In this document: piece after piece, positions 1 to 24,000 of the stretch | How positions within the stretch are numbered: position 1 is the stretch's first letter | How the letters are laid out: the number at the start of each line of letters is the position of its first letter | From: an uncultured Thermoplasmata archaeon | Lineage (GTDB): Archaea; Thermoplasmatota; Thermoplasmata; GCA-020350865 | Reading direction: 5' to 3' | DNA: 24,000 nucleotides | NCBI GenBank assembly: GCA_965372465.1 | Contig: CBDVCK010000006.1 | Location: forward strand, 12,258-36,257 | The notes under the pieces: model-generated | Seen by the model: only the letters and a program-made list of their open reading frames with translations | What the model was told of the DNA's origin: nothing | Database searches by the model: none | Translations under genes and position numbers: made by a program

Positions 1-991
1 TGCATCTCTGCTCTACATATTCCCACAGGCTTCCCTCGAATATTGCCTGTTTGATTCTCGCGATTTCTGCGAATGTGACATAAAGGTTGTGCATGGCGAT
101 TGCCTTAAAATCACCTTCTTTGTGCATGTCTTGCAGGGTTTTTACGGTATTTTCGCAACACACAGGACATGAACATGGAAGTTCGGTCATATCCACAAGC
201 TTTCTCGTACCAAAGGAAAAGAGCATTCTTCCATCTTTTGCAAATTTAATATATGAGGCCGAATCAAAGAAATCGCATCCCAAAAGTACGGCCAGGCCAA
301 GGAACATGGGATGACCGGCACCGAAAAGGTGCACAGGTCTTGAGGGTAAAAGGCCCTGTTTGGAGGCAATAATGATCTCCACCAGTTCCTTGTATCTGTA
401 GTTCTCCATTAAAGGGACCACACCGCCAATGGGATGATATTCGCAATCCAGACCAGACAGACTCTCGGCGCAGGACTTCCTAAGCTGTGGAAAAATACCT
501 CCTTGAACTGTACATGCCAGCGCCATTTCACCTTTGATACTCACAGCCTCAGATGCTCTTTTTATGGTCTCTTCCATATCGCTTCTGACCTTTTCCTTAT
601 CATCCGAAATTTCGGAGAAAACGTCCAGGATCGTGCCAACATCCGAGCCAATGTTCTTCTGGAACTTGACAATCTCTTGAGGGTTTACGTCCACATCCCC
701 GTAAACGTGGCTTTGAAAGGTGCCTGAATCGGTCATTACGGCTCCATCATAATCCAAAAGAGCATGCACACCCGCGCTCTCCGCCTTCTTTTTCAAGTCC
801 TCGTTTTTACGGATGATATAAGCGTTCGTAATCACCATCTCCGTCCTAAAATACCTCTTCATCTCAGTGGGTGTGATGATCATCCGATTGGGATTTATTA
901 CCGGCATCAAGGCCGGAGTTTCCACATCACCATGTTTGGTGTGAAGGACTCCGATTCTACCTAAACAATCCCTTGCCCTGAGTTCGAACAT
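1..991 (-). CDS. tgtA: tRNA-guanine(15) transglycosylase (archaeosine TGT), N-terminal ~330 aa; the 3' end runs off the left edge
   Basis: Missing from the supplied track because it is edge-truncated. My own reverse translation from ATG (991..989) gives MFELRARDCLGRIGVLHTKHGDVETPALMPVINPN...GGVVPLMENYRYKELVEII...HLFGAGHPMF...ELPCSCPVCC...HNLY... with no stop down to position 2. This matches my memory of archaeal TGT (TIM-barrel core, CxCxxC zinc site). The + strand ORFs at 87..964 are antisense shadows. Confidence 0.85.
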   Translation of the reverse strand, partial: MFELRARDCLGRIGVLHTKHGDVETPALMPVINPNRMIITPTEMKRYFRTEMVITNAYIIRKNEDLKKKAESAGVHALLDYDGAVMTDSGTFQSHVYGDVDVNPQEIVKFQKNIGSDVGTILDVFSEISDDKEKVRSDMEETIKRASEAVSIKGEMALACTVQGGIFPQLRKSCAESLSGLDCEYHPIGGVVPLMENYRYKELVEIIIASKQGLLPSRPVHLFGAGHPMFLGLAVLLGCDFFDSASYIKFAKDGRMLFSFGTRKLVDMTELPCSCPVCCENTVKTLQDMHKEGDFKAIAMHNLYVTFAEIARIKQAIFEGSLWEYVEQRC

Positions 992-1058
992 GCTTTGAGA
1001 ATAGCGGAGGGGGATATTATTTTTTGTCTTGGGAAAGGTATGGATGATCAAATTCGAT

Positions 1059-2978
1059 TTAACCCTTCTTTTTCGCCATGAGTATAACCAGGATAATGAC
1101 CACGATTATCACTGGGAGGATAAGAAATAACGGGTTGAGCTCGCTTGAATCGGACTTATCGCTAGGTGTCCTATCCGAGCTTGCGGTGGTAAAAGAGAAC
1201 GAGTAACCTGATTGGATATTGTTTCCTGCAAGGTCCTGGGCATTGCTTGATATCGTGAGAGTGTGTGTTGTATCTGCCTCCAGAGAAACGGTAAGGGTTA
1301 GCTCCGTGCCACCATTAGCCCATGATCTTTCTATTATCGAGCCTTCTGAAATGGATATGGCACTTTCCGTCACAGCCGCGTTCATGGACTCGCTAAATGT
1401 TATTATAACCTCTGTTCTCACAGCCACATTATTGGCATTATCACTTGGATTTGAGCTCACAATTGATGGGGGTGTAACATCCACGTTGGATCCAGTGGTA
1501 AAGGAAAACTCGTATGACGATTCCAGATTGATGCCGTTTGCGCTTCTTGCATTAGTGCTGATGGTTATGGTATATAGATAGCTCGTTTCTAAATTTGCAG
1601 AAGGTGTGAACGTTACCACGGAATTTCCTGCGGACCATGAAGAACTTACCGTAATATCGGGCGAGGTTGAAATTGCATTTCCGGTGGTTGTTGTATCCAT
1701 GCCCCTGCTGAAAGTTATCGATATTCCTGTGTTGATTGGTATATTTGTCTCACTATTGCCAGGCGAGGTCGATTGGATGGTGGGAGGTGTTAACTCGCTT
1801 CCCAAATTCTTCCAGAATTCCAGTCCTCCTCCATTGAATCTACCAACAACTGCATCCGGTTTTCCGTCACCTGTCACATCTTTTACTTCTGTGCCAATGC
1901 GATCGCCTGAAGTGGGTAGACCACCTGAATCCTCGGTCCAAGTACCTGTCCCGTCACCATAATAGACCCTGATACCTCCATAGCTGAGAACACCGCCTGT
2001 GATTAGATCTATATTGCCATCCTCATCAAAATCCGCGGCAGATAGCTCGATGTACTCGCCTTCGGTTGGCAGTCCGGTTGATGCGCTGCTCCACGAAGCC
2101 GCGTTATTAACATTCCTGTAGGCACGCAATCCCACGCCGGACCCTGCATCGTAGGATGATATGACAAGGTCCATTGAGCCGTCATTATCCACATCCGCAG
2201 CCTTTACTCCCGTAAACCTTTCGGAAGGAAGACCTGAAGAGGATTCACTCCATGACATGGCACCCCCACTACCACCGTTTCCCAGATAGACAGAAACCCC
2301 GGGATAACCACCTGTGGCAACATCAAGGTCTCCATCATTGTTAAAATCTGAAAAAATGACACTGCTATCCGTGTTCTCATTACCTGGCAGTCCCACTGAA
2401 TTGTCTGTGAAAGTTCCGGTCCCGTCACCTGTGTAAACATGGATTCCATAGGAAGAACCGTAGCCGCTTGTAGCCGCAAGATCGATATTGCCATCACCGT
2501 TCACATCATCAACAGCTACACCTCTCCACTTTCCCTGGGTTGGAAGATTTGAGGATGCTGACACATCAGTAAACCCACCATCCCCATCCCCCTTGAAAAC
2601 ATAGATCCCCGGTGTCGAGGAATCGCTATTACCTGACCCACCCACAAATATGTCCAGGTTCTCATCCGAATCGTAATCACCTACCACAACATCTCCGAAA
2701 CCCCCGCTTGTTGTGGGATGTGAAGCAACTGCTGTCCAAGAGCCTGTTCCATCACCTAAATATACACGCACCCCGTCTCCATCAGAGGCTGCTATGATAT
2801 CCTGATAACCATCATTATCCATATCACCGAAGGTCACCCCGAAATACGTACCAGTGGTGGGTAGACCGTTCGATGAATCCCCCCAGCTTGCTGGTTCAGC
2901 ACCTAATCCCTGGCTGGGAAGGAATCCAAGGGCTAAAAATAACATCATTGTTACAACGAAAATCAGCATCTTTTTCAT
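1059..2978 (-). CDS. Cell-surface FG-GAP (integrin-alpha-like) beta-propeller protein with two Ig-like domains and a C-terminal membrane anchor
   Basis: 639-aa ORF. Signal peptide MKKMLIFVVTMMLFLALGFLPSQGLGA. Seven DxDxDG-type Ca-binding motifs (DMDNDGYQD, DYDSDENLD, DVNGDGNID, DFNNDGDLD, DVDNDGSMD, DFDEDGNID, DVTGDGKPD). Two repeats of the type PP(T/S)I.S(T/S).P....N(I/V)...T.I.ITFS..M, which resemble SbsA/Big_5 domains. Hydrophobic tail LFLILPVIIVVIILVILMAKKKG. GGAGG SD lies upstream of the ATG. Confidence 0.8.
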   Translation of the reverse strand: MKKMLIFVVTMMLFLALGFLPSQGLGAEPASWGDSSNGLPTTGTYFGVTFGDMDNDGYQDIIAASDGDGVRVYLGDGTGSWTAVASHPTTSGGFGDVVVGDYDSDENLDIFVGGSGNSDSSTPGIYVFKGDGDGGFTDVSASSNLPTQGKWRGVAVDDVNGDGNIDLAATSGYGSSYGIHVYTGDGTGTFTDNSVGLPGNENTDSSVIFSDFNNDGDLDVATGGYPGVSVYLGNGGSGGAMSWSESSSGLPSERFTGVKAADVDNDGSMDLVISSYDAGSGVGLRAYRNVNNAASWSSASTGLPTEGEYIELSAADFDEDGNIDLITGGVLSYGGIRVYYGDGTGTWTEDSGGLPTSGDRIGTEVKDVTGDGKPDAVVGRFNGGGLEFWKNLGSELTPPTIQSTSPGNSETNIPINTGISITFSRGMDTTTTGNAISTSPDITVSSSWSAGNSVVTFTPSANLETSYLYTITISTNARSANGINLESSYEFSFTTGSNVDVTPPSIVSSNPSDNANNVAVRTEVIITFSESMNAAVTESAISISEGSIIERSWANGGTELTLTVSLEADTTHTLTISSNAQDLAGNNIQSGYSFSFTTASSDRTPSDKSDSSELNPLFLILPVIIVVIILVILMAKKKG

Positions 2979-3151
2979 AGGCTTGGCCTCCTTCTACTCG
3001 CTTTAATTAGAAATCCTCCCTTTTTATAGATATGACTTTTCCCGAAAGTGATTTATTTGATAATTATATGAACAATATAAAATCTGGCTTGTATTATCAA
3101 AATTATGATTTTCCTGGGTAATCATTAAATACCAATCCAACTGGTTTTCCT

Positions 3152-3376
3152 ATGGCCATATATATGAATGAAAAGGTATGTTGGACCCTGTCAGGACGGA
3201 AAAAGATCTTTTTAGTGGATGAAAACAACAAGGTCATAAAGGAATTGCGCGACCTAGGACCTTTATCCAAGTTGGAAATGAAATGGGTTAAATCCAATAG
3301 CGGAATGCCATATGAGCAATGGCTTAAAACCAAAAACAAGGAAGCGGAAGAGGAGATGGTTATACAGCATTCATGA
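3152..3376 (+). CDS. Hypothetical small protein (74 aa)
   Basis: It is the only ORF in an otherwise empty ~420-bp gap. An A/T box (attaaata, ~3122-3129) lies ~25 nt upstream of the ATG, which is compatible with a leaderless archaeal mRNA. There is no SD and I recognise no family. Confidence 0.3.
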   Translation: MAIYMNEKVCWTLSGRKKIFLVDENNKVIKELRDLGPLSKLEMKWVKSNSGMPYEQWLKTKNKEAEEEMVIQHS

Positions 3377-3395
3377 TTTCATACCGTCTATTCTC

Positions 3396-4682
3396 TTATT
3401 TTTCGGCAACTAGTTTTGCAATCTCGATTATCACAAAAGCCCCTTTCTCCATGGATTGTACCGGTATGAACTCCTTTTTACCATGGAAGTTTATCCCACC
3501 GGCAAAGATATTGGGTGTGGGAAGGCCCATAAAACACAGCCTGGCACCGTCTGTTCCACCGCGTATGTTTTTCAAATTAGGCTCAAGGCCAATCCTTTTA
3601 CAGGCCTCTAATACGATGTCAAGTACATGGGGGTGCTTGTCAAGTACTTCCTTCATATTCCTGTAGGAATCCTTAATTTCGATATCTATTTCGATTTTCG
3701 GGAACTGTTCGTTAACCTTGTCCTTGATTTCCTCAAGTATCCTCTGTTTTTCTTCCATACCCGAATCATTGAAATCACGGATCAAAATCTTGATTGTGGT
3801 TCTCTCAACACCTCCTTTAAAGGAATTTGGATGAAGGTACCCCTCCCAGCCCTCTGTGGTTTCTGGTGCCATGTCCTGCGGGAGAAGGGTTATAAAGAGT
3901 CCTGCAGCTCTCATGGAATTCCTCATCTTGTTCTTGGCGTATCCTGGATGCACGTTGTAGCCTTTTACTGTGACTTTTGCTGTTTGTGCGTTGAAAGTCT
4001 CGTTCTCGACCTCGCCGATTTCACCACCATCTATGGTGTATGCAAAATCAGCTCCAAACCTGTTTATATCAAAAAAATCTGTTCCTTTGCCAACTTCCTC
4101 ATCAGGTGTAAAAGCCACTTTTATCTTACCATGCTTTATTGATGGATCAGTTACCATTGTTTCCAATGCAGTCATAATTTCAGCCACACCTGCCTTGTCA
4201 TCCGCACCAAGTAAGGAGATACCATTGGAAGTGATGATATCCTGTCCAATGTAATCTTTAAGCTCTGGATTCTCTGCAGGGGATATCGTTACATCCCCTT
4301 TTGGAAGTATAATCTCGTTTCCTTGGTAATTTTTCCAAATAATTGGATCTGTGGCCCCCGACACATCTGGTGAGGTATCCATATGGGCCATAAAACCCAC
4401 CACTGACTTTTCTTCAAATCCAGGACTGGATGGGAGTGTGGCCATTACATAACAATTTTCAGAAACCTCTGCATCCAAAAGGCCTATTTTTTTTAATTCT
4501 TCTGCCAACATATTCGCTAGATTATATTGTTTCTCGGAAGAGGGGACATTATCTACCTCGTACTCCGATTGGGTGTCGATTTTTACATATCTTAGAAACT
4601 TGTTTACAACGGATTCTACCATAACATCACCAGGCCCATTATTTATAGGTAAATCAAGGTCTAATCTATTATAATTTGCCAT
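3396..4682 (-). CDS. pepT: Peptidase T (tripeptide aminopeptidase, M20B family)
   Basis: 428-aa ORF with FLRYVKIDTQSE, GFMAHMDTSPD, LLGADDKAGVAEIM, FTPDEEVG and GGTDGA motifs typical of PepT. An alternative start at Met21 (4622) is possible. Confidence 0.9.
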   Translation of the reverse strand: MANYNRLDLDLPINNGPGDVMVESVVNKFLRYVKIDTQSEYEVDNVPSSEKQYNLANMLAEELKKIGLLDAEVSENCYVMATLPSSPGFEEKSVVGFMAHMDTSPDVSGATDPIIWKNYQGNEIILPKGDVTISPAENPELKDYIGQDIITSNGISLLGADDKAGVAEIMTALETMVTDPSIKHGKIKVAFTPDEEVGKGTDFFDINRFGADFAYTIDGGEIGEVENETFNAQTAKVTVKGYNVHPGYAKNKMRNSMRAAGLFITLLPQDMAPETTEGWEGYLHPNSFKGGVERTTIKILIRDFNDSGMEEKQRILEEIKDKVNEQFPKIEIDIEIKDSYRNMKEVLDKHPHVLDIVLEACKRIGLEPNLKNIRGGTDGARLCFMGLPTPNIFAGGINFHGKKEFIPVQSMEKGAFVIIEIAKLVAEK

Positions 4683-4711
4683 TTTATATCTTGTATAATA
4701 AAATATGATAC

Positions 4712-4766
4712 GGGCAGTGGAATCTTTTTATGTTAATTGCATTTGAAACAGCAGGTCTCCACTGCC
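4712..4766 (-). terminator. 9-bp inverted repeat (ggcagtgga/tccactgcc, 37-nt spacer) with T-rich flanks on both sides
   Basis: Read directly: gggcagtgga at 4712-4721 and tccactgcc at 4758-4766. It lies between the stop of the 71-aa gene and the pepT promoter. The long loop makes it a weak terminator candidate. Confidence 0.3.
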
Positions 4767-4874
4767 TATTTTTAATATGCGCATGCTTATTCGGAAGCTG
4801 CGTATTTATGCAACCCCAAATTGATATGAACGCTGTCTACCAACCATATGGCCGTAGAGGAGTGAATATTGGGT

Positions 4875-5090
4875 TTATTTCCTTGCCATCTTCGCTTCCG
4901 CCACATATCCTTTCTTGTCGAGGTAGTACATGTGACCTTTCTTTTTACTGATCTTCTCTGATCCAACTTTTTTCTTTCTGCCGCGTTTGTTCGATTTCAT
5001 TGGTGCACGCCATACATATCCATCTTTTCCGACATAATAAAGATAGCCGGACTCTCTTTTAATTTGCTCACTTCCTATTCGTTTTCCCAT
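4875..5090 (-). CDS. Small, highly basic protein (71 aa) built from an internal tandem duplication; candidate nucleic-acid-binding protein
   Basis: Strong SD (AAGGAGGT, 7-nt spacing) and an adjacent TATA-like gtatatatta. 22 of 71 residues are K/R against 6 D/E. Residues 6-32 and 43-69 align at 13 of 27 positions (GSE.I....G..YY..K.GYV..A.M). Confidence 0.7.
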   Translation of the reverse strand: MGKRIGSEQIKRESGYLYYVGKDGYVWRAPMKSNKRGRKKKVGSEKISKKKGHMYYLDKKGYVAEAKMARK

Positions 5091-5344
5091 CAGGAAACCT
5101 CCTTAATATATACCCTATAACGCGTTCGAGGTATATTAATTTTTTATCGACGGGGAAATCGAGAGAAACCATAAAAAAACCGCGAATCTCGGGCTAAAAT
5201 GCGCTTTTTACTCTTATTGAGCAGGTAGATTTACTGATTTTTATTTGATCCTTTTCAATGACCTGAATTTAATTATGAAAAAACGTCGATATCTTTCAAA
5301 ATATTGTTGAAAAACGATTATAAATTTTCGTCAAATGACGATAA

Positions 5345-5354
5345 TTTTTATATA
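5345..5354 (+). promoter_or_regulatory. TATA-box candidate for fhs
   Basis: tttttatata sits ~40 nt upstream of the ATG at 5393. This would place the transcription start site (TSS) just upstream of the GGGGAGGT SD (5381-5388). Confidence 0.4.
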
Positions 5355-5392
5355 TTCATAATCATATGCCCCGCAACACAGGGGAGGTAAAT

Positions 5393-7111
5393 ATGAAATC
5401 TGACCTAGAAATAGCTCAAGAAGCGAAGCTTAAACCTATTATAGAGATTGCAAAATCTATGGGATTAGAAGAAGACGATATAGAAATGTACGGTAAATAT
5501 AAAGCTAAGATTAAACTCGAACTCTTGGAGAAATTAAAGGACAGACCGTATGGTAAGTACATTGATGTCACAGCAACAACACCCACACCACTTGGTGAGG
5601 GGAAGACAGTAATTAACATTGGACTGACACAGGCTCTTGCCAAGATAGGTAAGAATGTTATAAGCACTTTAAGAGAACCAAGTATGGGGCCTGTTTTCGG
5701 AATCAAGGGTGGCGCAGCAGGTGGAGGTTACGCCCAAGTTGTGCCCATGGAGGATATCAACCTGCATTTTACAGGTGATATCCATGCCGTTGGTGTTGCC
5801 AATAACCTGCTTGCAGCAATGATAGATAACCAGTTGTTCCACCCAAAATTCAAGAGGAAGAACCTGCTGAACATCGACCCGAATTCAATAACGTGGAGAA
5901 GGGTTGTGGATCTGAACGATAGCGCATCCACCAACATCGACATTGGGACTGTATCAAAGCATGAAACCACGGGCTATCCAAGAGATACAGGCTTTGATAT
6001 TACAGTGGCATCCGAGGTTATGGCAATTCTGGCCCTTGCAACCGATCTCAAGGATCTAAGACAAAAGCTCGGAAAAATCATTGTTGCCAAAGATAAGGAT
6101 GGAAAACCCATAACCGCCGAGGATCTGAAAGCGGCAGGAGCCATGGCCGTTGTTATGAAACAGGCGTTGAAACCAAATCTTGTTCAGACCTTGGACAATG
6201 TTCCATGCATAATGCATGCCGGTCCTTTTGCAAACATCGCTATCGGGAACAACTCAATAATTGCTGATAGAATCGCATTGAGATTGGCGGATTATGTGGT
6301 CACAGAAAGTGGTTTTGCTGCTGACTGCGGCGCCGAGAAATTCCTCAATATCAAATGCCGCATAGCAGGTCTTAAACCGGATTGTATAGTGCTTAATACA
6401 ACTATCAGATCCCTTAAGATGCATGGCGGTGGATACGAGTTCCCACCAGGCAAGACACCGCCAAAAGAGGTCATGTTCGGTGAGAACGTAGACGCTGTAA
6501 GAAAGGGTTGTGTCAACCTTGCCAAGCATATAGAGAACATGAAGAAGTTCGGAGTACCAACCGTGGTTTGTATAAACAGATTCACACCTGACACAGATGC
6601 AGAGGTTGAGGCAGTTACTGAAGAGGCGGGGAAGGCTGGAGCGGATGCCTGTGTTCCTGTCACAGTCTGGGCAGATGGCGGGGATGGTGGAATCGAACTT
6701 GCAAAAGCCGTGGTCGAGGCTTGCGAGAAACCCAACAATTTCAAATTGCTTTACCCGGACGATATGCCAATTCGGGGAAAGATCGAAACCCTGGCAAAGG
6801 AGATCTACGGTGCCGATGGAGTGGAGTTTTCCGAGCTTGCCGAGGAGAAGATGAAGCTTTACACTGAGTGGGGTCTTGATAAGTTGCCAATTTGCATGGC
6901 AAAGACCCATCTATCAATAAGCCACGATCCCACAAAATTGGGTGCACCCAGCGGTTTCATGTTCCCGATAAGGGATATCAGACCTTCTGCCGGAGCAGGT
7001 TTCCTGTACCCGCTGGCAGGGGAGATGAGAACCATGCCTGGCATGCCTTCCCATCCTGCGTCTGAGAATGTGGATATTGATAAGAACGGCAAGACCGTTG
7101 GATTGTTCTAA
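5393..7111 (+). CDS. fhs: Formate--tetrahydrofolate ligase (formyl-THF synthetase)
   Basis: MKSDLEIAQEAKLKPI..., TPTPLGEGKTV, EPSMGPVFGIKGGAAGGGY, GPFANIAHG-like GPFANIAIGNNS and CMAKTHLS motifs. I moved the start from the track's 5366 to the ATG at 5393, which has a GGAGGT SD 5 nt upstream. Confidence 0.95.
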   Translation: MKSDLEIAQEAKLKPIIEIAKSMGLEEDDIEMYGKYKAKIKLELLEKLKDRPYGKYIDVTATTPTPLGEGKTVINIGLTQALAKIGKNVISTLREPSMGPVFGIKGGAAGGGYAQVVPMEDINLHFTGDIHAVGVANNLLAAMIDNQLFHPKFKRKNLLNIDPNSITWRRVVDLNDSASTNIDIGTVSKHETTGYPRDTGFDITVASEVMAILALATDLKDLRQKLGKIIVAKDKDGKPITAEDLKAAGAMAVVMKQALKPNLVQTLDNVPCIMHAGPFANIAIGNNSIIADRIALRLADYVVTESGFAADCGAEKFLNIKCRIAGLKPDCIVLNTTIRSLKMHGGGYEFPPGKTPPKEVMFGENVDAVRKGCVNLAKHIENMKKFGVPTVVCINRFTPDTDAEVEAVTEEAGKAGADACVPVTVWADGGDGGIELAKAVVEACEKPNNFKLLYPDDMPIRGKIETLAKEIYGADGVEFSELAEEKMKLYTEWGLDKLPICMAKTHLSISHDPTKLGAPSGFMFPIRDIRPSAGAGFLYPLAGEMRTMPGMPSHPASENVDIDKNGKTVGLF

Positions 7112-7149
7112 GGCAGAATTGAGGGGGGACCTTCGCCTTTCATTACCAT

Positions 7150-7181
7150 TGCCCCGTACGGGGCATTTTTTTCTTTTTTTT
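7150..7181. terminator. Bidirectional terminator between convergent fhs and xpd
   Basis: Perfect 16-nt palindrome tgccccgtacggggca (7150-7165) followed by T7-C-T8. The T-run overlaps the xpd stop codon. Confidence 0.55.
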
Positions 7182-9099
7182 ATTCCTTAAAAAAATCCCT
7201 GCAGTCCTTGATTAAATCCACACTTGTTTTCAGATCGGGGATATAACTCTTAAAATGTTTTGCCCGGTTATCGAGGATTACCGCAACACCTCTGTCCTTT
7301 TTATCCCTTATCAATCTGCCCAGGGTCTGCAAGAGCCTTCTCGTTGTGGGGGCTTTTACGGCATAATCCCAGCCCTTTTTGAATTTTCTATCATAAAATA
7401 TCTCCAGGGCCTTTTGTTTGGCTGAAGGTCTTGGATAGGGTATTCCAACAATCACCAAAAGCTCCATCTGCTTTGCGGGATAGTCAATCCCCTCGCTGAG
7501 TCTTCCCCCGATAACAGATAACAGGATTGCACCATCTTTTGACCCTGATTTGAAACCTTCCACCACATCCATTAGCTGCGATTGAGTCATTCCCTGCTGT
7601 TCAATAAAACATCTTTTATCAAGTGCGAATTGTAAACCGTTTCTTAAGAATAGATCCATGAGTCTGAAACTGGGGAAAAAGATAGCCGTGTTCTTATCAA
7701 ATGCCTTACTCAGATTCACGAGGTAATCTCCCATCTTGGGTATCAGATTCGAATCCCTTACAACATCCTCGAACCTTGTAGTCACATCGCTTACATATAA
7801 AACAATCCTGTTTTCCCTGGGAAAAGGCGAGGGGAAGGTGGCCATTTTTGAATCAAAAGGAAGACTCACAGAATCTCGATATTCTTCAAGTGGAGAAAGT
7901 GTTCCCGACATATGAATGGAGGCATGACAATCCAAAAGCGGCTGCGTTACCAAAGCCGGTTCAAGACAGTAAGTCTCAAGCTTCGTATTATCATGATCAT
8001 GTATTAATTTAATGAAATTCTCATCCTGCTTCTCCATCCAGAATGACAGGAACTGTCCCACCGAATGGATGTAGGAACGGGGAAGCAATCCATCCTTCAG
8101 CCTTACTTCCTTTATGATCTGGCCGTGTATGATTAGATCGCTTGCCATGGCTTTTATCTTTCTGCTTGTGGTACTGTAGCCCTGCATTAGTTCCGAAAGA
8201 AATTCACCTGGGGGAATGAATGCGTCTTCCTGACCCATGCTTAGGTATTCACTCTTAAAAGATACGATTATTTCTTCTATCCTATCCATAAGTTCCGAAA
8301 CAAACATTCCATCCGATGTTCTCAGATTTCCAAACTCCAAAGCTTCCTTTTTTCCAATCTTGAGTGTTGCAAGACCCAGTTCCATGGATTCGATTTCCCT
8401 TGCATAATCAGGAAGATTATGGGCTTCGTCAATGATAAGTATCATATCTTGGATTGCGCAATCCATCCATTCGAGAAATCGGGTTCTTATAAAGGGATTG
8501 AAAAAATAGATATATGGAGCACAAACCAAAGCTGCCTCCTTAATCGATGATTTATTCACTTCATAGGGACAGAAACCGAATTCATCGCATTTTTCCACGA
8601 ACTCTTCCACGGTAGGAAGGGTATCAGAAGCCCAGTTTTTTATATCTGAAATGTCCCCGATGCATATTTTTGCATAGTACTTACAAGATATCTGTTTTCC
8701 GCCTTCTGAAATGGACTTTAAAACCTCCATCTTCTTCTTACTGCATATCTTTGAGAGCTCGTCCGGAGAGCCACCCGTAAGTTGTGAATCGTGTTTCAGT
8801 TGCGGACACATCTGATGTCTGCCCTGAACACCCAGGCCGAAGATCTTCTCTTTTTTATTGATTTGTCGAAGCTCGTATAGAACCTGTCTTTGTTGGGAAT
8901 TGGTCCTGGTGAGATAAAGCACCCTTTTTTCGTTTCCTATTGCGTATTCCAGGGCCGGAACAAGGGCACAGACCGTCTTTCCGGAACCGGTTTTCGATTC
9001 AAGGACCAGATGCGATTTTGTGTCCACTGTATCCTTTATGAGGTTTAAAATTTCCAGCTGGTTCTTTCTTGGTTCGTACGGGAATAGTGAATGGACCAT
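7180..9099 (-). CDS. xpd: XPD/Rad3-family 5'-3' DNA helicase (SF2, Fe-S cluster domain)
   Basis: 639 aa. Walker A TGSGKT, DEAH box (IIDEAHNL), and a Cys cluster in the N-terminal insert (HQMCPQ, KICSKK, SCKYY, FCPYE). The C-terminal half is the helicase domain (GRLSEGIDY, GRLIR). Confidence 0.9.
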   Translation of the reverse strand: MVHSLFPYEPRKNQLEILNLIKDTVDTKSHLVLESKTGSGKTVCALVPALEYAIGNEKRVLYLTRTNSQQRQVLYELRQINKKEKIFGLGVQGRHQMCPQLKHDSQLTGGSPDELSKICSKKKMEVLKSISEGGKQISCKYYAKICIGDISDIKNWASDTLPTVEEFVEKCDEFGFCPYEVNKSSIKEAALVCAPYIYFFNPFIRTRFLEWMDCAIQDMILIIDEAHNLPDYAREIESMELGLATLKIGKKEALEFGNLRTSDGMFVSELMDRIEEIIVSFKSEYLSMGQEDAFIPPGEFLSELMQGYSTTSRKIKAMASDLIIHGQIIKEVRLKDGLLPRSYIHSVGQFLSFWMEKQDENFIKLIHDHDNTKLETYCLEPALVTQPLLDCHASIHMSGTLSPLEEYRDSVSLPFDSKMATFPSPFPRENRIVLYVSDVTTRFEDVVRDSNLIPKMGDYLVNLSKAFDKNTAIFFPSFRLMDLFLRNGLQFALDKRCFIEQQGMTQSQLMDVVEGFKSGSKDGAILLSVIGGRLSEGIDYPAKQMELLVIVGIPYPRPSAKQKALEIFYDRKFKKGWDYAVKAPTTRRLLQTLGRLIRDKKDRGVAVILDNRAKHFKSYIPDLKTSVDLIKDCRDFFKE

Positions 9100-9132
9100 A
9101 TGGGGGGATACACCAAAAATGGATAAAAACGT

Positions 9133-9570
9133 TTACTCTTCTTCTTCTTCCTCTTCCCCATTTCTTTTCCAGATATCATCTGGAATTTCTGAATATATTA
9201 TGCTCTCTTCCAGAGCCTCTTTCCGCTCCTTCTCTCCCGCAGCTTCCACAAGCTCTCTTATCTTTTCCTTTCTGAAAAGCCAGTAATGTATCCTCCATTC
9301 CCTACCATCATAAAGGGTTGTTTCTTCCCTCTCGGTGGTTAGAAGACCGGAATCCTCGAGCATGTAGAAAGCGTCCCTGTCCTCAGGTTCAAGCACATTG
9401 TCGATGATCCTATCGCTGTATCCAAAGAAATTCAGTACATGATTCGCCATGGATCTTGCCGCTTTTGTTTCCATACCGCTCTTGTCGATACTGTTCTTAA
9501 TCGCTTTTGTCAGGTCGTCCACAGTCAACGTTTCACCTGGACCTTTTTTGATTTTTGTCATATATGCCAT
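9133..9570 (-). CDS. Hypothetical protein with a poly-Glu C-terminal tail, immediately upstream of xpd
   Basis: I trimmed the ORF to the ATG at 9570 (MAYMTKIKKGPGE...), which has an AAGGAG SD 8 nt upstream. It ends ...WKRNGEEEEEEE, 33 nt before the xpd ATG on the same strand. No family recognised. Confidence 0.65.
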   Translation of the reverse strand: MAYMTKIKKGPGETLTVDDLTKAIKNSIDKSGMETKAARSMANHVLNFFGYSDRIIDNVLEPEDRDAFYMLEDSGLLTTEREETTLYDGREWRIHYWLFRKEKIRELVEAAGEKERKEALEESIIYSEIPDDIWKRNGEEEEEEE

Positions 9571-9692
9571 TTTTAACAGCTCCTTACCCCACATAACAAA
9601 CATCGGTTATTTGAGACACGCTACAGATATTACCAACTAGGTGTATATATAATTTTCGCGAGTGTTAACATCTTTGTTAATATCCTTGGATT

Positions 9693-10433
9693 TCATTTCA
9701 TTTCCCCTATCCTCTTTAAAATAAACTTTAGATTTTTATTATTGTCAAATGTGTTTATCTCATTAATTATTGTCTTTTTATCGATTTCTTTTTCCCTGGA
9801 AATGGCAATGTGATCACAGATTCTGGGCAAAGCCCTGATTACATCATCCACTATAGTGACATGGGATGCCTTTGACGTTCTTGATAGGGGATTGAGATCT
9901 ATTGCGATTACGGTTTTTCCCATGTCTTTGAGCGCCATGGCACGATCTCCGTCCTCGAGAGGTATCAGGATTACATCCGCCTTCATTGTGCCCTCTTTTG
10001 TGGTTTGCGCCCTTTTATGCTCTAATTTCGGGATTTCTGCATCCGGTTGTTCTCCCAGCACTTCTTTTGCTCCGTAGTGTCTTAAAAGGTCCGCGATTTT
10101 CTTTACTCTCTCCTCAGTTCTGTAAAACAGGTTTATCTCCAGTTTTGCAGGGATGAGTCGAGTAAGTTTTACCATATCTTCTGGAACCAAGACCGCTGTG
10201 TTTCCGTTTACTGAGATTACAGGATGCTCTGCCAAAATTAGGTGAAAGGCAGCGATTTTCTCTGCCAAATCGGCTTCTGGAACCGTCTTTTCTCCTAGAA
10301 GGTAATCAAAGGCCTCTCCCCTGCCATGGGCAATGAGGCCTGCCCCGGCAACTATTCCTGCCTTCATCCCTTCTATGATCTTCTCCCTTTTCATAAGGGA
10401 TTCATATCTGGGATGGGATTTCGGGACATGCAT
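9693..10433 (-). CDS. 4-phosphopantoate--beta-alanine ligase (archaeal phosphopantothenate synthetase, COG1701 type)
   Basis: The N-terminus HPRYESLMKREKIIEGMKAGIVAGAGLIAHGRGEAFDYLLGE matches my memory of the archaeal-specific CoA-pathway enzyme family. I cannot run a domain search here. Confidence 0.75.
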   Translation of the reverse strand: MHVPKSHPRYESLMKREKIIEGMKAGIVAGAGLIAHGRGEAFDYLLGEKTVPEADLAEKIAAFHLILAEHPVISVNGNTAVLVPEDMVKLTRLIPAKLEINLFYRTEERVKKIADLLRHYGAKEVLGEQPDAEIPKLEHKRAQTTKEGTMKADVILIPLEDGDRAMALKDMGKTVIAIDLNPLSRTSKASHVTIVDDVIRALPRICDHIAISREKEIDKKTIINEINTFDNNKNLKFILKRIGEMK

Positions 10434-10542
10434 GAGACAGTGATTGTAATCAATTGGATTAATGCTTTTTGTTTTTTCATCCCTGAACTCATTCTAGTTC
10501 AACCCTGAGGAATATTCTCTTTCCTAAAATAACTTAAAAATT

Positions 10543-11547
10543 TCATACACTCCAACTGTACTCGATCCCACCAGCAACTCTCAACTTAAGTGAGGATTCC
10601 CCTGTCAGGCTTACCGATATACTCAGCTCCTCGGAATCGCTGGGAATAGTGCCAAGAGAGCTTTCAAATGTATTTGGACCGAAAATTCGTCTCATGGCCT
10701 CAATCTCCGAGGTTGGGTCCTTTAAAACCAATGTCCCTCCTGAGGCATCACCGGTTTCTATTTCAAAATGGTATATAAGAGAGTCGAAAGGCCCCCAGTC
10801 TGGATGACCTTGTATTATGGAGTTAAAAACATCCAAAACAGGTGCTGCGAAGAGTTCATCGAAGAGGTCCACACCCCGAACGAAGTGCACCTCCCCTGCA
10901 AAACCCCTTCCATGGGATACCAGGCTCATCTCGAGCTCGGGGGTCCCAAATGGGTCCTCCAAGATCAGTGAATGTATCCACTTTGCAGAGTCATCATACG
11001 AATAGACAAGCCTCTCACCATTGGGTGATGTGGCTTGGATTTCCACAAGAATGGTCCTCCCGCTGGTTGGAAGATTTACGCTCTTAATGTCAGTTACCTT
11101 GGCATTGAACTCTTCCACATCGAACATCGAAAATTTCCATTCCTTGCCTTTTTTTAATGGAAATGAGAACATGGGCTGAGCAATTCCCTTCTCGTAGACT
11201 GATAGATCCTCCATTGTTATCCTTCCCAGCATGGGATTATAATTCAATACGGCATGGCGCTGTGCGTCAAGGCGGGAAGCCACTCCCACCTGATAGTCTT
11301 CCCCATCGTCTTGGGCTACCACTATTCTGGATGTGGCATCCTCTATTTCCGGGGTTTTGAAGGAATATGTCCAGTATTTTCCCGCGCTCCATTCTGGAGT
11401 ATCAACCTCATCCGGAATAGAACCGTATTCTGAGAGTTCAACATATCCTGTTAGAAGAGCGGCACCCATTACGAATCCGATAATAAAAATACCAATAATC
11501 GTAACAAATGAAACCGATAACTTCCTTTTATAGTTCATGGCCTTCAA
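10543..11547 (-). CDS. N-terminally membrane-anchored extracytoplasmic protein of unknown function
   Basis: 334-aa ORF. A single N-terminal TM segment (VSFVTIIGIFIIGFVMGAALLTG) follows a basic stretch. The rest is soluble-looking. The internal + strand ORFs are shadows. Confidence 0.7.
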   Translation of the reverse strand: MKAMNYKRKLSVSFVTIIGIFIIGFVMGAALLTGYVELSEYGSIPDEVDTPEWSAGKYWTYSFKTPEIEDATSRIVVAQDDGEDYQVGVASRLDAQRHAVLNYNPMLGRITMEDLSVYEKGIAQPMFSFPLKKGKEWKFSMFDVEEFNAKVTDIKSVNLPTSGRTILVEIQATSPNGERLVYSYDDSAKWIHSLILEDPFGTPELEMSLVSHGRGFAGEVHFVRGVDLFDELFAAPVLDVFNSIIQGHPDWGPFDSLIYHFEIETGDASGGTLVLKDPTSEIEAMRRIFGPNTFESSLGTIPSDSEELSISVSLTGESSLKLRVAGGIEYSWSV

Positions 11548-11654
11548 CCGCGGTTTGCATATTTGTTATGCTTTATTATAAATGTTTTCATTTTTTGTCC
11601 TAAATCACCCCCATTCGCATAAATTTCATTAACTAGAAAGATATTATCCCAATA

Positions 11655-12722
11655 ATGGTCGAAGAGGACAGCATTAAAAAATGGCTTGAGGAATACGATA
11701 GGGACAATTTGGTTATATCAACATTATGTTCCCATACGAGCCTTCAGATTTTTAACGGTGCCCGAAAAGAGGGGTTCAGGACTCTGGGTATTTCAATCGG
11801 TCCCCCTTCCAAATTCTATGAAGCCTTCCCCAACGGAAAACCTGATGAATTTTTCGTGGTGGACAATCACAAGGCCATTTTGGATAAGGCTGAGGAACTT
11901 CGAGAGAAAAACGCAATCCTGATTCCTCATGGCTCCTTTGTTGAGTACCTGGGTTCCGAAAATTTCGAGAAAATCGAGGTTCCCACATTCGGAAACAGGA
12001 AAGTCCTTAACTGGGAGTCATCAAGGATCAAAGAAAGGGAATGGCTGGAAAGTGCCGGGGTTAACATGCCCGGATTGTTCCACAGCCCGGAGAAAATCGA
12101 CAGGCCTGTTGTTGTTAAGTTCGACGGGGCCAAAGGTGGAAGAGGCTTTTTTATAGTGAAAAATTTTGAGGAATTCAAAAAGGTCAATCCCACTGAGAAA
12201 TACAGCATCCAGGAATATGTCCTTGGAACCAGATACTACCTGCACTATTTCTACTCTCCCATAAAAGAAGAAGGGTACAAACTCTCCAAAGGAACCCTGG
12301 AATTACTTTCCATTGACAGACGGGATGAGACCAATATCGATGAGATGTACAAACTGGGTTCCCAGGAGGAACTGAAAAAATTGGATATCTATCCCAGTTT
12401 TGTTGTAACGGGTAATGTACCATTGACAATCAGAGAATCCCTTTTAAATGAAGTGTTGGACATGGGGGAAAAGGTGGTGGAGAAATCTTTCGAGCTTTTC
12501 GGGGGTATAATCGGACCCTTCTGTCTTGAGACCATAGTGAACGACAAACTGGAATTCAAGGTGTTCGAGGTCTCGGCAAGGATTGTAGCAGGTACCAATC
12601 CATTCATCTCGGGATCGCCATATTCTGATTTTGTGGCCCCGAACCTTTCCACAGGGAGGAGAATCGCCCAGGAGATCTTGATGGCAGATGAGCTGGACCG
12701 ATTGGATGAGGTTCTGAGCTGA
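11655..12722 (+). CDS. purP: 5-formaminoimidazole-4-carboxamide ribonucleotide (FAICAR) synthetase, formate/ATP-dependent (ATP-grasp)
   Basis: 355 aa. ISTLCSHTSLQIFNGARKEGFRTLGI at the N-terminus and a C-terminal ATP-grasp half (FEVSARIVAGTN) are typical of archaeal PurP. There is no SD. An A/T box ~30 nt upstream suggests a leaderless mRNA. Confidence 0.9.
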   Translation: MVEEDSIKKWLEEYDRDNLVISTLCSHTSLQIFNGARKEGFRTLGISIGPPSKFYEAFPNGKPDEFFVVDNHKAILDKAEELREKNAILIPHGSFVEYLGSENFEKIEVPTFGNRKVLNWESSRIKEREWLESAGVNMPGLFHSPEKIDRPVVVKFDGAKGGRGFFIVKNFEEFKKVNPTEKYSIQEYVLGTRYYLHYFYSPIKEEGYKLSKGTLELLSIDRRDETNIDEMYKLGSQEELKKLDIYPSFVVTGNVPLTIRESLLNEVLDMGEKVVEKSFELFGGIIGPFCLETIVNDKLEFKVFEVSARIVAGTNPFISGSPYSDFVAPNLSTGRRIAQEILMADELDRLDEVLS

Positions 12723-12740
12723 GAAAATTCATTTTTATCC

Positions 12741-14297
12741 TCAATGTTTAAACAGCCTGACTCCTGAAAATACCATGGACACACCGTGCTCGTTGGCTGC
12801 TGCAATGACCTCGTCGTCCCTTACAGAACCGCCTGGCTGGATAATGGCTGCAACTCCGAATTTTGCTGCCGCGTCAATACCGTCTCTGAACGGGAAGAAT
12901 GCATCAGACGACATCACACTGCCCTTGGCTGCATCCCCCGCCTTGCGTGCCGCAATCATGGAGGCGTCAACCCTGCTCATCTGTCCTGCTCCGATACCCA
13001 CGGTCTGCTCACCTTGGGCAAGGAGAATGGAATTTGATTTCACATGTTTTAGGACTTTACATGCAAATACCATGGTTTTTAGCTCTGCTTCAGTGGGTTT
13101 CTTTTCTGTTACAACTTTTAGCTCCTCCAATTTCAAATCCGGAAATGCACCCGTCTGGACCAAAAGACCGCCTTTCACCTTCATCATCTTGTGCTCCACT
13201 GGTGACTCGCGGACAATGACTGTTCCGGTCTTAAGCAGCCTGATGCTTTTCTTCTTGGAGAGAAGCTCCATTGCATCGGGATGAAAGTCAGGAGCAATTA
13301 CCGCTTCCACGAAATGCTTCTTTATCTCCTCTGCTGTTGCCAAATCACAGTCCCTGTTCAATCCAACCACGCTTCCGAAGGCGGAAAGTGAATCCGCAGC
13401 CTCAGCGATTCTGTACGCTTCTGAAATTGAATCGGAACTTGCCACACCGCATGGGTTGGTGTGTTTGATAACGGATGATGTGGGCCTTTCAAAATCCATC
13501 ACTATATCCAATGCGGAATCCAAATCTATGATATTATTGAACGAAAGCTCCTTTCCATGAAGCTTTGTGGCATTACCCACACATACCCCCTGGAACCTGG
13601 TATTCCTGTAAAAGGCCGCCTTCTGATGAGGGTTTTCCCCGTATCTCAGATCCAATGCCTTCTCGTACCCCAGACTCATGACCTCCGGGAAGGGTTGAGC
13701 CGGTGTAAATTTCTTCTGGAGATAGTCAGAAATAATGCTGTCGTATTTTGCTGTATGCTCAAAGGCCTCAAGTGCAAGCTTGGATGAAAAATCATTTGAA
13801 ATACCACCACTGTTGTTCCTAAGCTCGTCGAGGATTTCGCTATATCTGCCTGGATTTACAACCACAGCCACTCCATTATGATTCTTTGCAGCAGAACGTA
13901 TCATAGTGGGGCCACCGATGTCGATGTTCTCCACCGCTTCTTCAATACTTACATCCTTCTTTTTTATTGTTTGCTCGAAGGGATAGAGATTAACGACAAC
14001 CATGTCTATTGGTGTGATGCCGTGCTCGGCAAGCTGCGACATATGTTTTTCAGAATCCCGCATGGCAAGTATGCCCCCGTGAACAAGTGGATGAAGCGTT
14101 TTTACCCTTCCGTTCAGCATCTCAGGAAATTTTGTGTACTCTGAAACCAGTGTTACAGGCACTCCTTTTTCCTTAAGAAGCTTTGCTGTGCCTCCGGTGG
14201 ACAATATATCCACATCAAGACCCGCAAGACCTTTTGCAAATTCCACAATACCATCCTTATCCGAAACACTAATCAATGCGCGATTTACCTTGATCAA
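12741..14297 (-). CDS. purH: Bifunctional AICAR formyltransferase / IMP cyclohydrolase
   Basis: 518 aa. N-terminal MGS-like cyclohydrolase domain (ALISVSDKDGIVEFAK...STGGTAK...GRVKTLHP). C-terminal transformylase domain (YGENPHQ, GAGQMSRVD, SDAFFPFRDGID, IIQPGGSVRD). Confidence 0.95.
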   Translation of the reverse strand: MIKVNRALISVSDKDGIVEFAKGLAGLDVDILSTGGTAKLLKEKGVPVTLVSEYTKFPEMLNGRVKTLHPLVHGGILAMRDSEKHMSQLAEHGITPIDMVVVNLYPFEQTIKKKDVSIEEAVENIDIGGPTMIRSAAKNHNGVAVVVNPGRYSEILDELRNNSGGISNDFSSKLALEAFEHTAKYDSIISDYLQKKFTPAQPFPEVMSLGYEKALDLRYGENPHQKAAFYRNTRFQGVCVGNATKLHGKELSFNNIIDLDSALDIVMDFERPTSSVIKHTNPCGVASSDSISEAYRIAEAADSLSAFGSVVGLNRDCDLATAEEIKKHFVEAVIAPDFHPDAMELLSKKKSIRLLKTGTVIVRESPVEHKMMKVKGGLLVQTGAFPDLKLEELKVVTEKKPTEAELKTMVFACKVLKHVKSNSILLAQGEQTVGIGAGQMSRVDASMIAARKAGDAAKGSVMSSDAFFPFRDGIDAAAKFGVAAIIQPGGSVRDDEVIAAANEHGVSMVFSGVRLFKH

Positions 14298-14420
14298 TTT
14301 CTCACTTCCCTTATTATTACCCCCCTTATTCGGGCTTGTAGGGTAACGGTTTGCGACTAAAAAAACTTGTTGCCATAAACATGTGACCTAATCCATAAAT
14401 CCCGTATACTTTCCGAAGCC

Positions 14421-14430
14421 TATTTAAATC
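14421..14430 (+). promoter_or_regulatory. TATA-box candidate for the methyltransferase gene
   Basis: tatttaaatc sits ~40 nt upstream of the ATG at 14467, with an AGGAGAGGAG SD between them. Confidence 0.4.
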
Positions 14431-14466
14431 CTAAAACCATTGCGGGCAACAAGGAGAGGAGAAAAA

Positions 14467-15246
14467 ATGTTAGTGATAAGCGAACGTATCAACGGTTTAT
14501 TCAAATCGGTGGGAAAGGCAATTGAGGAGAAAAATGCTGAGGCAATTCAACAACTAGCCTTGGAACAGGTAAAGGCTGGCTCAGATATACTGGATTTGAA
14601 CACAGGACCAGGCATGGATAATGAACCAGAGGTTATGGAGTGGCTGGTAAAAACGATTCAGGATGTCACAGATGTCCAGCTTTCCATTGATACCCCCAAG
14701 CCCGAGGCAATGGAAGCTGGTTTGAAGGCCGTGAACAAGAAGGCACTTTTGAATTCGACAACTGCGGAACAAAGCAGGATGGAGGCACTTTTTCCCCTTG
14801 TAAAGGAGTACGATGCAGAGGTAGTATGCCTCACACTTGATGAGAAAGGTATACCTAATGATGCCATGAAAAGAAATGAGCTGGCAATGCTCATGATCAC
14901 AACGGCAATGGGATATGATATTCCAACGGATAACATCTACATTGACCCACTTATCCTTCCGGTGGGGGCTGCTCAAAATCAGGGTCCATTGGTCATCGAG
15001 GCAATAAACATGTTCAAAATGCTTTCTGATCCCGCACCCAAGACCGTTGTCGGTTTAAGCAACATCTCCAATGGAGCAAAGCAAAGATCCCTCCTAAACA
15101 GAACATACCTTGCCATGCTAATGGGGGCAGGTCTCACAGCGGCAATCATGGATCCCAATGATGAGGAACTGATGAAGATAGCAAAAACTGGAGACATATT
15201 GCTCAACAAGAGTCTGTATGCCCATGATTATCTGCAGGTTAGGTAA
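14467..15246 (+). CDS. acsE: Methyltetrahydrofolate:corrinoid methyltransferase (pterin-binding, AcsE/MeTr family)
   Basis: From the ATG at 14467 (the track starts at a TTG at 14440) the protein is colinear with Moorella AcsE as I remember it: ML(V/I)I(S/G)ERING, LDLN(T/V)GP, MEWLV, INST, LYIDPLILP, LADPAPKTV(V/L)GLSN(I/V)S, NRT(Y/F)LAM. The symbol is given by homology only. The physiological partner is unknown. Confidence 0.8.
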   Translation: MLVISERINGLFKSVGKAIEEKNAEAIQQLALEQVKAGSDILDLNTGPGMDNEPEVMEWLVKTIQDVTDVQLSIDTPKPEAMEAGLKAVNKKALLNSTTAEQSRMEALFPLVKEYDAEVVCLTLDEKGIPNDAMKRNELAMLMITTAMGYDIPTDNIYIDPLILPVGAAQNQGPLVIEAINMFKMLSDPAPKTVVGLSNISNGAKQRSLLNRTYLAMLMGAGLTAAIMDPNDEELMKIAKTGDILLNKSLYAHDYLQVR

Positions 15247-15266
15247 AGGGGGCAATCCCTTTTTAT
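15245..15266. terminator. Hairpin plus T-run between the convergent methyltransferase and flavodoxin-like genes
   Basis: aaaggg-ggcaat-cccttt followed by further T residues, located just after the stop at 15246. Confidence 0.5.
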
Positions 15267-15284
15267 TACAGGTGGTTATAATTT

Positions 15285-15716
15285 TTATTCTATTATTGTA
15301 GCCACGAATTCCTCAAGTTTTTGCTGGTAACCATCTTCCAATGGTCCTTTCATGCCAGTGACTTTGATTTTTAGTCCTTCCGAGACCTTTGTCATGCCTT
15401 TTTGGGAAAGAAGCTCCTCCATCTTTTGGAGGGTTTTTGTCTTGGGATCAAGGTCTGTTGCTAAAAGTGCATACTTGCTCTCCTTTCCACTAATGTTCAT
15501 TTTTTTCAGGAATTTCTTCATTTTTCCAGGGGGGTTACCAACATGGGTTGGAGAACTGAAAATATAGAGGTCTGCCTGGGGTATGGAAGTCGGTTTGATC
15601 TCACGAATGGATGAAATATTGACATCATGCCCTATTTGACTGATCGTGCGTTCCAGATGCTCTGCACATTTTTTCCCATTCCCATATTTTGTCTCATACG
15701 CAATAAAAACCTTCAT
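15285..15716 (-). CDS. Flavodoxin-like protein
   Basis: 143 aa. MKVFIAYETKYGNGKKCAE (an FMN phosphate-loop-like T.YGN motif) and IFSSPTHVGNPP are typical of short flavodoxin-fold proteins. Confidence 0.7.
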   Translation of the reverse strand: MKVFIAYETKYGNGKKCAEHLERTISQIGHDVNISSIREIKPTSIPQADLYIFSSPTHVGNPPGKMKKFLKKMNISGKESKYALLATDLDPKTKTLQKMEELLSQKGMTKVSEGLKIKVTGMKGPLEDGYQQKLEEFVATIIE

Positions 15717-15791
15717 CTCTTCACCCGGAGGTTAAATGTTGTTCGATTTAATAAATCTTTCATAATCCAAGAAAAATTATCGTTATTCGAA

Positions 15792-16685
15792 CTAAATCTC
15801 CACACTTTTGGCTTCTTTCCACCTTTTCCAGGTTTTATGAGCCTCGAAGGATGAAAAGAAGAACAATGCCATTGCGATAAGCAGCTCTCTGATTTCAAAT
15901 CCAACATTGTATGTTAAGTAACTGGCTGTTTCCAAATTCACATTTATTGTTATAACAATGGAGCCCATCAAAGCCACTAATAAAAACTGAACGAAAGGAT
16001 ACCTGAAACTACTAAAGAAGTTCGAAAATCTCCCTGAAAGAATGATGAGAACAGGAATAAATAAGGCTATTACCGCAAGGGGGATAAACCAATAGAATCC
16101 CGGGTAGGAGTAAAAGACCAATGAGATGCAAAAGCAGGCAATCAGGTTGTGGTTCACAACCGGCATTTGGAGTTTTTCAAAAATCCCAGCAGCCCATCTG
16201 GATCCCAATTTGAGGAGCGGAAATATAATACCTATGGTAATGAGAAAGAGGGCCATGAGAACGTGCATCCAGGTCAGTGAATTTTCAATCCCGATGTTGT
16301 GAACCGTTGTCTCACCCTGCATGTTCACTTCTTCAAGGCCTTCAGGGGTGGAGAATCCGAACAATCGCTGTCCATAGCTTAGCTCCTCGAGAAAAAAGAA
16401 GAGAAACATACCCATAAAGAGAATGTAAAAGAGGCGCAGCCGCAATGCATGGCCCTTGACTTTTGAAGTCATGAAAAATGCAAATCCCCAAAGACAGGCA
16501 CCGAATAGGAATAACAATGCCTGCATATATTCTATGAGTGCATCCTCCTTCATGATTTCCACAGTACTTTCAAAATCCAAGAATGCATAGATGATTAGGA
16601 TTAGACCAGTTAAGAAAAATAGTAGAAGGATGAGGATACTTATTGGGCATCTTTTCTTTAACTTTTGAATCCTGCTCATCTTCAC
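15792..16685 (-). CDS. Polytopic integral membrane protein of unknown function
   Basis: 297-aa ORF consisting almost entirely of hydrophobic segments (about 8 predicted by eye). No recognisable motif. Confidence 0.7.
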   Translation of the reverse strand: MKMSRIQKLKKRCPISILILLLFFLTGLILIIYAFLDFESTVEIMKEDALIEYMQALLFLFGACLWGFAFFMTSKVKGHALRLRLFYILFMGMFLFFFLEELSYGQRLFGFSTPEGLEEVNMQGETTVHNIGIENSLTWMHVLMALFLITIGIIFPLLKLGSRWAAGIFEKLQMPVVNHNLIACFCISLVFYSYPGFYWFIPLAVIALFIPVLIILSGRFSNFFSSFRYPFVQFLLVALMGSIVITINVNLETASYLTYNVGFEIRELLIAMALFFFSSFEAHKTWKRWKEAKSVEI

Positions 16686-16735
16686 TCAACATTGAGAATA
16701 AAGATTCATGTAAATCTATTTTGCTATCCTTAAAA

Positions 16736-16761
16736 AATAGCCCCGGGTGGATTCAGGAACC
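16736..16761 (-). repeat. Orphan duplicate of the 3' end (T-loop to 3 nt past the discriminator) of the adjacent tRNA-Gln-like gene
   Basis: aatagccccgggtggattc (16736-16754) is identical to 16845-16863. Similarity continues as aggaacc versus gaacc with a 2-nt indel. Same orientation as the tRNA, ~90 bp downstream of it. Confidence 0.8.
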
Positions 16762-16784
16762 CGCTTTTTTCATAAAAAAGTGGG
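16760..16784 (-). terminator. Hairpin with U-run downstream of the glnS-proximal tRNA
   Basis: cccgctttttt-cat-aaaaaagtggg forms an 11-bp stem with one G.U pair. Either strand reads a stem containing a T6 run. Confidence 0.5.
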
Positions 16785-16846
16785 CCAAATAAAGGGCATC
16801 TGTTTTGGGAAATTGATAATATCCGATAGCCCGAAATGTGAAATAA

Positions 16847-16920
16847 TAGCCCCGGGTGGATTCGAACCACCGTCTCGGGATCCAGAATCCCGAATGATTG
16901 ACCAGCTACAATACGGGGGT
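16847..16920 (-). tRNA. tRNA-Gln(CUG)-like, divergent; possibly a pseudogene
   Basis: The minus strand folds as ACCCCCG UA UUGU AGCUGGUCAA UCAU U CGGGA UUCUGGA UCCCG AGAC GGUGG UUCGAAU CCACC CGGGGCU A (74 nt). The anticodon and T arms are perfect, with GG in the D loop and an A1-U72 pair. Defects are a C2.C71 mismatch, a D stem with only 2 Watson-Crick pairs (U10, U22), and discriminator A73. Confidence 0.6.
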
Positions 16921-17014
16921 ATTTGGCTTAGACATTACTGGTATCAAATACCCCCTATTAGTCAGAAAAGTGCCTGGAGGATGTCGAATTTTCTTTTCTT
17001 ACTACTACGGGGCT
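16915..17014 (-). promoter_or_regulatory. Two-hairpin upstream module, copy a (H2 + H1 + orphan tRNA-Gln 5' fragment)
   Basis: H2: gggggtatttg (16915-25) / caaataccccc (16945-55), perfect 11 bp with a 19-nt loop. H1: gtcagaaaag (16961-70) / cttttcttac (16993-17002), 9 of 10 bp with a 22-nt loop. The fragment tactacggggct (17003-14) reads AGCCCCGUAGUA on the minus strand. Confidence 0.6.
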
Positions 17015-17074
17015 TTTTGATTTGTAAGGTATGTGAAAATAAAGTTAAAACTTTATTATTTCAAAAGGGCGGTT

Positions 17075-18760
17075 CTATTTCTTCTGCTGCTGCTTCTGAA
17101 TCTTGGCCCAGGTGTCCCGAAGGCCTACTGTCCTATTGAAGACCAGTTTTTCTGATATCGAATCTGGGTCCACGCAGAAGTACCCCAAACGCTCGAACTG
17201 TATTCTATCAAGTGGCTTTAAATCCTTAACTGCCGGCTCCACCTTGCACCGTGAGAGCACCTCAAGAGAGTTGGGGTTTATGAAATCCTTGAAATTTGCA
17301 TCCTTCTGCCCAGACGGATCAGGTACCGTGAACAGCTTGTCGTATAGTCTTACCTCGCAATCCAGGGCATGGGCAGCTGAGACCCAGTGAAGCGTGGATT
17401 TAACCTTGCGTCCATCGGGAGCGTTGCCCCCTTTGGTTTCTGGATCCACTGTGCATCTGAGCTCGACAATCTTCCCATCCTCCTTTATGGCTTCCTTGCA
17501 GGAAACAAAATAAGCATATCTGAACCTGACCTCCCTTCCAGGAGCCAATCTGTAGAATTTCTTGGGGGGGTCCTCCATGAAATCCTCCTGCTCTATGTAG
17601 AGCTCCCTGGAAAAAGGGACCTTACGGGTTCCGGCTTTTGGGTCCTCTGGATTGTTCACTGCCTCCATATCCTCTGTTTTATCTTCAGGATAATTTTCGA
17701 TAACCACCTTCAATGGACGAAGAACTCCCATGAACCTTGGAGCCGTTTTATTAAGGTCGTCACGGACGCAGTGCTCCAAGAATTCGAAATCTACATTACT
17801 GTTGACCTTGGCCACTCCGATTCGCTTGGCAAAGGCCCGAATCGCGGAAGGTGAATAACCGCGTTTTCGTATACCACTTATAGTAGGTAGTCTTGGATCG
17901 TCCCACCCCGAAACATGGCCTCCATCCACCAACATCTTAAGCAAGCGTTTACTCATCACAGTATAGGTAATGTTCAACCTTGCAAACTCGATCTGCTGTG
18001 GATGATATACCTCTATTTGATCTAAAAACCAATCGTACAGGGGTCTATGGTTTTCAAACTCCAATGTGCAAATGGAATGGGTGATGTTCTCAATGGAATC
18101 TTCAAGTCCATGGGCCCAGTCGTACATTGGATATATACACCATTTATCACCTGTATTATGATGGCTGGCATGTAAGATCCTATAGACAATGGGGTCCCGC
18201 ATGTTCATATTGGGGTGAGTCATATCTATCTTGGCCCGTAGCACCTTTTCACCATCGCCAAATTCCCCGGCCCTCATGCGTTCGAAAAGGTCAAGATTCT
18301 CCTCAATTGAGCGGTTTCGATAGGGGCTGTTCTCTCCGGGAGTGGTCCAGGTCCCGCGTGTTTTGCTAATCTCTTCGGCTGTTGAATCGTCAACGTAAGC
18401 CTTGCCTTTTTTTGTTAATTGCACTGCATATTCGTACATCTGATCAAAATAATCTGATGCGAAAAAGAGTCTGTCTTCCCAATCGAATCCAAGCCAGCGG
18501 ACATCCTCGATAATGGATTTTACATATTCCTCCTCTTCCTTGGCAGGATTAGTATCGTCGAACCTCAAATTGCACTTGCCTTTGTATTCCTCTGCAATCC
18601 CGAAGTTCAGGCAGATGGACTTTGCATGTCCGATGTGGAGGTAGCCGTTGGGCTCAGGGGGGAATCTGGTGTGCACTCTTCCTCCGTATTTGTTGGTTCT
18701 CAGGTCTTCATTGATGATGTCGCGGATGAAATCGCGTCTTGAAGGTTCTTTTTCACTCAT
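17075..18760 (-). CDS. glnS: Glutaminyl-tRNA synthetase, bacterial type
   Basis: From the ATG at 18760 ([20 protein letters not shown]...) the 561-aa protein is colinear with E. coli GlnS as I remember it: [27 protein letters not shown] (HIGH), [26 protein letters not shown] (KMSKS), [39 protein letters not shown]. The track's 40-codon N-terminal extension (to 18880) runs into repeat A1 and is not credible. Confidence 0.92.
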
Positions 18761-18800
18761 AATGAGTCCCCAGTTGTTTAAAAGGTCTATAATTGTTTTC

Positions 18801-18812
18801 ATTATAAATATT
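18801..18812 (-). promoter_or_regulatory. TATA-box candidate for glnS
   Basis: The minus strand reads aatatttataat ~45 nt upstream of the ATG at 18760, between element A1 and the start codon. Confidence 0.4.
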
Positions 18813-18839
18813 TGGGTTAAACTCTCAAATGTAAAGAAA

Positions 18840-18905
18840 CAGCCCCGGCCACCTGAGTCTTTAAGAACCCAGCTCTTCAAAGAATAATGTGAAGTTGAAA
18901 GGGCT
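18840..18905 (-). repeat. A1: degenerate copy of the 66-nt tRNA-Gln acceptor-mimic element
   Basis: Same length and ends as A2 and A3 (...GGUGGCCGGGGCUG 3'). The 5' end has decayed to AGCCC-UUU-CAAC, which leaves an A.G mismatch in the second helix. Confidence 0.5.
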
Positions 18906-18933
18906 CTGCTGAATTATAGCATTTTAAAAAGGA

Positions 18934-18999
18934 CAGCCCCGGCCACCTGAGTGCTTAAGAACCCATTATATCTCAACATAACACGAAGGTGAAGGGGCT
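18934..18999 (-). ncRNA. A2: 66-nt tRNA-like element carrying the tRNA-Gln acceptor ends; candidate structured RNA
   Basis: Minus strand: AGCCCC UU CACC [40 nt] GGUG GCC GGGGCU G. It begins 32 nt after the tRNA-Gln(UUG) 3' end and is followed by CCUUUUUAAAA. Confidence 0.4.
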
Positions 19000-19031
19000 G
19001 CTCTGATTAAATGCTTATAAAAGTAGAAGAG

Positions 19032-19102
19032 CAGCCCCGGCCAGAATCGAACTGGCGCTAAGGGATCCAAAGTCCCTTATGCTACCGCTACACCACGGGG
19101 CT
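19032..19102 (-). tRNA. tRNA-Gln(UUG), no intron
   Basis: AGCCCCG UG GUGU AGCGGUA GCAU A AGGGA CUUUGGA UCCCU UAGC GCCAG UUCGAUU CUGGC CGGGGCU G. This is a clean cloverleaf of 71 nt with A1-U72, G10 and discriminator G73. CCA is not encoded. Confidence 0.9.
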
Positions 19103-19192
19103 TTTCTGATATATATGTTATATTCAAAGCCCCTAGCAGTAAAAAAAGTGCTCGGATATTGTTGGGTTTCCTTTTTTTACCACCACGGGGCT
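19097..19192 (-). promoter_or_regulatory. Two-hairpin upstream module, copy b
   Basis: H2: ggggcttt (19097-104) / aaagcccc (19126-33), 21-nt A/T-rich loop. H1: gtaaaaaaag (19139-48) / ctttttttac (19171-80), perfect 10 bp with a 22-nt loop. The fragment caccacggggct (19181-92) equals the first 12 nt of the tRNA. Confidence 0.6.
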
Positions 19193-19256
19193 ATGATTAT
19201 TGCGAATTACAGCGAAATAGGCCCGGGGGCTGGAGGGAAACCGATTCTCAGTATTT
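19181..19256 (-). repeat. C1: conserved element (24-nt and 35-nt cores identical to C2)
   Basis: caccacggggctatgattattgcg (19181-204) and cccgggggctggagggaaaccgattctcagtattt (19222-56) are identical to 19688-711 and 19730-64. The 17-18 nt between the two cores has diverged. Confidence 0.7.
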
Positions 19257-19358
19257 ATTAGATAGTTTACCTCCTCATGCTTAAGACCCCAGGGCTAAAT
19301 AGCACAATACTGGGGGTAAAGGACTGATGCATATTTATACTTTTTAAATTGAATTAAA

Positions 19359-19368
19359 AGCCCCGGCC
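19359..19368 (-). repeat. Isolated tRNA-Gln 3' acceptor fragment
   Basis: agccccggcc is identical to the first 10 nt (plus strand) of the A elements and both tRNA-Gln genes. It lies 19 nt before A3. Confidence 0.5.
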
Positions 19369-19386
19369 CAACGAATTTTGTTTATA

Positions 19387-19452
19387 CAGCCCCGGCCATC
19401 TGAGTGCTTAAGAATTAAGCATTTCCCAACATAACACGAAGATGCAGGGGCT
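19387..19452 (-). ncRNA. A3: 66-nt tRNA-like element carrying the tRNA-Gln acceptor ends; candidate structured RNA
   Basis: Minus strand: AGCCCC UG CAUC [40 nt] GAUG GCC GGGGCU G. Compared with A2, the second helix carries a compensatory C-G to U-A change. The inner 40 nt keeps 14-nt conserved blocks at each end (UUCGUGUUAUGUUG, UUCUUAAGCACUCA). Confidence 0.4.
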
Positions 19453-19483
19453 GTTTCGAATATTAGCTATTAAAAGATAGAAA

Positions 19484-19606
19484 CAGCCCCGGCCAGAATC
19501 GAACTGGCGCCAAGAGATCTCTCCGCTCCGCAGGAGCGTTTGCCCCTCGAATATTTCATATTCTGCGGGTCCAGAGTCTCTTATGCTACCGCTACACCAC
19601 GGGGCT
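19484..19606 (-). tRNA. tRNA-Gln(CUG) with a 52-nt intron at the canonical 37/38 position
   Basis: Exon 1 is 19606..19571 (AGCCCCGUGGUGUAGCGGUAGCAUAAGAGACUCUGG). The intron is 19570..19519. Exon 2 is 19518..19484 (AUCUCUUGGCGCCAGUUCGAUUCUGGCCGGGGCUG). The spliced product is 71 nt. It matches the UUG gene except in the anticodon arm and variable loop. CUCU/GGAG pairing places G37|A in a bulge, and the intron contains a CCGCAG/CUGCGG helix. Confidence 0.85.
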
Positions 19607-19699
19607 ATTTGAATTAGCATTGTTGGGTGCAAATAACCCCAAGCAAAAAGAAAAGTGTTGGGTTGATGCTGGTTGTTCTTTTCTTTTCACCACGGGGCT
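19601..19699 (-). promoter_or_regulatory. Two-hairpin upstream module, copy c
   Basis: H2: ggggctattt (19601-10) / aaataacccc (19631-40), 20-nt loop. Its one non-Watson-Crick position is a U.G wobble only in the minus-sense RNA. H1: aaaagaaaag (19646-55) / cttttctttt (19678-87), 22-nt loop. Fragment caccacggggct (19688-99). Confidence 0.6.
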
Positions 19700-19764
19700 A
19701 TGATTATTGCGTATTACCAGTGTAATAGACCCGGGGGCTGGAGGGAAACCGATTCTCAGTATTT
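19688..19764 (-). repeat. C2: conserved element, second copy
   Basis: See C1. The minus-sense internal hairpin GGG(C/U)CUAU-N22/23-AUAGCCCC is retained in both copies, with one internal mismatch in each. Confidence 0.7.
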
Positions 19765-19784
19765 CCAAACAGTTTGCCTCAAAG

Positions 19785-19885
19785 ACCACGGGGCTTTTCA
19801 GTTATATATGCTATATTCAAAGCCCCTAGCAGTAAAAAAAGCAACTGGAGATTACTGGAAATTCTTTTTTTACTACCACGGGGCT
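19785..19885 (-). promoter_or_regulatory. Two-hairpin upstream module, copy d; it has no tRNA body attached
   Basis: 5' fragment accacggggct (19785-95). H2: ggggcttt (19790-97) / aaagcccc (19819-26). H1: gtaaaaaaag (19832-41) / ctttttttac (19864-73). Next fragment taccacggggct (19874-85), followed by a decayed copy accaccacggaact (19889-902). Confidence 0.6.
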
Positions 19886-19938
19886 TTTACCACCACGGAA
19901 CTATTTTATAAATCGGAATGGATAAACGGTTATAAAAA

Positions 19939-21501
19939 TCATTGGATAATTTCCTTTAATCGATTAACAACAAAATCCTTATCCAGTGTAGACAGGAAAT
20001 AACCCAACCTGGGACCGTAATTTTGGTTCAATATAGCCTTATAGACGAGCTGGAAAGCAGTTTTGGATTTAAGACCTTGATTTTGTGCCAAATCATAAAT
20101 CGCATTGTGGATGGCATCAGGAGTCCAATCGCCATGGCCGAGATTGGTTGATAGTTCTTCAAGATAGCTCTTATGTTCTGGCTCCAAAGGGAATTCAGGC
20201 ATATCCCTGGCGATGGAAAACTTCACTTTGTCAGGTGCGAAATTATCGAGCCAGAATTTCACACATTCAATTCTCTGTTTGAGGTGTGCCTCATCCATAT
20301 CCCCCAGACTTTCAAAGTGTTCGGTTCTTTTTAGGATTTTTAAAATACCCTCAAAATCCTCCTTTATCTGAACAAGGCTTACAATATGTCTGTATGGAAT
20401 GTGAAGAGGGAGTTTGGAAGGGATATCAAATGGCTGTGAGAGCTCGTAGGTTCTTGCCAGTTCCTTTTCGATCTTCTCTATCCTCTTGGATTTATCATCG
20501 GATGAACCTTCAAAATATCGACTCTCGGTTGCATCGTATTCGTCCACAAGGTTCAGAATTCCAAGACCCGGATCGAAATCCAGATGCTTGTTGGGATTGT
20601 TTCTCAGAACAAAGAATCTGAATACCTCAGGAGGTGTCATCTTGAGCATATCCGCACCGCTGACAACCACACCTGTCGAGGAAGACATGGCACCCTTTCC
20701 CTTGAGTTGTATCCATTCGTAGACCACAAAATTCGGGGCCTTTCTTTCAAAAATCTCTTCTGATATCATCTTAGCAGTGTCATATGAGCCGCCAGCAGCG
20801 GCATGGTCCTTGCCAAAAGACTCGAACGTGACCCCCAAAAACCACCACCTGGCAGGCCAGTCAACTCTCCACGGTAGCTTGCCGTCATCCTTTCTGAGGT
20901 CAGCTTTACCTTCATGACCGCAGAGGCATTTGTAACTCACAATAGGGAACTGGTAACCTGTAATCTCTGCGTTGGTTATCCTGCCGCACTCACCGCATTT
21001 TGGGTTGTAGGGAAACCAATTCTCGGGAAGATCGCGTTTCGAAATTTCCATGAGTATTTCCCTGATTCTACTTGCATTATCAAGAACTCTTTTCGAGGCT
21101 TCAGCGTACATTCCTTTTGCATACATTTCATGGGAATACATTACTTCAGCTTCTATTCCGAGAGTTTTTGTTGCTGCAAGAAAGGGATTTAAGAAATGGT
21201 CTGCATATGAACCGTGTCCTCCGCAGGGACATGGGATTTCTGAAAGTGGTTTTCCCACCTGCTCTTTGTAACTTTTATCAAGAAAAGGATAGACCTTTCT
21301 CAGAGGGTCGATTGTATCTCCTATATAGATCAAACGGGCTTCTTCCCCATTTTCTTTCAAACCCCTGCAAATCACCTCTCCGGTGAGTATCTCACGCATA
21401 TTGCCTACATGGATATCACCGGAGGGGGTGATTCCTGTTGCAATCACATGCTCTTTTGAAAAACCCTGGAGCCTTTTGCTCTCAACGTCAACCCAGTGCA
21501 T
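19939..21501 (-). CDS. lysK: Lysyl-tRNA synthetase, class I
   Basis: From the ATG at 21501 (MHWVDVESKRL...) the protein has GITPSGDIHVGN (HIGH variant), GKGAMSSSTG (KMSKS variant) and the CPCG...C.C Zn-like insert. The start lies 4 nt after the upstream gene's stop. The track's 18-codon extension overlaps that gene. Confidence 0.9.
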   Translation of the reverse strand: MHWVDVESKRLQGFSKEHVIATGITPSGDIHVGNMREILTGEVICRGLKENGEEARLIYIGDTIDPLRKVYPFLDKSYKEQVGKPLSEIPCPCGGHGSYADHFLNPFLAATKTLGIEAEVMYSHEMYAKGMYAEASKRVLDNASRIREILMEISKRDLPENWFPYNPKCGECGRITNAEITGYQFPIVSYKCLCGHEGKADLRKDDGKLPWRVDWPARWWFLGVTFESFGKDHAAAGGSYDTAKMISEEIFERKAPNFVVYEWIQLKGKGAMSSSTGVVVSGADMLKMTPPEVFRFFVLRNNPNKHLDFDPGLGILNLVDEYDATESRYFEGSSDDKSKRIEKIEKELARTYELSQPFDIPSKLPLHIPYRHIVSLVQIKEDFEGILKILKRTEHFESLGDMDEAHLKQRIECVKFWLDNFAPDKVKFSIARDMPEFPLEPEHKSYLEELSTNLGHGDWTPDAIHNAIYDLAQNQGLKSKTAFQLVYKAILNQNYGPRLGYFLSTLDKDFVVNRLKEIIQ

Positions 21502-21505
21502 TCTC

Positions 21506-22102
21506 TCACGCAATTGTGCGAGCCCGTATGAGTGATCTAGTAGGCACACCATCAAGTTCGTATAGTGTTGTCTTGTTCACGATTACTATGGCCAATTGGG
21601 GATTTGCTCCCTGCTCCTTTAAATCTGCGATGGAGGCCCTCACAACATGCCCGGTACTAATAACATCGTCCACAATCACGACATCCTTACCTTCCAGTGT
21701 AGCATAATTCGAGCTGAAGGTACCCTTGCCTTCATCAGTAACTGGCGGCCTGTAAATGCTCAGCTCTATACCTAGGTCCTCTGCAACCATGGTGGCCAAG
21801 GGTATTCCGTTAATAGCTATGCCTACAACACAATCAACCTTTTCTATCTCACGTTTTTCCATCTCTTCCAAGATTATATCAGAAAATATACCGGCGATCA
21901 GACCTATACGACCCCCATAAACACCAATGGACCTCCAACCGATCTTCACATCCAAAGGAGGTGTCTCCTCCTTTACATTCCTTGTCAAAAGCCAGGTAAC
22001 AGTTGCAACTGATAAGTGCAGTTCGTCAGAGATTTCGCTTTCACTGAGACCGTTTTTCTTAAGTTCTAGGACCTTTTCAACGAGAGTGTCTATACTTTTC
22101 AT
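21506..22102 (-). CDS. PyrE-like phosphoribosyltransferase-domain protein with an N-terminal HTH (GfcR / COG0856-type putative regulator)
   Basis: The start is moved to the ATG at 22102 (MKSIDTLVEKV...), with a GGGAGGG SD upstream. HTH-like segment LSESEISDELHLSVATVTWLL. PRPP-binding loop VVIVDDVISTGHV. Confidence 0.7.
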   Translation of the reverse strand: MKSIDTLVEKVLELKKNGLSESEISDELHLSVATVTWLLTRNVKEETPPLDVKIGWRSIGVYGGRIGLIAGIFSDIILEEMEKREIEKVDCVVGIAINGIPLATMVAEDLGIELSIYRPPVTDEGKGTFSSNYATLEGKDVVIVDDVISTGHVVRASIADLKEQGANPQLAIVIVNKTTLYELDGVPTRSLIRARTIA

Positions 22103-22178
22103 AACAAACCCTCCCAACCTAATCGGCTAATGTCTATATTAGATTTTGCGTGTGATAATCCCGACGGAAAATATGATT

Positions 22179-23036
22179 TTATTCATTATTTGAATCCGAT
22201 GTGGCTGTTGGTACATCTCTTTCAAGAAGACCTCGAAGTTCGGAAAAGAGTTCCATTCTTGTATCTCGTATGGTTGGACGAAATTCCCGGGCGGTACTTA
22301 ATTCCTTCAGATTTATGTCGTATTTCACGTTATCCTCTTTGAAATACTCACCCTTTGCCTTAATATCCCCTCTTGGCCCTATTATCGTATTTCCCCCCCA
22401 GTAGACCATATTCAACTCAGTTCCCACCAGGTTCGTGTATGCAAAGAAAATCGCGTTCTCAATGGCCCTTGCTTCAATGATTTTCTCAAAAAAAATCCTG
22501 GTTGTCGAAGGGGAGGCAGAGATGCAAACCAATATGTCAGCACCTTTCAATGCATATATCTTTGATACCTCGGGGAAAAAACAATCGAAACAAATCAGCA
22601 TGCCAATTTTTCCAAAACGGGTTTCAAACACCGGTAGTTCACTTCCGTGTCCAAAATAAAGATGTTCCTCGAAGGGCCCAAAGTTCGCAAGGTGCAACTT
22701 CCTGTAGCAACCCACATTTTCATCAGGGTATACGATTACTGAGCTATTGTAAAATAGACCGTTAACATCCACTGCCCGCTCCGGCATCCCGAATATTATA
22801 TGCGTATCATACTCCCTGGCAATCTGTGCAATCCTATTAACAGATGGCCCATCTAGAGGTTCTGCAAGCTTCGTGAGATTATCACGACACATATAACCTG
22901 TAAGAAACATCTCTCCAAACACAACCAAATCCGAATCTGATTCCGATACAGCTTTTTTGATGATTTCCAGGTTCTTTTGTTTATCCCCGAGGACACAGGG
23001 AAACTGAATAAGGGCTATTTTCAAAGATCTCACCAC
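22179..23036 (-). CDS. Carbon-nitrogen hydrolase (nitrilase superfamily amidohydrolase)
   Basis: 285 aa with the E-K-C triad context: VVFGEMFLTGY, YRKLHL, GMLICFDCFFPE. The track start is a GTG at 23036. A TTG at 23024 (reading MKIALIQ) with better SD spacing is an alternative. Confidence 0.8.
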   Translation of the reverse strand: MVRSLKIALIQFPCVLGDKQKNLEIIKKAVSESDSDLVVFGEMFLTGYMCRDNLTKLAEPLDGPSVNRIAQIAREYDTHIIFGMPERAVDVNGLFYNSSVIVYPDENVGCYRKLHLANFGPFEEHLYFGHGSELPVFETRFGKIGMLICFDCFFPEVSKIYALKGADILVCISASPSTTRIFFEKIIEARAIENAIFFAYTNLVGTELNMVYWGGNTIIGPRGDIKAKGEYFKEDNVKYDINLKELSTAREFRPTIRDTRMELFSELRGLLERDVPTATSDSNNE

Positions 23037-23217
23037 CTCTAAATCTTGACTGAGATGGTTTTGATTCTAAATATCTCTTACGTATTGTTGAGATGGAGCG
23101 GGGCAGAGGATAAGATATTAAACTTCCTGAAAATCAAAAAATTATATTTACAAAGAAAATCCTATATATAAAACGATGTGATTGTACATCATTGCTTACC
23201 TTTCCAAATAGAGGATC

Positions 23218-24000
23218 ATGGCGATTTGTATGGAAAGCATTGAAATGAGAAAAAAGATTCTCACAAACCCGAGAAGAATTCTCTCTATCGCAAGGAACAT
23301 GGGTGCAAATGTACGGAAACCCGAGATGCTTTTTGCAACTCTTATGAACGATTCCCTGCAACCTGATGAATGGTATAACAAACTGGAGGGGATGATAGAC
23401 CTAATTACCCTTGCGATTATTGAGGCTCTTCGATCTGATTTTAAAAAGCAGGGTCTTGGTGAGTTCGATGTCGAGAAGTATTTTCTCAGAGCTGTTTTGG
23501 AACTAAAGCAGTGCACACCGGATAGCATTAAGAAAGCCCAGGCTTCCATAAGAAAGGCCAAAGTTGAGGCAAGAAGGCTCCAAAAGGTAAAAAGGGAGAC
23601 CGTAAAGACTGCTTTGGCAATCGAGGCGCTGTTGAAAAAAACAAAGGAACATGTGAGAACAGGATCCCCGCAAAGCGAATATCATAAGATTGCGGCATCC
23701 TTGAAAGAAGCTTTGGGTGTATTGGAGCTGGGAAATTACGATCTGGCATTACATTTGGTAAAGACATTATCACAAAGAGCTGAGAATCTGAAAGATGTGA
23801 AGTTAATTGCACTTCGAAATGCTGCAAAGGCAGGACATGTGGTTGGCAAAGTGAAGGCCGAGGATCCCACCTCCCTTCCCAAGCGAAGCCTTACAAAATT
23901 GAATACCTTTTTAAGCACGATAAAATATCTTTTGGAGGAGAAGGATTATCATACAGCCACATTGCTTGCCAAGGAGGTAAAACACGAAGCTGAAAAGTTC
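23218..24000 (+). CDS. Hypothetical alpha-helical, Lys-rich protein; N-terminal 261 aa, runs off the right edge
   Basis: Missing from the track because it is edge-truncated. My translation from the ATG at 23218 (MAICMESIEMRKKILTNPRRILSIARNMG...KALGVLELGNYDLALHLVKTL...DYHTATLLAKEVKHEAEKF) is open to 24000. TATA-like cctatatataaaa at 23161-73 and AGAGGA upstream. The minus-strand ORFs at 23134..23918 are shadows. Confidence 0.6.
   Translation, partial: MAICMESIEMRKKILTNPRRILSIARNMGANVRKPEMLFATLMNDSLQPDEWYNKLEGMIDLITLAIIEALRSDFKKQGLGEFDVEKYFLRAVLELKQCTPDSIKKAQASIRKAKVEARRLQKVKRETVKTALAIEALLKKTKEHVRTGSPQSEYHKIAASLKEALGVLELGNYDLALHLVKTLSQRAENLKDVKLIALRNAAKAGHVVGKVKAEDPTSLPKRSLTKLNTFLSTIKYLLEEKDYHTATLLAKEVKHEAEKF

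Follow-up and report, generated by a model that had tools for sequence, protein, structure and literature searches.

A bacterial-type glutaminyl-tRNA synthetase gene set among tRNA-Gln genes and tRNA-end hairpins in Thermoplasmata archaea

The 24,000-nucleotide stretch of DNA analyzed here (the window), from an uncultured Thermoplasmata archaeon, carries a glutaminyl-tRNA synthetase (GlnRS) gene of bacterial type whose product is, by sequence, full length and catalytically complete. The locus is a stable archaeal trait, neither a contig oddity nor an assembly error. The explanation that we favor, and hold to be probable as a whole, is that an old bacterial glnS became fixed among tRNA-Gln genes, where it would act beside the GatDE route, with the surrounding hairpins serving as RNA punctuation.

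Results

The glnS gene (17075-18760, minus strand) encodes a protein of 561 aa that begins with MSEKEPS and lacks a YqeY domain. An earlier note on this DNA had taken the product for a full-length GlnRS rather than a GluRS, and profile searches bore this out: the NCBIfam glnS model TIGR00440 gave 751.7 bits (cut-off, 425.8), and the archaeal GluRS model TIGR00463 gave 367.1 bits, below the cut-off of 401.75. The colinearity with E. coli GlnS was likewise confirmed by phmmer, which gave an end-to-end alignment of the protein with the E. coli GlnRS in the PDB (E = 1e-215; query 3-554, chain 2-551) at 58% identity. The HIGH and VMSKR motifs are kept, the counterparts of E. coli residues R30, Y211, C229, Q255, R341, R402, R410, R412, Q517, and R520 are conserved, and both anticodon-binding barrels are present (Pfam PF03950 and PF20974). 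Moreover, every catalytic, glutamine-pocket, and anticodon-contact residue that was checked is invariant across all 121 sequences of the clade described below. A frameshifted or relic glnS was rejected on the basis of the intact ORF and these invariant residues.

As the earlier note described, glnS is flanked by three tRNA-Gln genes on its own strand. tRNA-Gln(UUG), of type I (19032-19102, minus strand), has A1-U72 and G73 and was identified by ARAGORN and the Rfam tRNA model (63.2 bits). tRNA-Gln(CUG) of type I (19484-19606, minus strand; 48.7 bits over 123 nt) has G73 and a 52-nt intron adjoining the anticodon; its orthologues lack the intron at locus L081 and contain it at L101 and L102. 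A second tRNA-Gln(CUG), of the family termed t3 (16847-16920, minus strand; 48.1 bits), has A73, a larger D-loop (GGTCAATC), and a C2.C71 mismatch. A1-U72 is found in all three genes, which, together with the intron, upholds the archaeal style ascribed to these tRNAs. The t3 orthologue lies directly downstream of glnS in L081, L082, L100, L101, and L102, with a UUG form in L118. In 11 of 11 archaeal loci fetched, a tRNA-Gln gene lies within about 300 nt of glnS on the same strand, whereas only 6 of 50 bacterial glnS loci have one within 4 kb (Fisher P = 1e-7, calculated with the first 10 archaeal loci). The two tRNA-Gln families differ at the discriminator base, position 73: type I mostly has the bacterial-like G73 and t3 the archaeal A73, a contrast between bacterial and archaeal identity elements that has been described (PMC9499178). 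G73 is not universal in type I, as the type I tRNAs of L088 carry A73. The protein-coding neighbors are archaeal, comprising a class I LysRS (lysS_arch, 542 bits), an archaeal 4-phosphopantoate--beta-alanine ligase, PurP, and Rad3/XPD; ArcTGT, which the earlier note had also named, was not found among the ORFs scanned.

tRNA-Gln end sequences recur throughout the locus. AGCCCCGTRGT occurs seven times (two within tRNAs) and CCGGGGCT eight times (three within tRNAs), all on the minus strand at 16739-19885; chance expects 0.4 to 0.6, and the observed counts were reached in 0 of 100 shuffles. The earlier count of more than ten end fragments was about right (ten lie outside the tRNAs, to which degenerate copies and the GGGGCT termini of H1 hairpins can be added), but these are not simple debris and largely belong to two conserved, covarying hairpin families, H1 and H2. 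Both are closed by a tRNA-Gln acceptor-like stem, AGCCCC/GGGGCU. H1 lies upstream of a tRNA and opens with that tRNA's initial 12 nt, while H2 lies downstream and closes with the last 11 to 13 nt. The H1 copies, all on the minus strand and scored with model R2, are copy a, upstream of the t3 tRNA (16950-17014; 68.2 bits; fold z = -3.1), whose 5' arm opens with the tRNA 5' end (AGCCCCGTAGT); copy b, upstream of tRNA-Gln(UUG) (19128-19192; 84.3 bits; -27.3 kcal/mol, z = -4.5); copy c, upstream of tRNA-Gln(CUG) (19635-19699; 76.5 bits; z = -3.6); and copy d, right after the LysRS stop codon (19821-19885; 79.4 bits; z = -6.7). The hairpin module is thus present on both flanks of glnS, once on the left and three times on the right, as first reported. 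The H2 copies, also on the minus strand and scored with model R1, are copy 1 (18935-18999; 74.5 bits; z = -2.2), in which the base AGCCCC...GGCCGGGGCT equals the tRNA ends and the conserved core is CGTGTTATG-N17-CTTAAGCAC; the more diverged copy 2 (18841-18905; 58.7 bits), which abuts the glnS upstream region; and copy 3, downstream of tRNA(CUG) (19388-19452; 74.6 bits; z = -2.5). A degenerate, truncated H2-like copy (19264-19325, minus strand; 19.2 bits, E about 0.1) has its full version in L090.

Base pairing in both families is maintained between copies. In H1, 88% of cells were paired, versus 48 to 70% with a slid partner; in H2, the values were 87% versus 28 to 60%. Each family contained 17 double-change cells, a number matched by 0 of 500 shuffles. 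The tRNA-sense strand gave the better H1 fold in 15 of 16 copies, and the G.U pairs in H2 numbered 51 on the sense and 23 on the antisense strand. Furthermore, H1 and H2 are still recognizable in genomes with saturated synonymous sites, and covariance-model matches came only from tRNA-Gln loci of the window's sublineage.

Several further repeats, all on the minus strand, surround these elements. The 3' end of the t3 tRNA (about 29 nt of T-arm and acceptor) is repeated directly, in att-like fashion, at 16732-16760 (family D9, 96%), 109 nt downstream of that tRNA, with equivalents in L081 and L082. A copy of the tRNA promoter-like spacer runs into the first 11 nt of tRNA-Gln and then into unrelated sequence (19785-19820); it belongs to family D4, in which 19785-19885 matches 19092-19192 over 101 nt at 84%. 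The repeat search also returned an isolated tRNA-Gln 3'-end fragment, GGCCGGGGCT (19356-19369), and a 47-nt pair, D6, 94% identical, which precedes H1 copies b (19210-19256) and c (19718-19764) and, among the loci fetched, was seen in the window only. An inverted repeat read from the sequence (18994-19039) pairs the 3' acceptor strand and trailer of tRNA(UUG), GGGGCTGCTCT, with the complement AGAGCAGCCCC around a loop with a T-run or TATA-like TTTTATAAGC; other copies, and other genomes, show this arrangement with arms of GTTTC/GAAAC and ACTCT/AGAGT. After tRNA(CUG) this inverted repeat is found again, as GGGGCTGTTTC/GAAACAGCCCC (19444-19493; pair I12, 14 nt, 93% complementary, 22 nt apart). 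In L101, a tRNA 5' end stands in a short tandem duplication (AGCCCCGT-AGCCCCGT), and a tailed-virus contig terminates in an archaeal tRNA-Gln 3' fragment.

A possible though doubtful reading is that the hairpins and fragments are nonfunctional scars of repeated site-specific integration and excision, or of slippage, at a tRNA-Gln hotspot, with glnS as the cargo of an element. The att-like repeat in three genomes, the L101 duplication, and the viral contig are in keeping with it, as are near-identical tRNA-Gln genes on either side of glnS in L088 and an inverted H2 core in L083, which is a DNA-level event. Moreover, where the adjacent tRNA differs between genomes (GGCC versus GGTC), the 3' end of H2 and the 5' end of H1 differ with it, and such identity would also be expected from DNA-level copying, whether by site-specific recombination or by gene conversion. 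However, the locus has no integrase or other mobile-element gene, glnS being the only gene between LysRS and a 297-aa ORF; compensatory changes and sense-strand G.U pairs keep the stems paired; the identity blocks are bounded by mature tRNA termini rather than by arbitrary recombination points; and the elements survive across saturated neutral divergence. The hairpins imitate the tRNA-Gln acceptor stem and may have a function. A run of 7 or 8 T residues lies within the H1 3' arm, so that transcription might end before the hairpin is completed.

The earlier note also saw in the locus a self-contained direct-glutaminylation module, and in its stronger form this would mean that GlnRS replaced the indirect pathway and made GatDE dispensable. 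We consider replacement unlikely. The enzyme is indeed clustered with all tRNA-Gln genes seen, the A73-type tRNA-Gln adjoining glnS is decayed in L084 and mismatched at C2.C71 in the window, and the other four closed genomes (4.23, 3.22, 2.32, and 1.92 Mb) had no GatD among the best 120 GatD matches listed. On the other hand, CP070751.1, a closed chromosome of 5.16 Mb and the closest syntenic relative, encodes both glnS and a bona fide GatD, and in L102 GatD lies 1.2 kb from glnS (556 and 574 bits versus an equivalog cut-off of 310). This coexistence applies to the GatD subunit and to relatives whose GlnRS is 85 to 88% identical to that of the window. In addition, L081, L100, L101, L102, and L118 keep an intact A73-type tRNA whose acceptor stem has undergone compensatory changes. 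The clustering stands, and the replacement is not borne out: at least in the closest relatives, GlnRS most likely works beside the ancestral ND-GluRS/GatDE route.

Retention of GatD, and the published argument for orthogonality of archaeal tRNA-Gln to the bacterial enzyme (PMC8762117, PMC9499178), would also suit a homologue with a noncanonical role, e.g., GluQRS-like tRNA modification or regulation. Such a role is highly improbable given the full length with both anticodon-binding barrels, the invariant residues, the tight tRNA-Gln linkage, and a dN far below dS.

The window GlnRS belongs to one large clade of >150 protein clusters at 79 to 89% identity (at least 120 clusters at 79 to 100% identity to the window protein, together with further ones around P0106). 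Members with names are Thermoplasmata, Thermoplasmatales, or Methanomassiliicoccales archaea, with the sole exception of one "Petrotogales" label, on a contig with archaeal context (RTC-CinA-tRNAGln-glnS-tRNAGln-FlpD). The best matches outside the clade are from Pirellulales, Sumerlaeota, Bacteroidetes, and similar bacteria (62 to 73% identity; 58 to 73% over the bacterial GlnRS compared). In a midpoint-rooted neighbor-joining tree with the closest 76 bacterial sequences and no eukaryotic outgroup, the 121 clade sequences were monophyletic and nested among bacterial GlnRS, with a planctomycete/Sumerlaeota/Hydrogenedentota/Dehalococcoidales sister group, which fits the horizontal acquisition proposed earlier.

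That acquisition was neither recent nor private to this contig, as shown by the size of the clade, its conserved synteny, and the composition and divergence of the gene. The GC content of glnS (0.474) is inside the range of its neighbors, GC3 also matches, and between relatives dN is 0.07 to 0.14 versus a pS of 0.74 to 0.89, so that synonymous sites are saturated. Given these values, the transfer is old and the gene is under purifying selection. The order CN-hydrolase/PRT/LysRS/tRNA-Gln/glnS/tRNA-Gln/297-aa ORF/flavodoxin/pterin-binding methyltransferase/PurH/PurP recurs in CP070751.1 and JGI contigs, and among close relatives PurH and PurP identity parallels GlnRS identity. Nonetheless, inheritance has not been uniformly vertical throughout, since the window and L088 share 81% identity in GlnRS but only 30% in LysRS, 32% in PurP, and 59% in PRT; this mismatch could reflect intra-archaeal transfer of glnS or nonorthologous flanking genes. 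An assembly or binning artifact, or a very recent bacterial insertion, to which the similarity to bacterial GlnRS and the "Petrotogales" label might point, can be dismissed in view of that contig's archaeal context, the neighbor-like composition, the saturated synonymous sites, and the same junctions in 11 independent assemblies (NCBI, JGI, ENA, and Logan), five of them closed chromosomes.

Discussion

We propose that in a Thermoplasmata archaeon this locus is the center of glutamine decoding. A bacterial GlnRS gene would have been gained by an ancestor of the lineage, fixed directly beside or between tRNA-Gln genes, and then passed on mainly by vertical inheritance under strong purifying selection. 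GlnRS most likely glutaminylates the archaeal-style A1-U72 tRNA-Gln directly. In part, the tRNAs may have adapted to the newly gained GlnRS, and one family may serve the direct pathway and the other the indirect one, although both ideas are weakened by the A73 of the L088 type I tRNAs. As for the hairpins, our best guess is that H1 and H2 are sense-strand RNA elements that arose by partial duplication of tRNA ends. They could provide tRNA-like processing and termination punctuation, cut by RNase P and RNase Z and combined with T-run terminators, that would keep the LysRS, tRNA, and GlnRS transcripts apart.

The textbook position is that Archaea are without GlnRS. Reviews from 2020 to 2022 still state that the enzyme is absent from archaea. 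The clade described here is widespread, and our literature search found no paper on it, its members being known only through automatic database names. An intact bacterial-type GlnRS in Thermoplasmata contradicts the textbook view of archaea.

A bacterial-type GlnRS is encoded in an archaeal neighborhood

The glnS gene of the window (17075-18760, minus strand) encodes a protein of 561 aa. Against the NCBIfam glnS model TIGR00440, this protein scored 751.7 bits, above the equivalog cutoff of 425.8. The archaeal GluRS model TIGR00463 (gltX_arch) gave 367.1 bits, under its cutoff of 401.75, so the protein is not a member of that family, and the gltX_bact model gave only 78.9 bits. In a phmmer search of the PDB, the protein aligned over its full length with E. 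coli GlnRS (E=1e-215), reaching E. coli residue 551, and with P. aeruginosa GlnRS; eukaryotic GlnRS and GluRS had far lower scores. Identity to E. coli GlnRS was 58% over 547 residues. The model scores and the end-to-end alignment bear out the earlier note, in which the product had been called a GlnRS and not a GluRS.

In all, 121 archaeal GlnRS sequences (the clade) were compared in a tree and in alignments. The class I motifs H-I-G-H (window residues 42-45) and M-S-K-R (269-272; part of VMSKR, the KMSKS-like motif of GlnRS) were invariant in 121/121 sequences. At the glutamine-pocket positions (E. coli R30, Y211, C229, and Q255), the window protein and all 121 clade sequences carried the E. 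coli residues, and the anticodon-contact positions R341, R402, R410, R412, Q517, and R520 (E. coli numbering) were invariant across the clade; the pocket and anticodon-contact roles are those of these residues in the E. coli complex. Both C-terminal beta-barrel anticodon-binding domains were present (Pfam PF03950 and PF20974). The top NCBIfam model was the GlnRS/YqeY fusion NF011291 (876 bits). Its match runs from profile position 11 to 564, out of 769, and the protein ends at residue 561, so the YqeY domain is absent; the PGAP label "glutamine--tRNA ligase/YqeY domain fusion protein" is misleading in the same way for P0007, P0020, P0033, and other proteins lacking YqeY.

Two positions near the tRNA acceptor end varied. 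At the site of E. coli D235 (window residue 237), 114/121 clade members had Asn, and among 76 bacterial relatives the residue was D in 44 and N in 14. In E. coli, D235 is an acceptor-stem reader, and the D235N replacement (PDB 1QRS), identical to the change seen in the clade, relaxes specificity. At the site of E. coli L136, the residue that wedges the 1:72 pair, Trp was found in the window protein (residue 138) and in 15 others. A comparison with the closest bacteria for clade-specific signature residues yielded just five weak positions, none with a known role. One ENA protein on a 6.5-kb contig, P0245, was 832 aa long and scored nearly equal to a 565-aa GlnRS of the L084 type; its length may reflect an extension at either terminus or a gene-call artifact. 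Altogether, the window enzyme is an ordinary bacterial-type GlnRS, and its unusual aspects are the host domain, the archaeal-style candidate substrates, the coexistence with GatD in relatives, and the fixed linkage to tRNA genes.

The neighbors of glnS in the window include an archaeal class I LysRS, an archaeal 4-phosphopantoate--beta-alanine ligase, PurP, and Rad3/XPD, in keeping with the archaeal setting first described. At least 120 GlnRS database clusters were 79-100% identical to the window protein, and a search from a divergent clade member added about 40 clusters. All named matches were Thermoplasmata, Thermoplasmatales, or Methanomassiliicoccales MAGs, with the lone exception of a "Petrotogales bacterium." The contig of this exception (L118, JBMCVV010000159.1) has the order RTC-CinA-tRNAGln-glnS-tRNAGln x2-FlpD, and it is probably a misbinned archaeal contig within a bacterial MAG, since the RTC-CinA-tRNAGln-glnS-tRNAGln context, to which FlpD is an addition, is shared with two closed genomes labeled Thermoplasmatales. 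We fetched 11 independent archaeal glnS loci for comparison. The gene order of the window recurred almost exactly in CP070751.1, the closed 5.16-Mb chromosome of the closest syntenic relative, and in one JGI contig; others retained it in part only. With that recurrence and the size of the clade, a chimeric contig or other artifact is very unlikely.

Two further observations concern gene content. A small glyoxalase-family gene lies on the opposite strand between the H2 hairpins (see below) and glnS in most relatives, namely L081 (5491-5850), L082, L083, L090, L101, and L102; it is missing from the window. At 11655-14297 of the window, PurP, the archaeal formate-dependent AICAR formyltransferase, adjoins a bifunctional PurH, with a formate--THF ligase (5366-7111) and a methyl-THF:corrinoid methyltransferase-like gene (14440-15246) nearby. 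The window thus appears to encode both routes for the same purine step.

The acquisition of glnS appears to be old

In a genome-collection scan with the window GlnRS, the matches listed were bacterial only (Pirellulales, Sumerlaeota, Bacteroidota, Chloroflexota, and others) and shared 62-73% identity with it; these served as the bacterial comparison set. In a simple, midpoint-rooted neighbor-joining (NJ) tree built without eukaryotes, the 121 clade sequences were monophyletic, with planctomycete, Sumerlaeota, Hydrogenedentota, and Dehalococcoidales sequences as their sister group. This topology fits a transfer from a bacterium to an archaeon and so favors the horizontal acquisition that had been proposed.

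The GC content of glnS (0.474; GC3, 0.537) was within or near the range of its neighbors. Compared with its relatives, glnS had a dN of 0.07-0.14, and synonymous differences were saturated (pS, 0.74-0.89). Between close relatives, identity was 86-88% for GlnRS, 87-88% for PurH, and 84% for PurP. Because of the neighbor-like composition, the low dN beside saturated pS, and the matching identities of the three proteins, we conclude that the acquisition is old and that glnS is under strong purifying selection and passes vertically within the window's sublineage. One locus is anomalous. L088 keeps the order PRT-LysRS-tRNAGln-glnS-tRNAGln-PurP (4195-9030), and its two flanking tRNAs, both with A73, differ solely at the anticodon. 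Its GlnRS is 81% identical to that of the window, versus 30% for the syntenic LysRS, 32% for PurP, and 59% for PRT. Either glnS moved between distant archaea or the flanking genes are not orthologues.

glnS is linked to archaeal-type tRNA-Gln genes

Rfam identified three tRNAs in the window, all of them tRNA-Gln on the minus strand and all with A1-U72. Two near-identical genes, here called type I, lie upstream of glnS and have G73: tRNA-Gln(UUG) at 19032-19102 and tRNA-Gln(CUG) at 19484-19606, the latter with a 52-nt intron, since its match spans 123 nt. The third, a tRNA-Gln(CUG) at 16847-16920 with A73, represents a downstream family (t3) whose body differs from type I in the D-loop (GGTCAATC) and T-arm (GGTGGTTCGAATCCACC). 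The window copy of t3 has a C2.C71 mismatch (ACCCCCG/CGGGGCT), where relatives carry either G2 or a compensated AGCUCCG/CGGAGCU stem. The window gene may be turning into a pseudogene, or the mismatch may be a sequencing error.

The embedding of glnS among same-strand tRNA-Gln genes, as noted for the window, held throughout: in 11/11 archaeal loci, glnS had a same-strand tRNA-Gln no more than ~300 nt away, the simplest arrangement being tRNA-Gln(CUG), 35-70 nt, glnS, and then tRNA-Gln(UUG). Among bacterial glnS loci, a tRNA-Gln was present within 4 kb in 6/50. For the first ten archaeal loci, the Fisher test gave p=1e-7, although these loci lack phylogenetic independence. These bacterial glnS-adjacent genes encode ordinary U1-A72 tRNAs that are unrelated to the archaeal ones. 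Hence, the tRNAs did not arrive with glnS from a bacterium; for the tRNA downstream of glnS, this idea is also ruled out by its A1-U72 pair and other archaeal features.

GatD coexists with GlnRS in close relatives

In a 2022 review, archaeal tRNA-Gln is described as carrying A73 and bacterial tRNA-Gln as carrying G73, with A1-U72 given as a GatDE recognition feature (PMC9499178). Type I tRNAs had G73 in the window, L081, L083, L084, L087, L090, L101, and L118, and A73 in L088, while the t3 family had A73 in every case. L081 and L100 retain an intact t3 gene whose acceptor stem is compensated. Directly after glnS, L084 has a decayed t3-like tRNA-Gln(UUG) that ARAGORN did not call (7740-7813), and L118 has its intact counterpart with A73 at the same position (2786-2860). 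The discriminators, the state of the t3 genes, and the residues at the D235 and L136 sites suggest, without proving, mutual adaptation of enzyme and tRNA and perhaps a sharing out of the tRNAs between the two pathways.

In L102, whose GlnRS is 85% identical to that of the window, a 430-aa gene with GatD_N and asparaginase domains (P0124) lies 1.2 kb downstream of glnS. A search with this GatD retrieved P0132, on a 5,156,303-bp contig, which maps to ~4.116 Mb of CP070751.1, the chromosome bearing the syntenic glnS. Both proteins scored 556-574 bits on GatD equivalog models with cutoffs of 310-324. Because GatD is found in L102 and on CP070751.1, above the equivalog cutoffs in both cases, glnS and gatD coexist in the closest relatives. 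In the earlier note, the locus was said to look like a self-contained module for direct glutaminylation. The clustering of enzyme and tRNAs stands, but replacement of the indirect route is unlikely, given the GatD accompanying glnS in these two relatives.

Hairpins with tRNA ends surround the tRNA-Gln genes

The tRNA 5'-end sequence AGCCCCGTRGT occurs in 7 copies and the 3'-end sequence CCGGGGCT in 8, all on the minus strand within 16739-19885, where chance would give 0.4-0.6; the excess of tRNA-Gln end fragments first remarked upon is therefore real. Outside the tRNAs, GGCCGGGGCT has 5 copies. In the window's sublineage (the window, L081-L083, L090, and L100-L102), each tRNA-Gln is surrounded by a unit consisting of a hairpin (H1), a TATA-like spacer, the tRNA, an inverted repeat, and a second hairpin (H2). 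H1, with four window copies (a to d), is 65 nt long, opens with the 12 nt that begin the adjacent tRNA, and closes with GGGGCU; its stem of ~21 bp pairs through an A-run and a T-run, and its 5' arm tracks the neighboring tRNA (GTGGTG beside type I and GTAGTG beside t3). In the inverted repeat, the tRNA 3' acceptor strand and trailer pair with a downstream complement, and the arms vary yet remain complementary (GCTCT/AGAGC, GTTTC/GAAAC, ACTCT/AGAGT, and GTTAC/GTAAC). H2 is 64 nt long, with three good window copies and one degenerate copy, a base of AGCCCC/GGGGCU, and a core of CGUGUUAUG-N17-CUUAAGCACG. At its 3' end, H2 repeats the final 11-13 nt of the tRNA, among them a T-stem base that varies between genomes (GGCC versus GGTC).

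For H1, 88% of cells were paired, compared with 48-70% when the partner was slid, and for H2, 87% were paired, compared with 28-60%; each had 17 double-change cells, and 0/500 shuffles reached these values in either case. Covariation scores were 0.198 versus 0.127 for H1 and 0.149 versus 0.069 for H2 (0/500 shuffles each). These compensatory changes support, and do not prove, the predicted structures, since the copies are related. H1 folded better on the tRNA-sense strand in 15/16 copies (mean, -4.35 kcal/mol), and H2 had 51 G.U pairs in sense folds versus 23 in antisense folds.

Rfam searches of H1 and H2 returned tRNA only, at both the gathering and the E<=10 thresholds, and thus no match to a described RNA family. 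In an archaeon, scans for sigma-70 promoters and intrinsic terminators carry no information. Covariance models made from the H1 and H2 copies matched solely the tRNA-Gln loci of the sublineage and, next to iteron-like repeats, a homologous module on four unrelated metagenome contigs, with no match in the L084-, L087-, and L088-type loci, the GatD locus, or 14 bacterial loci. A metagenome scan with the H2 core found one true relative (L090), four contigs where the homologous module is not associated with a tRNA, two intergenic hairpins whose relation is uncertain, and three chance matches. In those contigs (L091, 1900-2200, and L092, L095, and L096), the inverted-repeat-plus-H2 module has other stem letters (GGATGTTCT/AGAACATCC); the L091-type module adjoins five ~33-nt iteron-like repeats (AACGCTCAYRKTTCGTA), faintly T-arm-like, with no tRNA near. 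Two viral-contig matches to the H2 core were chance hits inside a phage coding region.

Another repeat, D6, is a 47-nt pair (19210-19256 and 19718-19764; 94% identical), each member preceding an H1 copy. With z=+1.1, it does not fold, and it takes the place of the 3' part of an H2-like copy; it was not found in any other fetched locus or in the scanned viral contigs. In two closed genomes, N runs mask parts of the tRNA-Gln/hairpin region (L082, 5155-5254, and L083, 5150-5249), so copy counts there are lower bounds.

The hairpins may be acceptor-stem mimics in a locus shaped by DNA copying

H1 copy d lies directly 3' of the LysRS stop codon, and H2 copy 2 abuts the region upstream of glnS. Both elements have been retained in genomes with saturated neutral sites, and the blocks of tRNA identity begin and end at mature tRNA termini. 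Because of this persistence, these boundaries, and stems kept by compensatory and wobble changes, we propose with modest confidence that H1 and H2 are acceptor-stem mimics serving as processing or termination punctuation.

The other reading is that the hairpins are scars of events at the DNA level. An att-like direct repeat at 16732-16760 repeats the 3' ~29 nt of the t3 tRNA and is found in three genomes; the window has a duplicated promoter-plus-11-nt tRNA start, and 8 nt are duplicated in tandem in L101. The L083 copy of H2 (5410-5472) differs from every other copy in having its inner part inverted (CGTGCTTAAG...ATAACACG), which implies that the DNA between the hairpin arms was inverted. Judged by these four features, DNA-level copying is evident. 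An integration hotspot at tRNA-Gln is also plausible, because a tailed-virus contig with terminase and portal genes (L111, IMGVR_UViG_3300004069_000013) terminates in ~60 nt (14180-14243) from the 3' part of an archaeal-type tRNA-Gln(CUG). This fragment starts near tRNA position 13, and the contig end looks like a provirus att boundary. No integrase or element gene was found between the repeats: glnS is the sole gene from LysRS to a 297-aa ORF in the window, and in this interval relatives add just the small glyoxalase-family gene. L111 was the single relevant viral match to the type I 3' end, the others being mostly phage tRNA-Glu and similar; matches to the t3 3' end were unrelated phage tRNA-Met. 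Functional RNA and DNA copying are compatible as explanations of the hairpins and do not exclude each other.

Discussion

That Archaea lack GlnRS is standard textbook knowledge. Reviews from 2020 to 2022 state that GlnRS is absent from archaeal genomes and argue that co-evolution of archaeal tRNA-Gln with GatDE bars its transfer (PMC9499178, PMC8762117, and PMC7373986). In full-text literature searches, no account of a GlnRS clade in archaea turned up, although the clade genes are already named GlnRS by PGAP and IMG in public MAGs. An intact, strongly conserved GlnRS beside tRNA-Gln in a large Thermoplasmata-labeled clade shows, as judged from sequence, that the barrier to transfer has been crossed. 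The clade offers natural material on how this happened, with G73 and C3-G70 in the tRNA and Asn at the D235 site in the enzyme as candidate changes. It raises the questions of whether direct and indirect routes are stable together or one is being lost, and of why glnS is physically locked to tRNA genes, and it bears on the engineering of orthogonal aaRS/tRNA pairs. A second lead, of smaller weight, comes from the acceptor-stem-mimic hairpins, a putative lineage-specific structured element without an Rfam counterpart.

A fuller scenario is possible, although we consider it rather unlikely. An entire Thermoplasmata lineage would make Gln-tRNA-Gln by two routes in parallel, with tRNAs partly dedicated to each, the acquired GlnRS serving the derived, mostly G73 family and the ancestral nondiscriminating GluRS (ND-GluRS) with GatDE serving the archaeal-type A73 family just downstream of glnS. 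Some sublineages would be partway through loss of the older route, a stage hinted at by A73 tRNAs that are decayed or mismatched, and H1 and H2 would be tRNA-Gln-mimicking RNAs, a new class of acceptor-stem mimics with a punctuating or regulatory role at the locus.

Several known systems resemble parts of this locus. As at the tRNA-gene att sites that archaeal integrative elements and proviruses use, a direct repeat of a tRNA 3' end lies downstream (16732-16760) and a virus contig ends in a tRNA-Gln fragment; unlike simple integration, the locus has 5'-end fragments and inverted copies and lacks an integrase or element body. In plant-mitochondrial "t-elements" and the mitochondrial tRNA punctuation model, hairpins with acceptor-like stems at gene boundaries can be cut by RNase P or RNase Z. 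By analogy, the acceptor-like stems of H1 and H2 at gene boundaries are candidate sites for these enzymes, but they are plain long hairpins without a T-arm that copy the ends of neighboring tRNAs, and they occur at the tRNA-Gln genes of one archaeal sublineage.

With bacterial GlnRS (E. coli GlnS, PDB 1GTS/1QRS; P. aeruginosa, 5BNZ), the window enzyme shares full-length domain order, motifs, and pocket and anticodon residues; in contrast, its host is archaeal, its gene always adjoins tRNA-Gln, and its candidate substrates bear A1-U72 in place of U1-A72 and C3-G70 in place of G3-C70. The Deinococcus-type GlnRS/YqeY fusion (NF011291, PDB 2HZ7) is the best-scoring model and the source of the PGAP name, but its GatB-like tRNA-binding YqeY appendage is absent here. 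Archaeal ND-GluRS and GatDE reach the same end, Gln-tRNA-Gln, and the relatives have GatD and the window tRNAs keep A1-U72; the locus differs in adding a direct one-step route and in the G73, not A73, of most type I tRNA-Gln. Finally, bacteria with both GlnRS and a Glu-tRNA-Gln amidotransferase are known. They likewise encode direct and indirect routes in one genome, whereas here the host is an archaeon, from a domain in which reviews hold such coexistence to be absent, and the amidotransferase is the archaeal GatD(E).

Follow-up and report, generated by a model that had tools for sequence, protein, structure and literature searches.

In plant mitochondria, tRNA-like elements termed t-elements are cut by RNase P and RNase Z (PMC1920247). 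The chromosomal stretch of an uncultured Thermoplasmata archaeon analysed here (the window, 24,000 nucleotides) contains a conserved, clade-specific and previously undescribed family of acceptor-anchored hairpin elements which bracket tRNA-Gln genes, with the element HP on the upstream side and the mirrored families Y and Z on the downstream side. As in t-elements and tRNA punctuation, hairpins that are not tRNAs themselves carry a tRNA-like acceptor helix and sit between the mRNAs and tRNAs of co-directional gene strings, and tRNA-processing enzymes would set the mRNA ends. In contrast to the t-elements, HP and Y copy the ends of one specific tRNA, have no T-arm mimic and are arranged both in tandem and as mirrored pairs, on an archaeal chromosome.

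By reading the sequence directly we could confirm the geometry and the coordinates of the four two-hairpin modules which the initial annotation had placed on the minus strand. The modules were thought to stand before every tRNA-Gln; three of them do precede tRNA-Gln genes, and the fourth (copy d) precedes a unit, X, which has no tRNA body, as had been noted. The reported spacing of 51 nt is exact in all four copies and amounts to 48–52 nt in relatives. The genes, all on the minus strand, are a class-2 tRNA-Gln(CUG) at 16847–16920 (ARAGORN/Rfam), whose 5′ end ACCCCC creates a C2·C71 mismatch with its own 3′ strand, a tRNA-Gln(UUG) at 19032–19102, and a tRNA-Gln(CUG) at 19484–19606 with an intron of ~51 nt after position 37, which ARAGORN did not detect and which is found by Rfam alone (48.7 bits). 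All seven occurrences of ACGGGGCT in the 24-kb window fall inside 17007–19885 and all eight of AGCCCCGG inside 16739–19492. A search for exact-stem hairpins (stem of at least 9 bp, loop of 15–30, nested registers counted separately) gave 19 matches compared with a mean of 1.55 in block shuffles, 16 of them within the tRNA-Gln cluster. The module folds have z-scores of −2.3 to −3.6 on the sense strand, which scores better than the antisense strand. Copies inside one genome have diverged to 67–84% identity.

The upstream element HP (~65 nt) is a hairpin element built partly from copies of the tRNA 5′ end. It begins with a sense copy of tRNA nucleotides 1–11/12, followed by a purine-rich arm, a loop, a U-rich arm and an antisense copy of tRNA nucleotides 1–6 (GGGGNU). 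On the minus strand, copy a (16950–17014; 67 bits with the covariance model) comprises the 5′ fragment AGCCCCGUAGUA at 17003–17014, the H1 arms at 16993–17002 and 16961–16970 with one mismatch in the stem, the 22-nt loop at 16971–16992 and the inverted hexamer GGGGGU at 16950–16955. Copy b (19127–19192, minus; 84 bits) has its 5′ fragment at 19181–19192, H1 at 19171–19180 and 19139–19148, the loop at 19149–19170 and the hexamer at 19128–19133. In copy c (19635–19699, minus; 78 bits) the fragment occupies 19688–19699, H1 19678–19687 and 19646–19655, the loop 19656–19677 and the inverted hexamer, here GGGGUU, 19635–19640. Copy d (19820–19885, minus; 77 bits) is made up of the fragment at 19875–19885, H1 at 19864–19874 and 19831–19841, the loop at 19842–19863 and the hexamer at 19821–19826, and upstream of it lies a degenerate restart, AGUUCCGUGGUGGUAAA (19886–19902). 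Truncated restarts are found directly upstream of HPs. The 22-nt loop of H1 holds for all four window copies and for most of the 22 copies collected overall (range 18–23). These loops had been called largely unrelated; in fact a G-poor, A/C-rich consensus (AAAACCCAACA..AUC..AAC type) is common to them, and pooled over the 22 copies they contain only 10% G on the tRNA-sense strand.

The 5′ fragment was earlier seen as a passive tRNA remnant. Instead it forms the outer arm of the closed ~65-nt hairpin, which rivals H2, as the GGGGNU hexamer has two possible partners: the element's own 5′ copy, giving closed HP, or, together with 2–5 flanking base pairs, the leader and nucleotides 1–6 of the unit that follows, giving H2. 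Copy a of H2 (16915–16955, minus) has 11 bp and a 19-nt loop, with GGGGGUAUUUG (16945–16955) pairing with CAAAU plus ACCCCC (16915–25). Copy b (19097–19133, minus; GGGGCUUU / AAAGCCCC) has 8 bp and a loop of 20 and takes in tRNA nucleotides 1–6, copy c (19601–19640, minus; GGGGUUAUUUG / CAAAUAGCCCC) has 11 bp including one U·G and an 18-nt loop, and copy d has 8 bp and a loop of 21. In copies b and c the minimum-energy fold joins GGGGCU to the upstream 5′ fragment in one long hairpin rather than in H1 plus H2, in copy d the two states are nearly isoenergetic, as their fold energies are generally, and only copy a in the window clearly prefers H2. In 11 of the 22 copies, pair 2 of the hexamer closure is itself a purine–purine mismatch. 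The claim that H2 follows its own tRNA comes down to a single case, GGGGGU/ACCCCC, and GGGGGU is also found uncompensated in two relatives. A junction hairpin of this kind, overlooked so far as a general feature, is present at every GGGGNU...AGCCCC boundary. Pairing of a flank with a tRNA exon is also known from leader and trailer processing stems and from archaeal tRNA genes that are disrupted by BHB introns, split or permuted (PMC3978253), and GGGGCU followed by a short spacer and AGCCCC looks like the junction in a permuted tRNA gene. Unlike there, a T arm is missing from HP, the tRNA that follows is complete in itself and no bulge–helix–bulge motif can be formed at the repeat, as we verified by hand.

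The initial annotation saw the upstream modules only and missed the Y and Z families on the downstream side of the same tRNA-Gln genes. Read inward from either side, the order is the same: a copy of the tRNA gene edge, a hairpin, an inverted hexamer, a junction hairpin and the tRNA. On the minus strand, Y3 (19387–19453) consists of CAGCCCC, a stem, a UUAUG..CUUAAG loop, a stem and GGCCGGGGCUG; Y2 lies at 18934–19000, and the diverged Y1 (18840–18905) stops 73 nt before the first in-frame GlnRS ATG (18764–18766). The 3′ acceptor strand of the tRNA and its trailer form an 11-bp hairpin at the tRNA-to-Y junctions at 18994–19038 (minus; arms GGGGCUGCUCU / AGAGCAGCCCC) and 19447–19490 (minus; GGGGCUGUUUC / GAAACAGCCCC). 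Elements occur in tandem arrays of 1–3 HP and 1–4 Y. The orientation of the Y loop is fixed in 18 of 19, and Y wobble pairs favour neither strand consistently.

The hairpin elements are clearly maintained in evolution. We collected 22 sense copies of HP from nine Thermoplasmata genomes whose GlnRS genes share 27–34% identity at four-fold degenerate sites, which corresponds to saturation, and the element positions are syntenic across them. Since the elements persist despite this saturation, they cannot be the by-product of a recent tandem duplication. Both stems covary, as had been claimed, with compensatory changes in relatives and 0 of 500 shuffles reaching the observed values for either. H1 is 92.8% paired, with 27 double-sided changes compared with 8.9 ± 2.2 in shuffles and four compensatory pairs; the compensatory changes span 13–15 bp, and sliding the partner out of register lowers the pairing to at most 69%. 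Generalised to 28 distinct junctions, the H2-type helix is 83% paired with 38 double-sided changes (14.9 ± 3.1 in shuffles), its first flanking pair is formed in 28 of 28 as AU, UA, GC or GU, and beyond the hexamers it extends for a mean of 3.45 bp compared with 0.64 ± 0.14 with shuffled spacers. The covariance model scores sense copies at 56–85 bits and antisense copies at 17–37 bits. A single wobble had been taken to favour an RNA-level structure weakly; the U·G of copy c is confirmed, and in the outer part of H1 ~35 G·U/U·G pairs, which would be A·C on the opposite strand, favour the tRNA-sense strand. No Rfam family matches the elements. More distant relatives with the gene order LysRS, tRNA, GlnRS, tRNA do not have them.

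We suggest, with a probability of about 0.35, that these are RNA-level boundary and processing hairpins separating the tRNA-Gln genes from the adjacent synthetase mRNAs. In the co-directional gene string LysRS – tRNA-Gln – GlnRS – tRNA-Gln the elements would be part of the transcript of the adjacent protein gene, at its 3′ flank; HPs lie ~55–90 nt past the LysRS and GlnRS stop codons, and after GlnRS HP relics persist despite loss of the tRNA (L128, L002). Long hairpins with a tRNA-Gln-like acceptor helix at their end would then form; they might mark or stabilise the mRNA 3′ end, with the H1 U-run as a candidate archaeal termination site, and could offer tRNA-like cleavage contexts to RNase P and tRNase Z, so that tRNA-Gln is cut cleanly from the synthetase mRNAs. 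Whether HP is closed or H2 is formed would set whether the 5′ acceptor strand of the tRNA is free. That transcription runs across the elements, that they are cleaved or end transcripts and that expression is affected at all is what we infer. As HP and Y have no T-arm mimic, recognition by RNase P and tRNase Z is uncertain, and the U-run, broken (UUUUCUU) in half of the copies, would make a weak archaeal terminator. The elements probably arose when tRNA gene edges were copied by fold-back or duplication, and their number may then shift via recombination between the 11–12-nt direct repeats. For the RNA-level reading we counted the strand asymmetry, the G-poor sense loops, the covariation, the position after stop codons and beside the convergent glyoxalase-like gene, the relics without tRNA and the near-equal energies of the two states; against it we counted the U-rich arm of H1 sitting where HP-less relatives have their TATA box, the mirrored layout, the inverted Y, the truncated restarts and the variable copy number, which have a DNA-level look, as well as the purine–purine mismatch in the hexamer closure and the Y wobbles without strand preference.

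Nearly as likely is a mobile or recombining DNA palindrome of the REP/BIME, MITE/PATE or attC kind, which would target or be templated by the acceptor sequence AGCCCCG, found at both edges of the tRNA gene owing to acceptor-stem symmetry. It would spread or change in number by recombination or hairpin-mediated template switching, and the hairpin would be kept for propagation. Like REP/BIME, PATE and attC, the elements are imperfect palindromes whose stems are conserved, with compensatory changes, and whose centres vary, and they form arrays in intergenic 3′ flanks with structure more conserved than sequence. The mirrored layout, with the long direct repeat of the gene edge distal and the inverted hexamer proximal, fits such an origin; each element recreates its own target, which would explain the tandem arrays; and the restarts next to HPs, the entirely inverted Y of L002, the 18/19 identity between the HP b loop and, in inverted form, the Y2 loop of L001, the similarity of antisense Z to HP (17.6 bits) and the lack of the family in sister lineages sharing the synteny point the same way. 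In addition, GGGGGU/ACCCCC of copy a damages the tRNA, and quasipalindrome correction accounts for this better than selection. Against it, there is no transposase or recombinase in the window or the loci examined, specifically no nearby RAYT, TnpA or IntI, and neither a GTAG head nor a GTTRRRY core. In all sequence examined, the covariance-model search covering 24 kb and 118 kb, no copy lies outside the tRNA-Gln cluster, and, unlike in those families, the outer arms are copies of tRNA gene edges. Copies of one genome are also far from near-identical, they keep syntenic positions despite saturated neutral sites, and the fixed Y loops and G-poor HP loops in the tRNA sense argue against free flipping.

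Rather unlikely is a leader attenuator or folding switch, the option that the initial annotation named first, in which GGGGNU would sequester the 5′ acceptor strand unless the upstream sense copy captures the hexamer, and which would thereby tune tRNA-Gln maturation. Three mutually exclusive complementary segments with two states near-equal in energy, the covariation of H2 and a separate 11–12-nt antisense copy before the class-2 tRNA in L001 and L004 are in agreement with it. Attenuators and T-box leaders likewise have three or four alternately complementary segments forming mutually exclusive hairpins and are linked with aminoacyl-tRNA synthetase genes and a tRNA; in most genomes, however, the modules precede tRNA genes and not the synthetase ORF, and they have no specifier or antiterminator architecture and no Rfam match. 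The switch requires a transcription start upstream of HP, no ligand or sensor is evident, and it leaves unexplained Y, Z, the HPs before non-tRNA units (copy d, copy 2 of L001) and the tRNA-less relics.

Quite improbable in our view is a DNA-level core promoter and oligo-T terminator, with the U-rich arm of H1 as TATA box of the tRNA and terminator of the upstream gene, and the palindromes incidental or the site of a dimeric factor. The arm sits where HP-less relatives have their TATA box (T-run 38–50 nt upstream of the tRNA +1, TATA ~36–47 nt), T7 runs are present in b and d, T-runs occur on both strands, and the A-run/N20–24/T-run pattern is common in bacterial genomes, where the matches may be bidirectional terminators. 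With the arm as TATA box, initiation would fall downstream of the hexamer, and H2 would be impossible in RNA. Against the promoter reading stand TTTTCTT or TTTTCCT in half of the copies, a poor TATA box or terminator, and the scan, in which no terminator-type hairpin appeared at H1. It also leaves unexplained why the 11-nt tRNA copy is invariant, why H1 and H2 show compensatory changes and why the upstream arm tracks each tRNA. Of the three functions considered initially, we rate a site for a dimeric protein or recombinase lowest, as the upstream arm tracks the sequence of its own tRNA (AAUACGGAxCU in L001 and L004, where the tRNA starts AGCUCCGUAUU).

Already disfavoured and very improbable are att-site scars of integrative elements using tRNA-Gln. 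In their favour, tRNA-edge direct repeats around inserted DNA with an intact tRNA retained are a hallmark of integration, archaeal integrases of the pTN3 type take the 5′ half of a tRNA gene as their site (PMC8371274), and longer 3′-edge repeats lie downstream of the class-2 tRNA. Against them, the repeats are just 11–12 nt and the inserts ~80 nt without cargo, no integrase is present and no virus accounts for the elements, structure and covariation are conserved over saturated divergence, and in four scans of IMG/VR, with the HP arm, the Y core, H2 and the tRNA, just two matches appeared, both by chance.

The tRNA downstream of copy a has such a 3′-edge repeat, 23 nt long and with 96% identity, at 16732–16754 (minus), past its own 3′ edge by 109 nt. 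Unit X (19700–19795, minus), which starts with AGCCCCGUGGUC, also belongs to the hairpin type and is conserved in L129, and a second partial copy is found at 19193–19260. In seven relatives a convergent glyoxalase-like gene adjoins the Y array with its 3′ end.

The hairpins that flank the tRNA-Gln genes of the window belong to a real, conserved and covariation-supported family of structured elements tied to tRNA-Gln next to an archaeal glutaminyl-tRNA synthetase (GlnRS); the family is apparently undescribed so far. Upstream of the tRNA-Gln 5′ ends the initial annotation had placed four modules (copies a–d), each with an inner A/U stem (H1) and a junction hairpin (H2) in which a GGGGNU hexamer and its flank pair with the start of the next unit. 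The coordinates of these modules agree exactly with the sequence, as does the claimed spacing of 51 nt in the window. Of the claimed geometry, the 22-nt H1 loop (four of four copies) and the 8–11-bp H2 stem stand, but the H1 stem spans 9–11 bp instead of 9–10 bp and the H2 loop 18–21 nt instead of 19–21 nt. The octamer of the tRNA 5′ end (plus strand ACGGGGCT) occurs seven times in the 24 kb, always within 17007–19885, and that of the 3′ end eight times, always within 16739–19492. A search for hairpins with an exact stem of at least 9 bp and a loop of 15–30 nt, each nested register being counted, returned 19 compared with 1.55 in shuffled sequences, and 16 of the 19 lie inside the tRNA-Gln cluster.

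The window is a segment of an archaeal chromosome and carries genes for class I LysRS, an archaeal phosphopantothenate synthetase, a PurP-type DUF1246/1297 protein, XPD helicase and FTHFS. On its minus strand the GlnRS gene (17075–18766), which is of the bacterial/eukaryotic type, is sandwiched by tRNA-Gln genes: a class-2 tRNA-Gln(CUG) at 16847–16920, a tRNA-Gln(UUG) at 19032–19102 and, at 19484–19606, a tRNA-Gln(CUG) interrupted after position 37 by ∼51 nt of intron. The Rfam tRNA model alone finds this last gene (48.7 bits), and ARAGORN misses it. The two classes of tRNA-Gln differ in their D-loops. The nearest GlnRS homologues (80–89% identity) belong to MAGs of Thermoplasmata and Methanomassiliicoccales, among which are complete genomes. 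GlnRS-bearing contigs are numerous, as the protein search gave 8000 proteins with E ≤ 1e-50.

When the modules are folded, the minimum-energy structure of copies b and c pairs GGGGCU with the upstream copy of the tRNA 5′ end, which yields a single hairpin of ∼65 nt (HP) around H1. In copy d the closed HP and H1 plus H2 are almost isoenergetic, and H2 is clearly preferred in copy a only, which combines a GGGGGU hexamer with a tRNA beginning in ACCCCC. Thus, in the predicted folds three complementary segments compete, namely the sense copy of the tRNA 5′ end (P1), the antisense hexamer (P2) and the tRNA 5′ end itself (P3). Relative to shuffled sequences the sense strand folds with z-scores of −2.3 to −3.6 and the antisense strand more weakly (−0.03 to −2.2). 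The cluster also contains units (X) without a tRNA body: one on the minus strand at 19700–19795 begins with the first 11 nt of the tRNA followed by a different hairpin, and a further, partial copy occupies 19193–19260 on the same strand. This unit is conserved between the window and the related locus L129 (190–290), where the stem of the hairpin measures 11 bp and its G/U-rich loop 22 nt.

We compared the GlnRS neighbourhoods of twelve related genomes and of three metagenome contigs. Counting that of the window, nine genomes carry HP, with 22 sense copies, at times two or three in tandem, and the unit that follows, 25–29 nt beyond the element, always starts with AGCCCC (ACCCCC in copy a of the window). 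In the alignment of the 22 copies nucleotides 1–8 (AGCCCCGU) and 10–11 are invariant or nearly so, with G or A at position 9. The closing helix AGCCCC/GGGGNU is fully paired in 10 of the 22 copies and has one mismatch in another 11. The extended H1 helix is 92.8% paired. Four of its pairs show compensatory changes (such as G-C/A-U/U-A), and its double-sided changes number 27 compared with 8.9 ± 2.2 in shuffles (0/500). Outer H1 is rich in G·U pairs, which are A·C if read on the other strand, and a covariance model of HP gives 56–85 bits to the sense copies and 17–37 bits to the antisense of the same copies. Between the HP-bearing genomes only 27–34% of the four-fold degenerate GlnRS sites are identical, which is saturation. 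The elements are therefore not a by-product of recent tandem duplication, the explanation under which the initial annotation would have been set aside.

In the sequence covered, HP has a narrow distribution. A MITE, REP or PATE family would be expected to have many copies dispersed over the genome and a cognate transposase. In 142 kb (the 24-kb window and 118 kb from relatives) the covariance model found nothing outside the tRNA-Gln cluster; its additional matches are an element downstream of class-2 tRNAs (Z, described below) and two decayed copies directly past the GlnRS stop codon where the downstream class-2 tRNA is lost (locus L128, 2159–2225, minus strand; locus L002, 6759–6822). Runs of 100 N cover exactly the region of HP and the tRNA 5′ end in L002 (4150–4249) and in L003 (4155–4254), so that HP copies are unreadable there. 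A metagenome scan with the HP 5′ arm returned three loci only; the inner A-run/T-run pattern was too generic for a scan of the genome collection, almost all of the matches listed being in bacterial genomes. In the more distant loci L005–L007 (80–81% GlnRS identity) the tRNA-Gln genes that flank GlnRS have spacers which are short and plain, and ordinary TATA boxes stand 36–47 nt upstream of the tRNA; L007 retains the complete order LysRS, tRNA, GlnRS, tRNA. The elements thus represent an elaboration of one subclade.

H2, which had been proposed as a real stem, is likewise maintained by covariation in the relatives and is more general than first reported. The bases flanking the hexamer stay complementary although the spacer types differ between copies (AUUUG/CAAAU, UU/AA, UC/GA, GC/GC), and the same complementarity is found at every GGGGNU...AGCCCC junction in the clade, including that from the tRNA 3′ end to the downstream element (further flank pairs are GUUUC/GAAAC, GCUCU/AGAGC, GUUAC/GUAAC and ACUCU/AGAGU). 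On average the junction helix extends by 3.45 bp compared with 0.64 ± 0.14 bp when the spacers are shuffled. Pairing of the 11-bp helix reaches 83% over 28 distinct junctions, its double-sided changes number 38 compared with 14.9 ± 3.1 (0/500), and its first flanking pair is formed in 28 of 28 junctions by four pair types. An independent instance is provided by the class-2 tRNA of loci L001 and L004, where the upstream arm AAUACGGAxCU is complementary to the first 11 nt of its own tRNA (AGCUCCGUAUU). That the arm follows the tRNA sequence argues for nucleic-acid pairing and against a fixed protein site.

A second conserved hairpin family (Y, ∼67 nt long) is found ∼31 nt after each class-1 tRNA-Gln. 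The 19 full copies that were recovered have a stem with compensatory changes, a conserved UUAUG...CUUAAG loop and the closing helix CAGCCCC/GGGGCUG. The copies of the window (minus strand, 18840–18905, 18934–19000 and 19387–19453) have no Rfam match, and two of them sit just upstream of the GlnRS start codon. After class-2 tRNAs the Z elements take this place. Read in antisense, Y and Z follow the plan of HP: they start with a 10–12-nt copy of the tRNA gene edge from that side (CAGCCCCGGCC), followed by a hairpin, GGGGCU and a junction hairpin into the gene, and the HP model recognises antisense Z weakly (17.6 bits). On the tRNA-sense strand the pooled HP loops are poor in G (10%) and the Y loops poor in C (10%); reverse-complemented HP loops resemble Y loops with a likeness of 11.5 compared with 10.6 ± 0.23 in shuffled controls, and the loop of copy b equals the inverted loop of the second Y of L001 at 18 of 19 positions. 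Kissing between the HP and Y loops of one tRNA is not systematic (on average −8.3 kcal/mol for cognate and −8.15 kcal/mol for non-cognate pairs), only the two pairs of the window standing out (z ∼ −3).

How could these elements act? HP keeps a constant position in the 3′ flank of neighbouring protein genes, after LysRS and GlnRS, and its strand asymmetry together with this position suggests a strand-specific, probably RNA-level role. The Y array adjoins a convergent glyoxalase-like gene in seven relatives. We tentatively favour, with a probability of roughly 0.35, that HP and Y are boundary or processing hairpins which end in a tRNA-Gln-like acceptor helix; transcription, cleavage and termination at HP and Y are all inferred. 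The t-elements of plant mitochondria (PMC1920247), tRNA-like signals at which RNase P and RNase Z cleave, would be functional analogues. Like these, HP and Y both carry an acceptor-stem mimic (AGCCCC/GGGGNU and CAGCCCC/GGGGCUG), but they have no T-arm mimic (an arm of the GGUUCGAAUCC type) and receive no score from the tRNA model. For such boundary hairpins the alternative between closed HP and H2 could control access to the tRNA 5′ strand. This would be a first counterpart, in archaea, of the tRNA-like punctuation in organelles, and would reveal how tRNA genes are insulated when they lie between synthetase genes.

Palindromic DNA that recombines or is mobile is an explanation rated nearly as likely, and it has several observations on its side. 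The layout is mirrored around the tRNA, the tandem arrays recreate their own target, and truncated restarts occur. The Y of L002 (4409–4472) is wholly inverted relative to all other genomes, which implies recombination between its palindromic arms. Moreover, the GGGGGU hexamer of copy a matches the altered ACCCCC 5′ end of the class-2 tRNA-Gln(CUG), a match that is damaging to the tRNA, as ACCCCC faces GGGGCU at the 3′ end and leaves a C2·C71 mismatch in its own acceptor stem. Either this tRNA may be impaired, or the inverted repeat may have been the template for its 5′ change. The strand asymmetry of HP stands on the side of the RNA boundary hairpins. If the elements act as DNA, they would be a palindromic repeat family homing to, or templated by, the tRNA acceptor sequence and a new route for the evolution of tRNA gene flanks.

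Considerably more doubtful is a reading as gene-edge-templated hairpins, that is, mirrored palindromes copying both ends of one tRNA species, which would serve as tRNA-Gln-specific acceptor-helix decoys or switches or would be a self-propagating element homing to acceptor-stem sequence. In the host archaea, which gained a bacterial-type GlnRS yet kept GatDE, a decoy or switch could, for example, select the tRNA-Gln precursors that are matured or titrate an enzyme specific for tRNA-Gln. Under either the RNA or the DNA reading the family offers a clean structure with covariation support, and since it is limited to a clade with a horizontally acquired GlnRS beside its tRNA-Gln genes, the co-evolution of a new synthetase with its tRNAs is directly testable.

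The elements were also compared with other known systems. Some archaeal integrases use the 5′ half of a tRNA gene (PMC8371274) and 11–12-nt direct repeats are present, but integrase and cargo are absent: no integrase or transposase is encoded nearby, and those neighbouring ORFs that lack annotation match no family. Repeats this short, enclosing a structured insert of 80 nt and conserved at saturated divergence, are not what integration scars would look like. An intrinsic terminator has a G+C-rich stem, a 3–8-nt loop and a U-run right after the stem, whereas H1 has an A/U stem, an unstructured 22-nt loop and its U-run within the 3′ arm; a terminator scan found no terminator-type hairpin at H1. 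The criterion for archaeal oligo-T terminators is a run of at least five T past a gene, read in the direction of transcription; copies b and d carry T7, and in copies a and c, as in about half of the relatives, the run is interrupted (TTTTCTT or TTTTCCT). For an archaeal BRE/TATA promoter, with a TATA box ∼26 nt upstream of the transcription start, the T-rich arm would be a candidate: it lies 38–50 nt upstream of the tRNA +1, near the TATA box sites of the relatives. HP resembles integron attC sites (an R''/L''-L'/R' palindrome next to intI) as a palindrome with a variable centre but has no GTTRRRY core, and intI integrase is absent. T-box leaders, which place a specifier loop and an antiterminator before an aminoacyl-tRNA synthetase ORF, differ in that the elements have no Rfam match and in most genomes precede tRNAs, not the synthetase ORF; Gln codons (CAA/CAG), which might act as a T-box-like specifier, occur in many HP loops but are expected in A/C-rich sequence. 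One fold pairs the upstream fragment with the tRNA 3′ end, which prompted a check for a bulge–helix–bulge (BHB) intron or a split or permuted tRNA. Because of the direct repeats at HP the central 4-bp helix must be self-complementary; by hand analysis CGUG (nucleotides 6–9) alone fits, the outer helix is then impossible, and no BHB motif could be built at the repeat, from which the canonical intron of the tRNA at copy c is distinct. The Rfam search matched only the three tRNAs, the next-best E-values being at least 0.68 and far under the gathering score; X and Y have no consistent boxes of C/D-box or H/ACA guide RNAs (best match a C/D snoRNA, E = 0.68). In IMG/VR, four scans, with the HP arm, the Y core, H2 and the tRNA, gave nothing or chance matches in unrelated sequence, which speaks against a viral or plasmid origin.

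Some further features of these loci should be mentioned. Intron-containing tRNA-Gln copies are apparently also present in L008 and L133, and the copy at the corresponding site of L001 lacks an intron. One relative (L133, 6358–7650) also encodes GatD ∼1.2 kb downstream; thus, direct and transamidation routes to Gln-tRNA may coexist. Directly downstream of the tRNA-Gln cluster in several element-bearing genomes lies a conserved ORF, in the window of 297 aa (15792–16685, minus strand), which is hydrophobic, matches no family and resembles membrane proteins of the multi-pass type. Direct repeats of the class-2 tRNA 3′ end (17–35 nt) are found 110–130 nt past the gene in the window (16732–16754 compared with 16841–16863), in L001 (7055–7075) and in L003 (∼7128–7150). 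The insert between them is partly conserved and starts alike (CGAGCAGG) in L001 and L003, and this region may represent the remains of an att pair or a gene for a small RNA.

What the first reader, a model, noticed from the sequence alone, without database searches (positions are those of the whole stretch)
18840..19452. Three 66-nt elements that copy both acceptor ends of tRNA-Gln but not its body
On the minus strand A1 (18905..18840), A2 (18999..18934) and A3 (19452..19387) are each exactly 66 nt. They start with AGCCC(C) and end with GGCCGGGGCU-G. This is the same 5' hexamer, 3' dodecamer and G73-equivalent as the two bona fide tRNA-Gln genes. Inside is a second 4-bp helix that covaries: CACC/GGUG in A2 and CAUC/GAUG in A3, a double compensatory change. 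A 40-nt insert follows, whose length is constant in all three copies. Its terminal 14-nt blocks are conserved between A2 and A3 while the centre differs. A2 and A3 each sit directly 3' of a tRNA-Gln and are followed by T-rich tracts. An acceptor-stem mimic of this kind would be cut out by RNase P and RNase Z like a tRNA. This gives a stable tRNA-like RNA with no anticodon arm. Its function is unknown: it could be a decoy or regulator for GlnRS, CCA-adding or amidotransferase enzymes, a processing punctuation mark, or a decaying pseudo-tRNA. I know of no described family like this.
Basis: seen in the sequence. Interest (0 to 1): 0.75.

Follow-up and report, generated by a model that had tools for sequence, protein, structure and literature searches.

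The report
Hairpin repeats copying tRNA-Gln ends
Beside the glutamine-tRNA genes of a Thermoplasmata archaeon sit conserved ~65-base hairpins that carry the tRNA's two end sequences but none of its body. They are real, lineage-specific repeat modules that are probably transcribed and trimmed together with the tRNA, but no function has been shown.

Summary
A1, A2 and A3 are 66 nt, start with AGCCC(C/U) and end with UGGCCGGGGCUG, as the neighbouring tRNA-Gln genes do. They fold as long hairpins. They are not tRNAs: Rfam gives no hit even at E<=10, and the interior has no similarity to the tRNA body.

The window comes from an archaeon with a bacterial-type GlnRS. The same element occurs in at least 9 related Thermoplasmata loci (22 strong covariance-model hits). 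All hits lie in tRNA-Gln clusters, none in more distant relatives and none in 755 kb of bacterial GlnRS loci. A 12-bp inner helix covaries, and GUUAU and UCUUAAGCA are invariant.

The elements are part of something larger. This is a periodic array of ~65-71-nt modules: upstream "B" hairpins, the tRNA itself, then A hairpins. The modules are separated by ~30-nt linker hairpins whose ends pair flush with the module ends and also covary. The 3' 11-12-mer of A tracks changes in the neighbouring tRNA, which indicates concerted evolution.

Best reading (inferred, confidence ~0.45): these are tRNA-Gln-seeded repeat modules, co-transcribed as the tRNA's trailer and removed by RNase P and tRNase Z, like t-elements. 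Main rival: palindromic DNA repeats with no function. A decoy role for GlnRS is not excluded.

The parts
19387..19452 (-). A3, a 66-nt hairpin module. It has a 6-bp closing stem AGCCCC/GGGGCU, a 2x3 internal loop, a 12-bp helix, invariant GUUAU and UCUUAAGCA, and a 17-nt variable apex.
   Evidence: z -3.07; 76.4 bits
18934..18999 (-). A2, a 66-nt hairpin module, followed directly by a U5 tract.
   Evidence: z -3.06; 76.8 bits
18840..18905 (-). A1, a degraded copy with several broken pairs in the inner helix. It lies ~80 nt upstream of the GlnRS start, and a TATA-like TTTATAAT lies between the two.
   Evidence: z -1.05; 61.9 bits
19263..19325 (-). A4, a fourth, strongly decayed A copy. It is truncated at its 3' side by a ~75-nt insert that is repeated at 19718-19764.
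   Evidence: 26.9 bits; family D6
19484..19606 (-). tRNA-Gln(CUG), type 1 (G73), with a 52-nt intron after position 37.
19032..19102 (-). tRNA-Gln(UUG), type 1 (G73).
19453..19483 (-). Linker hairpin between tRNA(CUG) and A3. G73-UUUC ... GAAA-C(-1) forms an 11-nt inverted repeat together with the two acceptor strands.
19000..19031 (-). Linker hairpin between tRNA(UUG) and A2, of the form G73-CUCU ... AGAG-C(-1). This is the compensated variant of the same helix.
19356..19369 (-). Isolated copy of the tRNA 3' end plus a U tract (GGGCCGGGGCUUUU). It closes the first array. The same kind of piece ends the arrays in L081 and L097.
19128..19192 (-). B2, an upstream hairpin module. Its 5' arm equals the first 12 nt of the tRNA followed by an A tract, and its 3' arm is a U tract followed by ...GGGGCU. 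It lies 25 nt upstream of tRNA(UUG), and a TTTGAAT (TATA-like) motif follows it.
   Evidence: (z -4.41)
19635..19699 (-). B1, the upstream hairpin module before tRNA(CUG).
19821..19885 (-). B0, the first hairpin module of the array. It is followed by a stub, AGCCCCGUGGU at 19795..19785.
19929..19945 (-). Conserved promoter-like CCAATGATTTTTATAAC at the LysRS stop, ~27 nt upstream of the first module-like sequence.
16950..17014 (-). B hairpin upstream of the type-2 tRNA-Gln. Its 3' arm ends GGGGGU.
16847..16920 (-). tRNA-Gln(CUG), type 2 (A73, different D and T arms), with a C2.C71 mismatch in this genome.
16738..16765 (-). Copy of the T arm and 3' acceptor strand of the type-2 tRNA, ~85 nt downstream of it and preceded by a small A/U hairpin. 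It is conserved in L081, L084, L097 and L098.
   Evidence: (D8)
17075..18760 (-). Bacterial-type glutaminyl-tRNA synthetase gene (context).

Best explanation
What it is (well supported). A1-A3 belong to a lineage-specific family of ~65-nt hairpin modules. They are diverged units of a tandem array seeded by the tRNA-Gln gene. One unit is a module of 65-71 nt closed by AGCCCC/GGGGCU, followed by a linker hairpin of ~30 nt. The order in the array is: promoter, B hairpin(s), tRNA-Gln, linker, A hairpin(s), U tract. The whole ~505-nt block is duplicated for the CUG and UUG tRNAs. The module ends are kept identical to the tRNA ends by concerted evolution with the neighbouring tRNA gene.

How it works (inferred). 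The A modules are transcribed as the 3' trailer of tRNA-Gln, because the U>=5 terminators mostly come only after the last module. Each presents an acceptor-stem-like helix with the tRNA's own 5' end, 3' strand and discriminator. tRNase Z, cutting after G73 and G66, and RNase P, cutting before A+1, can therefore resolve the precursor. In this reading the modules act as t-element-like processing or punctuation modules and as trailers bearing the terminator. They are released as ~65-nt hairpin RNAs whose further role, if any, is unknown.
For: Shown:
- Family and conservation. There are 22 non-redundant covariance-model hits of 50-89 bits in 10 sources (window, L081-L085, L091, L097-L099). All lie inside tRNA-Gln clusters. 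There are none in L087, L088 or L100, which have tRNA-Gln next to GlnRS but no arrays. There are none in 755 kb of bacterial GlnRS loci.
- Structure. 86.7% of cells are paired, against at most 57% when the partner is slid. Cells with a change on both sides number 14 against 7.2 +/- 2.3 (0/500 shuffles). The covariation score is 0.130 against 0.100 (2/500). The same G16-C49 to A-U change appears in three sequence backgrounds.
- Purifying pattern between genomes. Identity is 0.85 for the A 5' arm and 0.89 for the 3' arm. It is 0.67 for the spacer, 0.66 for the apex and 0.51 for the downstream flank.
- Linker helix. It sits flush with both modules and covaries: UUUC/GAAA, CUCU/AGAG, UUAC/GUAA. 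N(-1) complements N73: C with G in type 1, U with A in type 2.
- Type-2 counterparts. The type-2 tRNA-Gln has its own A' elements with the same architecture of 6 bp, a 2x2 loop and a long covarying helix.
- Terminators. The first U>=5 run after type-1 tRNAs usually lies at +97 to +196, just after the last module.
- B hairpins. These show RNA-type pairing on the tRNA strand: 24 G.U against 1 A.C, and covariation 0.309 against 0.163 (0/500).

Against: - There is no expression or end-mapping data.
- A lacks a T-loop, which RNase P and tRNase Z normally use. The closing stem is only 6 bp, followed by a conserved UU/CC loop.
- C(-1) can pair with G66 and extend the helix past the expected RNase P site.
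- For A itself the wobble count gives no strand information: 29 G.U against 24 A.C, each dominated by one conserved position.
- L083 carries the element inverted relative to the tRNA.
- In L081 and L082 the A' 3' end follows the tRNA change to GGAGCU, but the 5' hexamer stays AGCCCC. L099 copies have AACCCC. Selection on the closing stem is therefore weak.
- Some spacers contain U4 or U5 runs.
- In the window's type-2 unit, the inverted repeat between modules is preserved at the cost of both stems within the modules. This fits a DNA-level process at least as well.
Confidence: 0.45

Rival explanations
1. Palindromic DNA repeats with no function. Tandem duplication of the tRNA-Gln ends plus linker, unequal crossing-over, gene conversion and template-switch 'quasi-palindrome correction' would generate and homogenise hairpin-shaped units. 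The apparent compensatory changes would then be mechanistic by-products, and any transcripts would be simply degraded.
For: - The layout is periodic, with a ~505-nt block duplication and varying copy number: 1-4 A copies per array, plus truncated and decayed copies.
- The 3' 11-12-mer of A tracks the tRNA (GGUC in L099, GGAGCUA in type-2 A') without compensation on the 5' side.
- The downstream trailer is repeated together with the 3' end (L081 7076-7264).
- L083 carries an inverted copy.
- In the window's type-2 unit, the B 3' arm and the tRNA 5' end changed together.
- Assemblies break at these arrays, with 100-N gaps in L083 and L084.
Against: - Non-Watson-Crick features are conserved for long periods rather than being 'corrected': U19.G46 in 20 of 22 copies, C11.A54 in the CCCCC type, and the UU/CC loop in both A and A'.
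- GUUAU and UCUUAAGCA are invariant, and the arms are far better conserved than the flanks.
- B hairpins show 24 G.U against 1 A.C, which points to RNA-level pairing on one strand.
Confidence: 0.28
2. A regulatory decoy or sRNA. The excised hairpins present the acceptor-end identity set (A1-U72, G2-C71, G73) of the G73-type tRNA-Gln. They would bind GlnRS, the CCA-adding enzyme, GluRS or GatDE, tuning the balance between direct and indirect Gln-tRNA synthesis.
For: - The arrays occur only in the clade with the acquired bacterial-type GlnRS, and they lie next to that gene.
- The elements copy exactly G73 and the acceptor stem. The type-2 A' copies carry A73 instead.
- GatD is also present, near GlnRS in L099.
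- The invariant GUUAU and UCUUAAGCA motifs suggest a specific partner.
Against: - There are no binding or expression data.
- Relatives with the same GlnRS lack the elements (L087, L088, L100).
- In most genomes an opposite-strand gene separates the array from GlnRS.
- The closing stem is not strictly maintained (L099, A').
- No antisense target above chance was found in the window.
Confidence: 0.12
3. Scars or decoy sites (att) of integrative elements. Repeated integration and excision at tRNA-Gln would leave duplicated copies of the tRNA 3' end.
For: - Copies of the tRNA 3' end occur as direct repeats downstream of the gene, including a fragment of T arm plus acceptor strand after the type-2 tRNA.
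- tRNA genes are classic integration targets (own knowledge).
Against: - No integrase or mobile-element genes lie in or beside the arrays.
- The repeats are only 11-12 nt long and come with the complementary 5' hexamer.
- The elements are conserved with covariation in at least 9 genomes.
- The tRNA ends and the A core have no true match in IMG/VR. Three scans gave nothing. The looser A-core scan gave 11 exact hits, but none scores above 16 bits with the covariance model.
Confidence: 0.05
4. Decaying tRNA-Gln pseudogenes, or a miniature inverted-repeat transposable element (MITE) that targets tRNA-Gln.
For: - The length (65-66 nt) is close to that of the tRNA (71 nt), and both ends are shared.
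- The closing stem resembles terminal inverted repeats.
Against: - There is no residual similarity to the tRNA body (z < 1.4), and no hit to the tRNA model at E<=10.
- The interior is conserved and covarying, not decaying.
- There is no target-site duplication.
- All 22 strong hits in ~160 kb lie in tRNA-Gln clusters.
Confidence: 0.05

Closest known systems
t-elements (tRNA-like elements) of Haloferax volcanii and plant mitochondria (PMC4326828; Hoelzle et al. 2008 and 2012 as cited there; PMC1920247)
   Same: They are non-tRNA structures that keep a tRNA-like acceptor end. They sit beside other RNAs in a precursor and serve, or are proposed to serve, as cleavage signals for RNase P and tRNase Z. 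Forner et al. also describe plain stem-loops that 'might mimic tRNA acceptor stems'.
   Different: Classical t-elements keep a T arm (GGTTCRANYCC). The A and B modules have none and replace it by a long helix. They also occur in arrays around one specific tRNA and copy that tRNA's exact end sequences. Only the T-arm-containing fragment at 16765..16738 resembles a classical t-element. Cleavage is untested here.
rtT repeats of the E. coli tyrT operon (Rfam RF00391; own knowledge of Rossi et al. 1981 and Boesl & Kersten 1991)
   Same: They are tandem repeat units directly downstream of a tRNA gene. Each ends with a copy of the tRNA's 3' end, is co-transcribed with the tRNA, and is processed into a small RNA. 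They arose by unequal recombination.
   Different: They are bacterial, with 178-nt units. There is no sequence or structure relationship (no Rfam hit). rtT units do not carry the complementary 5' acceptor strand and do not form acceptor-closed hairpins.
tRNA-linked hairpin RNAs released by tRNase Z: MHV68 TMERs (PMC4838037) and MALAT1/mascRNA (own knowledge)
   Same: The architecture is a tRNA or tRNA-like structure followed by one or two ~60-nt hairpins in one transcript, with ends defined by the tRNA-processing enzymes.
   Different: They are eukaryotic or viral Pol III/Pol II systems. The hairpins there are pre-miRNAs without acceptor-end mimicry. No Dicer-like pathway is known in archaea.
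att duplications of tRNA 3' ends by integrative elements (own knowledge; Williams 2002)
   Same: They are direct repeats of the 3' end of a tRNA gene, downstream of that gene.
   Different: There are no integrase or cargo genes here. The repeats are 11-12 nt long and paired with a 5'-strand copy. They are conserved with covariation across genomes.

Membership tests
tRNA (Rfam RF00005) | Cloverleaf with D, anticodon and T arms that scores with the tRNA covariance model | tested here: not met
   There is no hit on A1-A3 even at E<=10. ARAGORN finds only the true tRNAs. The interior is not similar to the tRNA-Gln body.
t-element (tRNA-like processing element) | Acceptor-stem-like helix with tRNA-like 5' and 3' ends | tested here: met
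   A 6-bp AGCCCC/GGGGCU stem plus G, identical to the neighbouring tRNA-Gln.
t-element (tRNA-like processing element) | T arm with the conserved GGTTCRANYCC loop motif | tested here: not met
   The motif is absent from all A, A' and B copies. It is present only in the separate fragment at 16765..16738 and its homologues.
t-element (tRNA-like processing element) | Cleavage by RNase P at the 5' end and by tRNase Z after the discriminator | not testable with these tools
   This needs RNA end mapping or in vitro processing.
tRNA-linked tandem repeat of the rtT type | Repeat units directly downstream of a tRNA gene, each ending in a copy of the tRNA's 3' end | tested here: met
   1-4 units per array, each ending (U)GGCCGGGGCU(G/U). 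In L081 the trailer is repeated together with the 3' end.
tRNA-linked tandem repeat of the rtT type | Homology to RtT RNA (RF00391) | tested here: not met
   No Rfam match at gathering score or at E<=10.
Integrative-element att remnant | An integrase or mobile-element genes between or beside the repeated tRNA segments | tested here: not met
   The neighbours are LysRS, GlnRS, a glyoxalase-like gene and housekeeping genes.
Integrative-element att remnant | The same sequence occurs in a virus or plasmid (attP) | tested here: not met
   Three IMG/VR scans gave 0 hits. The looser A-core scan gave 11 exact hits, but all score at most 16 bits with the covariance model and are chance matches. Plasmid collections of these archaea were not available.
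MITE | Terminal inverted repeats plus a target-site duplication, with copies dispersed in the genome | tested here: inconclusive
   Inverted ends are present. No target-site duplication was seen. All 22 strong hits in ~160 kb lie in tRNA-Gln clusters, but whole genomes could not be scanned.
Transcription terminator | A U tract directly after the structure | tested here: inconclusive
   U5-U7 follows the last module of most arrays (A2; L081, L084b, L091c, L098c, L099b) but not every copy.

The most novel reading that the evidence does not exclude
In a Thermoplasmata clade that, unusually for archaea, acquired a bacterial GlnRS while keeping GatD, the tRNA-Gln genes would have spawned a set of acceptor-end mimics. 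These are A and B for the G73-type tRNA and A' for the A73-type. They would be excised by RNase P and tRNase Z into stable ~65-nt RNAs. Those RNAs would act as decoys or regulators for the enzymes that read the acceptor end (GlnRS, ND-GluRS/GatDE, the CCA-adding enzyme), partitioning two tRNA-Gln species between the direct and indirect pathways.
Probability: 0.1. Interest if true: 0.85.

Novelty: new variant of a known kind. Interest (0 to 1): 0.5.

Why it matters
If these modules are transcribed and processed, they would be a natural archaeal case of 'minimal' RNase P/tRNase Z substrates: an acceptor stem without a T arm. They would be used in arrays around a single tRNA.

They could also provide a handle on how a horizontally acquired bacterial GlnRS was integrated into archaeal Gln-tRNA synthesis. 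The literature describes that pathway as exclusively, or almost exclusively, indirect in archaea (PMC8762117, PMC3439900).

If they are only DNA-level palindromic repeats, they still show concerted evolution. tRNA ends seed structured tandem repeats, and the compensatory-looking changes then need not reflect RNA selection. That is a caution for covariation-based ncRNA discovery.

Tried and rejected
- tRNA or pseudo-tRNA: rejected. Rfam in E-value mode and ARAGORN with introns give nothing on the A elements. Alignment of the A interior to the tRNA body is no better than shuffles.
- Any known RNA family: none found.
- Virus or integrative-element origin: four IMG/VR scans used the A 3' part, the tRNA 3' and 5' parts and the A core. 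Three gave nothing. The core pattern gave 11 chance hits that fail the covariance model.
- GlnRS leader or autoregulatory operator: rejected as a general role. Only in the window and L098 does an A copy lie just upstream of GlnRS. A TATA-like box lies between A1 and the start codon, and in most relatives an opposite-strand gene intervenes.
- Strand assignment of A from G.U against A.C counts: uninformative (29 against 24).
- Antisense targets of the variable apex within the window: none above chance.
- K-turn, H/ACA, C/D box and bulge-helix-bulge (BHB) motifs were looked for by eye in the A consensus. None was found (sequence inspection only).
- The metagenome pattern scan yielded only two true members (L089, L091) and six chance hits.
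- The MAFFT alignment A1 misplaces one gap between the 65- and 66-nt forms. The structure was therefore checked by a manual register and a covariance-model-fitted alignment.
Full report
**Observation**

The three elements are exactly where and as described. On the minus strand A3 is 19452..19387, A2 is 18999..18934 and A1 is 18905..18840, each 66 nt. They start AGCCCC (A1: AGCCCU) and end UGGCCGGGGCUG.

These are the first 6 and last 12 nt of two tRNA-Gln genes. ARAGORN and Rfam place them at 19102..19032 (UUG) and 19606..19484 (CUG, 52-nt intron after position 37). A third tRNA-Gln(CUG), of a different type with A73, lies at 16920..16847.

The motif CCGGGGCT with up to 1 mismatch occurs 28 times against 12.9 +/- 3.8 expected. 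The hits are concentrated at 16.7-19.9 kb.

A2 and A3 fold as one long hairpin (-26.3 and -25.1 kcal/mol, z about -3.1). A1 has lost several pairs (z -1.05).

**Genomic setting**

All relevant genes are on the minus strand. Class-I LysRS is at 21555..19939, followed by a 1.2-kb gene-free stretch full of tRNA-Gln-like pieces. GlnRS follows at 18760..17075, then the third tRNA-Gln.

The GlnRS is of the bacterial type, about 63-73% identical to enzymes from many bacterial phyla. It is 80-89% identical to proteins that NCBI labels Thermoplasmata or Methanomassiliicoccales archaeon. Together with the tRNA intron, the XPD-type helicase and the class-I LysRS, this makes the window archaeal.

**Not a tRNA and not a known RNA**

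Rfam finds only the three tRNAs. In E-value mode over 16650-20000, no tRNA or other credible family touches A1-A3 at E<=10. The interior of A (positions 7-54) aligns to the tRNA-Gln body no better than shuffled sequence does (z between -0.6 and 1.4).

**Relatives**

I fetched loci by exact GlnRS homologues and by one metagenome pattern scan (two true members). The same element is present in L081, L082, L083, L084, L085/L086, L089/L091, L097, L098 and L099.

A covariance model was built from 15 copies.
- It finds 22 non-redundant hits of 50-89 bits, all inside tRNA-Gln clusters, plus a decayed fourth copy in the window at 19325..19263.
- It finds nothing in L087, L088 or L100. Their GlnRS is 80-81% identical and tRNA-Gln genes flank GlnRS, but there are no arrays.
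- It finds nothing in 755 kb of bacterial GlnRS loci.

The family is therefore confined to a subclade, with GlnRS 83% or more identical to the window's.

**Anatomy of A**

From the outside in:
- A 6-bp closing stem AGCCCC/GGGGCU.
- A conserved internal loop, UU/CC or UG/GCC.
- A 12-bp helix (positions 9-20 with 45-56).
- Invariant GUUAU (18-22) and UCUUAAGCA (40-48).
- A 17-nt variable apex.

On the model-fitted alignment:
- 86.7% of cells pair, against at most 57% when the partner is slid.
- Cells changed on both sides number 14 against 7.2 +/- 2.3 (0/500 shuffles).
- The covariation score is 0.130 against 0.100 (2/500).
- Pair 13-52 is CG 8 / UA 7 / GC 2, and pair 16-49 is GC 16 / AU 4. The latter change appears in three different sequence backgrounds.

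The covariation is real but modest, and the sequences are related to one another.

Between genomes the two arms are 85-89% identical. The spacer is 67% identical, the apex 66% and the downstream flank 51%.

**The elements are part of a larger periodic array**

1. Every type-1 tRNA-Gln is followed by a 31-34-nt linker and then A. The linker ends pair flush with both modules. G73 pairs with C(-1) of A, followed by UUUC/GAAA, CUCU/AGAG or UUAC/GUAA. These are three mutually compensated variants. With the acceptor strands this forms an 11-nt perfect inverted repeat. The computed MFE of tRNA+linker+A2 uses that helix, and pairs the tRNA 5' strand with the 3' strand of A2.
2. Every tRNA-Gln is preceded by a ~64-nt 'B' hairpin. 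In the window these are at 19885, 19699, 19192 and 17014. The 5' arm of B is the first 11-12 nt of the tRNA followed by an A tract. The 3' arm is a U tract followed by ...GGGGCU. The inner 15 bp of B are 93% paired. Covariation is 0.309 against 0.163 (0/500), and there are 24 G.U against 1 A.C. This argues for RNA pairing on the tRNA strand. The B-to-tRNA linker is again flush (GGGGCU-AUUUG ... CAAAU-AGCCCC).
3. The type-2 tRNA-Gln (A73) has its own A' elements (L081 7109-7170 and 7203-7264; L082 5340-5399; L097 8154-8214). They share the architecture of 6 bp, a 2x2 loop and a long covarying helix. They have U(-1) opposite A73 and hit model R1 weakly.
4. The ~505-nt block is tandemly duplicated in the window.
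5. A conserved promoter-like CCAATGATTTTTATAA box at the LysRS stop lies ~27 nt upstream of the first module of the array. That first module may be a B hairpin, a degenerate stub, or in L089 the tRNA itself.

**Concerted evolution**

The 3' 11-12-mer of A follows the neighbouring tRNA.
- In L099 the tRNA ends GGUCGGGGCUG, and so do both A copies.
- In L081 and L082 the type-2 tRNA changed to AGCUCC/GGAGCUA. The A' 3' ends are GGAGCUA, but their 5' hexamer stays AGCCCC, leaving a C.A mismatch.
- In L081 the trailer after the tRNA is repeated together with the 3' end.

The ends are therefore copied by recombination within the array rather than maintained only by selection for pairing. L083 carries the A core inverted relative to its tRNA (67 bits on the opposite strand against 21).

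In the window's type-2 unit the tRNA has C2 (a C2.C71 mismatch), and the 3' arm of the upstream B ends GGGGGU. The inverted repeat between modules thus stays perfect while both stems within the modules are damaged. This is unexplained.

**Transcription**

After type-1 tRNAs the first U>=5 run usually lies at +97 to +196, which is directly after the last A module. Examples are A2 at +101, L099 at +97 and L081 at +124. There are exceptions, such as a U5 in one linker of L097. Arrays often end with an isolated GGCCGGGGCU-UUUU piece; in the window this is at 19369..19356. This fits co-transcription of tRNA, linker and A, but it is not proof.

**Mechanism**

Shown: this is a conserved, structured, tRNA-Gln-linked repeat family whose ends are kept identical to the tRNA ends.

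Inferred: the A modules are transcribed as the tRNA trailer. Because they present the tRNA's own acceptor helix and discriminator, they are resolved from the precursor by tRNase Z and RNase P. The tRNA-like 't-elements' of Haloferax and plant mitochondria are processed in the same way (PMC4326828, PMC1920247).

Against this: A has no T-loop, the closing stem is weakly maintained, C(-1) can extend the helix, one copy is inverted, and wobble statistics for A give no strand information (29 G.U against 24 A.C).

The main rival is a purely DNA-level palindromic tandem repeat, shaped by unequal crossing-over, gene conversion and quasi-palindrome correction. Three points speak against it:
- Non-canonical features are conserved for long periods (U19.G46, C11.A54, the UU/CC loop).
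- The GUUAU and UCUUAAGCA motifs are invariant.
- B shows a bias towards G.U pairs.

An integrative-element origin is unlikely, for three reasons.
- There are no integrase genes.
- There are no true viral matches. Searches gave nothing. One search gave 11 chance hits, none above 16 bits.
- The elements are conserved across genomes.

A decoy role for GlnRS or GatDE is attractive, because the elements copy exactly the acceptor-end identity region and occur only in the clade with the acquired GlnRS. There is no evidence for it.

**Verdict**

The family is undescribed in Rfam. It is best filed as a new variant of tRNA-linked, tRNA-end-mimicking elements (t-element or rtT-like). Its function is unproven.

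Noticed in passing
window 17075-18760 (-); L099 7858-9150: This archaeon encodes a bacterial-type GlnRS. It is 63-73% identical to many bacterial enzymes and 80-89% identical to those of Thermoplasmata MAGs. The literature states that archaea lack GlnRS or almost always use the indirect route (PMC3439900, PMC8762117). A relative (L099) also has GatD 1.2 kb from GlnRS, so both pathways may coexist.
   Followed up: partly
window 19032-19102 and 19484-19606 versus 16847-16920: There are two kinds of tRNA-Gln. Type 1 has a short D loop and G73 (G73 being the bacterial GlnRS identity base) and lies upstream of GlnRS. Type 2 has A73 and different D and T arms, and lies downstream. They may be substrates of different pathways. 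L100 has A73 on both flanking tRNAs, and L087 and L088 have G73.
   Followed up: partly
window 19128-19192, 19635-19699, 19821-19885, 16950-17014: 'B' hairpins lie upstream of every tRNA-Gln. The 5' arm equals the first 11-12 nt of the tRNA plus an A tract. The 3' arm is a U tract plus GGGGCU. They covary strongly and show 24 G.U against 1 A.C. Each is followed by a TTTGAAT (TATA-like) motif ~25-30 nt before the tRNA.
   Followed up: yes
window 16847-16920 and 16950-17014: The type-2 tRNA-Gln has a C2.C71 mismatch, whereas relatives have G2-C71. The 3' arm of the upstream B hairpin carries the complementary change (GGGGGU). This keeps an 11-nt inverted repeat across the linker perfect.
   Followed up: partly
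window 16738-16803; L081 7050-7076; L084 7133-7160; L097 8059-8121; L098 6765-6800: A conserved copy of the type-2 tRNA's T arm and 3' acceptor strand lies 85-105 nt downstream of that tRNA. It is preceded by a variable hairpin. It looks like a classical t-element or tRNA 3'-half remnant. In L098 it is present although no type-2 tRNA was detected.
   Followed up: partly
window 19484-19606; L085 3957-4060; L099 3670-3793 and 4100-4223: The tRNA-Gln intron after position 37 varies. It is 52 nt in the window and 31 nt in L085. It is absent in L081, L097 and L098. In L099 it is present in both the CUG and the UUG genes, which suggests gene conversion between the two units.
   Followed up: no
window 19210-19256 and 19718-19764: A ~47-75-nt segment (...ACTGAGAATCGGTTTCCCTCCAGCCCCCGGG.CTATT...) is repeated 508 nt apart. 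It precedes B1 and B2 and truncates the decayed A4 copy. It was not seen in the relatives examined by eye, and its origin is unknown.
   Followed up: no
L083 4407-4473: The A element is inverted relative to its tRNA-Gln. It keeps AGCCCC...GGGGCU ends, as expected from recombination between the closing-stem inverted repeats.
   Followed up: partly
L083 4150-4249; L084 4155-4254: Runs of exactly 100 N lie inside the arrays of two 'complete' NCBI genomes. They are probably scaffold gaps caused by the repeats.
   Followed up: no
window 19929-19945; L081 3720; L085 3796; L097 3734; L089: A conserved CCAATGATTTTTATAA(C/T) box overlaps the LysRS stop codon, ~27 nt upstream of the first module of the array. 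It is a likely promoter for the array.
   Followed up: partly
L087 3255-4786; L088 3273-4783: In the more distant relatives without arrays, RNA 3'-phosphate cyclase (RTC) and CinA genes lie directly upstream of tRNA-Gln and GlnRS. There tRNA-Gln(UUG) is followed closely by tRNA-Glu.
   Followed up: no

Follow-up and report, generated by a model that had tools for sequence, protein, structure and literature searches.

The 3' end of each of two tRNA-Gln genes in an uncultured Thermoplasmata archaeon is joined to the hairpin element that follows it (A) by a perfect 11-bp inverted repeat, the two arms of which change together in related loci. Hairpin elements on either side of tRNA-Gln genes recur in a group of Thermoplasmata archaea. 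The repeats may form an RNA helix that acts in cis at the junction, or a switch that works by strand exchange, in a precursor that contains both the tRNA and A; this reading is the preferred one, held tentatively at slightly less than an even chance.

The window (the whole 24,000-nucleotide stretch of archaeal, Thermoplasmata, DNA that was analysed) contains a tRNA-Gln locus on its minus strand, adjoining a gene for a bacterial-type GlnRS. Every element of the locus lies on the minus strand in the modular order H - tRNA-Gln - A, and tandem copies of A and orphan strand fragments are also present in the cluster. Its main features are as follows.

19821..19885, minus strand: H2, the first element of the cluster, with a TATA-like box TTTATAAA at -27..-20 (19905-19912)
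19635..19699, minus strand: H3, an H element upstream of tRNA-Gln(CUG)
19484..19606, minus strand: tRNA-Gln(CUG), its anticodon loop interrupted by an intron of about 52 nt, with discriminator G73; 48.7 bits, missed by ARAGORN
19387..19453, minus strand: A1, with CAUCU/AGAUG in P2
19128..19192, minus strand: H1, upstream of tRNA-Gln(UUG), its first 11 nt equal to tRNA nt 1-11 and its inner stem of 12-15 bp built on A7/U7 runs
19032..19102, minus strand: tRNA-Gln(UUG), with A1-U72 and discriminator G73; 63.2 bits
18934..19000, minus strand: A2, a hairpin RNA with P1 AGCCCC/GGGGCU, P2 of 9-10 bp and apical loop UUAUG...UCUUAAG
18840..18906, minus strand: A3, a degenerate copy, with extension pairing lost at its junction with A2
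16950..17014, minus strand: H4, the H element that precedes tRNA3, its own terminal stem containing a G.G mismatch
16847..16920, minus strand: tRNA3, a third tRNA-Gln(CUG), with discriminator A73 and a C2.C71 mismatch in its own acceptor stem

All three tRNA-Gln genes exceed the gathering threshold (29 bits) of the Rfam covariance model RF00005, with scores of 63.2, 48.7 and 48.1 bits for anticodons UUG, CUG and CUG, respectively. A search of genome contigs with GlnRS returned only bacterial GlnRS loci (62-73% identity), which have no H or A elements.

The H and A elements are built from the ends of tRNA-Gln. The outer stem of H, like P1 of A, is AGCCCC/GGGGCU, identical to tRNA-Gln nt 1-6 and 67-72. 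The last 11 nt of A are a direct copy of tRNA nt 63-73 (identical in A2), such that the 11-nt repeat GGCCGGGGCUG terminates the tRNA and every copy of A, and AGCCCCGUGGU is the shared start of the tRNA and every copy of H. Alignments of both elements contain covarying pairs together with conserved G.U or U.G pairs, and P2 of A1 differs from that of A2 (CACCU/AGGUG) by a compensatory change; to judge from these alignments, H and A are clearly conserved RNA structures of the sense strand. Rfam 15 searched at a permissive threshold matched none of A, H, B and the spacers, the best non-tRNA scores (14-22 bits against thresholds of 41-158, E 0.7-7) being at chance level. Readings of A and B as C/D-box, H/ACA, K-turn or glutamine-riboswitch RNAs were rejected upon inspection of both strands by eye, as boxes were missing or misordered. 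A was also considered as a 5' leader of the GlnRS mRNA and rejected in that role, because an opposite-strand glyoxalase-like gene separates A from GlnRS in four loci (L081, L085, L094 and L097).

The closest analogues of H and A may be the t-elements, acceptor-stem-like stem-loops of plant mitochondria that serve as processing signals for RNase P and RNase Z (PMC1920247). Like H and A, t-elements are non-tRNA hairpins that mimic the tRNA acceptor stem, lie beside genes in longer transcripts and are thought to direct end-processing enzymes (PMC1920247), and the terminal stem of H and A, as known here from sequence, is the exact acceptor sequence of tRNA-Gln. In contrast, classical t-elements keep the T-arm motif GGTTCRANYCC, which is absent from the A and H alignments; they punctuate mRNAs, whereas H and A flank a tRNA of the same identity; and neither a covarying helix to a neighbouring tRNA nor a potential for strand swapping has been described for them. 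Literature searches yielded analogues, but the arrangement itself matches no Rfam family and no published description of it was found.

The pairing in both blocks is exactly as the original prediction described it: ggggctgctct (18994-19004) is fully complementary to agagcagcccc (19028-19038) with 23 nt between them, and ggggctgtttc (19447-19457) is fully complementary to gaaacagcccc (19480-19490) with 22 nt between them. In order of transcription within each block, the parts are these.

19480..19490, minus strand: hairpin 2, upstream arm, consisting of tRNA-Gln(CUG) nt 67-73 and trailer UUUC
19458..19479, minus strand: hairpin 2, loop, a 22-nt AU-rich spacer
19447..19457, minus strand: hairpin 2, downstream arm, consisting of GAAA, C(-1) and the A1 5' strand AGCCCC
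19028..19038, minus strand: hairpin 1, upstream arm in the RNA sense, consisting of tRNA-Gln(UUG) nt 67-73 (GGGGCUG) and the 4-nt trailer CUCU
19005..19027, minus strand: hairpin 1, loop, a 23-nt AU-rich spacer UCUACUUUUAUAAGCAUUUAAUC with a U4 tract
18994..19004, minus strand: hairpin 1, downstream arm, consisting of the 4-nt leader AGAG, C(-1) and the A2 5' strand AGCCCC

Seven of the 11 bp of each helix are automatic, the 5' strand of A being an inverted copy of tRNA-Gln nt 67-73, and the remainder consists of four trailer nucleotides paired with four nucleotides of the A leader. The helix had at first been divided into six acceptor base pairs and five outside the tRNA, but the tRNA supplies seven nucleotides of the 11-nt upstream arm (nt 67-72 and discriminator G73) and the trailer supplies four. 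The five supposedly external positions are complementary in each block, as claimed, but they are not completely different between blocks: GCUCU and GUUUC differ at three of five positions and have the discriminator G and the second U in common. Perfect inverted repeats of 11 bp or more with loops of 10-40 nt number only four in the 24-kb window, all of them inside the tRNA-Gln cluster, against a mean of 0.3 and a maximum of two in 30 dinucleotide-preserving shuffles of the window.

Complementary leader and trailer sequences are also known from the split and permuted tRNA genes of the archaea N. equitans and C. maquilingensis (reviewed in PMC4033280), where, as in the junction helices, a GC-rich helix connects the 3' end of one piece to the 5' end of the next in a precursor and covaries because only pairing matters (PMC4033280). 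However, split-tRNA helices contain a bulge-helix-bulge at the exon boundary that is cut by the splicing endonuclease (PMC4033280), whereas the junction helices are uninterrupted 11-bp duplexes without bulges, and the downstream partner here is not a tRNA half. An ad hoc scan for 3-4-3 bulge-helix-bulge motifs found weak, GU-rich, non-conserved candidates and nothing at the junctions, but the scan is insensitive, having missed the known intron. With no convincing motif from this noisy scan (a weak negative), and with tRNA-Gln(UUG) and tRNA-Gln(CUG) both complete without joining, an intron or split-tRNA reading was rejected. Cutting of the hairpin by the splicing endonuclease, which had been raised at the outset, finds no support in such perfect helices.

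Covariation was assessed in 22 tRNA(-like)-to-A junctions from 11 related loci (242 cells). Paired cells amount to 96.7% across the 22 junctions, compared with 43-62% when the partner columns were slid, and none of 500 shuffles reached the observed paired percentage or covariation score. Changes on both sides are found in 26 cells, at four of the five extension pairs (the discriminator:-1 pair and the four trailer/leader base pairs); the extension variants are UUUC/GAAA, CUCU/AGAG, UUAC/GUAA and CUUC/GAAG, and the discriminator:-1 pair is G:C or A:U. The 4-bp extension is perfect in 20 of the 22 junctions, the exceptions being one broken pair in L095 and one decayed degenerate copy. Position -1 of A matches the upstream discriminator as G:C or A:U in 21 of the 22 junctions and mismatches the 3'-terminal nucleotide of A itself in eight of the 22, which indicates that it tracks the discriminator. 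The U and C that flank the helix are invariant in all 22 junctions, fixing its length at 11 bp, and the loop sequences diverge freely between loci. Both the window and L097 have two blocks with different extensions, each complementary to its own partner, which shows pairing in cis. Core mismatches, of the A.C type, are tolerated at the L081, L084 and L094 junctions, so the strictly kept part may be a 5-bp stem rather than the full 11 bp. The outcome set beforehand as the test, arms mutating independently in related genomes, was not seen: the arms change together in the 22 homologous junctions. The independent compensatory events are few, about five, and gene conversion between blocks accounts for some of the shared variants.

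The H-to-tRNA junctions have the same helix design as the tRNA-to-A junctions, mirrored, as in the following two repeats.

19601..19640, minus strand: H3-tRNA mirror repeat on the 5' flank, with the 3' strand and trailer of H3 GGGGUUAUUUG against the leader and 5' strand of the tRNA CAAAUAGCCCC; 11 bp, one of them U.G, and an 18-nt loop
16915..16955, minus strand: H4-tRNA3 junction repeat, GGGGGUAUUUG against CAAAUACCCCC; a perfect 11 bp with a 19-nt loop

The A-to-H spacers show no extension pairing despite being bounded by the same strands, GGGGCU and AGCCCC. Being mirrored at the H-to-tRNA junctions and absent from the A-to-H spacers, the design is specific to the flanks of the tRNA.

According to the preferred reading, that of an RNA junction helix, the tRNA and A would be made as one RNA, and the extension would act in cis as a toehold, lending stability to a fold with exchanged strands. 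In this fold, the 3' strand and trailer of the tRNA would pair with the leader and 5' strand of A, and the partner of the tRNA 5' strand would be the 3' strand of A (or, on the opposite flank, of H), identical to that of the tRNA. Such a complete strand swap is possible because the tRNA 3' end is repeated, in direct orientation, at the end of A as well. The precursor would toggle between a cloverleaf with an A hairpin and a masked, non-cloverleaf fold that places at helix junctions both the discriminator and the sites cut by RNase P and tRNase Z. H and A may thus be acceptor-stem-like punctuation elements for tRNA end-processing enzymes, and the likely role of the arrangement would be to order or gate the end-processing of tRNA-Gln. 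Co-transcription is deduced solely from the lack of a canonically spaced TATA box upstream of A, where an AT-rich box lies at -23..-16, about 4 nt too close; by the geometry of the boxes, AT-rich ones are present in all spacers.

The alternative pairing of the tRNA 3' strand, either within the cloverleaf or with the downstream element, holds more strongly than was first proposed. By nearest-neighbour energies, which take no account of tertiary contacts in tRNA, modified bases, proteins or processing during transcription, the strand-swapped fold is the predicted minimum in 13 of 15 units, by 1.5-8.8 kcal/mol; in the predictions the tRNA 3' strand is matched to the A leader, and the tRNA 5' strand to the 3' end of A. 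Breaking the 4-nt leader extension in silico removed most or all of the advantage of the swap. A double change in the H4-tRNA3 unit keeps both helices of the swapped register perfect while mismatching both conventional stems, and the predicted energies are -58.7 kcal/mol (swapped) versus -41.3 kcal/mol (conventional). In L081, the trailer folds into a 9-bp hairpin of its own and the cloverleaf stays the predicted minimum. Several points count against the RNA reading, among them the L081 fold, the tolerated A.C mismatches and the small number of independent events. In addition, the U4-U6 tracts in the loops could stop archaeal transcription short of the downstream arm, arms that are strictly Watson-Crick are atypical of RNA helices, and it looks costly for the tRNA to be unfolded in the ground state.

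A tRNA precursor is usually viewed as a cloverleaf with disposable flanks. Here the flanks are conserved structured RNAs with exact copies of the acceptor strands and with covarying toeholds, by which a non-cloverleaf fold becomes the lowest in predicted energy. Should the helix form in RNA, it would serve as a conformational gate built into tRNA maturation and would be a natural case of toehold-mediated strand exchange, and its site beside a horizontally acquired GlnRS would bear on how archaea accommodate a second route to Gln-tRNA. A bolder extension of the RNA reading, and a rather unlikely one, is that the H - tRNA-Gln - A block is a programmed 'pro-tRNA', masked until the swap is resolved, that gates the supply of tRNA-Gln for GlnRS. 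The flanking mimic hairpins of a self-contained RNA would capture both acceptor strands through toeholds of 4-5 nt, much as in branch migration between identical duplexes at an RNA four-way junction, and processing or a cofactor would resolve the swap; this could control how much G73-type tRNA-Gln reaches the bacterial-type GlnRS, itself gained by horizontal transfer, in archaea that have kept the GatDE route too. Pairing of a pre-tRNA 5' leader with the 3' end, which extends the acceptor stem and inhibits RNase P, is described in one report (PMC9433436), and resembles the junction helices in that nucleotides flanking the acceptor stem modulate the access of processing enzymes. In that case (PMC9433436), the leader and trailer of one tRNA pair with each other, whereas at the tRNA-Gln locus the two flanks have separate partners, one neighbouring element each, and their pairing can invade the acceptor stem.

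The main rival, possible though doubtful, is that the repeats are a DNA-level palindrome without RNA function, in which tRNA-Gln ends have been repeatedly duplicated, both direct and inverted, in a recombination-prone cluster, and intrastrand template switching or gene conversion keeps the arms perfect, the copying of arms mimicking covariation. Template switching in imperfect inverted repeats (quasipalindrome-templated mutation) is a source of concerted, strictly Watson-Crick arm changes without selection. The junction arms fit this description, with one G.U in 242 cells, unlike the adjacent RNA stems of H and A, which are G.U-rich. Of the original claim of selection for the helix, therefore, the concerted change of the arms stands, but the RNA helix as the object of selection does not follow, DNA template switching also being possible. 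Consistent with the DNA palindrome, the paired changes in H4 and tRNA3 damage the acceptor stem of tRNA3 (C2.C71) and the stem of H4 while the palindrome stays perfect; the cluster has its tandem A copies and orphan strand fragments, and tRNA3 of L083 has a recombinant, A-type leader; the spacers of both blocks are identical in L081, which indicates gene conversion between blocks; and the assemblies of L082 and L083 have runs of N at the cluster, i.e., they break there. However, free template switching should extend or erode the arms, and their length is 11 bp with invariant mismatched flanks in 22 of 22 junctions. Nor does a palindrome account for the A-to-H spacers, which have the same bounds and no extension pairing, or for arms that stay perfect while loops diverge in loci whose GlnRS is 83-89% identical to that of the window. 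The clear RNA constraint on H and A suggests, moreover, that the region is expressed as structured RNA. Quasipalindrome mutation would leave unexplained the fixed arm length, the restriction to tRNA-flanking spacers and the conserved H-tRNA-A architecture. If only the DNA palindrome is real, tRNA3 of the window would be a clean natural case of concerted palindrome evolution overriding the integrity of a tRNA stem.

It is improbable that the spacers are terminator and promoter modules between separate mini-genes, with the arms on different RNAs. The U-rich trailer would end the tRNA transcript and the AT-rich loop would hold the TATA box of A, and the repeat would be a protein-binding or DNA-structural promoter feature, or would result incidentally where pyrimidine-rich trailers face initiation regions rich in purines. 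With lengths of 25-33 nt, an AT-rich composition and GC-rich bounds, the spacers are about as large as an archaeal core promoter; several H elements have a TATA-like box upstream, at -27..-20; an invariant pyrimidine-purine step (C|G or C|A) marks the start of the downstream arm; and U4-U6 tracts are present in the loops. These tracts lie inside the loop and none is found 3' of the downstream arm, where UUC, UGC or UUU-C follows, so the junction helices do not have the form of an intrinsic terminator (a GC-rich hairpin and then a U-run). The AT-rich box of A would start transcription inside the A 5' strand, the extensions vary yet stay complementary, which argues against sequence-specific recognition by a protein, and UUAC/GUAA violates the pyrimidine/purine rule but pairs.

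Integrative elements leave partial tRNA duplications (att), in which direct repeats of a tRNA end bracket DNA and from which arrays can build up. That the locus consists of scars of an integrative or small mobile element targeting the tRNA-Gln 3' end is very unlikely; the end of the element would include the inverted repeat, and GGCCGGGGCUG, flanking 'spacer plus A body', would be an att site or target-site duplication. As with att duplications, direct repeats of a tRNA end bracket the inserts: each A unit is bounded by an 11-nt direct repeat of the tRNA 3' end and each H unit by an 11-nt repeat of the tRNA 5' end, and copy number differs among loci. Unlike att duplications, the repeats are only 11 nt long and the inserts are conserved, structured RNAs of 60-70 nt, with no recombinase and no viral or plasmid counterpart found: no integrase or transposase gene was detected by Pfam domains in the 24-kb window, a plasmid sequence search gave no match, and the 80 listed of 86 matches of a junction 15-mer to viral contigs lack tRNA or repeat context and are attributable to chance. 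In 11 loci the elements are conserved, keep their synteny and covary internally, unlike scars, and there are no H or A copies outside the tRNA-Gln cluster within the 24-kb window. Coincidence, or the trivial pairing of neighbours with a common acceptor stem, explains seven of the 11 bp (the acceptor stem of tRNA-Gln in A and the -1 nucleotide) and can hardly be credited for the helix as a whole, being refuted by the covariation test: the other 4 bp are perfect in 20 of 22 junctions with at least four complementary variants, slid controls pair far less, and the A-to-H junctions share the core strands without the extension.

A pattern scan of metagenomes with the 3' part of A gave five matches, of which only L089 is a true relative. 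In the window, a partial copy of tRNA3 near 16738-16762 keeps a T-arm-like stretch.

The window encodes class I LysRS, PurP, archaeal phosphopantothenate synthetase and XPD, and is archaeal; its GlnRS has 80-89% identity to 'Thermoplasmata archaeon' MAG proteins but only 62-73% to bacterial GlnRS. All of the relevant elements lie on the minus strand, from LysRS to slightly past GlnRS, which is flanked by three tRNA-Gln genes: two upstream with discriminator G73 and one downstream with A73. Together with small hairpin elements (H and A) and a separate repeat (B), the sense order is H2, B2, H3, tRNA-Gln(CUG, with intron), A1, A-like remnant, B1, H1, tRNA-Gln(UUG), A2, A3, GlnRS, H4, tRNA-Gln(CUG, A73), and a partial tRNA 3' copy.

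Features of the minus-strand cluster, with counterparts in related loci L081 and L097
19905-19912, minus strand: promoter-like box before the first H (also L081 ~2222-2232; L097 ~2240-2250)
~19703-19764 and ~19196-19256, minus strand: two copies of B, ~60 nt (ACUGAGAAUCGGUUUCCCUCCAGCCCCCGGG...AAUAAUCAU), core 94% identical
19484-19606, minus strand: tRNA-Gln(CUG) with a ~52-nt intron in the anticodon loop, found by Infernal and missed by ARAGORN
~19262-19330 and 19359-19369, minus strand: A-like remnant ACCCCCAGUAUUGUGCUAUUUAGCCCUGGGGUCUUAAGCAUGAGGAGG and nearby orphan GGCCGGGGCU copy
17075-18763, minus strand: bacterial-type GlnRS gene in an archaeal genome
16950-17014, minus strand: H4, upstream of tRNA3, with a G.G mismatch in its own stem
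16847-16920, minus strand: tRNA3, tRNA-Gln(CUG, A73), with a C2.C71 mismatch in its own stem
~16732-16790, minus strand: region 3' of tRNA3 with an A6/U6-stem hairpin and a truncated tRNA copy (also L097 6574-6625; L081 5545-5575)

The promoter-like canonical box (AATGATTTTTATAA or TTTATAAA) just 5' of the first H is conserved in several loci, and its position is consistent with transcription of the cluster, or of each block, starting at the H 5' end or close to it. Orthologues of the intron-containing tRNA-Gln(CUG) have introns in L085 and L094, and none in L081, L095 and L097. A GatD gene lies ~1.2 kb from GlnRS in L094 (6358-7650), and so this lineage may have both routes to Gln-tRNA.

A is a conserved hairpin of ~66 nt with a terminal stem (AGCCCC/GGGGCU) that is exactly the tRNA-Gln acceptor stem, a second stem of 9-10 bp with covarying pairs (CG/UA/GC and GC/AU) and one conserved U.G pair, an apical loop UUAUG...UCUUAAG, and 3'-terminal 11 nt (GGCCGGGGCUG) identical to tRNA nt 63-73. 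H, a ~65-nt hairpin, opens with 11 nt that equal tRNA nt 1-11; its inner stem of 12-15 bp has four covarying pairs and many G.U/U.G pairs on the sense strand. No Rfam family matches A or H. A and H are therefore structured RNAs of the sense strand and mimics of the tRNA acceptor stem.

The two inverted repeats of the original prediction are exact, with arms at 18994-19004 and 19028-19038 (23-nt loop) and at 19447-19457 and 19480-19490 (22-nt loop). The division of the arms into six tRNA nucleotides and five outside has to be amended, as the tRNA-side arm consists of seven tRNA nucleotides (67-72 plus discriminator G73) and four of the trailer; likewise, the five supposedly outside positions, said to differ completely between the blocks, differ at only three sites. 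Since the terminal stem of A equals the acceptor stem, 7 of the 11 bp in each hairpin are automatic (tRNA 67-73 against AGCCCC and the preceding C at position -1). The 24-kb window has only four perfect inverted repeats with arms of 11 bp or more and loops of 10-40 nt, all inside the tRNA-Gln cluster, versus a mean of 0.3 in dinucleotide shuffles.

Ten related loci were recovered, L081-L085 and L094-L097 by exact-protein look-up and L089 by DNA pattern; remoter relatives (L086-L088) have plain tRNA-Gln genes without H or A. When 22 tRNA(-like)-to-A junctions are aligned, 96.7% of the cells of the 11-bp helix are paired, compared with 43-62% in slid registers, and none of 500 shuffles matched the observed pairing. 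Counting compensatory changes among homologues, as had been proposed, revealed double-sided changes at all but one of the five pairs outside the core.

Pairs with double-sided changes in 22 junctions (extension: 4-nt trailer with 4-nt A leader)
Discriminator with -1: GC 17, AU 4
Extension pair 1: UA 16, CG 6
Extension pair 3: UA 12, CG 7, AU 3
Extension pair 4: CG 15, UA 6

The extension variants are UUUC/GAAA, CUCU/AGAG, UUAC/GUAA, CUUC/GAAG and one imperfect, UUCC/AGAA. The loops between the arms are divergent among loci; a U just after the upstream arm and a C just before the downstream arm are invariant, which fixes the helix at 11 bp. The window and L097 each have two blocks with different extensions, each complementary to its own partner, and thus the pairing acts in cis. 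In 21 of the 22 junctions, position -1 of A tracks the discriminator of the tRNA before it, and in 8 of the 22 it mismatches the 3'-terminal base of A; it is part of the junction helix and not of A's stem. A mirror image (GGGGCU-AUUUG, ~19-nt loop, CAAAU-AGCCCC) is present at most H-to-tRNA junctions. A-to-H spacers, an internal control with the same core strands at their borders, have no extension pairing. Only about five independent compensatory changes were counted, and because the two L081 spacers are identical, some sharing of variants is due to gene conversion. Judged from these alignments, the junction helix is real, conserved, co-evolving and specific to tRNA-Gln flanks.

The tRNA 3' strand is repeated in direct orientation at the end of A, so a full strand swap is possible: the 3' end of A pairs with the 5' strand of the tRNA, alongside the 11-bp junction helix. 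The proposal that the tRNA 3' strand can pair either within the cloverleaf or with the downstream A agrees with ViennaRNA, which favours the swapped fold as the minimum-energy structure of tRNA-spacer-A in 13 of 15 units, by 1.5-8.8 kcal/mol over the best fold with a forced cloverleaf acceptor stem, in energies that leave out tRNA tertiary structure, modifications, proteins and kinetics. Replacing the four leader nucleotides in silico removes most or all of this advantage. Complete H-tRNA-A blocks are predicted to fold wholly in the swapped register, and predicted minimum-energy structures of growing transcripts alternate between registers. In L081, the trailer makes its own 9-bp hairpin instead, which still includes the discriminator.

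At H4 and tRNA3, the 3' arm of H4 pairs perfectly with the 5' arm of tRNA3, and the 5' strand of H4 does so with the 3' strand of tRNA3, so that the two mutated strands are mutually paired and the two unmutated strands likewise (predicted -58.7 kcal/mol swapped versus -41.3 conventional). Perfect swapped pairing alongside mismatched own stems indicates, from sequence, that the arms of the junction repeat changed together at a cost to the conventional stems.

The best-supported mechanism, which we put forward tentatively, is a cis-acting RNA helix serving as a strand-exchange toehold in a co-transcribed tRNA-A or H-tRNA-A precursor. If formed in vivo, it would mask the discriminator and acceptor strands and leave the sites of RNase P and tRNase Z where helices meet, and H and A would serve as acceptor-stem-like punctuation elements, with possible effects on processing. 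The main rival, a DNA palindrome kept by template switching or conversion, is less likely: it would suit the strictly Watson-Crick junction arms (one G.U in 242 cells versus many in H and A), the damaging double change in tRNA3/H4 and the recombination evident in the cluster, but not the fixed arm length or the A-to-H spacers without extensions. The RNA toehold and the palindrome are not mutually exclusive. Promoter or terminator modules with arms on separate RNAs are improbable, scars of integrative elements more so still, and chance is scarcely credible.

The toehold arrangement may be akin to tRNA-like processing elements and precursor flank pairing. Its closest analogues are the t-elements, or acceptor-stem-like stem-loops, of plant mitochondria (PMC1920247), which share acceptor mimicry with H and A; H and A differ in having no T-arm. 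Next come the complementary leader helices that split tRNAs use (PMC4033280), from which the tRNA-Gln junctions differ by lacking a bulge-helix-bulge motif and by flanking a tRNA that requires no joining. Pairing of a leader with the 3' end that inhibits RNase P is also related (PMC9433436). In none of these is an intact tRNA flanked on both sides by covarying toeholds together with exact copies of its two acceptor strands, and no description of such tRNA-Gln flanks was found in the literature searched.

Both B copies are directly 5' of an H element. B was found in none of the ten related loci; its best Rfam match is a C/D snoRNA, below threshold (E 0.7), and proper C or D boxes were not seen. 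After the A6/U6 hairpin come a truncated copy of the T-arm plus acceptor (GGGUUCCUGAAUCCACCCGGGGCUA) and a U6 run. In L081, L084 and L097, the region 3' of tRNA3 continues with a second A-like family (UAGCCCC...GGAGCUA), which has junction helices of its own in which the discriminator:-1 pair is A:U. The remnant ACCCCCAGUAUUGUGCUAUUUAGCCCUGGGGUCUUAAGCAUGAGGAGG is similar to a variant A copy in L089. The orphan GGCCGGGGCU copy precedes a U-run, and a similar orphan and U-run close the clusters of L081, L089, L096 and L097; from their sequences, these may be terminator-like. Runs of 100 N interrupt the cluster in two otherwise closed MAG chromosomes (L082 2650-2749; L083 2655-2754); the repeats apparently break assemblies here, and MAGs may therefore show too few copies. 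In the remoter relatives without H or A, RNA 3'-phosphate cyclase (RTC) and CinA are upstream of tRNA-Gln and GlnRS (L087 1755-3286; L088 1773-3283); although RTC processes RNA ends, this proximity is probably a coincidence.
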